This document shows positions 1-64,000 of a stretch of DNA of 64,000 bases, piece after piece; the first letter of the stretch is position 1, and every line of letters starts with the position of its first letter. A program made the position numbers and the translations under genes. Under the pieces are notes generated by a model. That model was given only the letters and a program-made list of their open reading frames with translations, was not told the DNA's origin and did no database searches. Origin of the DNA: Minisyncoccota bacterium (lineage in GTDB: Bacteria; Patescibacteriota; Minisyncoccia; Phycocordibacterales; UBA9973). The stretch lies in assembly GCA_041662525.1 (NCBI GenBank), contig JBAZSF010000002.1:3121-67120 (forward strand), given 5' to 3'.

Positions 1-8
1 CGACGACA

Positions 9-1805
9 GTGCAAACTTTTTATACAGACGGATATATTGAACAATATATTTCTGGTCTAGCTGAAAACACTACTTATTATTTTAGACTAGAAGTAACAAA
101 TAATTTCGGAACAGCATATTTAAATATTAACAACTTCACCACTCCTCAATGTACCCCTACTCCCCCTGCCCCTACTCCCATCCACGGAGGATGGAGTGAT
201 TGGAGTTATAAAAATACTCAATGCGGATTTACCGGCACTCAGACTCGTACTTGTACCAACCCTAGTCCAATGAATGGTGGAACTTATTGTGTTGGACCAG
301 CTACTCAGTCATATACAAATCCAGCGTGTTATGTACCACCACCATATATACCACCTGCTCCCATCCACGGAGGATGGAGTGATTGGAGTTATAAAAATAC
401 TCAATGCGGATTTACAGGCACACAGACTCGTACTTGTACCAACCCTAGTCCTGCTCATGGCGGAGCCTATTGTTATGGATCAGCTACCCAGTCATATACA
501 AATCCAGCATGTCCAGTAGTTCAGCAACCCACCGTTAACCTTTACGCTAACCCTACCAATATTCAAGCTGGACAAAACTCTACTTTGACTTGGAATTCCA
601 CCAACGCTACTTCTTGTTCCGCTTACTGGACGAACAGTACCGCTACCAATGGATCAGGTGTCGTCAATCCAAATGTTACTACTACTTACAGCATTACTTG
701 TTACGGTAATAGTGGTTTGAGTGCGACTGATTCTGCTACCGTGTATGTGAATCAAATTTATCAGCAAACTTGCCAAGATAGAAATGCTAATAATTATGGA
801 GGAACATTGCCCTGTGTATACAATATACAAACTTGCCAAGATTATAATGCAATGAATTACAGAGGAGCGTTGCCTTGCGTATATAGATCTGTTAATAACC
901 AACCTACGGTAACAGTCTATTCTGACCAAGTCAGTGTACCTTACAATGGAAGTGCTACCGTTCGCTGGATTACCACCAATGCATCTTATTGTAATGCAAG
1001 TGGTGGATCTGCTGGCTGGGCGGGAGTAAAAAGTATTGGCCCAGGAAGTTTCTACACTGGATCATTAACAAGCACTAAAACTTATACCCTTACTTGTAGT
1101 AACAGTTTCGGATCTGCCAGTGATTCAGAAACAATAACTGTTCGCGCAAAAACTGTTACCATCAATCCAAAACCTACTCCAACTTCGCTCGTACTTATCA
1201 CTTCTTCTATTAATCGAAATCAGCCAATCGTTCCTACAATTGATAACACCAGACCACGACCAGGAGATGAAATTAATTACACTGTAAGTTATCAAAATAT
1301 CGGTACTGGCGCTATTACCAATCTTAACCTACAAATAAATCTTCCTTTTGAAGTAGATTATATATCCTCTAATCCAAATAATCCGACTATCTCTGGTAAT
1401 ACTTTAATTTTTAGACTAGGAACACTCAAAGCAAATGGAGAAGGAACAGTAACCATAAGAACTCGAGTAAGAGATAATATTCCTGCTGGAACAAACTTAA
1501 ATTTCCCTGCAACTTTGAGCTACATTGATCCTTCAGGTCAAACTCAATCAGTAAATGCAAATGTTTCTGCGCAAGTATTAAGTAAAACAGAAAATATAAT
1601 TGCACCAATAGTACCACTCGGAGCAAATGTATTCTGGGCTGGTTTTCTTCCAACAAATCTATTCGGCTGGCTCTTCCTGCTTGTCCTTATTCTTATTCTA
1701 GTATATTTAGCCAAACACCTTTTTGATCAATCTTTTCACAAAAAAACTACGATCATTACTGATCAACCATCAGGGAAAAAGGTTACAACTACCACAGTAG
1801 AATAA
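9..1805 (+). CDS. Cell-surface repeat protein (5' partial): two thrombospondin type-1-like repeats, Ig/PKD-like ~90-aa repeats, DUF11-like domain, C-terminal transmembrane anchor
   Basis: ORF runs to window edge. Two near-identical segments '[43 protein letters not shown]' (WSxWS + Cys pattern of TSP1). Repeated 'T.TY.ITC..S.G.A.DS.T(V/I)' modules. DUF11-like '[17 protein letters not shown]'. C-terminal hydrophobic stretch '[14 protein letters not shown]'. Confidence 0.6.
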
Positions 1806-1830
1806 AAAGTAGTTCAAAAATAGAGTACCA

Positions 1831-1862
1831 CAAAAAACAGCGTAAATTTACGCTGTTTTTTG
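1831..1862 (+). terminator. Rho-independent terminator (perfect hairpin acagcgtaaa/tttacgctgt followed by T-run)
   Basis: Sequence aaaaaacagcgtaaatttacgctgttttttgtgg immediately after the stop of the surface-protein gene. Confidence 0.65.
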
Positions 1863-1877
1863 TGGTATATTTATTAA

Positions 1878-2459
1878 ATGTTACCCAATGAAATAGATGA
1901 AGAAATCATTCTTTTGTATAAAAATGGTGACAGAAAAGCGTTTAAAATCTTAATTGATCGCTATACAAAATCACTTTATAATTTCACCGCACGCCTAACT
2001 AACAAAAATGATGCGTCTGACATAGTGCAAGAAATTTTTATAAAGGTATGGAAGAATATTGACCATTTTGATGAAGAAAAAGCGAGTTTTAAAACTTGGA
2101 TTTTTACTATTGCCAAAAATACCGCAACAGATTTTTTAAGAAAAAAAAAGAGTCTTTTGTTTTCTGACTTAGCTAAAATAGAGAATCTCGATCTAAACAA
2201 TGAAAACGAAAATTCTTTTGCAAAAAATATACCAGATGAAAATTTACTACCAGATGAAGCTATGCAAAAATTACAAGATAGTGAATTTTTAAATAACACA
2301 CTAAAGAAACTTCGCCCAGATTATCAAGAAATTTTGGTACTCCACTATCAAGAAGAAATGACTTTTGAAGAAATAGGGAAAATTTTAAACAAACCATTAA
2401 ACACTGTAAAAAGCTCTCATCGTAGATCCATTATGGAATTAAGAAAAATACTGAGATAA
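1878..2459 (+). CDS. ECF-type RNA polymerase sigma factor (sigma-70 family, regions 2 and 4)
   Basis: Region-2-like 'IVQEIFIKVWKNIDHFDEEKASFKTWIFTIAKNTATDFLRKKK' and region-4 HTH 'MTFEEIGKILNKPLNTVKSSHRRSIMELRKIL'. Confidence 0.8.
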   Translation: MLPNEIDEEIILLYKNGDRKAFKILIDRYTKSLYNFTARLTNKNDASDIVQEIFIKVWKNIDHFDEEKASFKTWIFTIAKNTATDFLRKKKSLLFSDLAKIENLDLNNENENSFAKNIPDENLLPDEAMQKLQDSEFLNNTLKKLRPDYQEILVLHYQEEMTFEEIGKILNKPLNTVKSSHRRSIMELRKILR

Positions 2460-2465
2460 AAATGC

Positions 2466-2545
2466 AACCCCCTCAATCCCCCTTGTCAGGGGGAATACAC
2501 ATCACCACTTCTCCTCGCCCTGATAAGGGAGAGGTTGGGAGAGGG
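2466..2545 (+). repeat. Hairpin-forming repeat (ccccct..aggggg plus 'ctcctcgccctgataagggagaggttggg' stem-loop), related copy at 57905-57955
   Basis: Two inverted repeats read directly. Core 'ataagggagaggttggg' recurs as 'ataaggagagggttgggg' inside ksgA. Confidence 0.45.
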
Positions 2546-2594
2546 TTGTGTTAATTTGCACCAAAATAATTTCTGTAACGTATATATCCCTAAC

Positions 2595-3011
2595 ATGCAA
2601 AACAAACTAACGAAAATATTCCAAAAAGCTAAATATGAGGGGAACTCGGATTTAACCCAAGATATATGGCATACGATAATCAAGCGCGAAAAACGTGACA
2701 CCAAAATCAAATTCTGGGCTTTTGCTTCTATGGGGTTCACTTCTTTTGTGGGGCTAGTGCCGGCTGTAAAAATATTAATAAATGATTTTACTCAGTCCGG
2801 TTTTTATGATTATTTTTCTTTGTTATTTTCTAACAGTGAAGTAGTTTTTTCATATTGGAAAGAATTAGGTTTTTCTTTGGCTGAATCTTTGCCGACAATG
2901 AGCATAACTCTTACCCTTTCTCTTGTATTTATTTTAATACTGTCACTAAAAAACTTAACAAAACAAATTATTAATAATAACCCTATAGGCAAGACCTATG
3001 GGGTGGCTTAA
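2595..3011 (+). CDS. Putative anti-sigma factor / small membrane protein (two predicted TM segments)
   Basis: Immediately downstream of ECF sigma. Hydrophobic segments 'FWAFASMGFTSFVGLVPAV' and 'MSITLTLSLVFILILSL'. ORF-track start 2535 likely too far upstream; Met at 2595 (MQNKLTKIF) chosen. Confidence 0.35.
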   Translation: MQNKLTKIFQKAKYEGNSDLTQDIWHTIIKREKRDTKIKFWAFASMGFTSFVGLVPAVKILINDFTQSGFYDYFSLLFSNSEVVFSYWKELGFSLAESLPTMSITLTLSLVFILILSLKNLTKQIINNNPIGKTYGVA

Positions 3012-3016
3012 ATTGT

Positions 3017-3493
3017 ATGGAAAAAATAAGTAGAGATATAAAAAAAGTTTTTGAGTCAAAAGTTTTTATAAAAATTCTTTATGGAATAGCAATTGCAATA
3101 GTATTGTTATTTGTTTTATCAATAGGAATTTCTATTGGATTTAGGAAAGCGTCTTTTGGACGTGCTTGGGGAGAAAATTATACACGCAATTTTGGCATGA
3201 TGCCAAATCGCCAAATGTTTGGCCGTGACAATTTTCCAAATGCTAATGGGGCAATAGGAAAAATTATAAAAATAGAACTTCCAACATTAATAGTGGAAGA
3301 CAAAAACAATACCGAAAAATTAATTTTAATAAAAGAAGATACAAAAATACAAAAAATGATGTCTGTGATTAATGCGAGCGATCTTACTGTAGATGATTAC
3401 GTTGTAGTGATAGGCTCTCCGAACAACCAAGGTCAAATAGAAGCCAAATTTATCAGAATAATGCCAGCCGGTATACCTGTTCCTATAAAATAA
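3017..3493 (+). CDS. Hypothetical membrane-anchored protein (N-terminal TM)
   Basis: N-terminal 'ILYGIAIAIVLLFVLSIGISIGF', SD-like ggtgg upstream; in operon with MFP/ABC genes. Confidence 0.45.
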   Translation: MEKISRDIKKVFESKVFIKILYGIAIAIVLLFVLSIGISIGFRKASFGRAWGENYTRNFGMMPNRQMFGRDNFPNANGAIGKIIKIELPTLIVEDKNNTEKLILIKEDTKIQKMMSVINASDLTVDDYVVVIGSPNNQGQIEAKFIRIMPAGIPVPIK

Positions 3494-3494
3494 T

Positions 3495-5171
3495 ATGAAA
3501 AACTTTTTAAATAAAATAAAATTATATATTCTTGCCCATAAAATTATCAGCATTATTGTGGTAATAATAATTTTATCATTAGGATATTGGATTTACGACA
3601 AGATCACTAGCACGACTGGTGATACACGTTACCTAACAGCCAAAGTGGAAAGAGGGGCAATAATATCTTCTATTTCTGGCAGTGGTCAAGTCTCGTCTTC
3701 GAACCAGGTAGACATAAAGGCTAAGGTATCTGGAGATGCTATTTATATAGCAGTCAAAAATGGACAAAAAGTATCTAAAGGCGCCCTAATTGCACAACTT
3801 GATAATACAGACGCTCAAAAATCCGTACGTGATGCAGAACTCAGTTTGCAGTCTGCAAAAATTTCTTTAGATAAATTAAAAATTCAAAACTCAAACGATA
3901 ATTTAAATGCTGACTTGGACAAGGCTTATGACGATGGTTTTAATGTCGTCTCTGATGCTTTTTTAGACTTACCATCAATCGTAACTGGACTTGAAAATCT
4001 TTTAGCTCAAAACAATCTTTCGGAGAATGCTGCGCGAATAAGCGGAAAAACTGCACAAAACTATAGAAGTGACGCTGAAACTGCATATTTTAATGCCAAA
4101 AAAGCATTTGATAGTAATAGAATATTTTACAGAACACTCAACCATAACTCCCCCACAGAAGATATAGATAAAATAATTAATCAAACCTACGAAACAACTA
4201 AGCTTGTAGCTGACGCAATAAAAAAACTCCGTAATTTTGTAGATTTTTTATCAGAAGATACAGGAAGGATTTCTGAATTTACTTCTTACCAAAACACACT
4301 TTCTACATACACAAATACAAACAACGGACATCTTGATAACCTTCTCACTACCACCACTAATATAAAAAATTATAAAGATGCTTTTCCTAACACCAGTCTG
4401 GATTTACAATCTGCGGAGCTCTCGATTCAACTGAAACAAAATGCTTTACAAGATGCAAAAGATAAACTTACAGATTATTTTATCCGTGCTCCATTTGATG
4501 GAATCTTGGCATCAGTAAATATTAAAAAAGCTGATTCTATTAATACAAGCACGGTTGTGGCGACACTTATTACAAAAACACAATTAGCTGAAATTTCTCT
4601 GAACGAGGTTGACGTAGCAAAAATAAAAATTGGTCAAAAATCTACTCTTACTTTTGATGCTATACCAGACCTTTCCATTTCTGGAGTGGTGGCAGAGATA
4701 GATACTATTGGAACAGTTTCACAAGGAGTTGTAACATACATTGTGAAAATAAGTTTTGACACTCAAGATGAAAGAATAAAATCAGAAATGAGTGTATCCG
4801 CTTCAATTATCACAGATATGAAACAAAATGTTTTAGTAGTGCCGAATAGTGCCATAAAATCCCTGCCCGCCAATTCAAGGGTGGGACAAGTTGGAAGAAA
4901 CTATGTTGAAAGTTTTGATACACCCTTGGCACTACCAACGGATAGATCAATAGGTTACATCTCAAAAATTAAACCGAATAAAATCCCAGTAGAAGTTGGT
5001 CTCACTAATGATAGTGATAGTGAAATTATTTCTGGAATTAAAGAAGGTGATGAAATAGTAATCAGAACCATCTTGCCTACAACAGCTACCCCCGCTACTA
5101 CTGCGCCTAGTCTCTTTGGTGGCACAGGAGGAAATAGAGGGAACACAAATACAAGAATCCAACCCAGATAG
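3495..5171 (+). CDS. Efflux periplasmic adaptor (HlyD/MacA-family membrane fusion protein)
   Basis: N-terminal TM, then biotinyl/lipoyl-like 'KVSGDAIYIAVKNGQKVSKGALIAQLD', long coiled-coil hairpin region and beta-barrel C-terminus. Directly precedes a MacB-like ATPase and permease. Confidence 0.75.
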   Translation: MKNFLNKIKLYILAHKIISIIVVIIILSLGYWIYDKITSTTGDTRYLTAKVERGAIISSISGSGQVSSSNQVDIKAKVSGDAIYIAVKNGQKVSKGALIAQLDNTDAQKSVRDAELSLQSAKISLDKLKIQNSNDNLNADLDKAYDDGFNVVSDAFLDLPSIVTGLENLLAQNNLSENAARISGKTAQNYRSDAETAYFNAKKAFDSNRIFYRTLNHNSPTEDIDKIINQTYETTKLVADAIKKLRNFVDFLSEDTGRISEFTSYQNTLSTYTNTNNGHLDNLLTTTTNIKNYKDAFPNTSLDLQSAELSIQLKQNALQDAKDKLTDYFIRAPFDGILASVNIKKADSINTSTVVATLITKTQLAEISLNEVDVAKIKIGQKSTLTFDAIPDLSISGVVAEIDTIGTVSQGVVTYIVKISFDTQDERIKSEMSVSASIITDMKQNVLVVPNSAIKSLPANSRVGQVGRNYVESFDTPLALPTDRSIGYISKIKPNKIPVEVGLTNDSDSEIISGIKEGDEIVIRTILPTTATPATTAPSLFGGTGGNRGNTNTRIQPR

Positions 5172-5196
5172 AGTCTAAAGCTATATCTAAAAAGAT

Positions 5197-5883
5197 ATGA
5201 TAGAAATAAAAAATATTACAAAAATCTACAAAACAGGAGATGTCGAGTTTAAAGCATTGGATAATGTATCATTTACCGTCAACGACGGAGAATTTGTAGC
5301 CATCATGGGTCCATCAGGCAGTGGAAAATCAACCCTGATGCATATGCTGGGAGCGCTAGACATCCCAACTTCTGGAACATATTTATTAGACGACAAAGAT
5401 GTCTCCACTTTATCGGATGATGAACTTGCAGATATTCGTCGAGATAAAATTGGTTTTGTTTTTCAATCTTTTAATTTATTACCAAGAACAACAGTATTGC
5501 GCAATGTAATGCTACCTTTAATCTATGCCGGCGTACATGGTGCAGAAAGAATTGAAAGAGCAAAAAAAGCACTTAGGTCCTCAGGTTTGGATGAAAATCA
5601 TTTTTATCATATGTCTAATCAAATTTCTGGCGGTCAGATTCAACGTGTAGCGATAGCTAGAGCTTTGGTCAACAATCCATCGCTCATCTTAGCGGATGAA
5701 CCAACTGGAAATTTAGATTCAAAAACAGGAGAAATAGTAATTGACACTTTCCAAAAATTAAATAAAGAGTTAGGTCGTACCATTATTCTTATTACTCACG
5801 AACAAGAAGTAGCTGAACATGCTGATAGAATTCTTTTTATAAAAGATGGGAAATTAATTGAGGATAGAAAAACACACAAATGA
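5197..5883 (+). CDS. ABC transporter ATP-binding protein (MacB/LolD family)
   Basis: Walker A 'GPSGSGKST', signature 'LSGGQIQRVAIARAL', Walker B 'ILADEPTGNLD'. Confidence 0.9.
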   Translation: MIEIKNITKIYKTGDVEFKALDNVSFTVNDGEFVAIMGPSGSGKSTLMHMLGALDIPTSGTYLLDDKDVSTLSDDELADIRRDKIGFVFQSFNLLPRTTVLRNVMLPLIYAGVHGAERIERAKKALRSSGLDENHFYHMSNQISGGQIQRVAIARALVNNPSLILADEPTGNLDSKTGEIVIDTFQKLNKELGRTIILITHEQEVAEHADRILFIKDGKLIEDRKTHK

Positions 5884-7097
5884 AATTAGTTGATATCACA
5901 AATGAAACATATAGTTCACTTTCTGCAAACAAAGCACGTTCAGGTCTTACAATGCTCGGTATAGTTATCGGTATTGCTTCTGTAATTGCCATGGTCTCTA
6001 TCGGGAATGGTGCAAAAGTATCTATCCAATCGAGCATAGAAGGTCTGGGCTCCAATCTTCTAACAATCATTCCCGGAATAGTTCAACCAGGACGCGGAAT
6101 CGTATCTTCTGGACGTGGCGCAGCTCAAACACTTAAAAATGAAGACATCGATGTTGTAAAATCAATAGATGGAGTGGGAGCTGTTTCCCCCGAAGTTTCG
6201 AGTAGATTTCAAGTAGTAGCAAGTGGAAATAATACCAATACTACTATAACGGGGGCTACGCCGGATTATGCAAATGTGCATAATATTGCAGTTGCAAACG
6301 GAAGCTTTATCTCTGGTGCAAATCAAAGAAGCATCGGCCGACAAGCGGTGCTCGGTGCGACAGTGGCGACAGATTTATTTCCCGATCAGGACCTCGAAAG
6401 TATTTTAGGTAAAACTATTCGAATCAATAAAGTTAATTTTAATATTATTGGGATTTTAGTGGCAAAAGGAGGCGCTGGATTTTCTGGTCCAGATGATATG
6501 ATCTTTGTCCCCCTTTCGACAATGCAAAAAATTCTTTCCGGATTTGATTATCTTTCCATGATGGTAGTTTCTGTCACAGACAAAAATAAAATGACAGAGG
6601 TAAAAGATTTGATAACTAATGCCCTGTTAGACAAACATCGCATAGAAGAAGCCGATTTTTCAATAATTTCTCAAGAAGATATTTTAGGCACCTTAACCAC
6701 CGTAATAGACACTTTTACACTTTTCCTTGCGGCTATCGCTTCTATATCACTCTTGGTCGGAGGTATAGGAATTATGAATATGATGCTCACGACCGTTACT
6801 GAACGTACAAAAGAAATTGGTTTACGAAAAGCTATTGGGGCAAAAAGAAGCGACATCAACACGCAATTTCTCTCGGAGGCTGTAGTGCTCACTTTTATTG
6901 GGGGTTTTATAGGAATTATTTTAGGATGGCTGATCTGCTTGATAGTAACGTCAACTGGACTTGTAAAAACTCAAGTCTCAATCTCTTCTGTTCTTTTAGC
7001 TTTTGGTGTATCAACAGTTATCGGTATTATCTTTGGATACTACCCTGCCCGCCGAGCAGGCATGCTCAATCCAATTGATGCGTTAAGGTATGAGTAA
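5880..7097 (+). CDS. ABC transporter permease (FtsX/MacB-type, with periplasmic MacB_PCD-like domain)
   Basis: Start overlaps ATPase stop (ATGA). N-terminal TM, large extracytoplasmic domain, three C-terminal TMs with 'GGIGIMNMMLTTVTERTKEIGLRKAIGA' FtsX motif. Confidence 0.85.
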   Translation: MKLVDITNETYSSLSANKARSGLTMLGIVIGIASVIAMVSIGNGAKVSIQSSIEGLGSNLLTIIPGIVQPGRGIVSSGRGAAQTLKNEDIDVVKSIDGVGAVSPEVSSRFQVVASGNNTNTTITGATPDYANVHNIAVANGSFISGANQRSIGRQAVLGATVATDLFPDQDLESILGKTIRINKVNFNIIGILVAKGGAGFSGPDDMIFVPLSTMQKILSGFDYLSMMVVSVTDKNKMTEVKDLITNALLDKHRIEEADFSIISQEDILGTLTTVIDTFTLFLAAIASISLLVGGIGIMNMMLTTVTERTKEIGLRKAIGAKRSDINTQFLSEAVVLTFIGGFIGIILGWLICLIVTSTGLVKTQVSISSVLLAFGVSTVIGIIFGYYPARRAGMLNPIDALRYE

Positions 7098-7098
7098 T

Positions 7099-7216
7099 TG
7101 TGAATTATGAAACATAACTTTTCGCGGGGTTTCGAGGCTGACGAGCCGAGAACTTCAGGATTTTTTAAGCTTCAAAAAATCTGTACCGAAGAAAAGTTTA
7201 TGTTTTGTAATTCAAA
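7099..7216 (+). mobile_element. MITE-like element sharing terminal inverted repeat TGTGAATTATGAAAC with element at 10189-10330; interior homologous (reverse complement) to 15236-15300
   Basis: 5' end 'tgtgaattatgaaac' right after macB stop; degenerate 3' end 'gttttgtaattca'. Internal 'gctgacgagccgag' shared with repeat family R1. Confidence 0.4.
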
Positions 7217-7217
7217 A

Positions 7218-7322
7218 TAAAAAAACCAAACAAATTATCTTTCTTTTTTCAGGTCCTCGGTTCTCCGGGTCCCTATCTCGGCCAGACCATGAAAAAATAA
7301 AATAATTTGTTTGGTTTTTTTT
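7218..7322 (+). repeat. 18-bp perfect inverted repeat (aaaaaccaaacaaattat / ataatttgtttggttttt) whose loop carries a copy of the GGTCTGGCCGGGATAGGGACCCGGAGAACCGAGGACC element (reverse orientation)
   Basis: Read directly; the loop element matches the in-frame inserts in ksgA (58276-58312) and pcrA (59694-59730). Confidence 0.5.
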
Positions 7323-8587
7323 TATTTTCTAATAGAATAATTACCAGTGGCTATCCATTTATAGGTAGTCATTTCTTTCGGACCCATGGGACCACGAGCG
7401 TGGATTTTAGAGGTGGAAATGCCAATCTCTGAGCCAAGTCCAAAGATAGCACCATCGGAGAATCTAGTAGAAGCATTTACGTAAACTACGGCCGCGTCTA
7501 CTTCATCTAAGAATTTCTGACAATTTTTTTTATCTTCCGAAAGAATTGCTTCAGAGTGTTTGGAAGAATATTTATTAATATGTTTTATTGCTTCATCCAC
7601 ATTAGAAATAATTTTTACGGACATTTTTTGACTTAAAAACTCTCGCCCAAAATCTTCTGCTCTTGCTTTTTTTAAAAGATTAACTGGATAACATTTTTTT
7701 AATATTTCAAAACTCCTTAAATCAGCAAAAATCTCTACTTCTTTTTGGATTAACAATTCAGAAACCATAGGAAGAAATTTTTCTGCTATTTCGCTGTGTA
7801 CTAATAGTGTATCTAAAGAATTACAAACACTTGGACGTTGTGTTTTGGCATTAAAAATAATTTTGGCGGATGCATCAAGTCTAGAAGAAACGTCCACAAA
7901 AGTATGACAAACTCCAGCGCCTGTTTCGATCACTGGTACTGTAGCGTTTTCTCTCACAAAATTTATCAAACTAGAGCTTCCTCTTGGGATAATTACATCC
8001 ACCAAACCATTGGCCGAAATAATATCTAAAACAGCATCTTTTATTTTTGGATCTATAAATTGAACAACTTCAGGATCCACCCCAGAAGACATTAGAACAT
8101 TTTTTATAATTTTATGAAGAATTATATAACTTTCTCTTGCCTCCTTCCCTCCTTTAAGTATCACCGAATTGCCAGACTTGATACAAATCGCAGATACATC
8201 CGTGGTCACATTGGGTCGTGATTCATAGATAACACCGATTAACCCTATTGGCACTCTCTTTTTGCAAATTTTTAATTCTTTATTTTCTTTACTATTTCGA
8301 CAATCAAAAACCTCACCAATTGGATCTGGCATATTTATCAAACTTTCTATTTCTTTAGCCATACTTTCAATACGTGCATCATTTAAAAGCATACGGTCAC
8401 GCATCGGATCACTTGGTGGAAGTTTTTTTAAATCTTTAGAATTCGCCATAATAATTAATTTTTTATTTTTACGCAATTCTTTGGCTAAATTTTTCAAAAT
8501 TAAAATTCTTTTAGCATGAGACAAAAGTCCGAATTTAAGAGATGCTACTTTTGCTTTATTTAATTGTTTTAATATGTTCTTATTCAT
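7322..8587 (-). CDS. proA: Gamma-glutamyl phosphate reductase
   Basis: Aldehyde dehydrogenase fold with ProA-typical 'VPIGLIGVIYESRPNVTTD' and 'SNVDEAIKHINKYSSKHSEAI'; last gene of the proB-proC-proA operon. Confidence 0.9.
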   Translation of the reverse strand: MNKNILKQLNKAKVASLKFGLLSHAKRILILKNLAKELRKNKKLIIMANSKDLKKLPPSDPMRDRMLLNDARIESMAKEIESLINMPDPIGEVFDCRNSKENKELKICKKRVPIGLIGVIYESRPNVTTDVSAICIKSGNSVILKGGKEARESYIILHKIIKNVLMSSGVDPEVVQFIDPKIKDAVLDIISANGLVDVIIPRGSSSLINFVRENATVPVIETGAGVCHTFVDVSSRLDASAKIIFNAKTQRPSVCNSLDTLLVHSEIAEKFLPMVSELLIQKEVEIFADLRSFEILKKCYPVNLLKKARAEDFGREFLSQKMSVKIISNVDEAIKHINKYSSKHSEAILSEDKKNCQKFLDEVDAAVVYVNASTRFSDGAIFGLGSEIGISTSKIHARGPMGPKEMTTYKWIATGNYSIRK

Positions 8588-9348
8588 TATTTATCCTGAC
8601 TTAATTCTTTTGCTCTTTTGTAGGAAGCTTTAACGGCTTTTGATACAATTCCTTTTAAATTTTCTTTTTGGAAAACATCGAGAGCTGCTTCTGTCGTCCC
8701 ACCCTTTGAAGCAACTTTTTTTACAAGGGAAGAATAATCATCTTCTTTTGCCAATAGAGCAGAAGCTAAAAAAGTATTTTCAACTAATTTTCTACTTTCA
8801 TTTTTGTTAAATCCTAAATCACCGCAAACCTGCATTAAACAATCCGCTAAAAGGAAAAAATACGCCGGACCACTGCCAGAGATGGCTGTTACTTTATTTA
8901 TAGTGTCTTCATTTTTAACTTCAAAATTTTCTGTGATTTTATTTATGAAATTTTTAGCTTTCTTTTTCTCTACTCCAGATATTCCTATTCCCTTCCAAGC
9001 AGCTATGCCATAACCCACAGAAAGTCCTAAATTTGGCATCATCCTGATAATTTTTTTGTGACCAGAAAGATGCACGAGTTCTTTGATTGATACACCAGCC
9101 ATAATTGAAATTATTATTGTTTTCTTGTTTAAATAATTTTTAATTTCCCCAATAGCTTCTTTTGATTCTTGGGGCTTTGTGGCTAAAATCAAAAAATCAG
9201 CTTCTTTTACTTTTTGAATGAAATTATTTATATTTGGTTTATCTTTATCAATACTAAAAACACTAATTTTAGGATCTTTTTTAGTAATTGTTTTAGTGAT
9301 AGCTTTACCCATCGTACCAAAACCAATAATTACAACTTTAGTTCTCAT
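8587..9348 (-). CDS. proC: Pyrroline-5-carboxylate reductase
   Basis: N-terminal Rossmann 'VVIIGFGTMGKAI', C-terminal 'SKGGTTEAALDV'; start/stop overlaps with proB and proA. Confidence 0.85.
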   Translation of the reverse strand: MRTKVVIIGFGTMGKAITKTITKKDPKISVFSIDKDKPNINNFIQKVKEADFLILATKPQESKEAIGEIKNYLNKKTIIISIMAGVSIKELVHLSGHKKIIRMMPNLGLSVGYGIAAWKGIGISGVEKKKAKNFINKITENFEVKNEDTINKVTAISGSGPAYFFLLADCLMQVCGDLGFNKNESRKLVENTFLASALLAKEDDYSSLVKKVASKGGTTEAALDVFQKENLKGIVSKAVKASYKRAKELSQDK

Positions 9349-10114
9349 AATGTTTTTGTTTTTTATTTTTAACTAAAAGTCTTGTACCTGAAAAATTCTT
9401 ACCTATAGCTTCTACTATCGTTCCTGGTTTTTCACCATTACCGATAAGTGTTTCTACTCCTCTTTTGGTTGCATATTCAGCAGAAGAAATTTTTGCGCAC
9501 ATCCCCCCCACCCCCAGCTCAGACTTCCCAACTGAGCACAATGCTTTTATCTTATCATCAACCTTTTCTACATTTTTTATTAATTTTGCATCTTTATTAT
9601 GATCAGGATTATCTGTAAAAACTCCGTTTTGATTAGTCAAAATCAAAAGCTTGTCCGCCTTTAATCCCACCGCCACCATTGCGCTCAACGTGTCGTTGTC
9701 ATTGACTCTCAAGTCTTCCCTCTTCATTACATCATTCTCATTTATAATTGGTAAAACTTTATGTGAAAGCATCGCTTCTATGTTTAAAACAAAATTCTTA
9801 AAATGTTCTTTATTCGTAAAATCATCACTTAATATCAAAATTTGACCAACAACAATTTTATATTTTTTAGCTACATTGATATAGTTATGCATTAACATGG
9901 GCTGTCCAACAGCCGCAGCCACTTTTTTTCGAAGTGGGCTTACAAAATTAACCAACGGTAATCCTGTGCCGATAGCACCAGAAGTCACCAAAATAACTTC
10001 ATGCCCGAGTTTTAAAAGCTCAGCAATTTCTTTGATGATTTGCCTGATTCGTCCTTTATTTAATCCATTTTTACCAGAAATTACTTGGGTACCTATCTTT
10101 ATTACTAAACGCAT
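9338..10114 (-). CDS. proB: Glutamate 5-kinase (short form without PUA domain)
   Basis: Strong match to ProB core: 'LVIKIGTQVISG', 'VILVTSGAIGTG', 'VGDNDTLSA', 'GTGGMCAKISSAEYA'; 258 aa so no PUA domain. Confidence 0.9.
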   Translation of the reverse strand: MRLVIKIGTQVISGKNGLNKGRIRQIIKEIAELLKLGHEVILVTSGAIGTGLPLVNFVSPLRKKVAAAVGQPMLMHNYINVAKKYKIVVGQILILSDDFTNKEHFKNFVLNIEAMLSHKVLPIINENDVMKREDLRVNDNDTLSAMVAVGLKADKLLILTNQNGVFTDNPDHNKDAKLIKNVEKVDDKIKALCSVGKSELGVGGMCAKISSAEYATKRGVETLIGNGEKPGTIVEAIGKNFSGTRLLVKNKKQKHYEN

Positions 10115-10188
10115 ATAAATACTCTAGCTCAATAATTTATTATCTGCAAATACGTAATAATGCTATACTAACTGAAATTTAAAATAAA

Positions 10189-10330
10189 CTGTGAATTATG
10201 AAACTTGTCGCAGGCGCAGTTTTCTGGAAGCATTGCGCAGGATGACGATCCGAGCATAGCAAAAAATCAGTAGATTTTTATGTGTGCTGACAGAAAACTT
10301 GTGCCAAGAAAGAGTTTCGTAATTCACAGT
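10189..10330 (+). mobile_element. MITE-like element, 142 bp, with 16-bp terminal inverted repeats CTGTGAATTATGAAAC / GTTTCGTAATTCACAG; interior is a diverged copy of repeat family R1
   Basis: TIRs read directly; internal 'ttgcgcaggatgacgatccgagcatagcaa' aligns with R1 'ttgcgcaggctgacgagccgagcagttcgctggcatagcaa'. Confidence 0.55.
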
Positions 10331-10341
10331 GAAAAAAATAT

Positions 10342-11022
10342 ATGGAAAATAAAACAGCCGAATCATACCCAATGCGGATAAATAAATATCTGGCTCTTAA
10401 AAAAATCTCCACTAGACGTGGAGCAGATCTTCTAGTAAAAGACAAAAAAGTCTTTATCAATAAAAAATTGGCAGTCCTCGGCAGTCAAGTAAATGAGACT
10501 GATGTAGTAGAAGTAAAAGGTGCAAAACCCGTAGAATATAAATATTTTGCCTACAATAAACCAATAGGAACCGAAACAGATTCTCCTAAAAAAGATCTCT
10601 TTCCTTTGGGAAGACTTGATAAAAATTCCCATGGACTTTTGATACTTACTAATGATGGGCGAATAACTGATCAACTCTTAAACCCAAAATATTTTCATGA
10701 AAAAGAATACGTCGTTCGCACCAAAGAAAAACTCCGCTCAAACTTCAAACAAAAAATGGAAGAAGGCGTAGATATTGAAGGATATAAAACAAAACCATGC
10801 AAAATAAAAATAATGAGTGAAAATACTTTCAAAGTAATTTTAACCGAAGGAAAAAAACATCAAATCCGCCGAATGTGCGCAAACCTTTTCCAAGAAGTCG
10901 CTGACCTGAAACGTGAAAGAATCATGAATATAAAATTAGGAAACTTAAAGCCAAAAGCTATAAGAGAAATAAAAGGCGAAGAATTAACTATTTTTCTAAA
11001 TCAAGTACTTCATCAATCCTAA
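10342..11022 (+). CDS. rRNA pseudouridine synthase, RsuA/RluB/RluF family (S4 domain + catalytic domain)
   Basis: 'MRINKYLALKKISTRRGADLLV' (S4), catalytic 'GRLDKNSHGLLILTNDG', 'HQIRRMCANL'. Start ambiguous (10342 or 10371). Confidence 0.8.
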   Translation: MENKTAESYPMRINKYLALKKISTRRGADLLVKDKKVFINKKLAVLGSQVNETDVVEVKGAKPVEYKYFAYNKPIGTETDSPKKDLFPLGRLDKNSHGLLILTNDGRITDQLLNPKYFHEKEYVVRTKEKLRSNFKQKMEEGVDIEGYKTKPCKIKIMSENTFKVILTEGKKHQIRRMCANLFQEVADLKRERIMNIKLGNLKPKAIREIKGEELTIFLNQVLHQS

Positions 11023-12496
11023 TTTGTTTTACAAATTCAGGTACGTGGGAGACTAAAATCATTGCGCCTTTGTATTTGTCTAATGCTTCCGCGATAATAG
11101 GTAAATGGCGAAAATTTATATGATTGGTCGGCTCGTCTAAGATTAAGAGCCCGGGTTTTTGGAGAACTAGTCTAGCAAAAGCAACGAGTCCTTTTTGTCC
11201 TTCTGAAAGACTTCCTATTTTTGTACGAATAAATTCTCCAGTAATTAAAAAACCAGCGGCAATAGAACGCATTCGCTCTTCGTCTAACCTTTCTCCCCCT
11301 TCACGCATAGCGTCTGCTAAAGATTGGTAAACTGTATCTTCAAAGTTTAAAGTAGAAAAATCTTGTCTGTAATACCCGATCCGTGTTCCTTCTTTTACCT
11401 TTTCACCATCAGCATGACCACTCGCTAACCTCTCTAAAAGAGTTGTTTTACCAATACCATTCGGTCCTTGTAATAACAAGTGGTGATTTTTATTTAAAGA
11501 CACCTTAGCTTTATGTTTTACAATTTTCCCATTTTTCATCGTGGTAAAAGAAGAAATATTTAAAATCTCACCAATTAAATCAGGTTGAAAAGGAATAATA
11601 AAAGGCCTGATAGCTTTATCTTCTTTCCGCACATCTACTATCTCTTCTTCAAGCTCTTCTGCTTTTTCCCGCATTCGCTTTGCTACCAAACGCAGTCTTC
11701 CTCCTTTGTATGCAAAAACATTAGCCTGGTCTTTTTTCGCTTGGATTTCTTTTTGCAGTTGGGCATTTTTCATATTTTCTTTTTCTACCCGAGCAGTAAT
11801 ATCTTTCACTACATTAAAATAGTTCCCAACATATTGCTCAATCTTTTTTGTATAAACATCTAAATAAAGCACCCCCTGCGTAAAAGCATTTAGAAATTCT
11901 GCATCGTGGGAAATAACTAAAACCGTCTTTTTGTAATCAACTAAAAATTTTGTCAGATGCGCAATGCCAGCTTTATCTAAATTATTAGTAGGCTCATCTA
12001 AAAGAAGTAGATCTGGATCTTGAATAAGAGCCGAAGCCAAAAGCAAACGAGCTTGTTGTCCACCTGAAAAAGTTTTTATGATTCTGTCATGGACTTTTGT
12101 ATGCCCTTTCAAATTTACCACCTCTAACACGTCATCAATTCTAGGATCAATATCATACACCTTCGCTGATGTTTTATTTTGAAAACATTTCTCAAAAAAT
12201 TCTCTGACAGTCAAACCTAACTCTTCTCTTGGAATAACTTGCCTGGATAGAGCAATCGTAACTCCATTTACAATATTAATAATTCCAGATTCTCGAATAT
12301 TTTTTCCAAAAATAAGTCCAAAAATAGTACTCTTACCAGCACCATTTTGCCCCATTAGAGCAAATTTGGATCCTCGTCGCAAAGTAAAAGACACCTCATC
12401 TAAAATAGGTTTATTTACTCCCCACTCAAATGAAACTTTATCAAATCTAACTATAGTTTCTTGAGTTTTTTGGTTATCTTTCGATTCTTTAGACAT
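10988..12496 (-). CDS. ABC-F family ATPase (two tandem ABC domains, no TM; translation-factor-type)
   Basis: Two Walker A motifs ('GQNGAGKST', 'GPNGIGKTT') and two signatures ('FSGGQQARLLLA', 'LSEGQKGLVAFA') with an inter-domain coiled-coil linker. Confidence 0.85.
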   Translation of the reverse strand: MSKESKDNQKTQETIVRFDKVSFEWGVNKPILDEVSFTLRRGSKFALMGQNGAGKSTIFGLIFGKNIRESGIINIVNGVTIALSRQVIPREELGLTVREFFEKCFQNKTSAKVYDIDPRIDDVLEVVNLKGHTKVHDRIIKTFSGGQQARLLLASALIQDPDLLLLDEPTNNLDKAGIAHLTKFLVDYKKTVLVISHDAEFLNAFTQGVLYLDVYTKKIEQYVGNYFNVVKDITARVEKENMKNAQLQKEIQAKKDQANVFAYKGGRLRLVAKRMREKAEELEEEIVDVRKEDKAIRPFIIPFQPDLIGEILNISSFTTMKNGKIVKHKAKVSLNKNHHLLLQGPNGIGKTTLLERLASGHADGEKVKEGTRIGYYRQDFSTLNFEDTVYQSLADAMREGGERLDEERMRSIAAGFLITGEFIRTKIGSLSEGQKGLVAFARLVLQKPGLLILDEPTNHINFRHLPIIAEALDKYKGAMILVSHVPEFVKQIRIDEVLDLEK

Positions 12497-12549
12497 CCAA
12501 ATACATTAGCTTATTTTTGATAAAATAGCGAGTAAAAAAGACCAACTGC

Positions 12550-12579
12550 TTGACAAATTAGGTTATTTTATGATATACT
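12550..12579 (+). promoter_or_regulatory. Sigma-70-type promoter (TTGACA - 18 bp - TATACT) upstream of cspA-like gene, giving a ~90-nt 5'UTR
   Basis: Hexamers read directly at 12550-12555 and 12574-12579. Confidence 0.45.
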
Positions 12580-12668
12580 GTACATACAAAGTAGGTGCAA
12601 GAAGAGTTTAGAAGAGTCGATTTCTTAAGTATATCTATTTGTCTTTAATAATTTTAACTAAAAAATCA

Positions 12669-12869
12669 ATGACCGGTACAATAAAAAAGATGGTTAGTGA
12701 AAAAGGTTTTGGCTTTATAACAGCAGAAGGACTTCAGAAGGATTTATTCTTCCACAGTAATTCTCTTGTTGGCGTAACCTTTGATGAACTAAAAGAAGGT
12801 GATACTGTTTCTTTTGAAACAGAAGAATCACCAAAAGGATTGAATGCTACAAACGTACAACGTGCGTAA
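12669..12869 (+). CDS. Cold-shock protein (CspA family)
   Basis: 'MTGTIKKMVSEKGFGFITAEG...DLFFHSNSL' aligns with CspA RNP1/RNP2 motifs. Confidence 0.9.
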   Translation: MTGTIKKMVSEKGFGFITAEGLQKDLFFHSNSLVGVTFDELKEGDTVSFETEESPKGLNATNVQRA

Positions 12870-12882
12870 TATCTAATCATAA

Positions 12883-12915
12883 CAAAAAGCCCCCAAATAT
12901 GGGGGCTTTTTGTTT
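12883..12915. terminator. Bidirectional intrinsic terminator (gcccccaaatatgggggc hairpin flanked by A-run and T-run)
   Basis: Between convergent csp (+) and thioredoxin-like (-) genes. Confidence 0.7.
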
Positions 12916-12921
12916 TTTATT

Positions 12922-13200
12922 CTATTGATCGAATTCTTCTCCCTTCGCCCACTTCTTTAATATCTCATAATCCGTATCTCCGCAAATAAATTTCTTTGTT
13001 TGTGTATTATAGAAAAAAGGAACTCCACCACACAATTCTCCATTATCAATGGATAGTAATTTCTTTTCGTTTTCTTTATTATGCCAGACTTCTAATTTTT
13101 CTACTTTTACCCCCTCCTCTTTTTCTAAACGTTCCACTAGCTCGTGCATAGTGACACAATGTGGGCATTCAGTTCCATAAAATTCTAATAAATGATTCAT
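12922..13200 (-). CDS. Thioredoxin-fold protein, glutaredoxin-like (CPHC active site)
   Basis: 'FYGTECPHCV' CxxC motif, ~90 aa, second Cys pair 'GELCGG'. Confidence 0.7.
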   Translation of the reverse strand: MNHLLEFYGTECPHCVTMHELVERLEKEEGVKVEKLEVWHNKENEKKLLSIDNGELCGGVPFFYNTQTKKFICGDTDYEILKKWAKGEEFDQ

Positions 13201-13227
13201 AAAAATGAAAGAAATTTTATTTGTTAT

Positions 13228-13300
13228 TTAGAAAGCCTTGCGACCAGCTCTCGAGCCGAGCAGTTCGCTGGCATAGCAATGCCAGATAGATTGCTTTATA
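13228..13300 (+). repeat. Repeat family R1 copy (…GCCTTGCG-CCAGCTCTCGAGCCGAGCAGTTCGCTGGCATAGCAATGCCAGATAGATTGCTTTATA)
   Basis: Near-identical to copies at 15110-15205 and 43467-43556; contains hairpins ctggcat-agca-atgccag and gcaat-gccagatag-attgc. Confidence 0.6.
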
Positions 13301-13318
13301 AATAGCAAATCAAATTTC

Positions 13319-13582
13319 TTAATTAACCAACTTTGATAAGCGAGATTTCTTGCGAGCGGCATTGTTCTTCTTGATCACCCCTTTTTGCGCGGATTTGTCT
13401 ATCGCCTGAAAAGCAAGTGAGAGCATTTTTCTAGCTTCGGCTTTACCTGTTTCCTTGTTTGTTTTGACAACTTTCTCGATTTTCTTGATTATTTCTTTCA
13501 TTACCTTCTTGCGTTGGTCATTAAAAGCCTTCTTGCGAAGAGAACCTCGGATTGCTTTTTTAGCTGATTGTGTTATTGGCAT
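13319..13582 (-). CDS. rpsT: 30S ribosomal protein S20
   Basis: 'MPITQSAKKAIRGSLRKKAFNDQRKK...' basic 87-aa protein matching bS20. Confidence 0.85.
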   Translation of the reverse strand: MPITQSAKKAIRGSLRKKAFNDQRKKVMKEIIKKIEKVVKTNKETGKAEARKMLSLAFQAIDKSAQKGVIKKNNAARKKSRLSKLVN

Positions 13583-13635
13583 TTATGCAATATAGCAAAA
13601 AACCCAAAAAAATGCAATTATGCTATCATTAATTT

Positions 13636-14223
13636 ATGATTGGAAGCATTAAAGGAAAAATCATATTAAAAACAGACAAATTCCTGATCGTGGAAACGGG
13701 CGGGGTTGGCTATAAAATAAGTGTCTCCCCTGATGTACTAGCCAAGCTTGCCCCTCGACTGCGCTCGGGACAAAATGAAACAGACACTGTTTCATTTTGG
13801 ATACACACTCATGTACGAGAAGACGCTTTAGACTTGTATGGATTTTTAGAACGTTCAGAATTGGAATTTTTCGAAATGCTAATAAATATATCTGGCATAG
13901 GACCAAGGTCTGCCTTAGCAATTTTAGGAATTGCTTCAATTGAAACATTAAGAAAAGCTATTGGGACTGGAGACACTTCATATCTCACAAAAATATCAGG
14001 CATTGGTAAAAAAACTGCAGAAAGAATTGTAATTGAACTACGCGACAAAATGGGAACAAATTTAGAAGGAAGTTCCTTGCAGGGAGAATTAGACGCATTA
14101 GAAGCGCTTAAGTCTCTCGGCTATTCTCAAAACGAAGCACGTGAAGCATTAAAAAAAGTTACTCCTGATGCCAGCACCAATATAAAAATAAAAGAAGCGC
14201 TAAAAATTTTAGGAAATAAGTAA
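13636..14223 (+). CDS. ruvA: Holliday junction branch-migration complex subunit RuvA
   Basis: 'MIGSIKGKII...VETGGVGYKISV' OB domain, HhH 'ISGIGPRSALAIL', C-terminal domain III. Confidence 0.9.
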   Translation: MIGSIKGKIILKTDKFLIVETGGVGYKISVSPDVLAKLAPRLRSGQNETDTVSFWIHTHVREDALDLYGFLERSELEFFEMLINISGIGPRSALAILGIASIETLRKAIGTGDTSYLTKISGIGKKTAERIVIELRDKMGTNLEGSSLQGELDALEALKSLGYSQNEAREALKKVTPDASTNIKIKEALKILGNK

Positions 14224-14232
14224 ATAAAAACT

Positions 14233-15096
14233 ATGCCTGAGCTTCCAGAAGTTGAAACAACCACAAGGGGCCTAAGAAAAACGGTAGTAGGTCTCACAAT
14301 AAAAAATGTCTGGACTGATTTAGCAACAAAAGATAAACGCAAGACAGACAGTGTGGCCAATCCTAAATTTTTCAAAATTTTCAAGAAAGAAATTCTAAAT
14401 AAAAAAATTATATCAGTAGAAAGGCGTGCAAAAAATATTCTCATAAATCTTTCTGGCAAAAAAGAAACACAGCAAACTATTCTTATTCATCTAAAAATGA
14501 CCGGCTATTTATTTTATGGCAAAGATCCAGAAATTAAATTCGCACATGTAATTTTTACTTTAAGTAATAGTTATTATTTAATTTTTTCGGATATGCGTAA
14601 ATTCGGAAAGATAACTCTACTGGATACTAAAATTGCGCACGACAGTAAGCATTTAAATAATATCGGACCGGAACCACTTGATAAAAATTTCACTTTACCT
14701 AAATTAAAAGAACGTTTAAATAAAAAACCTACAGGTAAAATAAAAACCGTTTTAATGAATCAGGGAATCATAGCTGGTATTGGTAATATTTACTCGGATG
14801 AAATCCTCTGGCATGCTAACGTGCATCCAGAGAGAAAAGTTTCTACACTAAAAAATTCAGAAATTAAATTAATATTTAAAGCAATAAAAGAAACTCTCAA
14901 AAAAGGTATTGATTTCGGTGGAGATTCAATGTCAGATTATAAAAATATTTATGGCTTGCCTGGTAAATTCCAACTACACCATGAAGCATATAGACGCACT
15001 GGAGAAAAATGCAGAAAAAAAAATTGTAAAGGTATAATAATAAGAAAAGTTATAAATAGCCGCAGCGCACACTTTTGTGATACTCATCAAAAATAA
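14233..15096 (+). CDS. mutM: Formamidopyrimidine-DNA glycosylase (Fpg/Nei family)
   Basis: N-terminal 'MPELPEVE', H2TH region, C-terminal zinc finger 'CRKKNCKGIIIRKVINSRSAHFCDTHQ'. Confidence 0.9.
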   Translation: MPELPEVETTTRGLRKTVVGLTIKNVWTDLATKDKRKTDSVANPKFFKIFKKEILNKKIISVERRAKNILINLSGKKETQQTILIHLKMTGYLFYGKDPEIKFAHVIFTLSNSYYLIFSDMRKFGKITLLDTKIAHDSKHLNNIGPEPLDKNFTLPKLKERLNKKPTGKIKTVLMNQGIIAGIGNIYSDEILWHANVHPERKVSTLKNSEIKLIFKAIKETLKKGIDFGGDSMSDYKNIYGLPGKFQLHHEAYRRTGEKCRKKNCKGIIIRKVINSRSAHFCDTHQK

Positions 15097-15109
15097 GAGA
15101 ATATAAAAT

Positions 15110-15205
15110 TTAGAAAGCCTTGCGCAGGCTGACGAGCCGAGCAGTTCGCTGGCATAGCAATGCCAGATAGATTGCTTTATAGATTTTGATATTTTCTTAT
15201 TTTTG
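15110..15205 (+). repeat. Repeat family R1 copy (full: TTAGAAAGCCTTGCGCAGGCTGACGAGCCGAGCAGTTCGCTGGCATAGCAATGCCAGATAGATTGCTTTATAGATTTTGATATTTTC)
   Basis: Almost base-for-base identical to 43467-43556. Confidence 0.6.
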
Positions 15206-15235
15206 AATTCTAAAATTATAGAATCAAAATTTTTG

Positions 15236-15300
15236 TCGGTACAGATTTTTTGAAGCTTAAAAAATCCTGAAGTTTGCTCGCCGTCGCTCGCAAAACCCCT
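15236..15300 (+). repeat. Repeat homologous (reverse complement) to interior of MITE-like element at 7114-7200
   Basis: 'cggtacagattttttgaagcttaaaaaatcctgaagtt' is the exact reverse complement of 7151-7188. Confidence 0.5.
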
Positions 15301-15313
15301 TAAAAACTTTATT

Positions 15314-15793
15314 CTATAATTTTAAAATCCTAAAAAGTGCTATCCCTATCGCGACAGAAACATTTAACGATTCTTTTTTGCCTCGCATGGGAATTTCAGC
15401 AATTATATCGCATTTTTTTAGATTGCTCTTGGAAATTCCAGCCACTTCTTCCCCAACCAAGAATGCATTTTTATTTTGCAATTTAACCTTTTTATAATCA
15501 ACAGATTTTTTATCTTGCTCTATCCCGATAATTAAAAATTTTTCTTTCTTTAATTTAGTAAGTAATGTGGAGATACTTTTTTTCTGTTCCCAAGGCACGA
15601 ACTCTTCTGCACCCAAGGCAGATTTTGCCAGGTCTCCCCTCTTCCTACCAAATCGATCGAGTGGTGTCGGCGTATAACCCGTCAAATAAATTTTATTTAT
15701 TCCCGCCGCATCAGCCGTACGAAACATCGCTCCGACATTTTCTACGCTTCGAATGTTGTGCAGTATTAAAATATTTTTCTGTATTTTTTTCAT
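15314..15793 (-). CDS. SpoU/TrmH-family RNA 2'-O-methyltransferase
   Basis: SPOUT motifs 'NVGAMFRTADAAG', 'FLVGEEVAGIS', 'IPMRGKKESLNVSVAIGIALF'. Confidence 0.8.
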   Translation of the reverse strand: MKKIQKNILILHNIRSVENVGAMFRTADAAGINKIYLTGYTPTPLDRFGRKRGDLAKSALGAEEFVPWEQKKSISTLLTKLKKEKFLIIGIEQDKKSVDYKKVKLQNKNAFLVGEEVAGISKSNLKKCDIIAEIPMRGKKESLNVSVAIGIALFRILKL

Positions 15794-17004
15794 TATTTTT
15801 TATGTAAAAAATTCTTATTTCGCATATTTTTATGATAATTTATAGCAAATCGATGAGCTTCATTATTTGCTAGTAGAATTTCTCTTTTATATTTTAACCC
15901 AAACTCCTTATCCCCCATTATTGCTTTTGGCTTGTGCCTTTCATCTTTTAATACTGAAACTGTAGTGATATTTATGCCCATTTTCTTTAAAACATTTTTT
16001 GTAACATTAATTTGTGCCATACCACCGTCCACCACTATTAAATCTGGAAACATCCACTCTTTATGCGCCAACCTTCTTTCTAATACTTCTTTTAATGCAC
16101 CAATATCGTTGGCATTATCTTGAGTTCTGATTTTAAATTTTTTATATTCACTTTTTACCACTTCTCCATCTTCAACAACCACCATAGAACCAACCATATT
16201 TTTACCTCCCATATGAGCTATGTCATAAGCCTCAATTCTAAACACAGGCTTTAGGCTATAGGCACTAGGCTCTAGCTTTAAAAGAGCAATGTCGTTTATG
16301 TGTTGGAGTGAAAAAATCCTTCTTTTTGTTTTATTCGCTTGTTCAAATTCCTTATTCTTTGCATACAACATCATTTCCTTTTTAAAATTAGAAACGACTT
16401 TCTTTTTCTTACCTTCAAAAAATAATTTGAGATTTTTTATATTTTTGTCGTATGCTATTTTTGCCTCGGTAGTTCCAATATCGGGCGCAAGTCCTATCTG
16501 CTGATAAAATTCAAGATGATCTGGCTGTGCAGACTTGGCATCTAGATATGGAAAAATATGCCGAATTATTTTCATTGCTTCTTTGAGCTGAGACCCATTT
16601 GTAAATGGTCCATATGTTTTAGTAAAATTCTTTTTAATTAAATTTCTCCCACGAATAACTAAAATTTTAGGAAATTCTTCTTTGGTAATACAAACATAAT
16701 TAAAACTTTTATCATCCTTTTCTTTTGTATTGTAATAAGGCTGATGTTTTTTAATCAGATTGGCTTCTAAAATAATTGCTTCTAAAACGGAGTCAGTGGC
16801 TTCCCATTTTACATTATCTGATTTAAAGGCCATATCTAAAATGAGTGGGCCTCTGGTATTAATCAAGTCCTTACTGAAATAGCTTTTCGTGCGATCTCGA
16901 AGAGATGTCGCCTTTCCAATATATAAAATCTTATTATTTTTTAAGAAAAAATATACACCAGGATTGTCTGGTAGTTTTAATTTTTTAAGTATTTCTATTT
17001 TCAT
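15793..17004 (-). CDS. uvrC: Excinuclease ABC subunit C, shortened (GIY-YIG + RNase H-like endonuclease domains, no C-terminal (HhH)2)
   Basis: GIY-YIG 'PGVYFFLKNNKILYIGKATSLRDR', endonuclease domain 'RIEAYDIAHMGGKNMVGSMVV'; only 403 aa. Confidence 0.75.
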   Translation of the reverse strand: MKIEILKKLKLPDNPGVYFFLKNNKILYIGKATSLRDRTKSYFSKDLINTRGPLILDMAFKSDNVKWEATDSVLEAIILEANLIKKHQPYYNTKEKDDKSFNYVCITKEEFPKILVIRGRNLIKKNFTKTYGPFTNGSQLKEAMKIIRHIFPYLDAKSAQPDHLEFYQQIGLAPDIGTTEAKIAYDKNIKNLKLFFEGKKKKVVSNFKKEMMLYAKNKEFEQANKTKRRIFSLQHINDIALLKLEPSAYSLKPVFRIEAYDIAHMGGKNMVGSMVVVEDGEVVKSEYKKFKIRTQDNANDIGALKEVLERRLAHKEWMFPDLIVVDGGMAQINVTKNVLKKMGINITTVSVLKDERHKPKAIMGDKEFGLKYKREILLANNEAHRFAINYHKNMRNKNFLHKK

Positions 17005-17081
17005 CCCAGTACTAAAATTTTAATAATAATGTTTATCGTTATGTCCCTATCCAAAAATTTAGTACGGGACAGGTATAATTT

Positions 17082-19700
17082 TTACTTTTTCAAAACTCTT
17101 TTTAAATATTTCCCAGTATAACTTTTTGCATTATTTGCTACTTCTTCTGGTGTCCCCTTAGCAACAATATTACCTCCATTTATCCCGCCTTCCGGGCCGA
17201 TGTCTATAATATAATCAGAGCTTTTTACTATATCGAGATTGTGTTCAATCAAGACAACAGTATTACCATGAGACACTAGTTTATTTAAAACTTCTAAGAG
17301 TTTTTGCACATCATCATAATGAAGCCCCACAGTCGGTTCATCTAAAAGATAGATTGTTTTTTCTAAATGTGGACGATAAAGCTCACTACTGATTTTTACC
17401 CGTTGCGCTTCTCCGCCAGAGAGCGTCGTAGCTGATTGGCCAAGCTCTAAATAACCGAGCCCAACTTCAAAGAGAGTTTGTAACCTATCAAAAATTGCTG
17501 GAATATCTTTAAAAAATATTAATCCATTTTCTACGGTCATATTCAGCACTTCATAAATATTTTTTTTCTTATATTTTACAGTGAGTGTCTCTTTGTCAAA
17601 ACGTTTTCCATTACAAACATCACAAGTAACATAAACCGTCGGTAAAAAATGCATTTCTACAGCAATTTCCCCATTCCCTTCACATGCTTCACAACGACCA
17701 CCCTTCACGTTAAAAGAAAAACGGTTCGCTTTCCAACCTCGCAAACGTGCTTCTTCGGTTGTAGCAAAAAGATCTCGGATATGCGTAAAAGCGCCAGTAT
17801 AAGTGGCAATATTTGAACGTGGAGTCCTGCCTATGGGTGACTGATCGATCAAAATGACTCTCGACAAATATTCAGTCCCCGAAAATGAAGAGCAATTAAA
17901 AATTTTGGCTGTACGATATTTTCGTTCATAGCGAGCTTGAAGATTTTTATAAAGAATCTCATACATCAAAGAACTTTTTCCAGAACCAGAAACTCCAGTA
18001 ATAGAAGTCATAACACCTAGGGGCACTTCCACATTCAAATTATTTATATTAAAAATTTTTCCACCAGTAATACGAAGTGCTCCCTTGCCCCCTCGACGTT
18101 TTTTAGGAATTTCTATTTTTGTTTCACCGCGCAGATAACTAAGCGTTCTAGAATTATTTGTGTTCTTTTTTGCAGTTAATAAATCTTCAAGATAACCAGA
18201 AACAATAACTTCTCCACCATGGACTCCTGCTTTAGGACCAATGTCCACTATATAATCCGAAGCATAAATAGTATCTTCATCATGTTCTACTATTAAGATA
18301 GTATTTCCTAGATCTCGTAGATTTTGTAATGTTTTTATGAGTCTATCATTATCACGCTGATGAAGCCCAATGGTCGGCTCATCTAATACATAAAGTGCTC
18401 CTACGAGTCTCGATCCAAGCTGAGAAGCCAAGCGAATACGTTGTGCTTCTCCGCCAGAGAGAGTGTTTGCTTTACGAGAAAGCTGTAAATAATCCAACCC
18501 AACATCCAACATAAATTGAAGTCTGGCTTCTATCTCACGAACAACTGGCACAGATATTTCTTTTTCTTGTTCCGAAAGTTTTAAATTTTTAAAAAAATCA
18601 TAGGCATCTTTTATAGAAAGAGAAGCAAGGTCTAAAATATTTATGCCTCTAGAGGTCGGACCTCGGACTCCTTTGAGGTCCGACCTCTCTAGGAACACAT
18701 TCAAGGCTTCCGGACGAAGTCGCGCCCCATGACAAGTCTCACATGGCTCATCTCCCATAAAATATTTTGAACCAAGACCATTACAAGTAGGACAGGCGCC
18801 ATAAGGAGAATTAAAAGAAAACAATCTCGGTTCTACTTCTGGAAATGAAAAACCATCATTTTTACAAGCAAATTTTGCTGACATAATAAACTCTTCTTCG
18901 TTGATTCTTATAGTAACCAATCCGTCCGACTCAAGAAGCGCCCTCTCTAAAGCTTCAGAAAGACGCATTCTACTGCCATCTTTATTATCTACGAACTCAT
19001 GTACTGCAAAATGATCTACCAAAATATCAATATTATGAGCTTTATTTTTAGAAAGAGTAATTTGTTCGCGTAACTTTTTCATTACCCCATCGAGACGAAT
19101 CTCTGAAAAACCTTTTCCAAGTAAATCATAAAGTAATTGATAGTATTCACCTTTTCGTCCACGAACTATAGGAGAAAAAATACTTATTTCCGTTTCATCC
19201 CATTCTACACCCATAACTTTTTTATTCTTCTTTGAATTTTTACTTAATGTATTTATTTTCTCTAAAACAAAATTTAAAATTTCTTCATTGGAAAGTTTTT
19301 TTATTTCTTCTCCACATAAAGGACAATGTGGATGCCCGATGCGCGCATACATCACTCGCAAGTAATCATAAATTTCTGTAATAGTCGCCACCGTCGATCG
19401 CGGATTATTAGAACGAGATTTTTGATCAATCGAAATTGCTGGTGAAAGTCCTGTGATTTCATCCACGTCTGGCTTTGGCATTTGATTCAAAAATTGTCGA
19501 GCATAAGAAGAAAGGGACTCCACATATCGGCGTTGCCCTTCAGCGAAGATGGTATCAAAAGCCAAAGATGATTTTCCAGAACCAGAAACCCCAGTGATGG
19601 CTATCATCTTATTGCGTGGCATTTCCACTGAAATATTCTTCAGGTTATGTGTCCTAGCCCCTTTGACCCTTATTATGTCTATGTTTTTTTCTATTTTCAT
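17082..19700 (-). CDS. uvrA: Excinuclease ABC subunit A
   Basis: Two ABC modules (Walker A '[10 protein letters not shown]' x2, signatures 'LSGGEAQR' x2) with zinc-finger Cys clusters. Confidence 0.95.
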
Positions 19701-19816
19701 TGATTTTATTTATATATAACACAACAACACCCCGCCTTGCTCATAGGGGGTGTGTATGACTTTCTTTACAATATTTAAGTAACCGTATTATAACATAAAA
19801 TCAAAAGAAATCAAAA

Positions 19817-20887
19817 TTATTTTTGATTTGGAGTATATTCTATTTCAAAGCCAAGCTTGGCGGCTTCTAGTTTATATTTATCTTTCAAATCATCAAGCGA
19901 TTGGGTATTTTTATAATCAGAGCTTGCTCTAGTATAATTACTAATTTTGAAACCAATTTTATTTATACCATCCATCCCCTCAACAATTTTAGTGTATTGT
20001 TTATAAATTTTACCAAATTCTACTTCAGAAAATTTTTCCAACTTTTCACCCAATACCCGGGTTTCTTGATTTTGATTTAGAACTTGTGCAATTTTTTCCT
20101 GATGAACACCATTTGCATATTTTATAAATAATTTTTTTTCTTCATCAGAAAGAGACTCAGCCATTCGAATGCTAATTTCAAAAATTTTTTCAATCATTTC
20201 TCTGTATTTGTTAAACGTATCAATATTTTTATCACTTACTCTATATTCCCAAACCCCAGTTGCGTCAAAAACTTTACCATTAGCTTGGATGTCTTTCTCT
20301 CCAAGAGGACTATAAATCTGAGCAATTCCCTGAAAATCAACAATACTGGGAGCCATTGGAGATGGTTTTAATTCACCTGACTGCATTTTTTTTATATCTT
20401 CAGAACCATACCCGACACCTGAATAAACAGCGATAGGATGGGTATGGGTAAGAGATATTTCTTTAATTTTTTTCTCGTTGCAAAATTTTTCTATTTCTTC
20501 TAAAGAAAGTTTCATATTATCTCCATTATTTTCAATATTGTTGGGTGTAAAATAAGATTCTTCGTTTTTCTTGCTTAAAAAAACTCTCTCATGTGTATCT
20601 GAAAATACATAACCTTTTATTGTTTCTGAGTTTACTTGCAGACTTTCTTTACTGTTGACCATGCTAGGTGTTTCAATAGAAATAACAGAAGCAATATTTC
20701 CCCTACTATTTTCTCCAGGCTCCTTGGCTGTACCGCTCTCGACTTGTTGACCATATGCCTCACCCAAAGAACCATAAGTCAGCAGAACACTGATCAAACT
20801 TGTTCTAAGAAATTTTTTTACAGTTTCTAGTGTACTGGAATTTTCTGGTTTTTTTATTGGTTTTATTGTAGGAAATCCTTCGTTCAT
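19817..20887 (-). CDS. Hypothetical secreted protein inserted between uvrB and uvrA
   Basis: N-terminal signal-like 'LRTSLISVLLTYGSLGEAYG'; no confident domain. Confidence 0.5.
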   Translation of the reverse strand: MNEGFPTIKPIKKPENSSTLETVKKFLRTSLISVLLTYGSLGEAYGQQVESGTAKEPGENSRGNIASVISIETPSMVNSKESLQVNSETIKGYVFSDTHERVFLSKKNEESYFTPNNIENNGDNMKLSLEEIEKFCNEKKIKEISLTHTHPIAVYSGVGYGSEDIKKMQSGELKPSPMAPSIVDFQGIAQIYSPLGEKDIQANGKVFDATGVWEYRVSDKNIDTFNKYREMIEKIFEISIRMAESLSDEEKKLFIKYANGVHQEKIAQVLNQNQETRVLGEKLEKFSEVEFGKIYKQYTKIVEGMDGINKIGFKISNYTRASSDYKNTQSLDDLKDKYKLEAAKLGFEIEYTPNQK

Positions 20888-20910
20888 TTTAATAAATATA
20901 TCATAAATTA

Positions 20911-23142
20911 CTATTTCTTTTCTATGCGGATTCTCAAAACCCCAATCTCATCTCTCAAGATCGCCGCAGTTTCAAAGTCTAATTCTTTTACTGCTTTGTT
21001 CATTTCACGCTCTTTCATTTTTATTATTTTTTCGTAAATTAAATTACCAATCTCTTCATCTGATAAATAAGACTGTCCCAAACTAGTATTCGGTATTTTT
21101 CTATTAATCTTTTTGTCTTTTTTAAATTCTTTAGCATAAGCCCTCTTAAAAACTTCTAAATCAAGTTTGAGTTCTGCGTTCACCACCTTTCCATGCTCAC
21201 TCTCCATTTCTTCGGTAATATCTTTTATCTTTTTTATAATTGTTTTCGGAGTGATGCCATGCTTTTTATTATAAGAAAGTTGAATATTTCTTCGTCGTGT
21301 TGTTTCTCCCAATGCTTTCTCCATAGCATCTGTCATAACGTCCGCATATAGAATTACTTTCCCCTCACTATTGCGAGCCGCACGTCCAATAGTTTGAATT
21401 AAAGATGTTTCGGATCGCAAAAATCCAGCTTTATCAGCATCCAAAATTCCAATCAAAGCAACTTCTGGTAGATCAAGCCCTTCGCGCAACAGATTAACTC
21501 CAACCAAAACATCAAATTCTCCCTTTCGAAACTGTGTTAAAATTTTAATTCTCTCCATTGTTTTTATATCGCTATGTAAATATTCTGCTTTAATTTTTTT
21601 ATCTTTTAAGTAATTCGAAAGATCTTCTGCCATCTTTTTCGTCAGAGTCGTCGCTAAAACACGAAAACCTTTTGCAATTGTTTTTTCTGCTTCTGATATA
21701 AAATCTTGAATTTGGCCGGGGTAGTGCTGAGGATGATGCCCAGAGGAGTATTCGCTACGAACAGAACTTTCTTGCCCTTCCAAGATAAAGTGCGAACGAC
21801 GGCGGGCATCATCCTCAGCACTACTTTCCGAAACAGGCCTAACTATTGTTTCAGGATCTACTAATCCTGTGGGACGGATGATTTGTTCTACAATTTGTTC
21901 ACTTTCCTTTCTTTCCACATCACTTGGTGTCGCGCTTGTGTAAATTACTGGACCAATGCGTTCCTGAAATTCATTGTATTTAAGCGGTCTATTGTCTTTA
22001 GCTGAAGGTAAACGAAAACCATATTCCACAAGAGTATTTTTGCGAGAAGCGTCACCAGCATACATTCCATTTAATTGAGGAAGGGTTACATGCGATTCAT
22101 CAATAATAGTTAAAAATCCTGATTTCGGAAAGTAAGACAATAATGTCTCTGGCGGTTCACCTTCTTTCTTCCCTGATAAATGCCTAGAATAATTTTCTAT
22201 ACCATTACAATATCCGACTTCTTTTATCATTGCGAGATCGTAATTCGTTCTTCTTTTTATGCGCTCCGCTTCTAAAAGTTTTCCTTCCTTTTCAAATTTC
22301 TTTAGTTGTTGGGTCAATTCTTTTTTAATTTCCACAAGCGCTTTTTTCTTCTTTACATCTTCGGTAATAAAATGCTTCGCTGGAAAAATAAAAATACCTG
22401 CCCGTCCTTTGGCGGGTTTTATTTCTTCAATTATTTGTGAAGAAATTGGATCTATCTTTGTTATCTTTTCTATCTTTGAACCGTCAAGTTCTATTTGATA
22501 TGTAATCGTTTCCGAAACTGGCATAAATTCTACCCGCGTGCCAATAGAACGAAAAGTTCCAGGATTGAGATCTGCATTAGTGCGTTCAAAATGAATTTCA
22601 ATTAATTTTTTCATTAAAGTGAGGCGATCCATTTTCATCCCAATCTCGAGTTTTAAATTAACTTTTTCGTATTCTTCCGGAGAACCTAAACCATAAATAC
22701 AAGAAACTGAAGCAACTATTATCACATCACGCCTTGTTAGGAGCGCCTGCGTGGAAGCATGACGAAGCATATCTATTTCTTTATTAATAGAAGCATCTTT
22801 TTCAATATAAGTATCCGAAGCGGGCATATAGGCTTCCGGCTGATAATAATCATAATAAGAAACAAAATAATGCACCGCGGAATCCGGAAAAAATAACCGA
22901 AACTCTTGAGCGAGTTGAGCAGCTAAAGTTTTATTATGAGCTATTACTAAGGTTGGTTTGTTGTACTGTGCGATAACATTCGCCATAGTAAAAGTCTTAC
23001 CGGTACCTGTGGCTCCGAGCAATGTTTGCTTTTTCATTCCCCTTTCTAAGCCCTGCACAAGTGCGGAAATAGCCGCTGGTTGGTCTCCTGCAGGCTGGAA
23101 AGGATTATGCAATTTAAAGATACTTCCTTGATTTTTCGACAT
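20911..23142 (-). CDS. uvrB: Excinuclease ABC subunit B, carrying an in-frame ~40-aa palindromic-repeat insertion
   Basis: Helicase motifs 'GATGTGKTFTMANVI', 'DESHVT', C-terminal UVR domain. Extra 'VSESSAEDDARRRSHFILEGQESSVRSEYSSGHHPQHYPG' sits between conserved 'VRP' and 'QIQDFI'. Confidence 0.95.
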   Translation of the reverse strand: MSKNQGSIFKLHNPFQPAGDQPAAISALVQGLERGMKKQTLLGATGTGKTFTMANVIAQYNKPTLVIAHNKTLAAQLAQEFRLFFPDSAVHYFVSYYDYYQPEAYMPASDTYIEKDASINKEIDMLRHASTQALLTRRDVIIVASVSCIYGLGSPEEYEKVNLKLEIGMKMDRLTLMKKLIEIHFERTNADLNPGTFRSIGTRVEFMPVSETITYQIELDGSKIEKITKIDPISSQIIEEIKPAKGRAGIFIFPAKHFITEDVKKKKALVEIKKELTQQLKKFEKEGKLLEAERIKRRTNYDLAMIKEVGYCNGIENYSRHLSGKKEGEPPETLLSYFPKSGFLTIIDESHVTLPQLNGMYAGDASRKNTLVEYGFRLPSAKDNRPLKYNEFQERIGPVIYTSATPSDVERKESEQIVEQIIRPTGLVDPETIVRPVSESSAEDDARRRSHFILEGQESSVRSEYSSGHHPQHYPGQIQDFISEAEKTIAKGFRVLATTLTKKMAEDLSNYLKDKKIKAEYLHSDIKTMERIKILTQFRKGEFDVLVGVNLLREGLDLPEVALIGILDADKAGFLRSETSLIQTIGRAARNSEGKVILYADVMTDAMEKALGETTRRRNIQLSYNKKHGITPKTIIKKIKDITEEMESEHGKVVNAELKLDLEVFKRAYAKEFKKDKKINRKIPNTSLGQSYLSDEEIGNLIYEKIIKMKEREMNKAVKELDFETAAILRDEIGVLRIRIEKK
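21713..21838. repeat. Palindromic element inserted in-frame in uvrB (21-bp perfect inverted repeat GGTAGTGCTGAGGATGATGCCC / GGGCATCATCCTCAGCACTAC flanking ~60 bp)
   Basis: Inverted repeats at 21720-21741 and 21804-21824 read directly; maps to the non-conserved insert in the UvrB protein. Confidence 0.6.
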
Positions 23143-23259
23143 ATTTCTTATACTATCATAAGATATTGATTTTTTAAGAAATTATGCGCCCGTAGCTGTT
23201 TTGGTAGGTCGAAAGATCATAAGTAAAATAAATGTTCTTTATTTAAAAAATAAATATAT

Positions 23260-23332
23260 GCGCCCGTAGCTCAGCTGGTAGAGCAGATCCCTTTTAAGGA
23301 TAAGGTCGTTGGTTCGATCCCAACCGGGCGCA
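23260..23332 (+). tRNA. tRNA-Lys (anticodon UUU)
   Basis: Cloverleaf folded by eye: acceptor GCGCCCG/CGGGCGC, D-arm GCTC..GAGC, anticodon stem GATCC/GGATA with loop CTTTTAA, T-arm GTTGG-TTCGATC-CCAAC, discriminator A. CCA not encoded. Confidence 0.85.
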
Positions 23333-23345
23333 CAGTGTTAAAAAA

Positions 23346-23392
23346 ACAAAACCCCGCCTAGACGAGCACAAGGGCTTTGTCTAAAACGGGGT
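23346..23392. terminator. Hairpin (aaccccgc…gcggggtt) between tRNA-Lys and a minus-strand gene
   Basis: Inverted repeat read directly. Confidence 0.4.
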
Positions 23393-23402
23393 TATAAGAT
23401 TT

Positions 23403-23937
23403 TTAAGGCTCCCGGAGGAATTTCTCTATTTCAGCCCAATCTTTTGGATTGGGATTAACCTTGGGTTCGAGGAAGTTTTTAGCTTCCCTCCAACTCAAGA
23501 TTTTTTCCTCCATGATACATTGCGGAGGTGCGGTGGTAAATTCTTCCATCGCATAACCGCACCCTTTCGCAAGATCCCCGCTAATACGAACGAGGTATAC
23601 CTTGCGCCGATCGAGAGAACTAATGTCGTCGTTTGGCTCAAAATCAACGAACCAGACGGGACCGTTGAGGGTTTTAAAAACCATGAGTCCACCCTCTAAA
23701 CTATACATTGTTCCCGGTTTTATCTTATCCCTGTAAACTGAACCAACGACACCGAAATGTCGCCAGTGGCCCAAAATAACGTCAGATACAGTAGTTTCTG
23801 GCGTCATTACTATCGCAGGCTTTTGCACGATAGCAGCTGTAGTCTTAGGAGCTGGTACTATGCGGACCTTGTAAATGAACAGGGCACAGAAAATAATTAG
23901 AAAAGTTGCTAATAAAAAAACTTGGAAGCGTTGCATG
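23403..23937 (-). CDS. Hypothetical membrane-anchored protein (start likely at internal Met 23937, not ORF-track 24134)
   Basis: 'MQRFQVFLLATFLIIFCALFIY' signal/anchor from the internal Met; the upstream 66 aa look non-coding. Confidence 0.45.
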
Positions 23938-24149
23938 ATAACTCTCCTTCTTTTTTTTAAAAAACATTTTTCACCCGCTATTGATAGGGTATATTCCGGT
24001 GTGCCGGAAACACTACAGGGAAATCCTGCACATCTATTTATATCATACATATAAACATCATATTTGTCAACCTTACCGCAATATCCCAATACTTTGGAAT
24101 CACCCCTAAACAACAACTTATTTCTAATTTGCATAGCTTATATAAAAGA

Positions 24150-24198
24150 GAAAGGACCGGTTTAGGTCGCACCTGCGTCCTTCTCCGGTCCTTGATTG
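24150..24198. terminator. 9-bp stem hairpin (aaggaccgg…ccggtcctt) between two minus-strand genes
   Basis: Read directly; T-rich tract on minus strand after the hairpin. Confidence 0.4.
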
Positions 24199-24210
24199 AT
24201 ATTTTTCTTG

Positions 24211-24525
24211 TCATAATTCTGACAATAATGCCTGGATAGCTTTGTTACTTACCTCCTCTGGTAAATAAAATATTTTTTTGTAGAAAATAGCTATTCCAGT
24301 GATAAAAGCTTCATTCTTCGCACTGTGTACAACAGGTTTTCTGTTTAAATAATTACAATAAACGGATACCTTGATTCTTGAGAAACAAAACATAATACCT
24401 TCAGCTGCCATACGAGCTTGAAATTTGCTTGAGAAATGATTTGTGAATCCTTGGGGACCTCTTGCCCCAGGATGGAAAAGAAGCAACAACCATTTTGCAC
24501 CGTCTTGCTTGATTTCAATTTTCAT
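24211..24525 (-). CDS. Hypothetical protein (104 aa)
   Basis: ORF only; no recognizable motif. Confidence 0.35.
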   Translation of the reverse strand: MKIEIKQDGAKWLLLLFHPGARGPQGFTNHFSSKFQARMAAEGIMFCFSRIKVSVYCNYLNRKPVVHSAKNEAFITGIAIFYKKIFYLPEEVSNKAIQALLSEL

Positions 24526-24536
24526 TTTTTCCTCCC

Positions 24537-25220
24537 TTATCCTTCAGATTCTGTTCCCGCTCTTAAGCGAGCAATATTTTCTAGGTGTAAGAATGTGATA
24601 AAAATTAGTGAACTGAAACCTAGAATTTCGATTTCAAATCTTCCGTCCATTTTTACCGCCAGCAAAGCAATAATTGAGCAGGCGGTTAGCGAACGAACAG
24701 AAGACATTCTACCAAACCGAGCTAGTGGCATCGAGCGAAATTTTTTCCCATAGCGAGCAATTAACATATAGGTGAGCAACGCCACGAGCGTAATTTTAGG
24801 AGCTATTACCAAAAATACTCCCAAAAATGTCGCAACCGCCTTTCCTCCTCTATATCCTAGCAATATATAGAAAGAAGGAAATGCATGACCTGCCATTGCA
24901 AGAAAGCCAGATATGGCAACTGCCCAAAGAGGAAAGTGAAAAACAAATGCTCCAGCTACTGCAATGGCTCCCTTGGTGGCATCCAGCAAAATTGTATAAA
25001 TTTTTCCTTTTGTACCAACAATTCTCCCCACATTTGTTGCCCCTGGAGAGCAACTTCCGTTACGGAACAAATAAAAAAGATCCACTTTTTCTTTGCGTTT
25101 ATGTTTGATCCACAAGACGACAACAGGTCCCCAGAGAAATGACCCAAGAGCGTAACTCACACACCACCATAAAATAAGTAACCCCGAAGAATCAGAAATC
25201 AAACGTAAGTTTTCCATCAT
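24537..25220 (-). CDS. plsY: Glycerol-3-phosphate acyltransferase PlsY (acyl-phosphate dependent)
   Basis: 'SCSPGATNVGRIVGTKGKIYTILLDATKG' (SGNPGATNV motif), 'GHAFPSFYILLGYRGGKAVATFLG', C-terminal 'HLENIARL'. Start trimmed to MMENL. Confidence 0.8.
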   Translation of the reverse strand: MMENLRLISDSSGLLILWWCVSYALGSFLWGPVVVLWIKHKRKEKVDLFYLFRNGSCSPGATNVGRIVGTKGKIYTILLDATKGAIAVAGAFVFHFPLWAVAISGFLAMAGHAFPSFYILLGYRGGKAVATFLGVFLVIAPKITLVALLTYMLIARYGKKFRSMPLARFGRMSSVRSLTACSIIALLAVKMDGRFEIEILGFSSLIFITFLHLENIARLRAGTESEG

Positions 25221-25332
25221 TACTCCTTTCTTAATGTTGTGTGCAAATTTGCACGGGTTTATATAAAAAGAACATCCTATATTATGCACAATCTAGCAAT
25301 TACAGCTTTTATGTCAATAGTGTTCTATACAA

Positions 25333-26004
25333 TTAAAAAGCTTCAAGTAAAAACTGCTCAAAGGCACTCTCAGCATCCTGGCCTTTTTTGCGAGCTTCTG
25401 GCAAAAGATAGGAAATACGAGAAGCGAAAGTTTTGAGTTGCTCGGGAGTAAATTTGCTAAAATTATTTTTTAAAAGCATGTCTTTAATTTTCCAAAAAAG
25501 AACTCCGATAATTTCCTCCATATTTACCCCCACATCCATCGCCCGCCTAAAATGAAGCCAGGTATTCAATTTATCTTTATTGGCAAAAGCATTCGCCACT
25601 AAAAAATTATCATATTTCTCCAGCTTTATTTTTGGTAATTCAAAAATATTAACCTGTGATCTTTTTGCCCCAACTTTTTTAAAAGCATCGAGTATTGGTT
25701 TATTTAGTTTTCCTTCTAAGAATATAAAAAGATTATCCGACTCACCCATTTGCTTTAATTTATCTAAAACAAAATCTCTCGTTTCTTCATATTCAAAAAT
25801 ATTTTGAAAGACTATCGCAGATAAAACTGAAAAAAGACTAGATCCAGAATAAAAACTTTCAATCTGCATAGAATTAAAATTATTTCTACTCACCTGAAAA
25901 ATATCTGTCTCAGGAATGCCAATTTGGACAGGCAAAGATTTTATGAATTTTTCATAATTTAAAATTTTATTTTTAGAGTCATCTCCAGAGAAAAGATACA
26001 ACAT
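25333..26004 (-). CDS. Possible DNA polymerase III delta subunit (HolA-like), short
   Basis: 'MLYLFSGDD' N-terminus and size/context adjacent to polA; weak. Confidence 0.35.
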   Translation of the reverse strand: MLYLFSGDDSKNKILNYEKFIKSLPVQIGIPETDIFQVSRNNFNSMQIESFYSGSSLFSVLSAIVFQNIFEYEETRDFVLDKLKQMGESDNLFIFLEGKLNKPILDAFKKVGAKRSQVNIFELPKIKLEKYDNFLVANAFANKDKLNTWLHFRRAMDVGVNMEEIIGVLFWKIKDMLLKNNFSKFTPEQLKTFASRISYLLPEARKKGQDAESAFEQFLLEAF

Positions 26005-26025
26005 AAATATTTAACAAAAAATTAA

Positions 26026-26520
26026 TCACAACTTAACAGATTTTATGTACTCTAGGTAAGGCTCTCCATATTTTAAAATTAAAATTTTTTCTTCTTTTTC
26101 TAAGAAAACAAACTTTACAATAAGAGAAGATAGGAGCGCAAAAAAGATAACAAAAAAAGAATTAGCAATGATGCCGAATCCCACTATCATAGAAAAAATT
26201 CCAAGATTGGTTGGGTTTCTAACAAAGTGATAAGGTCCTTTACTGAAAGATTCTTTATTTATATTTTCTTTGTTGAAATGACGCGAAGTATGCTGTGCCC
26301 AAAATATTAAAACACTGCCAAGAACTAAGATAACAACACCAACTCCTACTGGAGCAGAATCTGTAAAAAGATTAATATCAAATACAAAATCAAGAAAGAC
26401 AGCAAATAAAAACAAGACAAGCTGTGTAGCGTGTGAATGCGCTAAAATCTTATGTATATTTTGTTTTTGAATATCATTTTTAATATTATTCTCCATGTTC
26501 ATATACCTATTGTAACACAA
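26026..26520 (-). CDS. Membrane methyltransferase, isoprenylcysteine carboxyl methyltransferase (ICMT)/PEMT family
   Basis: Four TM helices; C-terminal 'GPYHFVRNPTNLG' resembles ICMT 'RHPxY' region. Confidence 0.5.
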   Translation of the reverse strand: MCYNRYMNMENNIKNDIQKQNIHKILAHSHATQLVLFLFAVFLDFVFDINLFTDSAPVGVGVVILVLGSVLIFWAQHTSRHFNKENINKESFSKGPYHFVRNPTNLGIFSMIVGFGIIANSFFVIFFALLSSLIVKFVFLEKEEKILILKYGEPYLEYIKSVKL

Positions 26521-26525
26521 TTATG

Positions 26526-29006
26526 TCATTTTACTTCCTTAAGATTATCTCCAAAACCAAAGTGTACTTCTAGCGGAATATCTGTTTTATAATATAAAAA
26601 TGATTTCTGGAGTACCCCCTCCATGGCCTCTTTTATTATTTTTTCAGCTTTTTCCAACACACTTTCTTCCACTTCGTAAACCAATTCATCATGAATTTGA
26701 AGTATCAGATGAACACTCTCTAATAACCCAGCTTCCTTCAAACCTTCTTCCGTATACCTTATAGCTAATTTAATAATATCAGCCGCTGTCCCCTGAAGGG
26801 GGGCATTGGTCGCAGTCCGCTCGGCCATATTTTTCAAAAATGGAATTCTAGAGTTTATGTTTGGAAAATTCCTACGCCGACCAAATAAAGTTTCAGTATA
26901 AGAATTCTTTAACACGAACTTTTTTACTTCTTCTAAATAATCCCGCACCCCAGAAAATTGATTGAAATAATTATCATAAAACTTTTGGGCTTCTTCTCTC
27001 GTGCCACCGAGATTCTTCCGCAGGGCAGAAACTCCCATACCATAAATAATTCCAAAATTTATCACTTTTGCTTTTCTCCTCATTTCCCTGTCCACTTTTT
27101 CTATCGGCACATCGAAAACAAATGAAGCCACTCCAGTATGAATATCTTTTTTCTCTCGGAAAACTTGTGTCATTTTTTTATCACCTGAAAGCATAGCCGC
27201 TACCCGTAATTCAATCTGACTATAATCAAAAGCTACCAGCTTGTGACCTTTTGACGCAACAATACCACCTCGGATTCTTCTGCCAAGTTCTGTTTTTATT
27301 GGTAAATTTTGCAAGTTGGGATCTTGAGAAGCAAATCTTCCTGTGGTGGTGCCATTTTGTAAAAATTTAGCATGCAAGCGACCATCGGCATCTACCATTT
27401 TAGGAATAACATCAATATAAGTAGAAAGTAGTTTCTGCAATTCTCGATAAAATAATATTTCTTTTATGATTGGATTTTCTTCTTCCAATTCTTCTAATAC
27501 AGAAACCTTGGTAGAAAACCCACCACTTGCATTTTTCTTTACTTTATTTTTTCCTGGTGATTTTATGCCCATTTTATCAAAAAGCACTTCGCCTAATTGT
27601 TTTGGTGAATTTATATTAAATTCTACACCCGCCTGAGTGTATATTTTTTTAGTTAAAATATCTAATTCCTTATGATATTCAAGTGATAATTTTTCAAAAT
27701 ATTTTTTATCTATTAAAATTCCATAATCTTCCATTTTTTTCACTATCGGAATAATAGGTTTTTCTATCTCTTCATAAACTTTTTCTAATTTTTTTTCTTT
27801 CAGTGTTTTAAAAATCTGTTCATATGCTATTTCAAAAGAACTAGCATGCGTAAAAAACAAAATATCTTCCAAACTTGGATTGGGGATATCGGAATTGATG
27901 AGCCAAAGAGCGATACTGGCTTCTTGGAGTTTTTGCGCAGGAGGCAAAATAAGAGAATTTTTGAGCTGGTCTGGTTGAGCCCGCTCTTTTAAAGAATTCT
28001 GTGCGGGTGACCCGAGGACCCGAGAAAATTCTGCTGATTTTGCCTCCTGCTTATTCCCATCAAAAAAATTCCTCAGACGTGTAAGTAAACTCCTGAATTC
28101 AAAAATTGAAAAAACTTGTTCAATTTTTTTAAAATCGACAATTTCCCAAAAAGTTTTTTCTGGTAAAATGAAATCTATCGGGGTATCGGTTCTAATGGTC
28201 GCCAATATTTTGGAAAACAAGGCCTCCTCCTCGTTGTTTTTAAGTAACTCAATCATTCTAGGACTAATGCCTGCTTTCAAAAAATCTTCTTCGCCTTTCT
28301 TACCGTTTTCTTTGATTTTTTTATAAATTTCTTCGATGGTTCCAAATTTTGAAATTAAAATTTCAGCTGTTTTTTCGCCAACTCCTTTTATACCAATAAT
28401 ATTATCTGATGGGTCTCCACGTAGTCCTTTGTAATCCGGCAAAAGTCTCGGTTTAAAATGAAATCGGTTTATCATCGCATCTTCGTCGTATAAAATAGTA
28501 TCGTTAATTCCCTTTTTCAGAGTGTAAACTTGTACTTTTTTATCATCTATTAATTGCATAGTATCCATATCGCCTGAAGCAATAATAATTTTTATATTTT
28601 TATCTTTTTTATATTTCTCCACTATTGTTCCCAAGACATCATCCGCTTCAAAGCCAGGTGCATCATACATGGGTATATCAAAAGCATCAAAAATCTGACG
28701 GGAATTTTTCAATTGCATTATCAAGGCATCTTCCGTTTTTGCTCGGCCTGCTTTGTATCCATCATGAGCTTCGTGTCTAAAAGTTTTTTGGGGTAAATCA
28801 TAACAAGCCACAATATAGTCTGGCTTTAACTCAGTAATTATTTTCATCAACATAGTAGAAAGCCCATACAATGCTCCTGTCGGTTCACCCTTTGAAGATA
28901 AGAACTCCGGCAAAGCATGATAAGCGCGATGGATGATGGCATGAGCATCTAGTAATACTAAGGTTTTACTATCATTTGTTCTATTATTTATTTTTGTTTT
29001 TGGCAT
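26526..29006 (-). CDS. polA: DNA polymerase I
   Basis: 5'-3' exonuclease N-terminus 'LVLLDAHAIIHRAYHAL', polymerase motifs 'DYSQIELRV', 'RRKAKVINFGIIYGMG', 'LQIHDELVYE'. Confidence 0.9.
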   Translation of the reverse strand: MPKTKINNRTNDSKTLVLLDAHAIIHRAYHALPEFLSSKGEPTGALYGLSTMLMKIITELKPDYIVACYDLPQKTFRHEAHDGYKAGRAKTEDALIMQLKNSRQIFDAFDIPMYDAPGFEADDVLGTIVEKYKKDKNIKIIIASGDMDTMQLIDDKKVQVYTLKKGINDTILYDEDAMINRFHFKPRLLPDYKGLRGDPSDNIIGIKGVGEKTAEILISKFGTIEEIYKKIKENGKKGEEDFLKAGISPRMIELLKNNEEEALFSKILATIRTDTPIDFILPEKTFWEIVDFKKIEQVFSIFEFRSLLTRLRNFFDGNKQEAKSAEFSRVLGSPAQNSLKERAQPDQLKNSLILPPAQKLQEASIALWLINSDIPNPSLEDILFFTHASSFEIAYEQIFKTLKEKKLEKVYEEIEKPIIPIVKKMEDYGILIDKKYFEKLSLEYHKELDILTKKIYTQAGVEFNINSPKQLGEVLFDKMGIKSPGKNKVKKNASGGFSTKVSVLEELEEENPIIKEILFYRELQKLLSTYIDVIPKMVDADGRLHAKFLQNGTTTGRFASQDPNLQNLPIKTELGRRIRGGIVASKGHKLVAFDYSQIELRVAAMLSGDKKMTQVFREKKDIHTGVASFVFDVPIEKVDREMRRKAKVINFGIIYGMGVSALRKNLGGTREEAQKFYDNYFNQFSGVRDYLEEVKKFVLKNSYTETLFGRRRNFPNINSRIPFLKNMAERTATNAPLQGTAADIIKLAIRYTEEGLKEAGLLESVHLILQIHDELVYEVEESVLEKAEKIIKEAMEGVLQKSFLYYKTDIPLEVHFGFGDNLKEVK

Positions 29007-29043
29007 TGTATAAATTATACCATTTAGGATATACTTTAATATA

Positions 29044-30741
29044 ATGGCTTTATTTGATGAAGAAAAACAAAATAAACAATTAGACGAATTGCATAAACAA
29101 GAAGAAGAGCAATTAGTAGCGACATTGGCAGAATCAAAATACGGTCTCCCTTATATTGATCTTTCTCGTTTAGGAATAGACAATGAAGCGCTTCGCGCAA
29201 TATCTGAAAAAGATTCTAGAGAATTAAACATAGCACCTTTTAAACTTTTTGGAAAAAATATTTTTGTAGCATTACATTCACCATCTGATGACCTTATAAA
29301 AAGATTAAAAGATGATCTAGAAAGACATAACCTCGTCCCAACTTTTTATATGGCATCTACGGCTAGTATAAATAAAGTCTGGGAAAGATATAAAGAACTT
29401 TCAATGGCAGAAAATTCAATAATCGGTGGAATAGATATTTCTGGAGAAGTTTTAAGAGAAACATCAAAAAAAATAGAGGAAATGCAGGATATTCAAAAAA
29501 TGGTTACCGAAGCGTTAGAAGGAAATAAAATTCATAAAATTTCTCGTTTACTTGAAATAATTTTAGCTGGTGCGATTGCCATCAAAGCTTCTGATATTCA
29601 CATCGAACCAGAACAAGAGAGGGGTAGATTGAGACTACGTCTAGACGGGATACTCCAAGATACAAACTTTTTTGGATTGGATGTTTACCATCTACTTAAT
29701 TCTCGTATCAAATTATTATCTGGTATGAAACTAACATCTAAAATAGCCCAAGATGGACGTTTTAGTATTGTTGAGGAAAAGGAAGAAATAAATATTCGTG
29801 TTTCTCTTATTCCTGGTGCTTATGGAGAATCAATTGTGATGCGTATTCTGGACCCGAAATCTATCCAAGTAAAACTCGACGAGATAGGAATAGAGCCTTT
29901 TCTTTTTTCCATAATCCAAGAAGAAATTGCAAAACCAAATGGCCTCATTTTAGTCACGGGACCAACTGGCTCTGGAAAAACCACCACTCTTTACGCCTTC
30001 CTTCGTAAAATTTATTCTCCAGAAATAAAAATAATAACTATCGAAGACCCAGTCGAATATCATCTACCAGGAGTAACTCAGACTCAAACAAATGAAGAGA
30101 AAGGTTATACCTTTGTTGAGGGATTACGTTCTGCTCTGCGCCAAGACCCAGATGTGGTGATGGTTGGTGAAATTCGTGATAAAGAAACAGCCGAAATTGC
30201 AGTCCAATCAGCACTCACTGGCCATATAGTTTTCTCTACTTTACATACCAACAACGCAGCCGGAGTTATCCCCCGTCTGATTGACCTAGGGGTGAATCCT
30301 AAAATATTAGTTTCTGCCTTGTCTCTTTCTATTGCCCAACGATTGGTTCGTAAATTGTGCACTTTTTGTAAAAAAGAAAAAATCCCCACTGAAGAAGAAT
30401 TGAAAACTATAAAATTAGTTATGGATAGTATCAAAAATGAAGGTAAAAATCTTACAAATTATAATATAAATCCCGATGCCCCAATAAAATTATTTGAAGC
30501 GGTGGGTTGTGATAAATGTAATATGACTGGATACAAGGGACGAATAGGTATTTTTGAAGCAATCAAAACTGACGAAGCGATTGAAAAAATAATGCCAGAA
30601 AATCCAAGCGAAAGAGAGATTAAAAAAGTGTCAGAAACACAAAGAATACTTTCTATGCGCCAAGACGGCCTAGTAAAAATGTTAAATGGTATTACTTCGT
30701 TCGAAGAAGTGCAGAGCGTAGTGGATCTAAAAGAAGAATAA
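29044..30741 (+). CDS. pilB: Type IV pilus / type II secretion assembly ATPase (PilB/GspE family)
   Basis: N-terminal T2SSE_N-like domain, Walker A 'GPTGSGKTTTL', Asp box, 'VMVGEIRDKETAEIAVQSALTGHIVFSTLHTNNA', tetracysteine 'CTFC…CDKC'. Confidence 0.9.
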   Translation: MALFDEEKQNKQLDELHKQEEEQLVATLAESKYGLPYIDLSRLGIDNEALRAISEKDSRELNIAPFKLFGKNIFVALHSPSDDLIKRLKDDLERHNLVPTFYMASTASINKVWERYKELSMAENSIIGGIDISGEVLRETSKKIEEMQDIQKMVTEALEGNKIHKISRLLEIILAGAIAIKASDIHIEPEQERGRLRLRLDGILQDTNFFGLDVYHLLNSRIKLLSGMKLTSKIAQDGRFSIVEEKEEINIRVSLIPGAYGESIVMRILDPKSIQVKLDEIGIEPFLFSIIQEEIAKPNGLILVTGPTGSGKTTTLYAFLRKIYSPEIKIITIEDPVEYHLPGVTQTQTNEEKGYTFVEGLRSALRQDPDVVMVGEIRDKETAEIAVQSALTGHIVFSTLHTNNAAGVIPRLIDLGVNPKILVSALSLSIAQRLVRKLCTFCKKEKIPTEEELKTIKLVMDSIKNEGKNLTNYNINPDAPIKLFEAVGCDKCNMTGYKGRIGIFEAIKTDEAIEKIMPENPSEREIKKVSETQRILSMRQDGLVKMLNGITSFEEVQSVVDLKEE

Positions 30742-30747
30742 AAAATT

Positions 30748-30825
30748 ATGGCCAGCGACACCGAAGCGTCGCTGGCCATTGATGGCAGAGAACTAAGAGC
30801 TCTCTGCAGTAGGTTTTTTTATTTT
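30748..30825 (+). terminator. Double-hairpin intrinsic terminator after pilB (ggccagcgac…gtcgctggcc, then gcagaga…tctctgc + T-run)
   Basis: Read directly. Confidence 0.7.
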
Positions 30826-31124
30826 CTTTTTTTTCTTTTTTTTGATTGGTTCGCACATACGAACCACCCCCTTTCTTTTTAACTCTGGATTTCCATACGC
30901 CGGGTCATAAAAATATTCCTCGCACATATTTACTCCCTTAAAAAACAAATTTTATTCTTTTAAAGAATACTTGCTTTATTTAATAATGTTAAATTTTTTA
31001 ACATTAACCTAAGGATTTTGACTTTTTGTAAAATCTGTTAAAATTCTAATATGACCCATTCAATAACTTCAGGCCTTCGCTCTGAGTCTCAGTCTCGAAG
31101 AGGTCATGGTGATAAAATAGAACC

Positions 31125-31796
31125 ATGATCAAAATACAACCGATTGTACGAGATATAGTGCTAAAAGAGTTGGAAGCTTCTATTGCCCTATCAAATGGCT
31201 ATATGAATATGAGCAGTTATGCACATCGCATCCGTCCCAGAGTTGAAGCTCTTACTAAAAAACAAGTGACAATTACCAGCTTGGTGGTTTCCTTGTCACG
31301 CGTTCGAAAAGAATTAAAAAAAGAACAACCACTCATCTGGGATGTGCCTATAAAAAATATCACTACCAAACTTCCTTTATCAGAGATAATCTACGAAAAC
31401 ACAGATAAATTAATGGAGGAACTTGAATCACTTTATAAAAACATATCCGTATCGCAGGAAGATTTTTTTACTACTACCATCGGCACGGCTGAGGTTGATA
31501 TCATTTGTTCATCTAATTTAGAGAAAAAAGTATTGAAGCATTTTAAAATAAAACCAAAAATTATTAACTACAACTTAGCCGCCATTGGCGTTTCGTATGG
31601 TCCAGAAGTTTTTGGAATACCAAATGTTTTCTTCTCCCTTCTCTCGGTCACTGCTCGCGCTCGTATCAATATAGAAGAATTAGTTTCAACCCCCACTGAA
31701 TTAATTTTTATTATTGCCGAAAAAGATTTCGGGCAGACCGTCGCTTTGTTTTCTGAACTACACAGAGAAACAAATAAAAAAAGCATTAATCTCTAA
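31125..31796 (+). CDS. Hypothetical protein (223 aa)
   Basis: ORF with no confident motif; followed by hairpin ctttcagagc…gctccgaaag. Confidence 0.45.
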   Translation: MIKIQPIVRDIVLKELEASIALSNGYMNMSSYAHRIRPRVEALTKKQVTITSLVVSLSRVRKELKKEQPLIWDVPIKNITTKLPLSEIIYENTDKLMEELESLYKNISVSQEDFFTTTIGTAEVDIICSSNLEKKVLKHFKIKPKIINYNLAAIGVSYGPEVFGIPNVFFSLLSVTARARINIEELVSTPTELIFIIAEKDFGQTVALFSELHRETNKKSINL

Positions 31797-32112
31797 ACAA
31801 TCCTTTCAGAGCTGAGCTCCGAAAGTAATAAAATATTATAGGATGGCCCCAGAAACTAATAAAAGCTCCAAAACGTCCTATGCAAATTCATATAACCGGT
31901 GGCTGATTGCTTAGAGATTAATGCCTTATTTAAATATCAACAAAAAAACTTCTAACAATATTATACTACATGCTTAGACAAGCAAATGCTATAATGTTGA
32001 TAGCTATGTTGATACCCTGTTGATAAATGTACTACATATATAACATAGCATATAATAAAATTAATGTCAAGCTCATTGTTCGCAAGTAAACAGAATCAAG
32101 TAAAAAACCCTT

Positions 32113-33126
32113 ATGAAACAAGACAAAAAACAAGAAACAAATGACGACTCCTTTTTAGACCAAACTCTCCGCCCTACGAAGTGGAATGAATATATTGGAC
32201 AAAAACATATAAAAGATAACGTTAAAATCCTGTTGCGAGCAGCCGAGGAACGTGGACACATCCCTGAACACATTCTTTTTTACGGACCTCCAGGGTTAGG
32301 CAAAACCACCCTAGCACACTTAATCGCTAAAGAAACGGGTAGACAAATGAAAATCACTTCTGGACCAGCGATTGAAAAAGTGGGTGACTTGGCTTCCATT
32401 CTGACAAATCTAGCTTCTGGCGATATTCTTTTTATAGATGAAATTCATAGACTTAATAAAATGGTGGAAGAAATTCTCTACCCTGCCATGGAGTCTGGGG
32501 TTCTAGATATAATCATCGGCAAAGGCCCATCAGCGCGCACCATCCAGCTCGACTTACCACCATTTACTTTGATCGCAGCCACTACGAGAGTCTCTATGGT
32601 CTCCTCCCCGCTTCGTTCTCGTTTCTCTGGTGGGGTTTTTCGATTGGAATTTTACTCCAATGAAGAAATTGGGGAAATAGTAAAAAGATCGAGTGGTCTT
32701 CTAAAAATAACTTTAGAAGAAGATGCTCTAAAAGAAATCGCTAAGAGAAGCAGGTTCACCCCCCGCACGGCAAATTATTTTTTGAAACGCTGTCGTGATT
32801 TTGCGCAGGTAAATAAAAAGAGTTTAGATCAGAAGACCATAAGAGAAGCACTCAACATGCTTGCTATTGATGACATTGGTTTAAATGCTTCAGATAGAAA
32901 ATTTTTAGAAATATTAATTGAAAAATTTGGGGGTGGGCCAGTAGGATTAAAAACTATCGCTGCGGCGATGTCGGAAGAAGAAGCCACGGTAGAAGAAGTC
33001 ATCGAACCATATCTAATCCAACTCGGCCTCCTAGAACGCACTGCCCGCGGAAGAATGGCTACCAAGAAAGCATATGAGCATTTAGATTTTGACTTACCAG
33101 AAGAAAAACAAAGTAAATTAATTTAA
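32113..33126 (+). CDS. ruvB: Holliday junction ATP-dependent DNA helicase RuvB
   Basis: 'LRPTKWNEYIGQ', Walker A 'GPPGLGKTTLA', 'DEIHRL', sensor and winged-helix C-terminus. Confidence 0.95.
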   Translation: MKQDKKQETNDDSFLDQTLRPTKWNEYIGQKHIKDNVKILLRAAEERGHIPEHILFYGPPGLGKTTLAHLIAKETGRQMKITSGPAIEKVGDLASILTNLASGDILFIDEIHRLNKMVEEILYPAMESGVLDIIIGKGPSARTIQLDLPPFTLIAATTRVSMVSSPLRSRFSGGVFRLEFYSNEEIGEIVKRSSGLLKITLEEDALKEIAKRSRFTPRTANYFLKRCRDFAQVNKKSLDQKTIREALNMLAIDDIGLNASDRKFLEILIEKFGGGPVGLKTIAAAMSEEEATVEEVIEPYLIQLGLLERTARGRMATKKAYEHLDFDLPEEKQSKLI

Positions 33127-33394
33127 TACAAATAGAAAAAGCCGCCAGTGCTTCTTCAAATTAATGAAAATCTTTACGACTTAGAAATTAGGTCTAAAAG
33201 ACCTAGATAAAAATGGTTGGGGCCTCTCAGGACCCCAATTAACCACGAAAAATACGGGTCTCTCCTTTCTTTAAGGGGCAATTTTGGGAGAACCTTAAGA
33301 ACTTAAAAGAACAAGTTCACCCAATCTGTTTTTAGAATATAGAAAATAATAAAGAAAAGCAAAAAAGTTATCCCCATGCTAAACTTTAATCATC

Positions 33395-33877
33395 ATGAGA
33401 ATTTTAGGAATAGATCCTGGATATGAGCGATTAGGAATAGCTGTTTTAGAAAAAACTCCTAAGGTAAGTCCTAGGGAACAAGTGATTTTTTCTGAATGTT
33501 TTAAAACTTCAGCTAAATTAGAATTTAATGAAAGATTATTTTTAATCGGTGAAGAAGTAAAAAAAATAATTAAAAAATACAAACCAGAAGTTTTAGCTAT
33601 AGAAACTTTATTTTTAAATACTAATCACAAAACTGTGATGAAGGTCGCTGAAGTACGCGGAGTGGTGATCTACGAAGCCACCTGCGCTGGATTGAAAGTA
33701 TTCGAAGCTTCTCCACCCCAAATAAAAATAGCTACTACTGGCTATGGAAAAGCTAACAAAGAACAAATAATGAAAATGGTAAAAATTTTAGTGGATATAG
33801 ATAATTCTAAAACATCAGATGATGAATTGGACGCTATCGCTATCGCCTTAACTGCATCTGCACACATGAGACTTTAA
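33395..33877 (+). CDS. ruvC: Crossover junction endodeoxyribonuclease RuvC
   Basis: 'MRILGIDPGYERLGIAVLE', catalytic acidic residues, C-terminal 'DDELDAIAIAL'. Confidence 0.9.
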   Translation: MRILGIDPGYERLGIAVLEKTPKVSPREQVIFSECFKTSAKLEFNERLFLIGEEVKKIIKKYKPEVLAIETLFLNTNHKTVMKVAEVRGVVIYEATCAGLKVFEASPPQIKIATTGYGKANKEQIMKMVKILVDIDNSKTSDDELDAIAIALTASAHMRL

Positions 33878-34577
33878 ATATATTAATTTATAAAGGTTTT
33901 AATACACAAAATCGTTGTCGCAAAAACAGAAATAATCATTCTTTTATTGATTGTTTTGCCTTTTACCATTAAGCCACTGCTAGTGATCATCAAAAAAGCA
34001 TTGCATTTTTTACATGGATACTCTTCAAAGTCATGTGGATATGAAATTTTACATTTACTAAAGTGAATCATTTATTTAATATTATTTTTGAATAAAGCAA
34101 AAAAAACACCACCTGCTCGGTGGTAGAATCTTGTGAACAATCCAAAACGGAGGCTAAAGATGAAATTCAAGATTCATTTATTATTTTATTTTAACAACTT
34201 AACAAAATGAATTAAATATTTATTAATTTTTTCTCATACTCGTAAGTTCTATTTATCTATAATAACAAATTTTTCTAAAAAACAAAAATAATAAAGTTTT
34301 TTATTTTTTAATCATATTTTTTCTACTTTATTCACGATTAATTATCGTTCCATCTTAAGTTATCCACACATGCTATTGCCAAGTTTTTTATATTTTGATA
34401 CAAAGTAGGCATTAGTAGTTTATTTAATAAAAAATAATTTTTTTATGTATGAAGAAGATGAAGAAATAAAGGATAATTTTAAAGGAGGAGTAGATGAAGA
34501 TGAACCCTTAGATATGCTGGATGAAATAAATGATTTTAGTTTAGACGAAGAAGACCCAGACAGGGATGGATAAGATT

Positions 34578-34612
34578 GTAAAGTAAAAATCCGCCTTTTA
34601 TGGCGGATTTTT
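34578..34612. terminator. Bidirectional terminator (atccgcc-ttttat-ggcggat hairpin with flanking A/T runs)
   Basis: Lies 3' of tyrS (minus) and of the small acidic ORF (plus). Confidence 0.6.
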
Positions 34613-34614
34613 TA

Positions 34615-35808
34615 TTATTTTATCTTTATAAATCTATGCTTACCGATTTTATAAACAGTTTTTAAAACTTTTGATTCTGAATCGTTGACTTTTTCATTCT
34701 TTTCCATATCGGTTATTGCTCCTTCTCCTATTAATCTCCTAAATTCTGTTTTAGAGCTAACTATTTTTCCTGAAATCAATACATCCATAAGTTTTACTCC
34801 GTCTTCTGCCTTAACCTCTAAAATATCGTCTGGTATACCTCCTTTTGCAAAAGTATTTACAAAATTTTCCTCAGCTTCTTTTGCTTTTTTTTCTCCGTGG
34901 TAAAAAGAAACTATTTCTTTAGCTAATATTTTCTTAAAAATCATAGGGTTTTCCCCAGATTTTACTGCTTGTTTCATTTTTTCTATTTCTTCCATTGACA
35001 CGCGAGTCACTAATTCAAAATAGTCGAATATAACATCATCAATAATAGACATAATTTGCCCATACATTTCAACAGCATTACCTGAAATAGGTATAAAATT
35101 CTTCAAACTCTTTCCCATTGGTCTACCATCAGACCCAAGTAAAAGTTTCATAACCACTGCGCATTGCGGAACAAGCTTAAAAGAAGGCATTAAGTGCCTG
35201 CCAGCCAAAAGATTAAAGGTCTGATCGGTACCACCAAGCTCAACATCACAATTGAGTGCTACTGAATCGTATCCTTGCATTAAAGGATACATAAATTCAT
35301 CTAACCCTATTGGTTTTCCAGACTTAAAACGAATCATAAAAGACTCCCTGTCTAGCATTTGAGCAATTGTAAATTTCTTAGCCAAATTTATCACATCATT
35401 AAAATTTAAGTTTTTAAGCCATTCAGAATTATGTCTTACTTTTGTTTGTTTTTTTATTACTGTTTTGAAAAATTGATCCTGATAACTCTTTTCCATCTTT
35501 TTTACATCTTTTAGAGTTGTCTCTTCTCTCATATCAACTTTATCTGAATGATCACCAACCAAAGTTGTAAAATCTCCTATAATGAGAGTAACCTTGTGTC
35601 CGAGTTCCTGAAAATCTCTAAGTTTTCTATGAATGACCGAATGCCCAAGATGCAAGAAAGACCCAGTGACGTCTGTTCCTAATTTAAAATGTAATTGTTT
35701 ACCACTTAAAAGTTTTTTCCTAAGTTCTTCTTTGGTAAAAACTTCATGGACCCCACGGCTTAAAATTTCATCTATTTTCTTTTCATCTGTTATAACTTTC
35801 ATATTCAT
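34615..35808 (-). CDS. tyrS: Tyrosyl-tRNA synthetase
   Basis: 'HLGH' HIGH motif in 'SFLHLGHSVIHRKLRDFQELGHKVTLIIGDFT', 'PMGKSL' KMSKS-like, C-terminal S4 domain. Start trimmed from ORF-track 36012 to MNMK (35808). Confidence 0.85.
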   Translation of the reverse strand: MNMKVITDEKKIDEILSRGVHEVFTKEELRKKLLSGKQLHFKLGTDVTGSFLHLGHSVIHRKLRDFQELGHKVTLIIGDFTTLVGDHSDKVDMREETTLKDVKKMEKSYQDQFFKTVIKKQTKVRHNSEWLKNLNFNDVINLAKKFTIAQMLDRESFMIRFKSGKPIGLDEFMYPLMQGYDSVALNCDVELGGTDQTFNLLAGRHLMPSFKLVPQCAVVMKLLLGSDGRPMGKSLKNFIPISGNAVEMYGQIMSIIDDVIFDYFELVTRVSMEEIEKMKQAVKSGENPMIFKKILAKEIVSFYHGEKKAKEAEENFVNTFAKGGIPDDILEVKAEDGVKLMDVLISGKIVSSKTEFRRLIGEGAITDMEKNEKVNDSESKVLKTVYKIGKHRFIKIK

Positions 35809-35830
35809 GGATTCTACCACGTTTTCTGCT

Positions 35831-38383
35831 ATGATTAAAGGAATGCAAAAAATATTAAAGAAATTCAAAAAATTGTTTAAAAATAAAAGGTTCTTGAGGA
35901 ATATACTGCTATTATCCGCGGGTGTTTCTATACTAATGTTTGGAATACTTGTTATTTTACTATCTTCTTTAAATATTCCTGATTTAAATTCATTTGAGGA
36001 GAGAAAAATCATGAACTCTACTCAGATTTATGATCGTACGGGGGAAATTTTACTTTACGACATACATCAAGATATAAAAAGAACAGAGATCCCTTTTGAA
36101 CAAATGGGTTCAAGCATAAAAAATGCGACTATAGCTATCGAAGACGCTGAATTTTACACTCACAGTGGAGTCAAAATAACTTCTACCATTCGAGCTCTTT
36201 TTTCTAATTTATTTCATTTTGGAATAGGAGGCGGTGGCTCGACGATAACTCAACAATTGGTAAAAAATACTCTTTTAACGACAAAAAGAAGTTACGTCAG
36301 AAAAATAAAAGAATGGGTTTTGGCAATCAAGATAGACAATTCTATGTCTAAAGATAAAATCTTGGAAGCTTACTTGAACGAAATTCCTTATGGAGGAACT
36401 ATTTACGGTATAGAAACTGCCAGTAAAACTTATTTTAATAAAACTGCATTTGATTTAACATTAGCAGAAGCTGCATACCTAGCTTCTATCCCCCAGTCGC
36501 CGACCACTCTTTCACCTTATGGTAAGAATAGGGCTAAACTGGATGCCAGAAAGAATTTAGTATTATCCAGAATGTTAGAGTTGAAATTTATTACCAAAGA
36601 ACAATACGACCAAGCTAAAAATGAAGTGGTAACTTTTATTCCACAAGCTATATTGGGTATCAAAGCACCACATTTTGTTTTCTGGATTAAAGATTATTTA
36701 GAACAAAAATATGGAGTTGATATGGTAGAAAATGGTGGACTCAAAGTTACCACTACCATAGACGCAGATCTACAAGCCAAAGCAGATCAAATCGTAAAAG
36801 ATGGCGCATTACAAAATGAAAAAGATTGGAATGGAAGCAATGCTGGATTGGTGGCAATAGACCCAAAAACAGGGCAAATTTTAACAATGGTCGGCTCAAG
36901 AGATTATTTTGATAAAACCATTGATGGTAATTTCAATATAGCAACAGCTACCAGGCAGCCCGGGTCCTCTTTTAAGCCCTTTATTTACGCTACGGCCTTC
37001 AATAAAGGTTTTACCCCAGACACAGTACTGTTTGACCTACCAACAGAATTTCAATCAACCTGCAACGCCTACGGCAAGGCCCTACCTGGATACAACCAAC
37101 GAGATTGTTACATGCCAAGCAATTATGATGGAAAATTTCGTGGGCCGATGAGTCTACGGAATGCATTAGCACAATCAATCAACATTGTAGCAGTAAAACT
37201 TTTCTACTTGGCAGGACTTTCTGATTCATTAAAAAAAGCAAAAGATATGGGGATCAGTTCTCTAAAAGATATCAATCAATACGGTCTCACTCTCGTTATT
37301 GGAGGTGGAGAAGTTTCACTTTTGGATATGACTTCAGCCTATGGAGTCTTTGCAAACAATGGGATCAGAAATCCTTATACTGGAATTTTAAAAGTGGAAG
37401 ATTCCCATCAAAAAATTCTAGAAGAATTTAAACCTACAGCACAAGAAATCTTACCCAAAAACACTACCTTAAATATTTCAAATATTCTTTCTGATGAAGA
37501 AGCTCGCCAACCAACTTTTGGAGTACACTCTGTTTTATATATTCCCAATAAAGATGTGGCTGTAAAAACTGGAACAACAAACGACAACAAGGATGCTTGG
37601 ACCATTGGGTATTCTCCGTCTATTGTTGTGGGTGTTTGGGCTGGTAATAATGACAACAAGCCAATGAAAAAAGGTGGGGCAGCAGTAGCAGGGCCGATTT
37701 GGAATAAATTTATAAATGAAGCATTAAAAATACTCCCTTCTGAGAGTTTTGAAAAACCAGACATGGAAACTGATCCGACTAAAATAAAACCAGTTCTCCG
37801 TGGATTTTGGCAAGGGAATGAAAACTTCTTTATAGATAAAATTTCTGGTCTCTTGGCAACTGATAATACACCAAAGGAAACCTTGCAAGAAAAAATAATC
37901 ACCAATGTGCATTCAATTTTGTATTGGGTGGATCGAGATGATATCTTGGGGCAAGCCCCCTTGGGGGGAGGAGACAATAATTCTCAATTTAATCATTGGG
38001 AAATACCTGTCCAAAACTGGTGGGCACAAAACAGAGGAAATTATCCGACAACAACTTGGAGCGAAAAACCAATTGCAGTAGACAATGTGCACACTGATTC
38101 ATCAAAACCAATAGTCTCGATTCTTGAACCAAATAATACAACCACCTATTCCCCTGACCAAAAAATAAATTTAAAAATTTCAAGTTTTGGAATTTTTCCT
38201 TTACAAAAAATAGATATTTTTATAAATGGAATATATTTAGAAACTATAACATCTCCTTTTAATTTTTCTTTTACCCCAAAAGATTTAGAATCTATACAAA
38301 GTGAAAATGAATTAAAAATAATTTCTTATGATACTGTTTATAACAAAAGTGAAACCAATTTAATTTTTAAAGTAAACCAGTAG
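35831..38383 (+). CDS. Class A penicillin-binding protein (transglycosylase + transpeptidase) with C-terminal extension
   Basis: GT51 motifs 'AIEDAEFYTHSGV', 'GGSTITQQLVKN'; TPase 'SSFKPF' (SxxK), 'KTGTTND' (KTG). Start chosen at MIKGMQK; ORF-track start 35633 overlaps tyrS. Confidence 0.85.
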   Translation: MIKGMQKILKKFKKLFKNKRFLRNILLLSAGVSILMFGILVILLSSLNIPDLNSFEERKIMNSTQIYDRTGEILLYDIHQDIKRTEIPFEQMGSSIKNATIAIEDAEFYTHSGVKITSTIRALFSNLFHFGIGGGGSTITQQLVKNTLLTTKRSYVRKIKEWVLAIKIDNSMSKDKILEAYLNEIPYGGTIYGIETASKTYFNKTAFDLTLAEAAYLASIPQSPTTLSPYGKNRAKLDARKNLVLSRMLELKFITKEQYDQAKNEVVTFIPQAILGIKAPHFVFWIKDYLEQKYGVDMVENGGLKVTTTIDADLQAKADQIVKDGALQNEKDWNGSNAGLVAIDPKTGQILTMVGSRDYFDKTIDGNFNIATATRQPGSSFKPFIYATAFNKGFTPDTVLFDLPTEFQSTCNAYGKALPGYNQRDCYMPSNYDGKFRGPMSLRNALAQSINIVAVKLFYLAGLSDSLKKAKDMGISSLKDINQYGLTLVIGGGEVSLLDMTSAYGVFANNGIRNPYTGILKVEDSHQKILEEFKPTAQEILPKNTTLNISNILSDEEARQPTFGVHSVLYIPNKDVAVKTGTTNDNKDAWTIGYSPSIVVGVWAGNNDNKPMKKGGAAVAGPIWNKFINEALKILPSESFEKPDMETDPTKIKPVLRGFWQGNENFFIDKISGLLATDNTPKETLQEKIITNVHSILYWVDRDDILGQAPLGGGDNNSQFNHWEIPVQNWWAQNRGNYPTTTWSEKPIAVDNVHTDSSKPIVSILEPNNTTTYSPDQKINLKISSFGIFPLQKIDIFINGIYLETITSPFNFSFTPKDLESIQSENELKIISYDTVYNKSETNLIFKVNQ

Positions 38384-38624
38384 GTGTTCTTTTACCAAAA
38401 GATTCTTTAAGTTTTAGAAAGATTTTATTTTGCTTAAGGAAAACTTCGTTTTTATAAATTGGTTTAATATTTAAATAAATTATATTATTTTTTATCTGAA
38501 CATCTTCTGATTTTATTTCTACTTTAATAACTTCAGAGATGGTTTTTCTAATAATTTCTTTTTTCCCTTCGGTAGAAAGAAGAATATTATTAAATCTAGC
38601 TAATAAGTCTTTGATTTCAATCAT
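38367..38624 (-). CDS. Small protein downstream of dnaN, possibly DUF721/DciA-like
   Basis: Position (dnaA-dnaN-X) and size only; weak. Confidence 0.3.
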   Translation of the reverse strand: MIEIKDLLARFNNILLSTEGKKEIIRKTISEVIKVEIKSEDVQIKNNIIYLNIKPIYKNEVFLKQNKIFLKLKESFGKRTPTGLL

Positions 38625-38628
38625 GTGT

Positions 38629-38697
38629 TAGGCTCTAGGCATCTAGGCTCTAGGCTTTAGCTTTGGTTCAGCTAACGCCTAAGGCCTAAAGCCTAAT
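38629..38697. repeat. Palindromic heptamer-array element (CTAGGCT… arm / GCCTAAG GCCTAAA GCCTAAT arm)
   Basis: Related arrays at 48898-48975 and 58638-58670, all in intergenic gaps of minus-strand operons. Confidence 0.5.
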
Positions 38698-38704
38698 TTA
38701 CTAT

Positions 38705-39802
38705 TCATCTATTCATGGGCATGATAAGATAAGTAAAAGATGAATCAGAAATAGGAGAAATAACTATTGGCTTAGATGCTCCAGATAATTTTACAGAAAC
38801 ACTATCAGTATTAATTGATTGAAAACAATCTAAAAAATATTTATAATTAAAACTTAGTTCAACAATTTCTCCTTTAAGAACAGCATCTAAATATGTTTTA
38901 TTTTCTCCAATATCATTATTGGCAGAAGAAAGTTCAAAAATTTTTTCTTTAGGTGAAATCTTTAGATTAACTTGATTGAATTTATCTGAAAAAACATTAG
39001 AAAGTTTTAAAGCATTTAATAAATCTTGTTTGAGTACCACCACATCAGTCAAAGAATCTTTTGGAATGATTTGCCTATAGTCTGGAAAAATACCATCAAT
39101 AATTCTTGAAGTTAAATAAACATTATCGGAAGAAAAAGAAATTTGATTTTTATTAAAACAAACCTTTATAGTACCTTTAAATTCTCCGAAGACTTTCAAT
39201 ATTTCTCCTATGTTTTTATATGGGATAAGAATTCCCAGAATCTCCTCGAGTCCTTTTACTTTAACTTTTTTTTCAGCCAACCTAAACGAATCTGTAGAAA
39301 CAAAAATTAAATTATCCTCATTGGTATACATAAAAACACTTGAAATTTCAGGTTTAATGTCTGAAATGGAAGAACTATAGTAAACCGCTTTTATTCCATC
39401 AATTAATTTATTTGATTCTATTTCAAAACTACTACCAACAACTTTTGGTATTGTTGGGAAATCTTCGTGGGGCTGACTTTTAAGTTTTATTTGGCTTTTT
39501 TTTGTTTTAATTAATAAGTTTCCGTCTGTGTTTTCAAAAAATATATTTTCATTTTGTGAAACATTAGAAAAAACAGCATTTAATATTGATCCAGAAACAG
39601 CAAGGGATCCTTCTTTTTCCACCTTGGCTGGAATTTCAATTTCAATTCCAAGATTTAAATTTGTAGATCTAAGTTTTAATGAGTTATTGGAAGTAATTAA
39701 TAATATTGAACTTAATATTGGTAAAGTTAAATTCTTACCAGTAATTCTTTCTACTTGAGAAATAGCATTTTTTATTTTCTCCACAGAGCATTCTAGTTTC
39801 AT
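38705..39802 (-). CDS. dnaN: DNA polymerase III beta sliding clamp
   Basis: Three-domain clamp, N-terminal 'MKLECSVEKIKNAISQVERI…LPILSSILL', C-terminal 'IMPMNR'. Confidence 0.9.
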   Translation of the reverse strand: MKLECSVEKIKNAISQVERITGKNLTLPILSSILLITSNNSLKLRSTNLNLGIEIEIPAKVEKEGSLAVSGSILNAVFSNVSQNENIFFENTDGNLLIKTKKSQIKLKSQPHEDFPTIPKVVGSSFEIESNKLIDGIKAVYYSSSISDIKPEISSVFMYTNEDNLIFVSTDSFRLAEKKVKVKGLEEILGILIPYKNIGEILKVFGEFKGTIKVCFNKNQISFSSDNVYLTSRIIDGIFPDYRQIIPKDSLTDVVVLKQDLLNALKLSNVFSDKFNQVNLKISPKEKIFELSSANNDIGENKTYLDAVLKGEIVELSFNYKYFLDCFQSINTDSVSVKLSGASKPIVISPISDSSFTYLIMPMNR

Positions 39803-39947
39803 ATGTTTATATATTATATATTTAAATTATTAATAATATTAGGTGTGTTGATAAGTGTATAAGTATTTTTTATATTGGTAAACATTATTGTTTTACTGAA
39901 TTTATTTTTTAATTTAAGTCTGATAACTTTCTAATAACTATTTTTAA
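39803..39947. promoter_or_regulatory. AT-rich dnaA-dnaN intergenic region with DnaA-box-like TGTTGATAA (candidate DUE / second oriC module)
   Basis: 'gtgttgataagtgtataag' and >80% A+T content. Confidence 0.4.
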
Positions 39948-41285
39948 TTATTTAAACATAATCCTTATTTGTTCTAATTCTTGGATTAATTGTGGATCAT
40001 TTTTTAAATCTTCTTTGATTTTTACACATGAATGCATGACTGTTGTATGGTCTTTTCCACCTAATTTTTGTCCTATGAGTGGATAAGAAACACTAAAATC
40101 TTCTCGAAGTAAATACATAATAATTTGTCTGGTTTTTACTATTTCCTTTTTTCTAGTTTTTTCATAAATAGACATTTCTTCTAATTTATAATATTCAGCT
40201 ACAACTTTTACAACATCTTTTATAGCCATATTCTTTTTTGGTTTCATGTTGTTTTTTAGTAGATTTTTAACTTCTATGAGCGAGGGGGCCTTATTTTTTA
40301 AGCGATATTGGCAAATAATAAGATTTAAGCTTCCTTCAAGCTCACGAATATTTCCTTGGATGGAAGAAGCAACATAATCAATTACATCCTCTTCTAAGGT
40401 TATATTGAGTTCACGAAGCCTTACCTTAATAATTGCGAGACGAGACTCGTATTCTGGCTCAGTGACGTCTACAATCATTCCTGCAGCAAAACGAGACTTT
40501 AAACGATCTGCTAGTTCTGGAATATAATTAGGGTGTTTATCGGAAGAAAAAATAATTTGTTTATTGTTTTCATAAAAAGTATTAAATGTATGAAAAAGTT
40601 CTTCTTGAATTTTTTCCATTTTACCAATGAATTGGATATCATCTATGATCAAAAGATCATATTTACGATATTTTTCTTTAAAAGAATTTGCTTTATTCCC
40701 CTGGAGGGAGTTTATAAAATCTGTTGCAAACTTTTCCAAGGTCATATAGTGCACCTTTTTTTCAGGATGTTTATTTTTTATTGAATTTCCTACAGCTTGA
40801 ATCAAGTGAGTTTTTCCGAGACCAGTGCCACCATAAATAAAAAATGGATTATATTTAGTTCCAGGTGATTCTATTATTGCTTGGGAAGCCGCATAAGCGA
40901 GTTCGTTGAAGGCCCCGACAATAAAAGAATTAAAATGGTAACGTGGATTTAGATTATTCTCTGGATTTATATATAAATCCTTTAAAGGTAATTCTTTTTC
41001 TATGGTTTCACTTATTATTGTTTCTTGTTTAGAATTTTCTATTTTTGTAATTACATATTCTACCGCACGCATATTTTCATAATTTTCGGCTATGGTTTTG
41101 GTTATGAGTTTATGGTATTTATTTATAAGCCAATCACGAACAAATTCATTTGGTACTCCTACATACACAATCCCATTTTCCTCTTTTGCGATAGATGTAT
41201 TTTTAAACCATGTACTAAAATTGGCTTTAGACATGTCAGATTCAATTTTTAGTAAACAGTTTTTCCACAATTGGTTTGTGTTCAT
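39948..41285 (-). CDS. dnaA: Chromosomal replication initiator DnaA
   Basis: AAA+ 'GGTGLGKTHLIQAVG', 'LLIIDDIQF', C-terminal DNA-binding 'YPLIGQKLGGKDHTTVMHS'. Confidence 0.95.
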   Translation of the reverse strand: MNTNQLWKNCLLKIESDMSKANFSTWFKNTSIAKEENGIVYVGVPNEFVRDWLINKYHKLITKTIAENYENMRAVEYVITKIENSKQETIISETIEKELPLKDLYINPENNLNPRYHFNSFIVGAFNELAYAASQAIIESPGTKYNPFFIYGGTGLGKTHLIQAVGNSIKNKHPEKKVHYMTLEKFATDFINSLQGNKANSFKEKYRKYDLLIIDDIQFIGKMEKIQEELFHTFNTFYENNKQIIFSSDKHPNYIPELADRLKSRFAAGMIVDVTEPEYESRLAIIKVRLRELNITLEEDVIDYVASSIQGNIRELEGSLNLIICQYRLKNKAPSLIEVKNLLKNNMKPKKNMAIKDVVKVVAEYYKLEEMSIYEKTRKKEIVKTRQIIMYLLREDFSVSYPLIGQKLGGKDHTTVMHSCVKIKEDLKNDPQLIQELEQIRIMFK

Positions 41286-41436
41286 AGTTTCATATTATAC
41301 TCTTTATAAAACAGAAGGCATCTTTTAAAGCTTATTAACTCTGTTGATAAGCTGTGGATAAAAATTTTTTCTTAATAATTTTTTACGAGGAAGATTAAAT
41401 GAATTTGATTTATTCTTAATAATATTGTAAACTTTG
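41286..41436. promoter_or_regulatory. Candidate oriC: dnaA/rpmH divergent intergenic region with one perfect DnaA box (TTATCCACA) and an adjacent 1-mismatch box (TTATCAACA)
   Basis: 'ctgttgataagctgtggataaaaa' at ~41335-41360 read directly; classic rpmH-dnaA origin arrangement. Confidence 0.55.
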
Positions 41437-41439
41437 ATT

Positions 41440-41574
41440 ATGTCAGTTACATATCAACCTAAAAAAAGAAAAAGAGCAAGAGCCCATGGTTTTTTGGTTA
41501 GATCCAGGATTAAGACCGGGAAAAAGGTTCTTAAAAGAAGACGCCAAAAGGGTAGAAAAAAACTCAGTGTTTAA
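41440..41574 (+). CDS. rpmH: 50S ribosomal protein L34
   Basis: Translates to '[44 protein letters not shown]' (44 aa), the canonical bL34. Below the ORF-track size cutoff. Confidence 0.85.
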
Positions 41575-41586
41575 CTTGGTTTAAAT

Positions 41587-41910
41587 ATGCTTCCTAAAAA
41601 AAATAGAGTGAGCACCAAAGAAGTAGACAAGATCTTTAAAGAAGGCAGATTCTTTGTTTCCCCTAGTTTTACTTTTAAATACTTAAAAAGTACCAATAAA
41701 GGGGTAAAAATTTCCTTTATAGCTCCAAAAAGTGTAGCCAAACTTGCTGTTAAGAGAAATTTGCTAAGACGTCGAGGATATACAGCCCTTGCTAAGCATA
41801 TAGATCAATTCCCTTCTGGGCTTATGGGTGTTTTTATATTTAAAAAATATCAAGATGATATTTCTGTAATTGAAGATGAAATTAAAAATATACTTACAAA
41901 AATTAATTAG
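41587..41910 (+). CDS. rnpA: Ribonuclease P protein component
   Basis: 'LPKKNRVSTKEVDKIFKEGRFF…KRNLLRRR' with the RNR motif; follows rpmH. Confidence 0.85.
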   Translation: MLPKKNRVSTKEVDKIFKEGRFFVSPSFTFKYLKSTNKGVKISFIAPKSVAKLAVKRNLLRRRGYTALAKHIDQFPSGLMGVFIFKKYQDDISVIEDEIKNILTKIN

Positions 41911-42181
41911 TCCCGTTAGAAGCAGGTCTCCCCAAGGTGACCGAAGCACTCGCTTACTAGCGAGGGCGGCTTCTAACGGGATTAGCTTTTATCAAAAACA
42001 TATTTCTATTTTTTTGAAACCCAGTTGTGTTTTTTACCCTACTTGTTCAGAATACACAAAACAATCGATAGAAAAGTACGGCGCTTTAAAGGGTATTTAT
42101 TTAGGATTTTTACGTATATTACGTTGCCATCCTTGGCAGAAAAACCACATTGACCCCGTCACTCGCGAGCGACAGGGTTGA
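41870..42181 (+). CDS. yidD: Membrane protein insertion efficiency factor YidD, with in-frame palindromic insertion near N-terminus
   Basis: 'FYQKHISIFLKPSCVFYPTCSEY…RILRCHPW…DPV' matches YidD; 'PVRSRSPQGDRSTRLLARAASNGIS' is extra between 'LIS' and 'FYQ'. Confidence 0.75.
   Translation: MKMKLKIYLQKLISPVRSRSPQGDRSTRLLARAASNGISFYQKHISIFLKPSCVFYPTCSEYTKQSIEKYGALKGIYLGFLRILRCHPWQKNHIDPVTRERQG
41912..41980. repeat. Palindromic element (12-bp perfect IR CCCGTTAGAAGC / GCTTCTAACGGG with inner hairpin ctcgct-tacta-gcgag) inserted in-frame at the 5' end of yidD
   Basis: Read directly; corresponds to the non-conserved 25-aa segment of YidD. Confidence 0.55.
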
Positions 42182-42234
42182 TCCCGTTGTTTGATTTTCT
42201 AGCGTTTTTTTGCTTTTTCATATAGAATGAGGTA

Positions 42235-42960
42235 ATGCTTACAAATATATGGAATACTATTTTATATCAGCCATTATTAAACGCTTTGGCTTTTTTAGTG
42301 TCAATTATTCCTGGCGGAGACGTTGGTATTGCAGTTATTGTTCTTACTGTTCTTGTTAAAATTATTCTTTTCCCTTTGTCTCAAAAATCTATTGAAAGTC
42401 AGGCAGAGATGAATATTTTGACCCCTGAGATTAATAAAATAAAGACAAGTGGGGCTTCTAAAGAAGAACAAGCACGTCTTACGTTTGAATTATATAAAAA
42501 ACACAACACCAATCCTTTTTCAGGATGTCTTTTGGTTTTAGTTCAGATTCCTGTTATTTTTGCTTTATATTATGTCTTTTTTAAAGGAATAAATTTTGAA
42601 AGTGGACTTCTCTACTCATTTATTAAGGTTCCTTCACAAATTAACATGGTTTTTCTTGGTTTTCTTGATATCACTAAAAAAAGTTTAGTTTTGGCTATTT
42701 TGGCTGGTTTATCTCAATATCTACAAGCATATTTTATGCCAAAACCACCTGTCTCTTCAGGGACCGGCTCTTCTTTTGCAGAAAGTTTTACTAAAAATAT
42801 GAGTATGCAAATGAAATATGTTTTTCCATTTATTGTCGCTTTTATTGCTTATAGTATCTCTGGAGCAGTGGCTCTTTATTGGATTACCAGCAATCTTTTT
42901 ATGGTTGGTCAACAGATTTATGTTAAAAAAGAGAAAAATTTTAAGATTGTAATTAAATAA
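42235..42960 (+). CDS. yidC: Membrane protein insertase YidC (short, Gram-positive/Oxa1-like form)
   Basis: 'VLVKIILFPLSQKSIESQAEM', 'ELYKKHNTNPFSGCLLVLVQIPVIFALYY', five TM helices. Confidence 0.9.
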   Translation: MLTNIWNTILYQPLLNALAFLVSIIPGGDVGIAVIVLTVLVKIILFPLSQKSIESQAEMNILTPEINKIKTSGASKEEQARLTFELYKKHNTNPFSGCLLVLVQIPVIFALYYVFFKGINFESGLLYSFIKVPSQINMVFLGFLDITKKSLVLAILAGLSQYLQAYFMPKPPVSSGTGSSFAESFTKNMSMQMKYVFPFIVAFIAYSISGAVALYWITSNLFMVGQQIYVKKEKNFKIVIK

Positions 42961-42961
42961 T

Positions 42962-43447
42962 ATGGAGAAAGAAGAAATCCAAAATTTAATAAAAGAATTA
43001 ATTGAAAAAACCACAGTAAAATTAAATAAAATTTCAATTATTGATGATAAACCTAAAAATATATGGGTTTCTGTGGAAGTTAGTGAACCACATTTTTTTA
43101 TTGGGCGTGAAGGTGAAGGTTTGCATGCATTGAGTTATCTTGTTCACAGAATCATAGAATCAAAAAATCCTCGCAATGATGTAAAGACAACGGAACCACA
43201 AGGATTAGGTGTTATTATAGATATAAATGGTTTTCAAAAAAAACATGTTGAGAGTATTCGCGCAATAGCTCATATGATGTCAGAAAGAGCGAGATATTTT
43301 AAGTCTAATATTGAAATTGATCCAATGTCTGCATTTGAGCGTAGGATCGTGCATGAATTTTTGTCTGAAGCAAATGATTTAAAAACTGAGTCTGTGGGCT
43401 TTGGGCGTGATCGCCGAGTGGTGATTAAATATATTGGGGTTATGTAA
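42962..43447 (+). CDS. jag: Jag/KhpB-like RNA-binding protein (KH + R3H domains)
   Basis: R3H 'FERRIVHEFLSE…GFGRDRRVVIKY'; conserved position after yidC. Confidence 0.85.
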   Translation: MEKEEIQNLIKELIEKTTVKLNKISIIDDKPKNIWVSVEVSEPHFFIGREGEGLHALSYLVHRIIESKNPRNDVKTTEPQGLGVIIDINGFQKKHVESIRAIAHMMSERARYFKSNIEIDPMSAFERRIVHEFLSEANDLKTESVGFGRDRRVVIKYIGVM

Positions 43448-43466
43448 GAAAAAGAAAATATAAAGT

Positions 43467-43556
43467 TTAGAAAGCCTTGCGCAGGCTGACGAGCCGAGCA
43501 GTTCGCTGGCATAGCAATGCCAGATAGATTGCTTTATAAATTTTGATATTTTCTTT
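43467..43556 (+). repeat. Repeat family R1 copy
   Basis: Identical core to 15110-15205. Confidence 0.6.
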
Positions 43557-43560
43557 TTCT

Positions 43561-44952
43561 TTATTTTAAAGCGAGCTCCCAAAGAAAAGAATCTTTTTTA
43601 TTCACAAAAAATAAATAGTCCTCACTACTATCTAATGCAAGTTTGATACTATCGACGTCTTCCCCACCTAGAGCGACAGGGTCTGCAATCATTGTTGTAT
43701 TTCCAGTTTTAATATCTATTTTCCAAATTCGATCTCTAAAAAAAGTTTCTCCTTGATACCAGCTATCCGGATATTGGCCGTTAGGAATAGTGGTTGGTAC
43801 TCCACAATAAACAACATCATTAGTTTTATTCCAAACACATTTTTCCGCCAATGTTCTCACCCCCAACGTATTGGAAACTTTTGTATCTGTATGATAAATA
43901 TTAAGTGATAAGGTGTCATTGCTATAAAGAACCAGTTTCCCATTAGGACTAGTGAGAGTAGTAAGCCCATTTACAGCACCTAATATTTTGTGAAAATTAT
44001 AGTTTTTATTATTTGGGTCCATAGCGTACATATATCCAGGGATTCCAAATGAAGGTTTGGTGGTGAAAGTAATCATTTTATTATTTGGAAATAAGGACAA
44101 CCATTCAGTGAAAGGTGAATCAAAAACCTGAACTTTTTTATTATTTAATAAATTAAGTGTTGTACCAATTATGTTGTCTCCTAAATTATTTCCCAAATTA
44201 TTCCCACTGCTAAACATATAAAAAATACTATTAGAATCACTTGATAGACTTAAATCTTTTATGTTTTCCGGGAGGAACACCCCTTTTATTTCATTACTAC
44301 TCGTGGTGTCTGCGCCAAGAAATTCTTTTGGTAAAGTACCGACAAAAGTTATAATCGTTTTAGCATCTGATTTTAAATATCGCATAATTACAGAATTCCC
44401 TTTGTTTCCAAAAAATGCTTCATAAACCTTTGGTATTATTGTGGTAGAAAATTTCTTTTCTTCTATTTTGTCTACAAAGGTTTGATATATATTTCCTGTA
44501 GCTCTTTCTATATATCTTAAAGCTGGCATAAATTCTGTTGGAGGTGGAGTTGGCTTGGTTGTTTTTGTAGTAGTTGTTGTCTTTGGAGGAATTATTAAAC
44601 CTGTTGCTGGATCAATTTCTGGCGCTACCACAGGGATTTCTTTCAATCTTTCTTTGGAAAATACGGTAAAACCCGCGATAGGCATGCTCGAAACCTTTTT
44701 TAATTTTATGTTTGTCTCTGGTGTTGTAGAAATTTGTCCATCTCCAGAGATATCCACTGGGGGTGTGGTATTCGTGGGGGGCTTTGTTGAATTATTTCCA
44801 AATGGATTAAATTGTGAAATAAAATTTGTACCCGTGCTGTCTTCTCCTGGTGTATTTGTATTTGTTCCTGGATTGAAATAAAAATATCCAAATAATGTAC
44901 TTATTCCGATGACGATGATTATTATTAAAAGTATAAAATTTCTTTTTGACAT
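43561..44952 (-). CDS. Hypothetical secreted protein: N-terminal anchor, Pro/Thr-rich linker, beta-rich C-terminal domain
   Basis: 'ILLIIIIVIGISTLFGYFYF' then 'TTTTKTTKPTPPPTE' linker; first gene (3' end) of the T4SS-like minus-strand cluster. Confidence 0.5.
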   Translation of the reverse strand: MSKRNFILLIIIIVIGISTLFGYFYFNPGTNTNTPGEDSTGTNFISQFNPFGNNSTKPPTNTTPPVDISGDGQISTTPETNIKLKKVSSMPIAGFTVFSKERLKEIPVVAPEIDPATGLIIPPKTTTTTKTTKPTPPPTEFMPALRYIERATGNIYQTFVDKIEEKKFSTTIIPKVYEAFFGNKGNSVIMRYLKSDAKTIITFVGTLPKEFLGADTTSSNEIKGVFLPENIKDLSLSSDSNSIFYMFSSGNNLGNNLGDNIIGTTLNLLNNKKVQVFDSPFTEWLSLFPNNKMITFTTKPSFGIPGYMYAMDPNNKNYNFHKILGAVNGLTTLTSPNGKLVLYSNDTLSLNIYHTDTKVSNTLGVRTLAEKCVWNKTNDVVYCGVPTTIPNGQYPDSWYQGETFFRDRIWKIDIKTGNTTMIADPVALGGEDVDSIKLALDSSEDYLFFVNKKDSFLWELALK

Positions 44953-44955
44953 AAA

Positions 44956-45972
44956 TTAAAGTGTTTTAACGTATTTTATTCTTCCTGCATATGAACTTAC
45001 GGGTCTTACTGCGACTCCTCCTTGACCTTGTGCATCTATCATCTTACCATCGCCTATATACATCATCACATGGCCAGCCTTCCCTCCTTGTGGAGTCCAC
45101 CCAATTAAATCACCAGCCTTTAATGGCACACCATTTACTTTCGTTCCATCAGAACTGACACTTGTGGCAACAGTACTTCCTGAACCAAATATTCCAGTAG
45201 AAGTTCCTCCAGGATTTGATAATCCTGCACAGACATATACCTGACTTACATAAGAAGAACAATCTATCATTGCCTTGCCTCCCTTAACAGTATTTCTGTC
45301 TTGTTGACTATAGCTGGAATTTCCTACATAGGATTTAGCAATCCCAGAAAGAGCATTTGGTCCACCATCCCTAGGACAAATAATACCAACATTAGTTAAA
45401 TCATTTTTTATTGTTGCGGTATTTAGTTCTCTTGTACCTTCACCGCCTAACTCTACTGTAATCGTCACATCTTTCAAACTTGATAAACTAGAATCGAGCA
45501 ATTTAGGATTTATTGTATAAAGCAATGTCCAAGCACCGAGGGCTAAGATAAGACCAAAAATTGCATTTACAATCTTGCCTTTGCCGTCGCCTTTTTCCCC
45601 AGGAAGTTCGCTCGTCATATATTGAATACCACCCATGAAGATCATGACTACTGCCAAGACAGCACAGATACCAATGAAAATCTTGATCATTAAATTTAAA
45701 TACGCACTCAAATTATTTTCTTGTGTAGGGTCAAAAGTAGTCAGTGTTTCACCGTCAGGGTTGGGTAGTGGGGCTAAAAGATTGTAATTAGTTGTTGGTG
45801 TTGCTGATAAACTATTACATTGTGAGGCATCTCCTCCGTTATTTACAGCATCAATCACACATTGGTCATAAGCACTAATTGCTTCACTAAAATATATAGG
45901 AGCTAAAAAACCAAATAATATAAAAGCGAGATATGTTAAGGTTATTATTTTTTTAAATATATTTTTTTTCAT
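44956..45972 (-). CDS. Membrane-anchored NlpC/P60-family peptidoglycan hydrolase (TcpG/PrgK-like position)
   Basis: Two TM segments, C-terminal 'DCSSYVSQVY' (catalytic Cys) and 'GHVMMYIGDGKMIDA' (His). Confidence 0.65.
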   Translation of the reverse strand: MKKNIFKKIITLTYLAFILFGFLAPIYFSEAISAYDQCVIDAVNNGGDASQCNSLSATPTTNYNLLAPLPNPDGETLTTFDPTQENNLSAYLNLMIKIFIGICAVLAVVMIFMGGIQYMTSELPGEKGDGKGKIVNAIFGLILALGAWTLLYTINPKLLDSSLSSLKDVTITVELGGEGTRELNTATIKNDLTNVGIICPRDGGPNALSGIAKSYVGNSSYSQQDRNTVKGGKAMIDCSSYVSQVYVCAGLSNPGGTSTGIFGSGSTVATSVSSDGTKVNGVPLKAGDLIGWTPQGGKAGHVMMYIGDGKMIDAQGQGGVAVRPVSSYAGRIKYVKTL

Positions 45973-45979
45973 TTTTTAC

Positions 45980-46966
45980 TTAAAAGCTTACATTGATTTC
46001 TTTGGTGGTACTTTCAAAAATTTTATCTATATTATTAATGTCCAATCTTATTTTAGATGTTCCAGAAATTCCAGCTTGTGCTTTGAGCGGTAGTGTATTT
46101 TTTCTATAGATAGGTGCATTGACCGTTTCATTATTTATAAACCAATCCCAGGTAAGAGTCGGAATCCTGATGTCTTTCGGTGAGATAAAATATGGTGCTG
46201 CTTCGATGACTTCTTCACCTAATATTTTATACCCATTGGTTAATGCTTGTTCCCAAATTGTTCCTAAATTAGCATCATTTTTATAAAATACAATTTTTGG
46301 TTTTGTTATTTTTATATCTATACTTTCTGTTGAAGAATATTTTTGATCAGTGGTTCTCGCTGTTACTTCAATATTATTTGAATTCTCAAGATAGTCATTT
46401 ATGTAAGTAAAAGAATTCTTTCCATAACCAGAACCATCTTGGTTGTTAGTATAATCTTTTTTCCACACATAAGTCATGTTTTTAGGATTTATAAAATTGG
46501 AACCAGACTTTACCTCTGGCAGAGCGACAACTTTTACTAAACTATCAGGCGAAGGTAGGGCTTTGCCTTTGTAAAATGGAGGCACATAAGAATCCAAGGC
46601 CTGTGTGAGTAATACCATAGCTAAGGGCTTTATTATTATCTTTGTATTTGTTGCGCCATCAGGTAGAGAGATAGTGGCGATGACAGTTGTTTCCCCTCCT
46701 GCATTTGGAGCGTTAAGAGAAAAAGATTTTTTACCGATTCCAGATGAAATATTTTTACCATTTATAGACCAAGAAATTAAAACAATGTCTAGGTTGTTAA
46801 CATAACTTTTTAAAGTAATATCTACGTTTTCAAGAGGAGCTGGATTTTCTGGGGATACATTAACTAAAATATCAATCGAGGTAGCCCCTACCTTTAAAGG
46901 TAAAAAAGTTCCTAATACCGTAATTGTTATAATAAAAAATGAGAATATTAACTTCCAAAATTTCAT
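45980..46966 (-). CDS. Hypothetical secreted protein (signal peptide, beta-rich)
   Basis: 'MKFWKLIFSFFIITITVLGTFLPLKVGA' signal peptide; no domain call. Confidence 0.5.
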   Translation of the reverse strand: MKFWKLIFSFFIITITVLGTFLPLKVGATSIDILVNVSPENPAPLENVDITLKSYVNNLDIVLISWSINGKNISSGIGKKSFSLNAPNAGGETTVIATISLPDGATNTKIIIKPLAMVLLTQALDSYVPPFYKGKALPSPDSLVKVVALPEVKSGSNFINPKNMTYVWKKDYTNNQDGSGYGKNSFTYINDYLENSNNIEVTARTTDQKYSSTESIDIKITKPKIVFYKNDANLGTIWEQALTNGYKILGEEVIEAAPYFISPKDIRIPTLTWDWFINNETVNAPIYRKNTLPLKAQAGISGTSKIRLDINNIDKIFESTTKEINVSF

Positions 46967-47036
46967 ATATTCTAATTATACTCGGTAGTGAAACTTTTAT
47001 CAAAGACAAAAGCTTTACTGTCGGGATATATCATAC

Positions 47037-48890
47037 CTACTTCCCTGCTATCTCTCGTGCTTCTTTTTCTTCTCTAGCTTTTTTGTTTAATAATATTTGT
47101 GAAGGGTCAGAGGTAATGATCTGATCTTCGGTATAAGAAGAAACTATCTTTATAGCCACATGTTTTAGTCCTGCGAAGAATATACCCTCTCCTAACCCAG
47201 ATTCCAAAAGTAAATATTTTTCCTCATCAGTGAGATTGAAGGTCTTTTGCAAAATATCAATCGTGGTTGGTGATTGTTTTAAAAGAAGCTGAATAGAGGA
47301 ATTGGTAATAATCGGTACACCATAGGGAGACTTCATAAAGTCAGCTGCGTCTTGGGTGATAGTAGAAAGACCCAAGTAATATTTTCTACCTCTTTTAGCA
47401 ATGGAATACAAGAATGATGCGGTATCTTCGGATTTCATCATCCACCAAGCTTCATCTACTACGAGCAAGCGTTTCTTTAAATTCTTGCGAATCGCATTCC
47501 AAATGTAATGCATTATGATATACATAGCTACTGGTTTTAATTCGTCTTCCATGTCACGGACAGAAAATACCACAAATTTTTTATTAATGTCTACATTGGA
47601 TGGTCTATTGAGAAAGGTTGCCCAAGAACCTCTGGTATATTTTGCTAGTCTAGCAATAACTGAATCACTTCCTTCCATTCCAGAGAGCACCATTTCAAAA
47701 TCTGAAAGAAGAGGAGGCTCTATATTTGAAAAATCCGATTCTGGGGTGATATCTTTTATGGCATAAGTTTCTGAAATAGCTCTATCCACCATTGAATCTT
47801 CTTCTGGAGTGAGTCCTCCTAACATCAGTCTGAAAAGTCCCACTAGATTAATAATATTTGAACGCAAGACATCTTCGGCTGTTTCATCTTCACGAGGTAT
47901 TGGTAAATCAAAAGGATTTAAATGGTGATCTGAAGAAAGAGAGATATTAAAATATCGTCCACCGACAGCTTCAGTCAAGAATTCATATTCTCTTTCTGGA
48001 TCTATCACGATAACATCTATATCAAACATCAAGGATCGTAGGATTTCTAATTTTGTGGCATAAGATTTTCCAGAACCTGATTTAGCAAAGGTTACAGAAT
48101 TGTAATTTTCCAAGGAAAATCGGTCGAAGATAACGAGGGACGAGTTATGTCTATTAATACCATAGAGTATTCCTTTGTCGGAAGTAAGGTCAGAAGAAAT
48201 AAATGGGAAGACACTCGAAAGTGGCTCAGAGTTTAATTTTTGATGGATATTTAATAAGTCTGTTTCTATTGGAATAACACTTTTGAAACCTTCTTCTTGT
48301 TGGAAAAGCGCCGGCTTGATATATATAAGCTTTGATTCAAGCATCGATTTTATCTCATTTTCTATTTTAAATAACTCCATTTCGTTATCTGCATAAATCG
48401 TAATATAAATTCCCACATCAAACATTTTTTCTTGGGCTTGGATCAAATTATTACGAAGCCCTTCTAGGTCTTCGTAGGCAGTGTCCAGCATCGGATCACG
48501 TACCATTCCTTTTGATTCTCGGACATTTATTTGACTCTGAACCTCAGCCACTTTTTTCTGAAATTGTCGAAGCATCAGAGAAGTATCTATAGGGTGAACG
48601 AATATTGAAATATCAAAAATTTTATCCAAATTAATTATAGGAGAAAACCAATTGTCTGTTAAAAATCTCGGATAAGATATTATAAAAAAAGTACGGGCTA
48701 TTTTATTGCCTAAATTTATGGATTTTGGATCAATCTTTAAAGCTGATGGAGCAATTACGTCTTGGAGCTCTAAATTTGCAGATTCATAAATCTTTTCTGG
48801 TAAGACAGCCAAAACAGAAGCTCGCATTTCTCCAGCCCCAGTTTCTTTTTTTCCTCCTAATAATTTTTTTATGTTTTCTAAAATACTCAT
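47037..48890 (-). CDS. virB4: VirB4/TraC/TrbE-family conjugation (type IV secretion) ATPase, C-terminal ATPase portion
   Basis: Walker A 'AKSGSGKSY', 'LLVVDEAWWMM' (Walker B), 'GLSTITQDAADF'; AAA_10/DUF87 architecture. Confidence 0.85.
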   Translation of the reverse strand: MSILENIKKLLGGKKETGAGEMRASVLAVLPEKIYESANLELQDVIAPSALKIDPKSINLGNKIARTFFIISYPRFLTDNWFSPIINLDKIFDISIFVHPIDTSLMLRQFQKKVAEVQSQINVRESKGMVRDPMLDTAYEDLEGLRNNLIQAQEKMFDVGIYITIYADNEMELFKIENEIKSMLESKLIYIKPALFQQEEGFKSVIPIETDLLNIHQKLNSEPLSSVFPFISSDLTSDKGILYGINRHNSSLVIFDRFSLENYNSVTFAKSGSGKSYATKLEILRSLMFDIDVIVIDPEREYEFLTEAVGGRYFNISLSSDHHLNPFDLPIPREDETAEDVLRSNIINLVGLFRLMLGGLTPEEDSMVDRAISETYAIKDITPESDFSNIEPPLLSDFEMVLSGMEGSDSVIARLAKYTRGSWATFLNRPSNVDINKKFVVFSVRDMEDELKPVAMYIIMHYIWNAIRKNLKKRLLVVDEAWWMMKSEDTASFLYSIAKRGRKYYLGLSTITQDAADFMKSPYGVPIITNSSIQLLLKQSPTTIDILQKTFNLTDEEKYLLLESGLGEGIFFAGLKHVAIKIVSSYTEDQIITSDPSQILLNKKAREEKEAREIAGK

Positions 48891-48897
48891 ATTAATT

Positions 48898-48975
48898 CAG
48901 GCTTTAGCTTTTAGGCTCTATAGGCTCTAGCTTTTGAATTTGCTAATGCCTAATGCCTAGTTGCCTAGCGCCTAC
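48898..48975. repeat. Palindromic heptamer-array element (…TAGGCTC arm / GCTAATGCCTAATGCCTAGTTGCCTAGCGCCTA arm)
   Basis: Same family as 38629-38697. Confidence 0.5.
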
Positions 48976-49610
48976 TCTATTTTTATTTTCCCTTCTATCT
49001 CTCCTGGATTGAAAACTTTATAAAATACTTCGACTACTTCTTCGGTGCCGAGCTGGGCTGAATTTATACCACAACGAGAAAGGCCTTGCTGAATGACAGC
49101 TACCCTCTCTTCCAACTGGGACCTTTTTTCTTCGAAAGCTATTTGTTGGGCGGCTTTTATTTCTTCTTTATTTTTTCTTGAAAATATTCTATCTATTATT
49201 CCAGAATCTGATTTAAAGGTAGAGTTGGTGTAAGGCACTACTACAAAAAAGTTTTTGGTCATGATAGCCACGGAATCAGTAAAATTTTTAATAAATTCTA
49301 TATATTCTCTGGTTTGTAATTTTAAAAGGGGTTCATTTTGTACTTTAATTCTATTTTCTAAAAGTAGGAGATATGGCCTGATGTCTAGTCTTCTAGACTG
49401 TATTGATATTTGTACAGAAAAATCTAAAGTATTAAGAAAGTTTTGGAATTGCATTATGGTTGCTTGTTGTTCATCAGAAGACTTTAGAGATAGATTTACA
49501 GAATTAGCTAAAACAATAGCTCGTAATTCTTCGTTTTTTAACACGATTATTCCATCACGGACTTCCTTGATCGGGACAAACTCTTGAGTTGCTTTTGCAT
49601 TTAAGGCCAT
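48972..49610 (-). CDS. Probable N-terminal domain of a split VirB4 (CagE/TrbE/VirB N-domain-like)
   Basis: 'PIKEVRDGIIVLKNEELRAIVLANSVNLSLKSSDEQQATIMQFQNFLNTLDFSVQISIQSRRLD' resembles the start of VirB4/TraC proteins; directly upstream of the 617-aa ATPase part. Confidence 0.4.
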   Translation of the reverse strand: MALNAKATQEFVPIKEVRDGIIVLKNEELRAIVLANSVNLSLKSSDEQQATIMQFQNFLNTLDFSVQISIQSRRLDIRPYLLLLENRIKVQNEPLLKLQTREYIEFIKNFTDSVAIMTKNFFVVVPYTNSTFKSDSGIIDRIFSRKNKEEIKAAQQIAFEEKRSQLEERVAVIQQGLSRCGINSAQLGTEEVVEVFYKVFNPGEIEGKIKIE

Positions 49611-49614
49611 ATTT

Positions 49615-50058
49615 TTATTGTAAATTGTTTCCTTTTTGTTTACTTAAATCTAATACATCTAAACTCCAAGCTAGATCTCGCAATTTGCTTCCGTTTAATT
49701 CTAAATTATTTGAATGCATCATTTGAATTTTATTTTTCTTCCCGTCTGTATCAGCCATATTTGAAGTATTGCGGGCAGATACACTTTTTTTCCAAATATA
49801 AAGTTTATTTTGGGTAAAATATTTGAAACTAGATTCAATCATATTGATGAAAGGTTTGTTGTTTGGTTTGTAAAAAGTAAGAGCGAGTGAGAATCCGGCA
49901 ATAGCCAAAATTGGGATTAATCCTAAAATAAGACCTAGTAATTTATAAAGAATAAAACATAGACCTGCTCCACCTGCCAAGTAAACAAATTCCCTAAAAG
50001 TAAAAGGGCCAAATATTTTATCTTCAATGTCTAAAAATTGTGGAACTTTAAATTGCAT
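49615..50058 (-). CDS. PrgI/VirB3-like small membrane protein
   Basis: 'MQFKVPQFLDIEDKIFGPFTFREFVYLAGG' followed by two TM helices, the PrgI-family signature arrangement upstream of VirB4. Confidence 0.55.
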   Translation of the reverse strand: MQFKVPQFLDIEDKIFGPFTFREFVYLAGGAGLCFILYKLLGLILGLIPILAIAGFSLALTFYKPNNKPFINMIESSFKYFTQNKLYIWKKSVSARNTSNMADTDGKKNKIQMMHSNNLELNGSKLRDLAWSLDVLDLSKQKGNNLQ

Positions 50059-50209
50059 GGGGCAAGCAACGGCTTAATCTAATTATAACAACAAATGAGG
50101 AGCAAAAACAAATTTATTTGTTTATTGTCCGAATGCTGTTGTTATATGGTATTCCATATAATATAGATTTTTTCTAGCACCTAGTGTTTCTGATGTTTTT
50201 TGTTGGCAT

Positions 50210-50782
50210 TTATTCCGGAATTTCTCTGTATGGATCGATGGCTGGCTTGCTCACTATGATTTTTGGTGGAGTTGGAATGCTTGCTTTGGTAATATTTTCT
50301 ATAGAATGTTCAGTTTTTACTATTGGAACCTGAAAAGAACCAGATAGTTTTTGCGCCAAGATCGGAGGTGCTTTTTTTATTTCTTTTTTATTTTCATCTA
50401 TAATTTCAATCCCTGCAGAATTTAATATTTGCATATCACTTTCCCCTTCCGATGATTTTATCAAGCTTTCTTTTATTTTTACAAAAACTAGCTCATTCAT
50501 TTCTTTTACCAATTCATTTACTTCATCTCCAGAAAGATGCATTCTGTTTGCTAGTTCTTTTGGGTAATTTTCTGGACCAAGAAGCCCGCAAAGTAATAAT
50601 TCTGTTTCAGTCTCTAGGTCTCCTAATTGTTCAAAGGTATATCCTTTTGTTTTCCTCATTTCCAAGATAACTGCTTTGTAATCAACAGTGTTGATGGCGT
50701 TTCGGGTTTCTTTTGGCAATTCCGCTTTTGCTTTTTCAATTTTTATTTGTAATAAATCTGTTGTGTTTTCTATATTATCCAT
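50210..50782 (-). CDS. Hypothetical protein, paralog of adjacent 50802-51272 product
   Basis: Shared segment 'LL.GL..P…S..E…E.N..F..I.E.L' with neighbour. Confidence 0.45.
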   Translation of the reverse strand: MDNIENTTDLLQIKIEKAKAELPKETRNAINTVDYKAVILEMRKTKGYTFEQLGDLETETELLLCGLLGPENYPKELANRMHLSGDEVNELVKEMNELVFVKIKESLIKSSEGESDMQILNSAGIEIIDENKKEIKKAPPILAQKLSGSFQVPIVKTEHSIENITKASIPTPPKIIVSKPAIDPYREIPE

Positions 50783-50801
50783 ATATTTATTGTAGTATAT
50801 A

Positions 50802-51272
50802 TTATTTTTTTATAAAAAAGACTGGTAAGACTGTGTCTGGTGCTTCTTTATTGTTTACATTTTCTTTTTGTTCCAAGAAAGCAGAATAATCTCCACCAGA
50901 GAGAATAAAATTAAGATTTTGTTCAGCGGATGCATTTTTTACCTTATCGCTTGTTTTTATTTTTGCTAATATTTTTTCAGAAATTGGTGTAAATATTTTT
51001 TGATTTACTTCTTCCGCTATTTTTTCTGCTTCTGTCTTACTGGTGCCGATATTGTTCTCAATATTTTGCGCGAAGAAATTTGGATCTTCTAATCCCGCTA
51101 AAACAATCAGAATTTCTGCTTGAAAAAGATTTATTTCATCATCTAAGAGTAAATTTTTTTTACCAATTTCTTCCGCAATATTTTCCCAACCAAAAGTACT
51201 TATCACTTCTTGATTTTCTTTTGATAGCTTCGCTACTTCTTCTTTAATTGTTTGTTTTAATTTGTCAGTCAT
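50802..51272 (-). CDS. Hypothetical protein, paralog of adjacent 50210-50782 product
   Basis: See above; no TM, acidic. Confidence 0.45.
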   Translation of the reverse strand: MTDKLKQTIKEEVAKLSKENQEVISTFGWENIAEEIGKKNLLLDDEINLFQAEILIVLAGLEDPNFFAQNIENNIGTSKTEAEKIAEEVNQKIFTPISEKILAKIKTSDKVKNASAEQNLNFILSGGDYSAFLEQKENVNNKEAPDTVLPVFFIKK

Positions 51273-51278
51273 ATAACT

Positions 51279-53510
51279 TTATGTTTTTGTTCCACTGTCT
51301 AACTTAACCTCTGTCATTATTTTATGGGCAGCTTCTTTATTAAAACCACGATCATTTCCAAAGCTAAATTTTACTATTCTTTGAGCATAAGCCTGCCTCC
51401 TTCTTACATTTTCGGTTTTAATTGTTTGAATTTGTTCTTTCTGTAATTTTTCTAGAGCATCAATATTCTTTCCAGTTCCTTTCCTCTCGTAAGCTTTTCC
51501 AGCACTATCTAGAGTCATATAACTTTCTCCTTTCATGAAAGCAGTTTTGTCCTGTTTTGCATTTTTTAATGCATTTGTTTTTGTTTGTAATTCTAATTGT
51601 GTAATTGTTCCAGCTTTAAAGTCTCTTTCTGCGTCAACCGCTTCTTGCCTCTTCTTTTCAATTGTTTTATCAAGTGTGCTAATTTCTTGTGCATTTGTGC
51701 TCAACAAAGCCTGCAGATCCATTTCAGTTTTATTCAATGCTTGTTTTAATGATTCATCCTCTCTAACTTCAAGTCCTTTTGCTCTCTTTATATTTTTTTC
51801 TACTTTTTCTTTTCGTGTTTGTGCGATTCCGCCTTTTTGTGCTTCACCGAGGTTCATTCCTGTAGCCCCTGATAAGTTTTTGCCGGCAATTTTTACTCCC
51901 CGTACATCAAAACTACTCTTTTGGGCAAAAGCACCAACGCTTGTTAATCCACTAGCGACTTTGTTCATACCCAGCCTATTTCCCCATTCAGACTCTCCAA
52001 ATTTATTTGCTCTACTTGCTAATTTATTAGCAAGAGTTCCCCCACCTCCACCTAGAACACTTCGTCCAGCAATAGCTGTTGCTCCCAACCCTGCTCCCAG
52101 AGCTAATCCGCCTGCAATCTTTGCGCCTTTCATTACCATTTCACCTATCGCGCCAGAACCCTTTTTAGCATAGTCAGTTGCTTTTAGAAGAAGAACTAAA
52201 ATTAATAATGCAGGAAGAATAATTCCCAACAACGATTCTATCATTCGAGTGCTCGATGCTGTTTGAAGGCCTTTAAATATGTCTGCATGAATGAGCATAA
52301 ATATGAAATATAAAAAGAACATAAAAATCGGCGCCATAAAAGAAACTTTGATCAGGCGTGTAAACCAAGCATCCCATCCCAAAGAGTCAATTTTTTTAAA
52401 AGAAGGAACTACTGAAGACATAAAAGCAAAAGGAGAAAAAATAATTAAAACAAAAAATTCTATAAGTCGTCCTAAAAAGCTTAAACCAACTATAATAAGA
52501 CAGTAAGCAGCAAAAAGCATAAGTACTCCAGCGATAAGAAGCATACCAATTAATATTCCAGGTGCTACTTTGGCAGCTGGGGGTACAGGAACTCCGTTTA
52601 TTGGTTCTTGTTGCTTAGCATTATCTAAATATTCCTGACTTACTAATTTTGTAGGGTCAAAAGCGTTTACTAATCCCCCCGCAACATCTTTTTCTCTATT
52701 CCCCGTGCTTGTATACGGCCTGTCATTTCCTTGTGCATCTTTTGTGTTAACGCTTACTTTATTATAAAAAATCAACGCTAAAATATTAGAAGAATCAATA
52801 ATAACTTGAGTGAAAAACATAGAAAAGTTTATAAGTAGTGCCATTATTACGACACTTCCTATCATTTTTTTAACCTCAGACCCTCCCATTCCTAAAATAA
52901 CTTTAATAGCTATATAAAGCAATATGAGTATAAAGAAAATATTAGAAAGATCGCGCACTATCCCCCAAGCTTCTCTTACAAAAGGGTTGGAAAGAAATGA
53001 ACTATATAAAGTTATATTTACCAAGACATTAAAAAAATATGCGGATACATATAGCAACCAACTAGGAATAACATAAAAAATACCATAAAAAAGTTGGATA
53101 AAACATCCAGGCCAAAAAGTACCTGAAGCAAGAGGGTTAACAGAACATTTATTGTCAGTAATTTCTTTTTCAAAAGCTGATTGATTTGGATTAGGTGTTG
53201 CGGGTGCTGCCGGGTCTGCTGGTGTGTCGTCTATCGTCGGCTGTCCTGCTGTTATAACCCACTGATTGTTAAATGTATCCACACAAGGTGCATTAGTTGG
53301 CGGAGTAGTATCACAAGCTTCTTGAGGATCAGATGCAGAGGCATGCACCATCACCATCGGTCCAAAAATACCGATCAAGACAAAAAGCAAAAATCCCAAT
53401 ACTAAAATTTTACTTTTCTTGCCCCGTAGTGAGCTTTGCTCTACTACTGGAGTAGTATAAAATTTATTTTTTCCAGTAACAGAATTTTCTTTTGTTAAAT
53501 CTTTTGACAT
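51279..53510 (-). CDS. VirB6/TrbL-like polytopic membrane protein with Gly-rich and coiled-coil C-terminal extension
   Basis: N-terminal signal, Cys-rich extracellular 'CDTTPPTNAPC', ≥6 TM helices (e.g. 'IFFILILLYIAIKVILG', 'MLLIAGVLMLFAAYCLIIVGLSFL'), 'GGLALGAGLGATAIAG', then coiled coil. Confidence 0.5.
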   Translation of the reverse strand: MSKDLTKENSVTGKNKFYTTPVVEQSSLRGKKSKILVLGFLLFVLIGIFGPMVMVHASASDPQEACDTTPPTNAPCVDTFNNQWVITAGQPTIDDTPADPAAPATPNPNQSAFEKEITDNKCSVNPLASGTFWPGCFIQLFYGIFYVIPSWLLYVSAYFFNVLVNITLYSSFLSNPFVREAWGIVRDLSNIFFILILLYIAIKVILGMGGSEVKKMIGSVVIMALLINFSMFFTQVIIDSSNILALIFYNKVSVNTKDAQGNDRPYTSTGNREKDVAGGLVNAFDPTKLVSQEYLDNAKQQEPINGVPVPPAAKVAPGILIGMLLIAGVLMLFAAYCLIIVGLSFLGRLIEFFVLIIFSPFAFMSSVVPSFKKIDSLGWDAWFTRLIKVSFMAPIFMFFLYFIFMLIHADIFKGLQTASSTRMIESLLGIILPALLILVLLLKATDYAKKGSGAIGEMVMKGAKIAGGLALGAGLGATAIAGRSVLGGGGGTLANKLASRANKFGESEWGNRLGMNKVASGLTSVGAFAQKSSFDVRGVKIAGKNLSGATGMNLGEAQKGGIAQTRKEKVEKNIKRAKGLEVREDESLKQALNKTEMDLQALLSTNAQEISTLDKTIEKKRQEAVDAERDFKAGTITQLELQTKTNALKNAKQDKTAFMKGESYMTLDSAGKAYERKGTGKNIDALEKLQKEQIQTIKTENVRRRQAYAQRIVKFSFGNDRGFNKEAAHKIMTEVKLDSGTKT

Positions 53511-53545
53511 TTTTTATAAACTTATTTTGGTATTTATATTTTCTT

Positions 53546-55663
53546 CTATTGTCCAGATAATCCTAGATTAAATACAGAATTCAATAAGTTGCTTTCGTTT
53601 TTTATCATTATCCATATTTTTGGTTTCAAATTATCCTTGTTGAATGTTACTGTCTCTCCTATACCAGCATTATCCATATTTGCGAATGAGACAGGAGCAG
53701 ATATTGGCCAACTAGCATTCCCTCCCCATACATTGAGTCTTTCATATTGATTTTTTAGCTCCGCATACCACTGATCGATATTGTTGGGATCTGTGGTCAC
53801 TACCATATTAGTATTGGCTGCTTGGTTGATTTGAGCCATGCCCATAGATATAAATGATTTAGCTGCTGAGGTGTCAGCCACAAAATACACCGCTTGGCCT
53901 GGATATAATCTAACACCAAACTCAGGTTTACCGAGCGTAAGATTATTGTAATTGTGATTGGTAGGGTTTTCAGACTGAGATATTGGAATACCTACAGTAA
54001 TAGGTACAATGACATTTTTGGCGGGACTAGAAGAGTCTTTTATGACAACAGAAGTAACACCATCTGTTACGCCAGACACGATCAAGTTTGTACCAGAGAG
54101 GATGGCTATCGCAGTCGATTCATTTAGACCTGTTTGAATAGCATAAGGTTCTACTCCACCAGACATAGAGGCGATGACTTGACCACCAGCAGTAGTGAAA
54201 ATATTTGCTGGAGTAACCATGATGGCTCCAATAGCACTTACTGTAATAGTGATAGTGACATTCTGAGTTGGGTTAGATGAATCTTGGACTACGATTGAAG
54301 TTGTTCCAGGTGCAATTCCAGTGATTGTGAGTTTATTTCCAGAGGAACTAGAAGTATTAATTATAGCAGTAGCTATAGAAAATGTGTCTGTTTGAAATTG
54401 AATATCATAATTTCCTGAACCGCCTGATATCGTTGTGCTGGTTGTTTGTCCGACATAAACCGAAACATTATTTGGAATATTCAAAGATCCGATTGTGGGA
54501 GTACTACCATCTAAGGTAGTGCCATTATAGCTCCAATTGTCCACTGGAGGTGTGCCACTAACTGCACCTGAGAGAGCATTCAAACCTTTATCTAAAAAGT
54601 GATTTAAAAGGGCATCAAAAATTGAAGCCAAACTATTACCTATCGCCCCATCAAGTGCGGTTTGTAGGAATGGAGTACCAACGGCGGTAAATATTTGGTT
54701 TGCTGCCACTGAACCAGGAGTAGTGTTTTTTAAACCACCTGGACAAGCATTTGTCAGTGCCCATGTAGCTTTTGCCCCTGCTTCATTTGCATAATAATCA
54801 TGAACATAGTCATCGTATGCTTGTTGGTCTTCTGGATTTGTTGGTAAGTTGTTACCTTCAGAATCAAGACCCCCTTCTCTTACTACTGGTGGATTAAAGG
54901 CGATAGGATTTTGAAAGCTCGGTCTATTAAATTCATTTATGCCATTATTATATTTAGGATTAGACGGACAAGTTTGAGGAGAGAGAAAGCCCATGCCTTG
55001 TTGGAGAAGGGATTGGGTTTTTTGCGCGGCATTTTGAGTGGTATTTTGAAGCCCTCTAGCAAGTACGTCAGTCATTTGCATTTGGGATCCTAGATAATTA
55101 TTTTGGGGGTATTGTGTATTTATTAAAAATCCATTCCATCCACCGGCATTAAAATTATTTCTGTAATTTTCAGCTTGCGCTGAATTCATTACTTTGCTCA
55201 AAGTGTATCCCATATTATCGGAAAGTTTGCTTTTGTAACTATTTATCGCACTTAAAGCAAATTGTTTTCCGAAAGGATATAGTAAGCTGTCGTAGCCGAA
55301 TGTATTTACTACATTTTTTAGCTCTGATTTTGCTATATCTCTAAAGAAAGAGTCAGGATTTTCTAAGAAAAGTGGTGATCCATGAAAATCAGAATTTATC
55401 CAATTTATAGTGGCTTGAGTCATTTTTGCCAAGATTCGTTTGGCGGCCATTTTAAGTAATTGATTGCCTATGTATTCTGCCCAATTTTTAATATCAAAAC
55501 TTTCGCTTAAGAAATCCATAACTGGTACCCCTGGTCCTGGTGCTGGGGCTACAGCTTCAGTTTGTTTTGGCCTAGAAAATAAAACAGCAGGAGTGATAAT
55601 TGAAATGATTAAAAGAATGGAGATAAATTTTATTGTTTTATTTTTAGTTGAGTTTTTTTTCAT
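53546..55663 (-). CDS. Large secreted protein with two bacterial Ig-like (Big_2-type) domains
   Basis: Signal/anchor 'FISILLIISIITPAVLF'; repeats '…NKLTITGIAPGTTSIVVQDSSNPTQNVTITITV' and '…TNLIVSGVTDGVTSVVIKDSSSPAKNVIVPITV'. Confidence 0.55.
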   Translation of the reverse strand: MKKNSTKNKTIKFISILLIISIITPAVLFSRPKQTEAVAPAPGPGVPVMDFLSESFDIKNWAEYIGNQLLKMAAKRILAKMTQATINWINSDFHGSPLFLENPDSFFRDIAKSELKNVVNTFGYDSLLYPFGKQFALSAINSYKSKLSDNMGYTLSKVMNSAQAENYRNNFNAGGWNGFLINTQYPQNNYLGSQMQMTDVLARGLQNTTQNAAQKTQSLLQQGMGFLSPQTCPSNPKYNNGINEFNRPSFQNPIAFNPPVVREGGLDSEGNNLPTNPEDQQAYDDYVHDYYANEAGAKATWALTNACPGGLKNTTPGSVAANQIFTAVGTPFLQTALDGAIGNSLASIFDALLNHFLDKGLNALSGAVSGTPPVDNWSYNGTTLDGSTPTIGSLNIPNNVSVYVGQTTSTTISGGSGNYDIQFQTDTFSIATAIINTSSSSGNKLTITGIAPGTTSIVVQDSSNPTQNVTITITVSAIGAIMVTPANIFTTAGGQVIASMSGGVEPYAIQTGLNESTAIAILSGTNLIVSGVTDGVTSVVIKDSSSPAKNVIVPITVGIPISQSENPTNHNYNNLTLGKPEFGVRLYPGQAVYFVADTSAAKSFISMGMAQINQAANTNMVVTTDPNNIDQWYAELKNQYERLNVWGGNASWPISAPVSFANMDNAGIGETVTFNKDNLKPKIWIMIKNESNLLNSVFNLGLSGQ

Positions 55664-55692
55664 TTCCTTATATTTATTATATAATTTTTAAC

Positions 55693-56616
55693 TTAGTTGT
55701 TCAATTTTTGTTTGATGGTATTTATAAGGTTGTTGGCTGAAGATGTTAAAGTCGCAGCGTCATTTCCATACTGGACGATGGCGTTTATTGCCACTATCGG
55801 ATCACCATCATAAAGCTTTATATCACTAATATTTTCCACCATTTTTTCAGAATTATTTATTAATGCTAAATGAAAAAGTGAGAGAGATTGTGGAACTTGT
55901 ATTTTTAATGACTCACTGATGATTTGATTTGTTTTATTAATGATCAAATCAAGTTCTGATAATTTTTCAATATTTGTTTCATCTGCCACAAATTCTTGCA
56001 AGATAGTCGATACTCCTTTTTTGATATGTTGTTTTAAATAAATAGCATTTAAAGCGTCGCTATATTTTTGGATGGCTTGTTTGGTGTCACTGTTTATGAT
56101 TTTAATATCAGAAATCGTATAGATTTTTCTCTGGGTAGAATTTTCTATTTTTTCTGAGAGAGAATTACTCAAGGCGTCTATGGTTTCTTGGTTCACTTGA
56201 CCATTTTGGTTTAGAGCGGCCACTGTGGTAAAAAGTTCTCTGGAGAATTTTTCCGTTTGAGTTAAATTCTCTGTTCCTGCGGAAGCAAGGCCTCCGCTTG
56301 TCGTTCCCGTGTCTTTTCCTTGTTCAGATCTTAATTTACTTAATGCTGAGCTGTCAGGTGTGCCTGGGTTGGTTTCTTTTTTAGTTGGGTCAAGTCCATA
56401 TAAACCTTCTTGCCAGTCCGGTATTCCATCACCATCAGTATCTTTGTTCACTAAATCTTCTATGGTTGCATTTTCATCATAAGATAAACCATTTGGATTT
56501 ATTTCTTGTTTAGATATTTCAGTATTTTTAAAGATAGATGTCTTTTGAAAAAGAAAAAGTACCACTAAAAAAAGCACCGCTAAGATGATTAGAATTATCC
56601 TTTTGTGTTTTACCAA
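55693..56616 (-). CDS. Membrane-anchored hypothetical protein with thrombospondin type-3-like Ca-binding motif
   Basis: N-terminal TM 'IILIILAVLFLVVLFLF'; 'DTDGDGIPDWQEG' DxDxDG motif. Confidence 0.5.
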   Translation of the reverse strand: MVKHKRIILIILAVLFLVVLFLFQKTSIFKNTEISKQEINPNGLSYDENATIEDLVNKDTDGDGIPDWQEGLYGLDPTKKETNPGTPDSSALSKLRSEQGKDTGTTSGGLASAGTENLTQTEKFSRELFTTVAALNQNGQVNQETIDALSNSLSEKIENSTQRKIYTISDIKIINSDTKQAIQKYSDALNAIYLKQHIKKGVSTILQEFVADETNIEKLSELDLIINKTNQIISESLKIQVPQSLSLFHLALINNSEKMVENISDIKLYDGDPIVAINAIVQYGNDAATLTSSANNLINTIKQKLNN

Positions 56617-56706
56617 AAATATTTTAATAACAAGTTAATTGTAACATCTCTTTTAAAAGGAAACTAGGTTTTTGGGGATATCTAGACACTAGATTATGTT
56701 ATAATT

Positions 56707-57708
56707 ATGATTATGAGAACGTTTTATTTTTATTTATTTATTATTTTTACTCTCTTTTCTTTTTCACAGACTATTTTTGCAGTTTCTACTGATTGTAGTA
56801 TTACTCTTAAATTAAGAGTAGGTTCTAAGGGTACTGAAGTAGAATGTCTTCAAAGAAAAATAGGAATAGTGGCAGATGGTAGCTTTGGATCCTTGACCAA
56901 GGTTGCAATTTTAACTTTCCAATCAAATAACGGCTTGGTAACTGATGGCATCGTTGGTCCCCTTACCCGTGCAACCTTAAATGCTGTGAAGGTAGGCAAT
57001 ATTTACCCAGAAGGCTGTATTTCAAATGCAGGATTTAGTCCAAAAACTGGTATTAAGTGTGATAATATCGTAAAAAGTGTTGTAAATAAAGGATTAAACC
57101 CTACCTCTGCCCCTATCTCTAATTCTACTCCTACACCTACTCCCAAAGTTGCTTCTAATAGTATTAATATGGATCAGTTTATTAAAACAGTAGTGGAAGT
57201 GAGCAGAAAATCTGGTTCCAGTGAAGAAGATATTAAAATTATAGCGGATACTCTCAGGGAAACAATTATAAATAGTGATGTTGATTATAATAAAAAATTT
57301 GAAGAATTACTTACAAATGAAAGTAAATTAAGCGCTAATTTAAAAACCAAGCCACTTTCATCTTTGTTTGACAAAGTTCTTACCAAAACCTTTTCCTTTT
57401 TAGGAATTAAACCTCCTATTGCGCATGCAGCAGTTGGTATACCATTTGGTGGTGCTTTACTTTTTCCTTTTTTCTGCGCATACAATGCTAGCTGGATGAT
57501 CACTATTTCTCCTTTACCACCGACTTTTGTAAGCCTTCTCACTTATTATCCAGGAACTCAAGGATTTGCAAGCTATAATATACCTTTTACTAGTTGGTTA
57601 CTTGGGGATTATGTAACACCTGGTGTTTGTATCATACCTGCTCATCATCCTATCGTTATTCCTACCACCGGCACCATTACTCCAATGGTTGGTTCTTCCC
57701 CGCTTTAG
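56707..57708 (+). CDS. Secreted peptidoglycan-binding-domain (PG_binding_1) protein with hydrophobic C-terminus
   Basis: Signal peptide; 'GSKGTEVECLQRKIGIVADGSFGSLTKVAILTFQSNNGLVTDGIVGPLTRATL' matches PGBD1 repeat. Confidence 0.6.
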   Translation: MIMRTFYFYLFIIFTLFSFSQTIFAVSTDCSITLKLRVGSKGTEVECLQRKIGIVADGSFGSLTKVAILTFQSNNGLVTDGIVGPLTRATLNAVKVGNIYPEGCISNAGFSPKTGIKCDNIVKSVVNKGLNPTSAPISNSTPTPTPKVASNSINMDQFIKTVVEVSRKSGSSEEDIKIIADTLRETIINSDVDYNKKFEELLTNESKLSANLKTKPLSSLFDKVLTKTFSFLGIKPPIAHAAVGIPFGGALLFPFFCAYNASWMITISPLPPTFVSLLTYYPGTQGFASYNIPFTSWLLGDYVTPGVCIIPAHHPIVIPTTGTITPMVGSSPL

Positions 57709-58630
57709 AAGCTAAGATTATCCAATCTTCGAGAGTTAAATCTTCCGCTCTTTTATTTTTCAAATCTGCCAAAGCAAGGCTTTGGCAGACGTTCTTTAAA
57801 TTACTCGAGAGCTTTTTTCTTTTGTGTGCGAATCCCGCTTTTACTATTTCCCAAAATTTTTCTTCGAAGATCTGATTGTTCAAAGATTTATTTTGAACAG
57901 TCCCGTTGCCTCCCTCTCTTTTATAAGGAGAGGGTTGGGGTGAGGTGAATTTTTCCCTCGAAATATTTTTTATTGAAATAATAGCCGAATCAACTTTTGG
58001 TGCGGGTGAAAAATATCTTTTATCAACTTTCATTATCATTTTTGGCTCTCCATAAGCTTTGACAGAAATCGAAAGGATACTTTCTTTTACCCTGAGCGGA
58101 GTCGAAGGGTTGCTTCCCTTTCCCACTATTCTTTTGGCAACTTCATGTTGTACCATTAATACCATGAGCTCTGGTTGATGTAATCCCCCTAGAAATTTTT
58201 TCAAAATTGCGCCAGTAATATTGTAAGGGATGTTGGCGATGATTTTAAAATCAGGTGATTCAAAGTTTTTGGAATGGTCTGGCCGGGATAGGGACCCGGA
58301 GAACCGAGGACCTGAGAAAAACTTTTGAATCACCTGATTTATATTAAAATCAAGGATATCCTCATTTATCAAAATTAATTTATTTTCTAAAATTTCTTTT
58401 TCAAATTTCTCTTTTAAAAATTCAAAAAGTTCACGGTCTTTTTCTACCGCGATAACAGTTCCAGATTTTTCTAAAAGTTTTTTTGTTAAAGCCCCCTTCC
58501 CTGGTCCTATTTCTAAAATTACATCATCTGATTTGATTTCCCCTGCTTCAATAATTTTTCGTAGAGCCAACTCTGATTTTAAAAAATTTTGCCCTAATGA
58601 TTTTTTTGCTTTATGATTTTTTATTTGCAT
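57677..58630 (-). CDS. rsmA: 16S rRNA (adenine1518/1519-N6)-dimethyltransferase RsmA/KsgA with two in-frame repeat insertions
   Basis: 'SLGQNFL', 'ILEIGPGKGALT', 'IANIPYNITG'; extra segments 'GPRFSGSLSRPDHSKNF' and 'SPQPSPYKREGGNG' coincide with repeat copies. Confidence 0.85.
   Translation of the reverse strand: MQIKNHKAKKSLGQNFLKSELALRKIIEAGEIKSDDVILEIGPGKGALTKKLLEKSGTVIAVEKDRELFEFLKEKFEKEILENKLILINEDILDFNINQVIQKFFSGPRFSGSLSRPDHSKNFESPDFKIIANIPYNITGAILKKFLGGLHQPELMVLMVQHEVAKRIVGKGSNPSTPLRVKESILSISVKAYGEPKMIMKVDKRYFSPAPKVDSAIISIKNISREKFTSPQPSPYKREGGNGTVQNKSLNNQIFEEKFWEIVKAGFAHKRKKLSSNLKNVCQSLALADLKNKRAEDLTLEDWIILASKAGKNQPLE
57905..57955. repeat. Hairpin repeat (ccctctc…gagaggg, family of 2466-2545) in-frame inside rsmA
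   Basis: Read directly. Confidence 0.45.
58276..58312. repeat. GGTCTGGCCGGGATAGGGACCCGGAGAACCGAGGACC element in-frame inside rsmA
   Basis: Identical core to 59694-59730 and (reverse) 7252-7288. Confidence 0.6.
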
Positions 58631-58637
58631 TTTTTTT

Positions 58638-58670
58638 GCTAATGCCTAGAGCCTAAAGCCTAGTGCCTAT
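58638..58670. repeat. Heptamer array GCTAATGCCTAGAGCCTAAAGCCTAGTGCCTAT (half-copy of palindromic heptamer element)
   Basis: Between rsmA and pcrA. Confidence 0.45.
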
Positions 58671-60929
58671 TTATAAGTAAATTGTTTTTATTCCACTCTC
58701 CTCGCCTTCCTTTTCTAATAAATCTGCTGGAATATCTGTAATAAATTCTGATGGGGCATTGATATTGCGAGATCCAAAAATAGTACGGAAATTCGCAAAG
58801 GATAAGAATAACTTTCTTCGAGCACGAGTGAGCGCTACATAAAAAAGCCTTCTCTCTTCCTCACTATCTTCATTCACCTTACTCTCTCCTTGTCTTTGAT
58901 GCGGGAAAAGTCCATCTTCTAACCCTGTGATAAAAACATAATCAAATTCAAGACCTTTTGAGGCATGCACCGTCATTAATTTTACCCCAGTTTTCTCTTT
59001 CTTTTTTTCTTCGTTAATCATTAAACTATCTTGATCTGAGGCGAGAGACGCATCTTCTAAAAGCTTTTCTACGCCTCCCCCGTCTGCTAGGTTGTCATAT
59101 TTGAGCGCTAGGGTGGCGAGTTCTTTGATGTTTTCTAACCTTTCCATATCTTCCTCAGTGCCATTTTGTAATTCCTGTTCTATTCCAGATTTTTTTACTA
59201 CAAATTTTATTACCTCACTCGTTTTTGAGTTGTTTATTTTTTCTTTTATTTCTTCCAGTGTTTTATAAAAATTATCAATTTTTATTTGTGTTTTTATTGG
59301 TAGAGTTTCTTTTTGGTTAGCAAAAATTTTCATCAAAGTTACTTTTCCAATGCCTCTTGCAGGGAAATTCATGATTCTTTTTATGTCAGATAAACTATCT
59401 GGATTTAAAGCTGCCCGTAAATATGCGAGAGTGTCTTTAATTTCTTTTCTTTCAAAAAATTTAACTCCTAGAACTTGATAAGGAATATTGTATCTCAGCA
59501 TTGCTTCTTCGAGTGCTCTCGATTGGAAATTGGCTCGGTAAAGTATTGAGATGCTGGATAAAACATTCTCGGACTCACCACGAAAAAATTCTCCCGAAAA
59601 TTCTTCCTGCTCCGCGTCGCCACTCCTCCCAAGGGTTCGCTCGAGAACATATTTTCCAGCATCTTGAGCTCTGCCGGATGCGCTTTTTTGGATGGTCTGG
59701 CCGGGATAGGGACCCGGAGAACCGAGGACCTCCGAAAAAGCGTCTCCGGCGGAGCTGTCTAGTATCTCCAGAATTTTTGTCGCAACAAATTCAGCTTCGT
59801 CGGTTTCGTCTAGGGCTTCGTAAAGACTTATCTTTTCACCTTCAATATTTTTTGTAAATAAATTTTTATCTGGTCTATATTTATTTTTCTTGATTACTTC
59901 ATTGGCTGCTTCTAAGATATTTTTAGTAGAGCGATAATTTTGTTCCAATAAAATGATTTTTGTATTTGGATAATCTTTTTCGAAATTTAAAATATTTTTT
60001 AAATTTGCTCCACGCCAAGAATAAATATTTTGATCTGCATCCCCCACCACGCAAATATTTTTATTTCTTTCAGAAAGTAATTTAGACATCAAATATTGCA
60101 CTTCATTTGTGTCTTGATATTCATCGACGTGTATATATTCCCATTTTTCTTGATAAATTTTTCTAATTTCTGCGTTTTCTTTTAGTAATTTTGTAGCTTT
60201 CAAAAGTAGGTCATCAAAGTCTAAAGAATTTTCTTTCATCTTTTGCTTCTCATACAAATTCCAAACTTGCGCTACTATTTTACCTAAAGAACTTCCTCCG
60301 CCTTCTTCCCTTTCCATATAATCTGCCAAATGCACAAATTTTCCTTTTTCTCGTGAGATTATATTTTTTATTTTTTTTGGATCATATTGTTTTGGGTCTA
60401 CACCGATTTCTTTCAAGATATTTTTAATAAGAGTATTCGCATCTCCTTCATCTAAAATAGTAAAATATCTCGTGAGTCCGAGTAGTCGGGCATTTTCTTT
60501 TATGATATAAACTCCAAGAGAATGGAAAGTAGAAACAAAAGGAACTTCGGACAAAATATTCTCGGACTCACCACGAAAATTTTCTGCTGAAAATTTTCTC
60601 TGTCCGTCGCCGTCGCTCCTACCAAGGGTTCGCTCGAGAACATATTGCCCTCCATTTTTACTATTCGAAAAAGCATTGCCGATGAAGCTGTCTTTTATTG
60701 CGAAATTAATGCGCTCCCGCATTTCTTTGGCAGCTTTGTTGGTGAAGGTTACCGCTAAGATTTTATCTGGGGACACTCCATTTTTTATAAGATTCACAAT
60801 TCGATGCGTGATTGTTTTTGTTTTTCCAGCTCCTGCTCCGGCAATAATCAAAAGCGGTCCCTTCATATGGAGCGCCGCTTCTTTTTGTTCACTATTTAGA
60901 CCTTTTAGATGTTTTTCGTCTTTATCCAC
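58671..60929 (-). CDS. pcrA: ATP-dependent DNA helicase PcrA/UvrD (SF1) carrying repeat insertions at two sites
   Basis: 'LIIAGAGAGKTKTITHRI', 'VDEYQDTN', 'TFHSLG', 'VHASKGLEFD'; non-conserved segments 'YVLERTLGRSDGDGQRKFSAENFRGESENILS' and 'GSPGPYPGQT…YVLERTLGRSGDAEQEEFSGEFFRGESENVLS'. Confidence 0.9.
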   Translation of the reverse strand: MDKDEKHLKGLNSEQKEAALHMKGPLLIIAGAGAGKTKTITHRIVNLIKNGVSPDKILAVTFTNKAAKEMRERINFAIKDSFIGNAFSNSKNGGQYVLERTLGRSDGDGQRKFSAENFRGESENILSEVPFVSTFHSLGVYIIKENARLLGLTRYFTILDEGDANTLIKNILKEIGVDPKQYDPKKIKNIISREKGKFVHLADYMEREEGGGSSLGKIVAQVWNLYEKQKMKENSLDFDDLLLKATKLLKENAEIRKIYQEKWEYIHVDEYQDTNEVQYLMSKLLSERNKNICVVGDADQNIYSWRGANLKNILNFEKDYPNTKIILLEQNYRSTKNILEAANEVIKKNKYRPDKNLFTKNIEGEKISLYEALDETDEAEFVATKILEILDSSAGDAFSEVLGSPGPYPGQTIQKSASGRAQDAGKYVLERTLGRSGDAEQEEFSGEFFRGESENVLSSISILYRANFQSRALEEAMLRYNIPYQVLGVKFFERKEIKDTLAYLRAALNPDSLSDIKRIMNFPARGIGKVTLMKIFANQKETLPIKTQIKIDNFYKTLEEIKEKINNSKTSEVIKFVVKKSGIEQELQNGTEEDMERLENIKELATLALKYDNLADGGGVEKLLEDASLASDQDSLMINEEKKKEKTGVKLMTVHASKGLEFDYVFITGLEDGLFPHQRQGESKVNEDSEEERRLFYVALTRARRKLFLSFANFRTIFGSRNINAPSEFITDIPADLLEKEGEESGIKTIYL
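59561..59655. repeat. Repeat family R4 copy in-frame in pcrA (encodes YVLERTLGRS…RGESEN)
   Basis: Imperfect terminal inverted repeat aacattctcgga… / …gttcgctcgagaacatat; second copy at 60553-60657. Confidence 0.6.
59694..59730. repeat. GGTCTGGCCGGGATAGGGACCCGGAGAACCGAGGACC element in-frame in pcrA, adjacent to R4 copy
   Basis: Read directly. Confidence 0.6.
60553..60657. repeat. Repeat family R4 copy in-frame in pcrA (second site)
   Basis: ~80% identical to 59561-59655 at nucleotide level; same encoded peptide motif. Confidence 0.6.
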
Positions 60930-60951
60930 GCATCTAATATAACATGAATAT

Positions 60952-63309
60952 CTATTTTCTTAGATTTGCTTCAAAGATTTCTAGAGTTATTCCGTCTTTT
61001 CCCTTACCAGCAGCTAATGCTTGTAAACAGCGAGCGATAAAATGTTCAGTACTTTCTTCGCCTATTCCAATAAAACCTTTTGGTTTAAGCCCCGCATGGT
61101 TTTTAAGTATATTTAAATAACTTGATAAATGGTTAGTTGCTGGATCAGTGCTTGGTTGTTTTTCATATTTTAAAACTTCACTCGCATTCATTTTTAAAGT
61201 GCTTGAAAAATTGTTCCAGCTCCATGTGCTTGGTTCTAATTTGGATAAATAATCTACATCATTTTGTCTTGCCCCATAAGCTTGCATTAATTTTTCTTCA
61301 GACAGATTATAGGGATTTTCTAAAAATTCTGGATTTAAAGCTAAAATAGGCTTAGCATGGTCTGAAAAACCTTGTAATTTATCTAATGGGTACCCATTTC
61401 CTCCACCAGAATACAACACACCACCGCCAGTACTTGCCATTCTTCCTGTATCTGCTGAGTTACCAGTTAATGTGTCACCACCAGTATTTCTTTTCATTCC
61501 AGTTTCTTGTGATGTGCCTGTATGTATTGTCCCAGCAGGTTCTTTGGGAGTTAATTGATCATGTATTGTTTTTGTTAGTTCTTCAGGAGTAACTGATTTT
61601 GGAGCTGGTTCGTAAGGATGTACGTCAGATTCTAATTTTAGCTCAGGTACTTTAATTTTTGTGTGCAGGTCATCTCCAAGATGGATTTTACTATCTTCCT
61701 TGCTTTCAAAAACTTCGTTTCCACTTTCTGTTGAAACTTTTGCACTTCCATCTGAATCAAACATCTTTCCCCCATAACGCTCCACATCCTTTCCTGTCGC
61801 TGCGTCATGAAAAATTAAATTTCCTTTGTCATCAAATTTTAAAGTTGAACCCTCTCGAATCAACGCACTTTCTTCTCCATTTGGTTTATAAAATCCAAAT
61901 TTTTTTGCTTCTTCTACGGCATTATGGTCACTACTCATAAGATCCTGAACACTTTTTGGTGCCTTGGAATAATCCCCATGATATTGTTCTGCAATTTGTT
62001 TTTTCAAATCTAAAATCCCTTGTATTCCACCTTTTCCATTTTCAAACTTAATTCCCTCGTTAGTAAATTCAGTAGTTGGTTTAGGCGTTTCTGGAGCAGC
62101 TGATGCTTCTGGTTCAGGATCTGCTGGCGCAGGAGAAGTAGGCCCTTGATCTAGAGCAGGTTTAGGCACGGGTGTTGGTGCTTCTGGTTTTTCTATCGTT
62201 TTTTCTCTATGCAATATACCTTTTACAAATTTTCCAGCTCCATCAATCGGATGAATGTTGTGTGAGGTTAAAAGATGAGAGACACTTTCAAACATTTTAT
62301 CTACAGATAAGGCTAGAGTTTCTACTGTTACCACTGCGACGATAGTTTTACCCGCTGTTTGTGCATAGCGACCAGCCATAGCCAGTCCATCCACAGTGCC
62401 GTATTGGGTAATAATACGATCACAATCTTCTAAATTTTTCTTTTCTTTTATTAAAAGTTTTTCGATTGCTGCTTCTTTTTGTTCATGTGTAAGCCCCCCA
62501 TCCCCTTGTATCTTTGTGATTTTTATTTCAAGAAGAGCTAATCCACCTTCGATATCTGTTTTTAATATTTTTTGGATAAAAGAATTTGCTACATCAGGTA
62601 TTTTTAATCTTTCTTGCAAATCTTTAGGCATTTCCATCAAATAAGCATTTTTTAATGCTTCAGCAGAAACATTTCCTTGCTGTTCTTTTTGTTGTGCTTT
62701 TTCATATATTTTCCAAGCTTCTTCTTCTGCACGTTCTACATCTTGAATTCTAGTTTTTTCGATTACCTCTTCATTTTTCAAACGCGCTTCTTTACCAGCT
62801 TCAGCCATACGAGCAGTCGCCATGCCTCCCATCATTACATAGCGTAATGGTGAAGCGAGCGACGCTCCAGTTAAATCAGTTACCATTCTTCCATATCTCA
62901 CAAGATTCCCAAAGAGTAGGCTCGCATTTGAAAGCCGGTGTTTTTCTTTACCACTCGTGGTGTCTTCAGCTTTTTTAAAGGCAACTTTTGCGTCACGTTC
63001 GAAACCTTTTTGCATTTCAGTAAAAAATCTTCCAGTAGTTCCCTTCTTATCAATTTTATTCAGTGCTTTATTAAAAGCTCCAGCAAAAAGGTCGTTTTTT
63101 GCTTTTTCAACTTTAAAACCAATAGTACTCAATCCCCAACCAATTTTCCCCCTATCTTCCGGTGAAAGATTTTCTATCTCTTTTTCTGTTTCAATTTCTT
63201 CCGGAGTTTTTGGATTTGTTTTTTCTTTTTGTTTTTTATTTTCTTCTGCGATACTTTTTTCAATCTTTTGGTTAAGCTTAGTATTAGGCATTAGATTTAT
63301 TTTTTTCAT
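60952..63309 (-). CDS. Large hypothetical protein (785 aa), Lys/Glu-rich N-terminus, Pro-rich linker, Gly/Asp-rich region
   Basis: ORF only; no signal peptide or confident domain. Confidence 0.45.
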   Translation of the reverse strand: MKKINLMPNTKLNQKIEKSIAEENKKQKEKTNPKTPEEIETEKEIENLSPEDRGKIGWGLSTIGFKVEKAKNDLFAGAFNKALNKIDKKGTTGRFFTEMQKGFERDAKVAFKKAEDTTSGKEKHRLSNASLLFGNLVRYGRMVTDLTGASLASPLRYVMMGGMATARMAEAGKEARLKNEEVIEKTRIQDVERAEEEAWKIYEKAQQKEQQGNVSAEALKNAYLMEMPKDLQERLKIPDVANSFIQKILKTDIEGGLALLEIKITKIQGDGGLTHEQKEAAIEKLLIKEKKNLEDCDRIITQYGTVDGLAMAGRYAQTAGKTIVAVVTVETLALSVDKMFESVSHLLTSHNIHPIDGAGKFVKGILHREKTIEKPEAPTPVPKPALDQGPTSPAPADPEPEASAAPETPKPTTEFTNEGIKFENGKGGIQGILDLKKQIAEQYHGDYSKAPKSVQDLMSSDHNAVEEAKKFGFYKPNGEESALIREGSTLKFDDKGNLIFHDAATGKDVERYGGKMFDSDGSAKVSTESGNEVFESKEDSKIHLGDDLHTKIKVPELKLESDVHPYEPAPKSVTPEELTKTIHDQLTPKEPAGTIHTGTSQETGMKRNTGGDTLTGNSADTGRMASTGGGVLYSGGGNGYPLDKLQGFSDHAKPILALNPEFLENPYNLSEEKLMQAYGARQNDVDYLSKLEPSTWSWNNFSSTLKMNASEVLKYEKQPSTDPATNHLSSYLNILKNHAGLKPKGFIGIGEESTEHFIARCLQALAAGKGKDGITLEIFEANLRK

Positions 63310-63668
63310 GATATTTATATTATACAGTTTTCAATTTTTAATACCAAATTTAGGTTGAAATAGTTATCCACATTAATTTACGATTAAATTGACTTTTGAC
63401 CCTTTTTGAGCTATTTTAGAGGTATAGTTCTGAAGAGAGGCATGGGGCAAGTTGACCGAATTCTAGAGATGGTAGTAATTATCGTGAGAACCTTTTGTTT
63501 GCAGTACTATGGTCGTCCTGTGATTCTACCCTTATATTTATTGAATATTTTGGGCTAGAAAAGGAAATCTCGCGACACTTTGTTTGTTTTATAAAACCTA
63601 AAAATAAAAAAGTTAGTAAAATATTAAGAGTTATTTCAGCCTTTTCTTTATTGTTTGGGGTTATTTTT

Positions 63669-64000
63669 ATGTCTTTACAACCAGTTGAGGCAGGGCTCAT
63701 GTCTTCCCTTTCTTCTATCTTTGTCGGTGATCAGGCATATGCGCTTCAAGCCAATGTTTCCTCTATTTCAATCTTAGAGGACAAAAACAGTAAAGATGAC
63801 GTCAATATTACTGACGATACAAACATAAATATAGATAATATTTCTGAAGACAAAGCACTTTCTCCTAATATTGGTTTAATGGGCGTGTCAGACGAAAAAG
63901 ATATTTTTGACTCTTCTGGAGAAGATATTAGTGTTTATGTGGTGAGAAAGGGTGATTCTATTTCACAAATAGCTGATATGTTTGAGGTTTCAACTAATAC
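63669..64000 (+). CDS. LysM-domain protein (3' partial; true start probably upstream non-ATG, signal peptide 'ISAFSLLFGVIFMSLQPVEA')
   Basis: Frame open from 63456 to window end. C-terminal 'YVVRKGDSISQIADMFEVSTN' is the start of a LysM motif. Overlapping minus ORF 63479-63700 judged spurious. Confidence 0.5.
   Translation, partial: MSLQPVEAGLMSSLSSIFVGDQAYALQANVSSISILEDKNSKDDVNITDDTNINIDNISEDKALSPNIGLMGVSDEKDIFDSSGEDISVYVVRKGDSISQIADMFEVSTN

Follow-up and report, generated by a model that had tools for sequence, protein, structure and literature searches.

A predicted Gram-positive-type type IV secretion gene block at an origin-proximal chromosomal site in a Paceibacteria-type genome

What kind of machine is encoded by a type IV secretion system (T4SS) gene block that has neither a relaxase nor a coupling protein in view, and does it move DNA between cells, import it, or connect the cell to a host? 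We addressed this question for a window of 64,000 nucleotides, meaning the whole stretch of DNA analyzed here, from a Paceibacteria/Nomurabacteria-type genome. A sequence-only reading had described a Gram-positive-type T4SS-like cluster in it, and the VirB4, TrsD-like and PrgI matches given below bear this description out: as judged from sequence, the block is a Gram-positive-type (MPF_FATA-like) T4SS module. We are confident, short of certainty, that it represents the chromosomal, origin-proximal T4SS of Patescibacteria, a vertically inherited derivative of monoderm MPF_FATA conjugation machinery that serves host contact and is not a mobile element. The same system has been published as the Patescibacteria T4SS (Wang 2023; Quinonero-Coronel 2025), and the find is thus real but not new, as the system was already described between 2023 and 2025. 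The suggestion that the composition of the system might be novel is not supported, because the TrsD/PrgI/VirB6/VirB2/VirB1 repertoire of the Patescibacteria clade, its missing relaxase and, in Paceibacteria, its dnaA/dnaN/rnpA/ksgA neighborhood were published in 2025 (PMC12102498). The Saccharibacteria counterpart, which is essential for epibiotic growth, likewise has no recognizable coupling protein or relaxase (Wang 2023, PMC10633639), and Patescibacteria T4SSs are covered by a review (PMC12857230). Details that may be new are the fusion of pilin and hydrolase, the VirB5-like motif seen among relatives of a 705-aa surface protein, a candidate VirB6 call at the level of fold and the hyper-conservation of VirB4.

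The block comprises 11 minus-strand genes (43561-56616). An ORF check recovered all ORFs at exactly the coordinates first recorded; the earlier gene list lacked the 307-aa first gene (55693-56616). The core parts are VirB4, a TrsD-like piece, PrgI/VirB3, an extended VirB6-like candidate and a fusion of a VirB2-like pilin to an NlpC/P60 domain. Six further proteins are lineage specific, four of them membrane-anchored or secreted surface proteins and two acidic paralogues; none has a named counterpart in PMC12102498 or PMC10633639. The block and its divergent neighbor are as follows.

43561..44952, minus strand: last gene of the block, 463 aa, predicted beta-propeller on a stalk (AF2, Foldseek)
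44956..45972, minus strand: pilin-NlpC/P60 fusion, 338 aa (Pfam, NCBIfam, hydropathy scan)
45980..46966, minus strand: 328-aa protein with N-terminal signal/anchor (ORF, hydropathy scan)
47037..48890, minus strand: VirB4 ATPase, 617 aa, CD1110/MPF_FATA type (Pfam, NCBIfam and PDB matches)
48972..49610, minus strand: TrsD-like protein, 212 aa, the extreme N-terminal domain of a full-length VirB4 as its own gene (NCBIfam)
49615..50058, minus strand: PrgI/VirB3-family small membrane protein, 147 aa (Pfam PrgI, PF12666)
50210..50782, minus strand: acidic protein, 190 aa, pI 5.0, no predicted transmembrane (TM) helix (hydropathy scan)
50802..51272, minus strand: acidic protein, 156 aa, pI 4.7, no predicted TM helix (hydropathy scan)
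51279..53510, minus strand: extended VirB6-like candidate, polytopic membrane protein, 743 aa
53546..55663, minus strand: surface protein, 705 aa, signal/anchor helix at residues 11-29 (Pfam, hydropathy)
55693..56616, minus strand: first gene of the block, 307 aa, N-terminal membrane anchor at residues 7-25 (ORF, hydropathy scan)
56707..57708, plus strand: divergent neighbor, PG_binding_1 protein, 333 aa (Pfam PG_binding_1 at 7e-9)

The motor and its ancestry

The VirB4 call is supported by Pfam (P-loop_TraG at 4e-25, plus AAA_10 and DUF87), by a match to PDB entry 4ag5 at 2e-39 and by the NCBIfam CD1110 family, the only one whose cut-off the window protein exceeds (362.7 bits against a cut-off of 325, with model positions 182-733 covered). 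Its Walker A (269-276) and Walker B (475-482) motifs are invariant in all 78 relatives compared. There are more than 8,000 homologues, and the best 120 are all at least 89% identical to it, with every named one among them from Paceibacterota, Nomurabacteria or Patescibacteria. By similarity, then, the nearest relatives of this predicted MPF_FATA-type VirB4 are those of Patescibacteria. The best matches outside the CPR are CD1110-family proteins of Firmicutes and Actinobacteria (28-35% identity), which share with the block an adjacent TrsD-like ORF, further ORFs resembling PrgI and a pilin, and a wall hydrolase. These similarities point to a Gram-positive ancestry of the block, in monoderm MPF_FATA conjugation machinery.

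Both proposed partners of VirB4 held up. The 212-aa protein, suspected to be a separately encoded VirB4 N-domain, matches CD1110 at positions 2-167 of 752 (4e-5), complementing the stretch covered by the VirB4 ORF, as well as VirB4_plasma at positions 102-238 of 894 (2e-11), TrsD at positions 15-199 of 201 (1.4e-5) and TIGR00929 at positions 4-177 (all NCBIfam). The same split between TrsD and VirB4 genes occurs in Firmicutes replicons. The 147-aa protein scores 33.7 bits against PrgI (PF12666; gathering threshold, 27), confirming its PrgI/VirB3-like assignment. Each of the two is present in all 42 related loci with full flanks (at 70% and 57% identity, respectively), and both genes are contiguous with virB4.

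These features agree with the Patescibacteria-clade T4SS (PMC12102498; Southlakia epibionticum SEML1_0006-0019, PMC10633639), which shares VirB4 of MPF_FATA ancestry, TrsD-like and PrgI/VirB3 genes beside virB4, a VirB6-like protein, a VirB2-like pilin domain and a wall hydrolase near virB4, the lack of a nearby relaxase or coupling protein and, in Paceibacteria, the chromosomal site beside dnaA, dnaN, rnpA and ksgA. The core is also collinear with the MPF_FATA operons of Firmicutes, namely trs of pGO1/pSK41 and tra of pIP501, a comparison that on the side of the block rests partly on the TrsD model match. Those operons run from a VirB3-like gene (TrsC/TraC) through TrsD/TraD, VirB4 (TrsE/TraE) and a membrane protein (TrsF/TraF) to a wall hydrolase (TrsG/TraG). 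Unlike the block, they are plasmid borne, come with a relaxase, oriT and a coupling protein (TrsK/TraJ), have no VirB2-like pilin and encode a hydrolase with SLT and CHAP domains. A further comparison is with the CD1110-family clusters of Firmicutes (CTn2-type), such as that on Pontibacillus replicon NZ_CP062975, which ranked second among VirB4 matches in a plasmid collection (34% identity, highest bit score). It encodes TrsD-like, PrgI-like and Mbov_0395-type pilin-like ORFs, a hypothetical protein of 779 aa and a wall endopeptidase, and like the block it lacks a relaxase or coupling protein within 12 kb. Its PrgI-position ORF resembles the 147-aa protein (E=5e-5), whereas its pilin-like protein is free-standing (151 aa), its hydrolase is an M23 metallopeptidase, it does not lie at the origin, and no similarity could be detected between its 779-aa protein and the VirB6-like family of the 743-aa protein.

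Chromosomal position, conservation and mobility

The block has jag on one side and ksgA on the other, with dnaA about 2 kb away. We retrieved 80 GTDB loci and used the 42 with full flanks for synteny and presence counts; across these the order dnaN-dnaA-rnpA-yidC-jag-[cluster]-ksgA-uvrD is kept with few local exceptions. The GC content of the block (0.33-0.38) is the same as that of its flanks, no att-like repeats flank it, the only tRNA in the window is 20 kb away, and among the ORFs of the 64-kb window scanned with Pfam there was no VirD4/coupling protein, relaxase, VirB11 or integrase. The fixed site, the flank-like GC and the lack of integrase, att repeats and an adjacent tRNA speak against a classical mobile conjugative element. 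The sequence-only reading had argued for the same conclusion from the components missing in view, and the flank and synteny comparisons it proposed thus came out in its favor. It had also drawn in pilB, a link that is unsupported: that gene is 13 kb away with housekeeping genes between, and the two only co-occur in the window.

The missing coupling protein says little about the genome as a whole, since VirD4-like proteins are encoded in about 96% of Patescibacteria genomes, at sites far from virB4 (PMC12102498). That distant location, together with the homology of the parts to monoderm conjugation proteins, would suit a remnant or domesticated ICE that still transfers DNA by means of a relaxase and coupling protein encoded elsewhere. 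We consider this highly improbable: only a few of the 42 genomes depart from the jag-ksgA site, the window shows no integrase, att site or GC deviation, and relaxases occur in only 103 of 3,035 Patescibacteria genomes (PMC12102498).

Rates of evolution weigh against it as well. Median pairwise identity is 80.3% for VirB4, a value somewhat inflated since the loci were picked by VirB4 similarity, 66.2% for DnaA, 62% for TrsD, 59% for DnaN and 23-36% for the envelope proteins. VirB4 thus evolves more slowly than DnaA, which would be unlikely for a mobile element, while the envelope proteins evolve fast.

Membrane platform, pilin-hydrolase fusion and surface proteins

The profiles by which the sequence-only reading proposed to check itself gave a divided answer: PrgI and AAA_10 matched as described above, but the TrbL/VirB6 model (PF04610) found nothing in the 743-aa protein at E<=10 and in none of 54 family members at E<=0.01. 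About 8 TM helices form the core of this protein (residues 110-465), a disordered, Gly-rich linker comes next, and the C-terminal domain (560-735) is mostly helical in a confident model (pLDDT about 96); at the level of fold the protein is a VirB6-like candidate. Three block proteins have NCBIfam links, all below curated cut-offs, to the transfer module of Mycoplasma ICEs (CDS15-CDS16-CDS17; Mbov_0395/0396/0397): the pilin-like domain to Mbov_0395, this 8-TM protein to MMCAP2_0566/Mbov_0396, and the TrsD piece to the VirB4 N terminus of Mbov_0397. CDS16 has been described as probably being the Mycoplasma ICE's VirB6-like part (PMC12857230), and going by locus-tag order MMCAP2_0566/Mbov_0396 is probably the CDS16 protein. 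Unlike the block, the Mycoplasma module belongs to an ICE that is mobile and carries a DDE transposase and VirD4; its VirB4 is encoded as one 894-aa protein, and it has no wall hydrolase because its host is wall-less.

Next to this gene lie the two small acidic proteins, presumably cytoplasmic, whose suspected paralogy is borne out by hhalign on disjoint families (probability 99.6%, E=1.2e-23). The 156-aa protein was detected in 13 and the 190-aa protein in 27 of the 42 loci; a role of the former as adaptor, chaperone or substrate is speculative.

The membrane-anchored NlpC/P60 hydrolase (45.8 bits) was correctly recognized from sequence; what had been overlooked is that its anchor is a VirB2-like pilin domain. 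The 338-aa protein consists of a signal peptide, a two-helix pilin domain (about residues 86-153; TM helices at 94-112 and 134-152) and NlpC/P60 (233-327). Its pilin part matches T4SS_pilin (PF18895) over residues 96-153 with 37.7 bits (threshold, 26.6); it also matches the NCBIfam model Mbov_0395 pilin-like (1.7e-6) and, weakly, Pfam TrbC. With the catalytic residues Cys238 and His301 in place, the enzyme domain is a predicted peptidoglycan endopeptidase. The window contains no other pilin-like domain, so that a VirB2-like pilin stands near virB4 (two genes downstream) in fusion form only. Saccharibacteria have arrays of 2-11 small free-standing VirB2 pilins, whereas the lineage of the block has a single pilin-like domain inside a multidomain protein: in 72 loci we counted 76 pilin-domain ORFs, and all those with a listed length are longer multidomain proteins (250-784 aa), with differing partners: NlpC/P60 in the block, SLT in one relative, and further domains in others. 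The enzyme domain is predicted to lie outside the cell, and on a reading that we think quite unlikely, though conceivable, a filament or its base would therefore carry enzymes that cut the peptidoglycan of the host or of the cell itself.

Could the block encode a filament for attachment that translocates nothing? The VirB2-like domain is conserved across all loci, no coupling protein is nearby, and in other T4SSs VirB4 is the pilus-assembly ATPase. We nevertheless regard a pilus-only adhesion organelle as very unlikely. Fusion of the sole pilin-like domain to a large enzyme domain is atypical for a polymerizing pilin, and the extended VirB6-like protein with its large cytoplasmic-type C-terminal domain, together with the two presumably cytoplasmic paralogues, suggests substrate handling.

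The 705-aa protein had been called a Big_2 surface protein, a label that is not borne out: PF02368 matches neither it nor any of 27 relatives. Its N-terminal domain (about 37-360) is conserved; two repeats follow (about 395-560), and they give the protein its sole Pfam match, a weak one to T2SS-T3SS_pil_N (5e-4). It occurs in 33 of the 42 loci at about 31% identity. Its relatives begin with a VirB5/TraI-like motif, and DUF4141 matches two of them N-terminally, below threshold. We think it quite unlikely, though conceivable, that this protein is a VirB5-like tip adhesin completing an unusual VirB2/VirB5/VirB6-type stalk-and-pilus module around the hydrolase-fused pilin.

The remaining surface proteins are conserved to different degrees. 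The 328-aa protein, which occupies the TraF/TrsF position downstream of VirB4, is present in all 42 loci (37% identity) and has no match in Pfam, NCBIfam or PDB. The 463-aa protein, likewise in all 42 (41% identity), has an N-terminal TM helix (3-26) and a disordered stalk rich in Thr and Pro (29-80), and its AF2 model (pLDDT 82.8, pTM 0.77) shows a 7-bladed beta-propeller at residues 84-463, for which Foldseek returned generic WD40-type propellers only (E about 1e-10, about 10% identity). The modeled propeller is presumably extracellular, and some homologues have PG_binding_1 in their N-terminal part. The 307-aa protein (27 of 42 loci, about 30% identity) carries a calcium-binding repeat of the TSP3 type, DTDGDGIPDWQE, at about residues 59-82, followed by a C-terminal domain; Pfam TSP3_bac matches weakly (0.038), and the family profile matches 7c7r, a biofilm surface protein, in its TSP3-like part (0.0013). 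No VirB8-like component (bitopic, NTF2-like) was identified in the block, sequence profiles of the 328-aa and 307-aa candidates included. The divergently transcribed gene does encode a PG_binding_1 domain as first read, but since it occupies that position in only 2 of the 42 loci it probably falls outside the conserved component set.

A proposed role in host contact

We propose that the complex of VirB4, TrsD and PrgI would dock onto the VirB6 platform in the single membrane. The pilin-hydrolase would insert with its enzyme domain outward, opening the cell wall locally, and may either polymerize into or anchor a short pilus or conduit, with the fast-evolving surface proteins as the parts that span the wall and contact the host. 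Such a machine most likely serves contact-dependent host interaction, that is, attachment and macromolecule transfer, rather than plasmid or ICE conjugation. The interaction with host or partner cells put forward from sequence accords with the Patescibacteria T4SS literature (PMC12102498, PMC10633639, PMC12857230).

The other role put forward, DNA uptake, fares less well as an essential function. In Southlakia (Saccharibacteria), deletion of comEC abolished competence and left viability unaffected, while T4SS genes are essential (PMC12857230); the essential role is thus something other than classical transformation. These genetics also weigh on the idea of a conduit, like Helicobacter ComB or archaeal Ced, that pulls host DNA or RNA into a nucleotide-auxotrophic cell. 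In its favor, neither a relaxase nor a coupling protein is in view, Patescibacteria lack nucleotide synthesis, a 2026 preprint describes a cultivated member feeding on host RNA, with tubular structures that are perhaps T4SS pili, and T4SS loci of the ABY1 class sit with comF, recG and radA (PMC12102498). However, the block yielded no DNA-binding or nuclease component, and MPF_FATA systems are not known to work in the import direction; we consider nucleic-acid import unlikely.

No class of Patescibacteria is larger or less cultivated than the Paceibacteria, and their T4SS is the best candidate for a host-connecting machine, its Saccharibacteria counterpart being essential for growth. The per-gene map given here refines the known picture and does not change it. 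It offers a candidate fold-level VirB6 assignment for a protein called hypothetical in public records, and it separates the extremely constrained parts of the T4SS (VirB4, TrsD and PrgI) from the fast-evolving ones. The conservation of VirB4 above that of DnaA makes it a useful marker or target. The beta-propeller, the 705-aa and 328-aa proteins, the VirB6-like protein and the pilin-hydrolase fusion evolve fast and are therefore likely determinants of host specificity.

Genomic setting of the T4SS-like block

All of the ORFs listed in the sequence-only reading were recovered, with matching coordinates, in our ORF check of the window, a low-GC (~0.34) stretch of bacterial chromosome. The 11-gene T4SS block is surrounded by housekeeping genes.

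Genes flanking the T4SS block and selected features elsewhere in the window (window coordinates, strand or orientation, identity)
3495-7097, MacB/HlyD-type ABC exporter
29044-30741, plus, single pilB-type ATPase
38705-39802, minus, dnaN
39948-41285, minus, dnaA
41587-43447, plus, rnpA, yidC and jag/KhpB
43561-56616, minus, T4SS block
56707-57708, divergent from the block, PG_binding_1 gene
Beyond the PG_binding_1 gene, ksgA/rsmA, UvrD/PcrA helicase and an unannotated 785-aa ORF

The block occupies a fixed site in the chromosome and is no mobile element. We retrieved 80 related loci from one-genome-per-species GTDB contigs, 42 of which have full 10-kb flanks, and among these 42 the order dnaN-dnaA-rnpA-yidC-jag-[463, pilin protein, 328, VirB4, TrsD, PrgI, (190), (156), VirB6-like, 705, 307]-ksgA-uvrD (block genes in square brackets, numbers being protein lengths in aa) is kept from dnaN to uvrD with few local exceptions. 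Seven of the 11 block genes were detected in every one of the 42 loci. The GC content of the block equals that of its flanks, its ends showed no att-like direct repeats when searched, and the nearest tRNA, the sole tRNA of the window and the sole match in an Rfam scan of it, lies 20 kb away. No integrase was found in the window; nor, in line with the sequence-only reading, was any relaxase, coupling protein or VirB11 detected there. The divergent PG_binding_1 gene that was counted with the cluster is indeed present, but just 2 of the 42 loci have it there, and it is therefore a neighbour rather than a component.

Gaps between block genes are short (3-151 bp), and promoter and terminator consensus scans gave chance-level matches only, so operon boundaries are drawn from the short gaps alone. 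The dnaA-rnpA spacer contains one perfect DnaA box (41353-41361); GC skew, however, does not change sign at this candidate origin. If the spacer were the origin, the whole T4SS operon, ksgA and uvrD would point towards it and run head-on to replication.

Elsewhere, the window encodes DNA repair and replication proteins (uvrA, uvrB, uvrC, polA, ruvB, ruvC and fpg), TyrRS, a class A PBP, plsY and proline-biosynthesis enzymes. The pilB-type ATPase (T2SSE match, 1e-114) is solitary and divergent from polA, with an unannotated 223-aa ORF followed by ruvB and ruvC downstream; no pilC, pilM or pilin genes adjoin it, and it lies 13 kb from the T4SS block with housekeeping genes between. A 598-aa ORF (9-1805, plus) pairs a DUF11 domain with a thrombospondin type 1 (TSP_1) repeat, an unusual combination for a surface protein, and is followed by the ABC exporter. 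For a 356-aa ORF between uvrA and uvrB (19817-20887, minus), neither Pfam nor PDB sequences gave a match. The 785-aa ORF upstream of uvrD (60952-63309, minus) lacks Pfam and NCBIfam matches as well as TM segments; it may encode a strain-specific protein, since it was undetected in the 80 related loci, few of which reach that far past uvrD.

Motor, VirB6-like and pilin components

The VirB4 call (47037-48890) is borne out by matches to Pfam P-loop_TraG, AAA_10 and DUF87. The 617-aa protein also matches the C-terminal domain of VirB4 in a solved structure (4ag5, 2e-39) and TrwK, and it scores 362.7 bits (cut-off 325) against the NCBIfam model "VirB4-like conjugal transfer ATPase, CD1110 family." Its Walker A (269-276) and Walker B (475-482) motifs are unchanged across 78 relatives. 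More than 8000 VirB4 homologues were scored; each of the top 120 has an identity of 89% or more, and the named members of those 120 are all Paceibacterota, Nomurabacteria or Patescibacteria, which places the window in a Paceibacteria (Parcubacteria/CPR) genome. An identical VirB4 is on record for a Candidatus Paceibacterota bacterium MAG. The PrgI/VirB3-like call (49615-50058) likewise holds, above the Pfam gathering threshold. A separately encoded VirB4 N-domain had been proposed at 48972-49610, upstream of virB4, and this 212-aa ORF does match the N-terminal regions of several complete VirB4 models, as well as a TrsD/TraD model. Neither BLASTP nor hhalign linked it to the N-terminal region of the VirB4 encoded next to it, and the kinship is visible only against full-length VirB4 models. 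Because the 212-aa ORF covers positions 2-167 and VirB4 positions 182-733 of the 752-position CD1110 model, the two are complementary pieces, resembling the TrsD/TrsE arrangement.

Tandem TAGGCNN heptads in 3-4 copies occur in short intergenic spacers of the window (48891-48971, 58631-58670, 38625-38704 and 16245-16270), one array sitting between the TrsD-like gene and virB4. They are often followed by inverted GCCTA copies, with which they form long imperfect hairpins, and RNA fold z-scores are -6.2 at 38622-38706 and -2.9 at 48888-48978. The motif was counted 12 times where chance alone would give 0.63, and arrays are present in 8 of the 80 related loci (L003, L005, L007, L013, L025, L028, L037 and L052), mostly at the borders of T4SS genes. 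They may represent a REP-like element specific to the lineage, or may act within the operon as an attenuator or stabiliser.

For the 743-aa protein we keep the VirB6/TrbL-like call with moderate confidence, as that of an extended VirB6-like protein. The Pfam TrbL/VirB6 model matches neither this protein nor any of the 53 relatives tested. The protein has a weak NCBIfam match (9.6e-6) to a family of conjugal-transfer membrane proteins of mycoplasma ICEs that, judging by locus-tag order, is probably the CDS16 protein, the likely VirB6 equivalent of the mycoplasma ICE according to a review (PMC12857230). The membrane core of its AlphaFold2 model has a pLDDT of 85-93, and DotA and TrwI ranked first in Foldseek, without significance. 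A PDB sequence profile of the family returned low-complexity TolA matches only, which we rejected. Public records annotate the family as hypothetical, save a few automatic mislabels, and a model-based, fold-level VirB6 assignment is a lead that may add to what has been published.

For the 338-aa protein, read from sequence as a membrane-anchored NlpC/P60 hydrolase, the NlpC/P60 domain is confirmed, with catalytic Cys238 and His301 retained; the anchor turns out to be a VirB2-like pilin domain, which the earlier call did not include (PF18895, 37.7 bits versus a threshold of 26.6, with weaker matches to TrbC and Mbov_0395 pilin-like models). A predicted signal peptide and two TM helices would put the P60 domain on the extracellular side. 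We saw no free-standing pilin-like ORF in 72 loci of this lineage, which contain 76 pilin-domain ORFs, all those with a listed length being 250-784 aa. NlpC/P60 is the pilin partner in 15 of the 76 ORFs and in 7 of the 42 full loci by a strict search, and in one related locus (L013) the partner is an SLT_2 transglycosylase; no known partner domain was recognised in the remaining pilin-domain ORFs. Pilin fusions are not mentioned in the main text of PMC12102498 and are a lead that may likewise extend what has been described.

Envelope proteins and the selection pattern

In the 463-aa protein, a TM helix is followed by a disordered stalk rich in Thr and Pro and then by a seven-bladed beta-propeller that was modelled with confidence. 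The propeller has generic structural neighbours only, and the PDB sequence profile of the family gave no informative match. A subset of homologues (~515-565 aa; P0277, P0278, P0285, P0289, P0290 and others) carries PG_binding_1 in the N-terminal part, a domain fusion through which the gene at the end of the block is linked to the cell wall. The 307-aa protein combines an N-terminal anchor with a TSP3-type calcium-binding repeat, and its family profile weakly matches (0.0013) a biofilm surface protein (7c7r) across its TSP3-like repeats. The Big_2 label previously given to the 705-aa protein had to be dropped, as it has no such domain and only a weak T2SS-T3SS_pil_N match; its family has no NCBIfam match and a weak PDB profile match to cellulose-synthase BcsC (E=0.035). 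Relatives of this protein carry a motif directly after the signal peptide, with DUF4141 matches below threshold, that we take to resemble the N-terminus of VirB5/TrbJ/TraI-type proteins; it, too, is a lead that may be new relative to the literature. The 328-aa protein has no match in Pfam, NCBIfam or the PDB sequence profile. The 190-aa and 156-aa proteins are paralogues, as proposed, and both are acidic and without TM segments.

Median pairwise amino-acid identity among 37 genomes sharing all core genes, picked by VirB4 similarity, which favours VirB4
VirB4, 80.3%
DnaA, 66.2%
TrsD-like, 62.3%
DnaN, 58.6%
PrgI, 51.1%
YidC, 50.2%
463-aa (beta-propeller), 35.6%
328-aa, 32.9%
Pilin protein, 29.1%
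VirB6-like, 26.9%
307-aa, 25.0%
705-aa, 22.5%

These medians indicate that the cytoplasmic motor is more constrained than the replication initiator and that envelope-exposed proteins evolve fast. The lead of VirB4 is unlikely to be purely an artefact, because the gap is large and very many near-identical VirB4 clusters exist; such hyper-conservation may exceed what has been published and serves as a further lead.

Published relatives and proposed function

The block is very probably the Patescibacteria T4SS already published in 2023-2025, and its detection here a correct rediscovery. The main interpretation of the sequence-only reading, a Gram-positive-type T4SS-like cluster, was right; its suggestion of novel composition fails because of those publications. 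In the Saccharibacterium Southlakia epibionticum, Tn-seq by Wang et al. 2023 (PMC10633639) demonstrated that epibiotic growth requires the T4SS cluster SEML1_0006-0019; this system is akin to Gram-positive conjugative T4SSs, its pilins are essential, and neither a coupling protein nor a relaxase can be recognised in it. Across 3035 Patescibacteria genomes, Quinonero-Coronel et al. 2025 (PMC12102498) described a monophyletic VirB4 clade nested in MPF_FATA. They located TrsD, PrgI/VirB3, VirB6, VirB2-like pilins and VirB1-like hydrolases close to virB4, detected a relaxase in just 103 of the genomes and reported VirD4-like genes that are common yet far from virB4. The Paceibacteria locus adjoins dnaA, dnaN, rnpA and ksgA (PMC12102498), and a 2025 review sums up these systems (PMC12857230).

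The best VirB4 matches in a plasmid collection were from Firmicutes and Actinobacteria (28-35% identity), many annotated as CD1110 family. An 898-kb Pontibacillus replicon encodes, in order, an Mbov_0395-type pilin-like protein, a hypothetical protein, a 779-aa hypothetical protein, PrgI-like, TrsD-like and VirB4 proteins and an M23 wall endopeptidase, with no relaxase or coupling protein within 12 kb. We considered the 779-aa protein as a relative of the 743-aa family and found no detectable similarity. The closest Firmicutes clusters share with the block the division of VirB4 into a TrsD-like piece and VirB4, and the Pontibacillus cluster supports a Gram-positive ancestry. Since this Firmicutes relative has both the split VirB4 and a pilin-like gene, neither is peculiar to Patescibacteria. 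That the block is a conjugative remnant is very improbable.

Alongside the observed parts list, homologies, fixed position and selection pattern, we infer a working mechanism. VirB4, the TrsD-like piece and PrgI would form an ATPase complex at the membrane, with the extended VirB6-like protein as platform or channel. The pilin-hydrolase protein would open the wall locally and polymerise or anchor an outer structure, the anchored beta-propeller, TSP3, 705-aa and 328-aa proteins would supply the wall-spanning and host-contact parts, and the two acidic paralogues could be adaptors or substrates. A machine for nucleic-acid import is a live alternative of rather low probability; ComEC-dependent transformation is not the essential role in Southlakia, where comEC deletion left cells viable (PMC12857230). 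A 2026 preprint describes a cultivated parasite that feeds on host RNA and has tubular structures, possibly T4SS pili. We favour, as a reasonably probable reading and over conjugation, a contact-dependent host-interaction machine that would serve attachment and macromolecule transfer.
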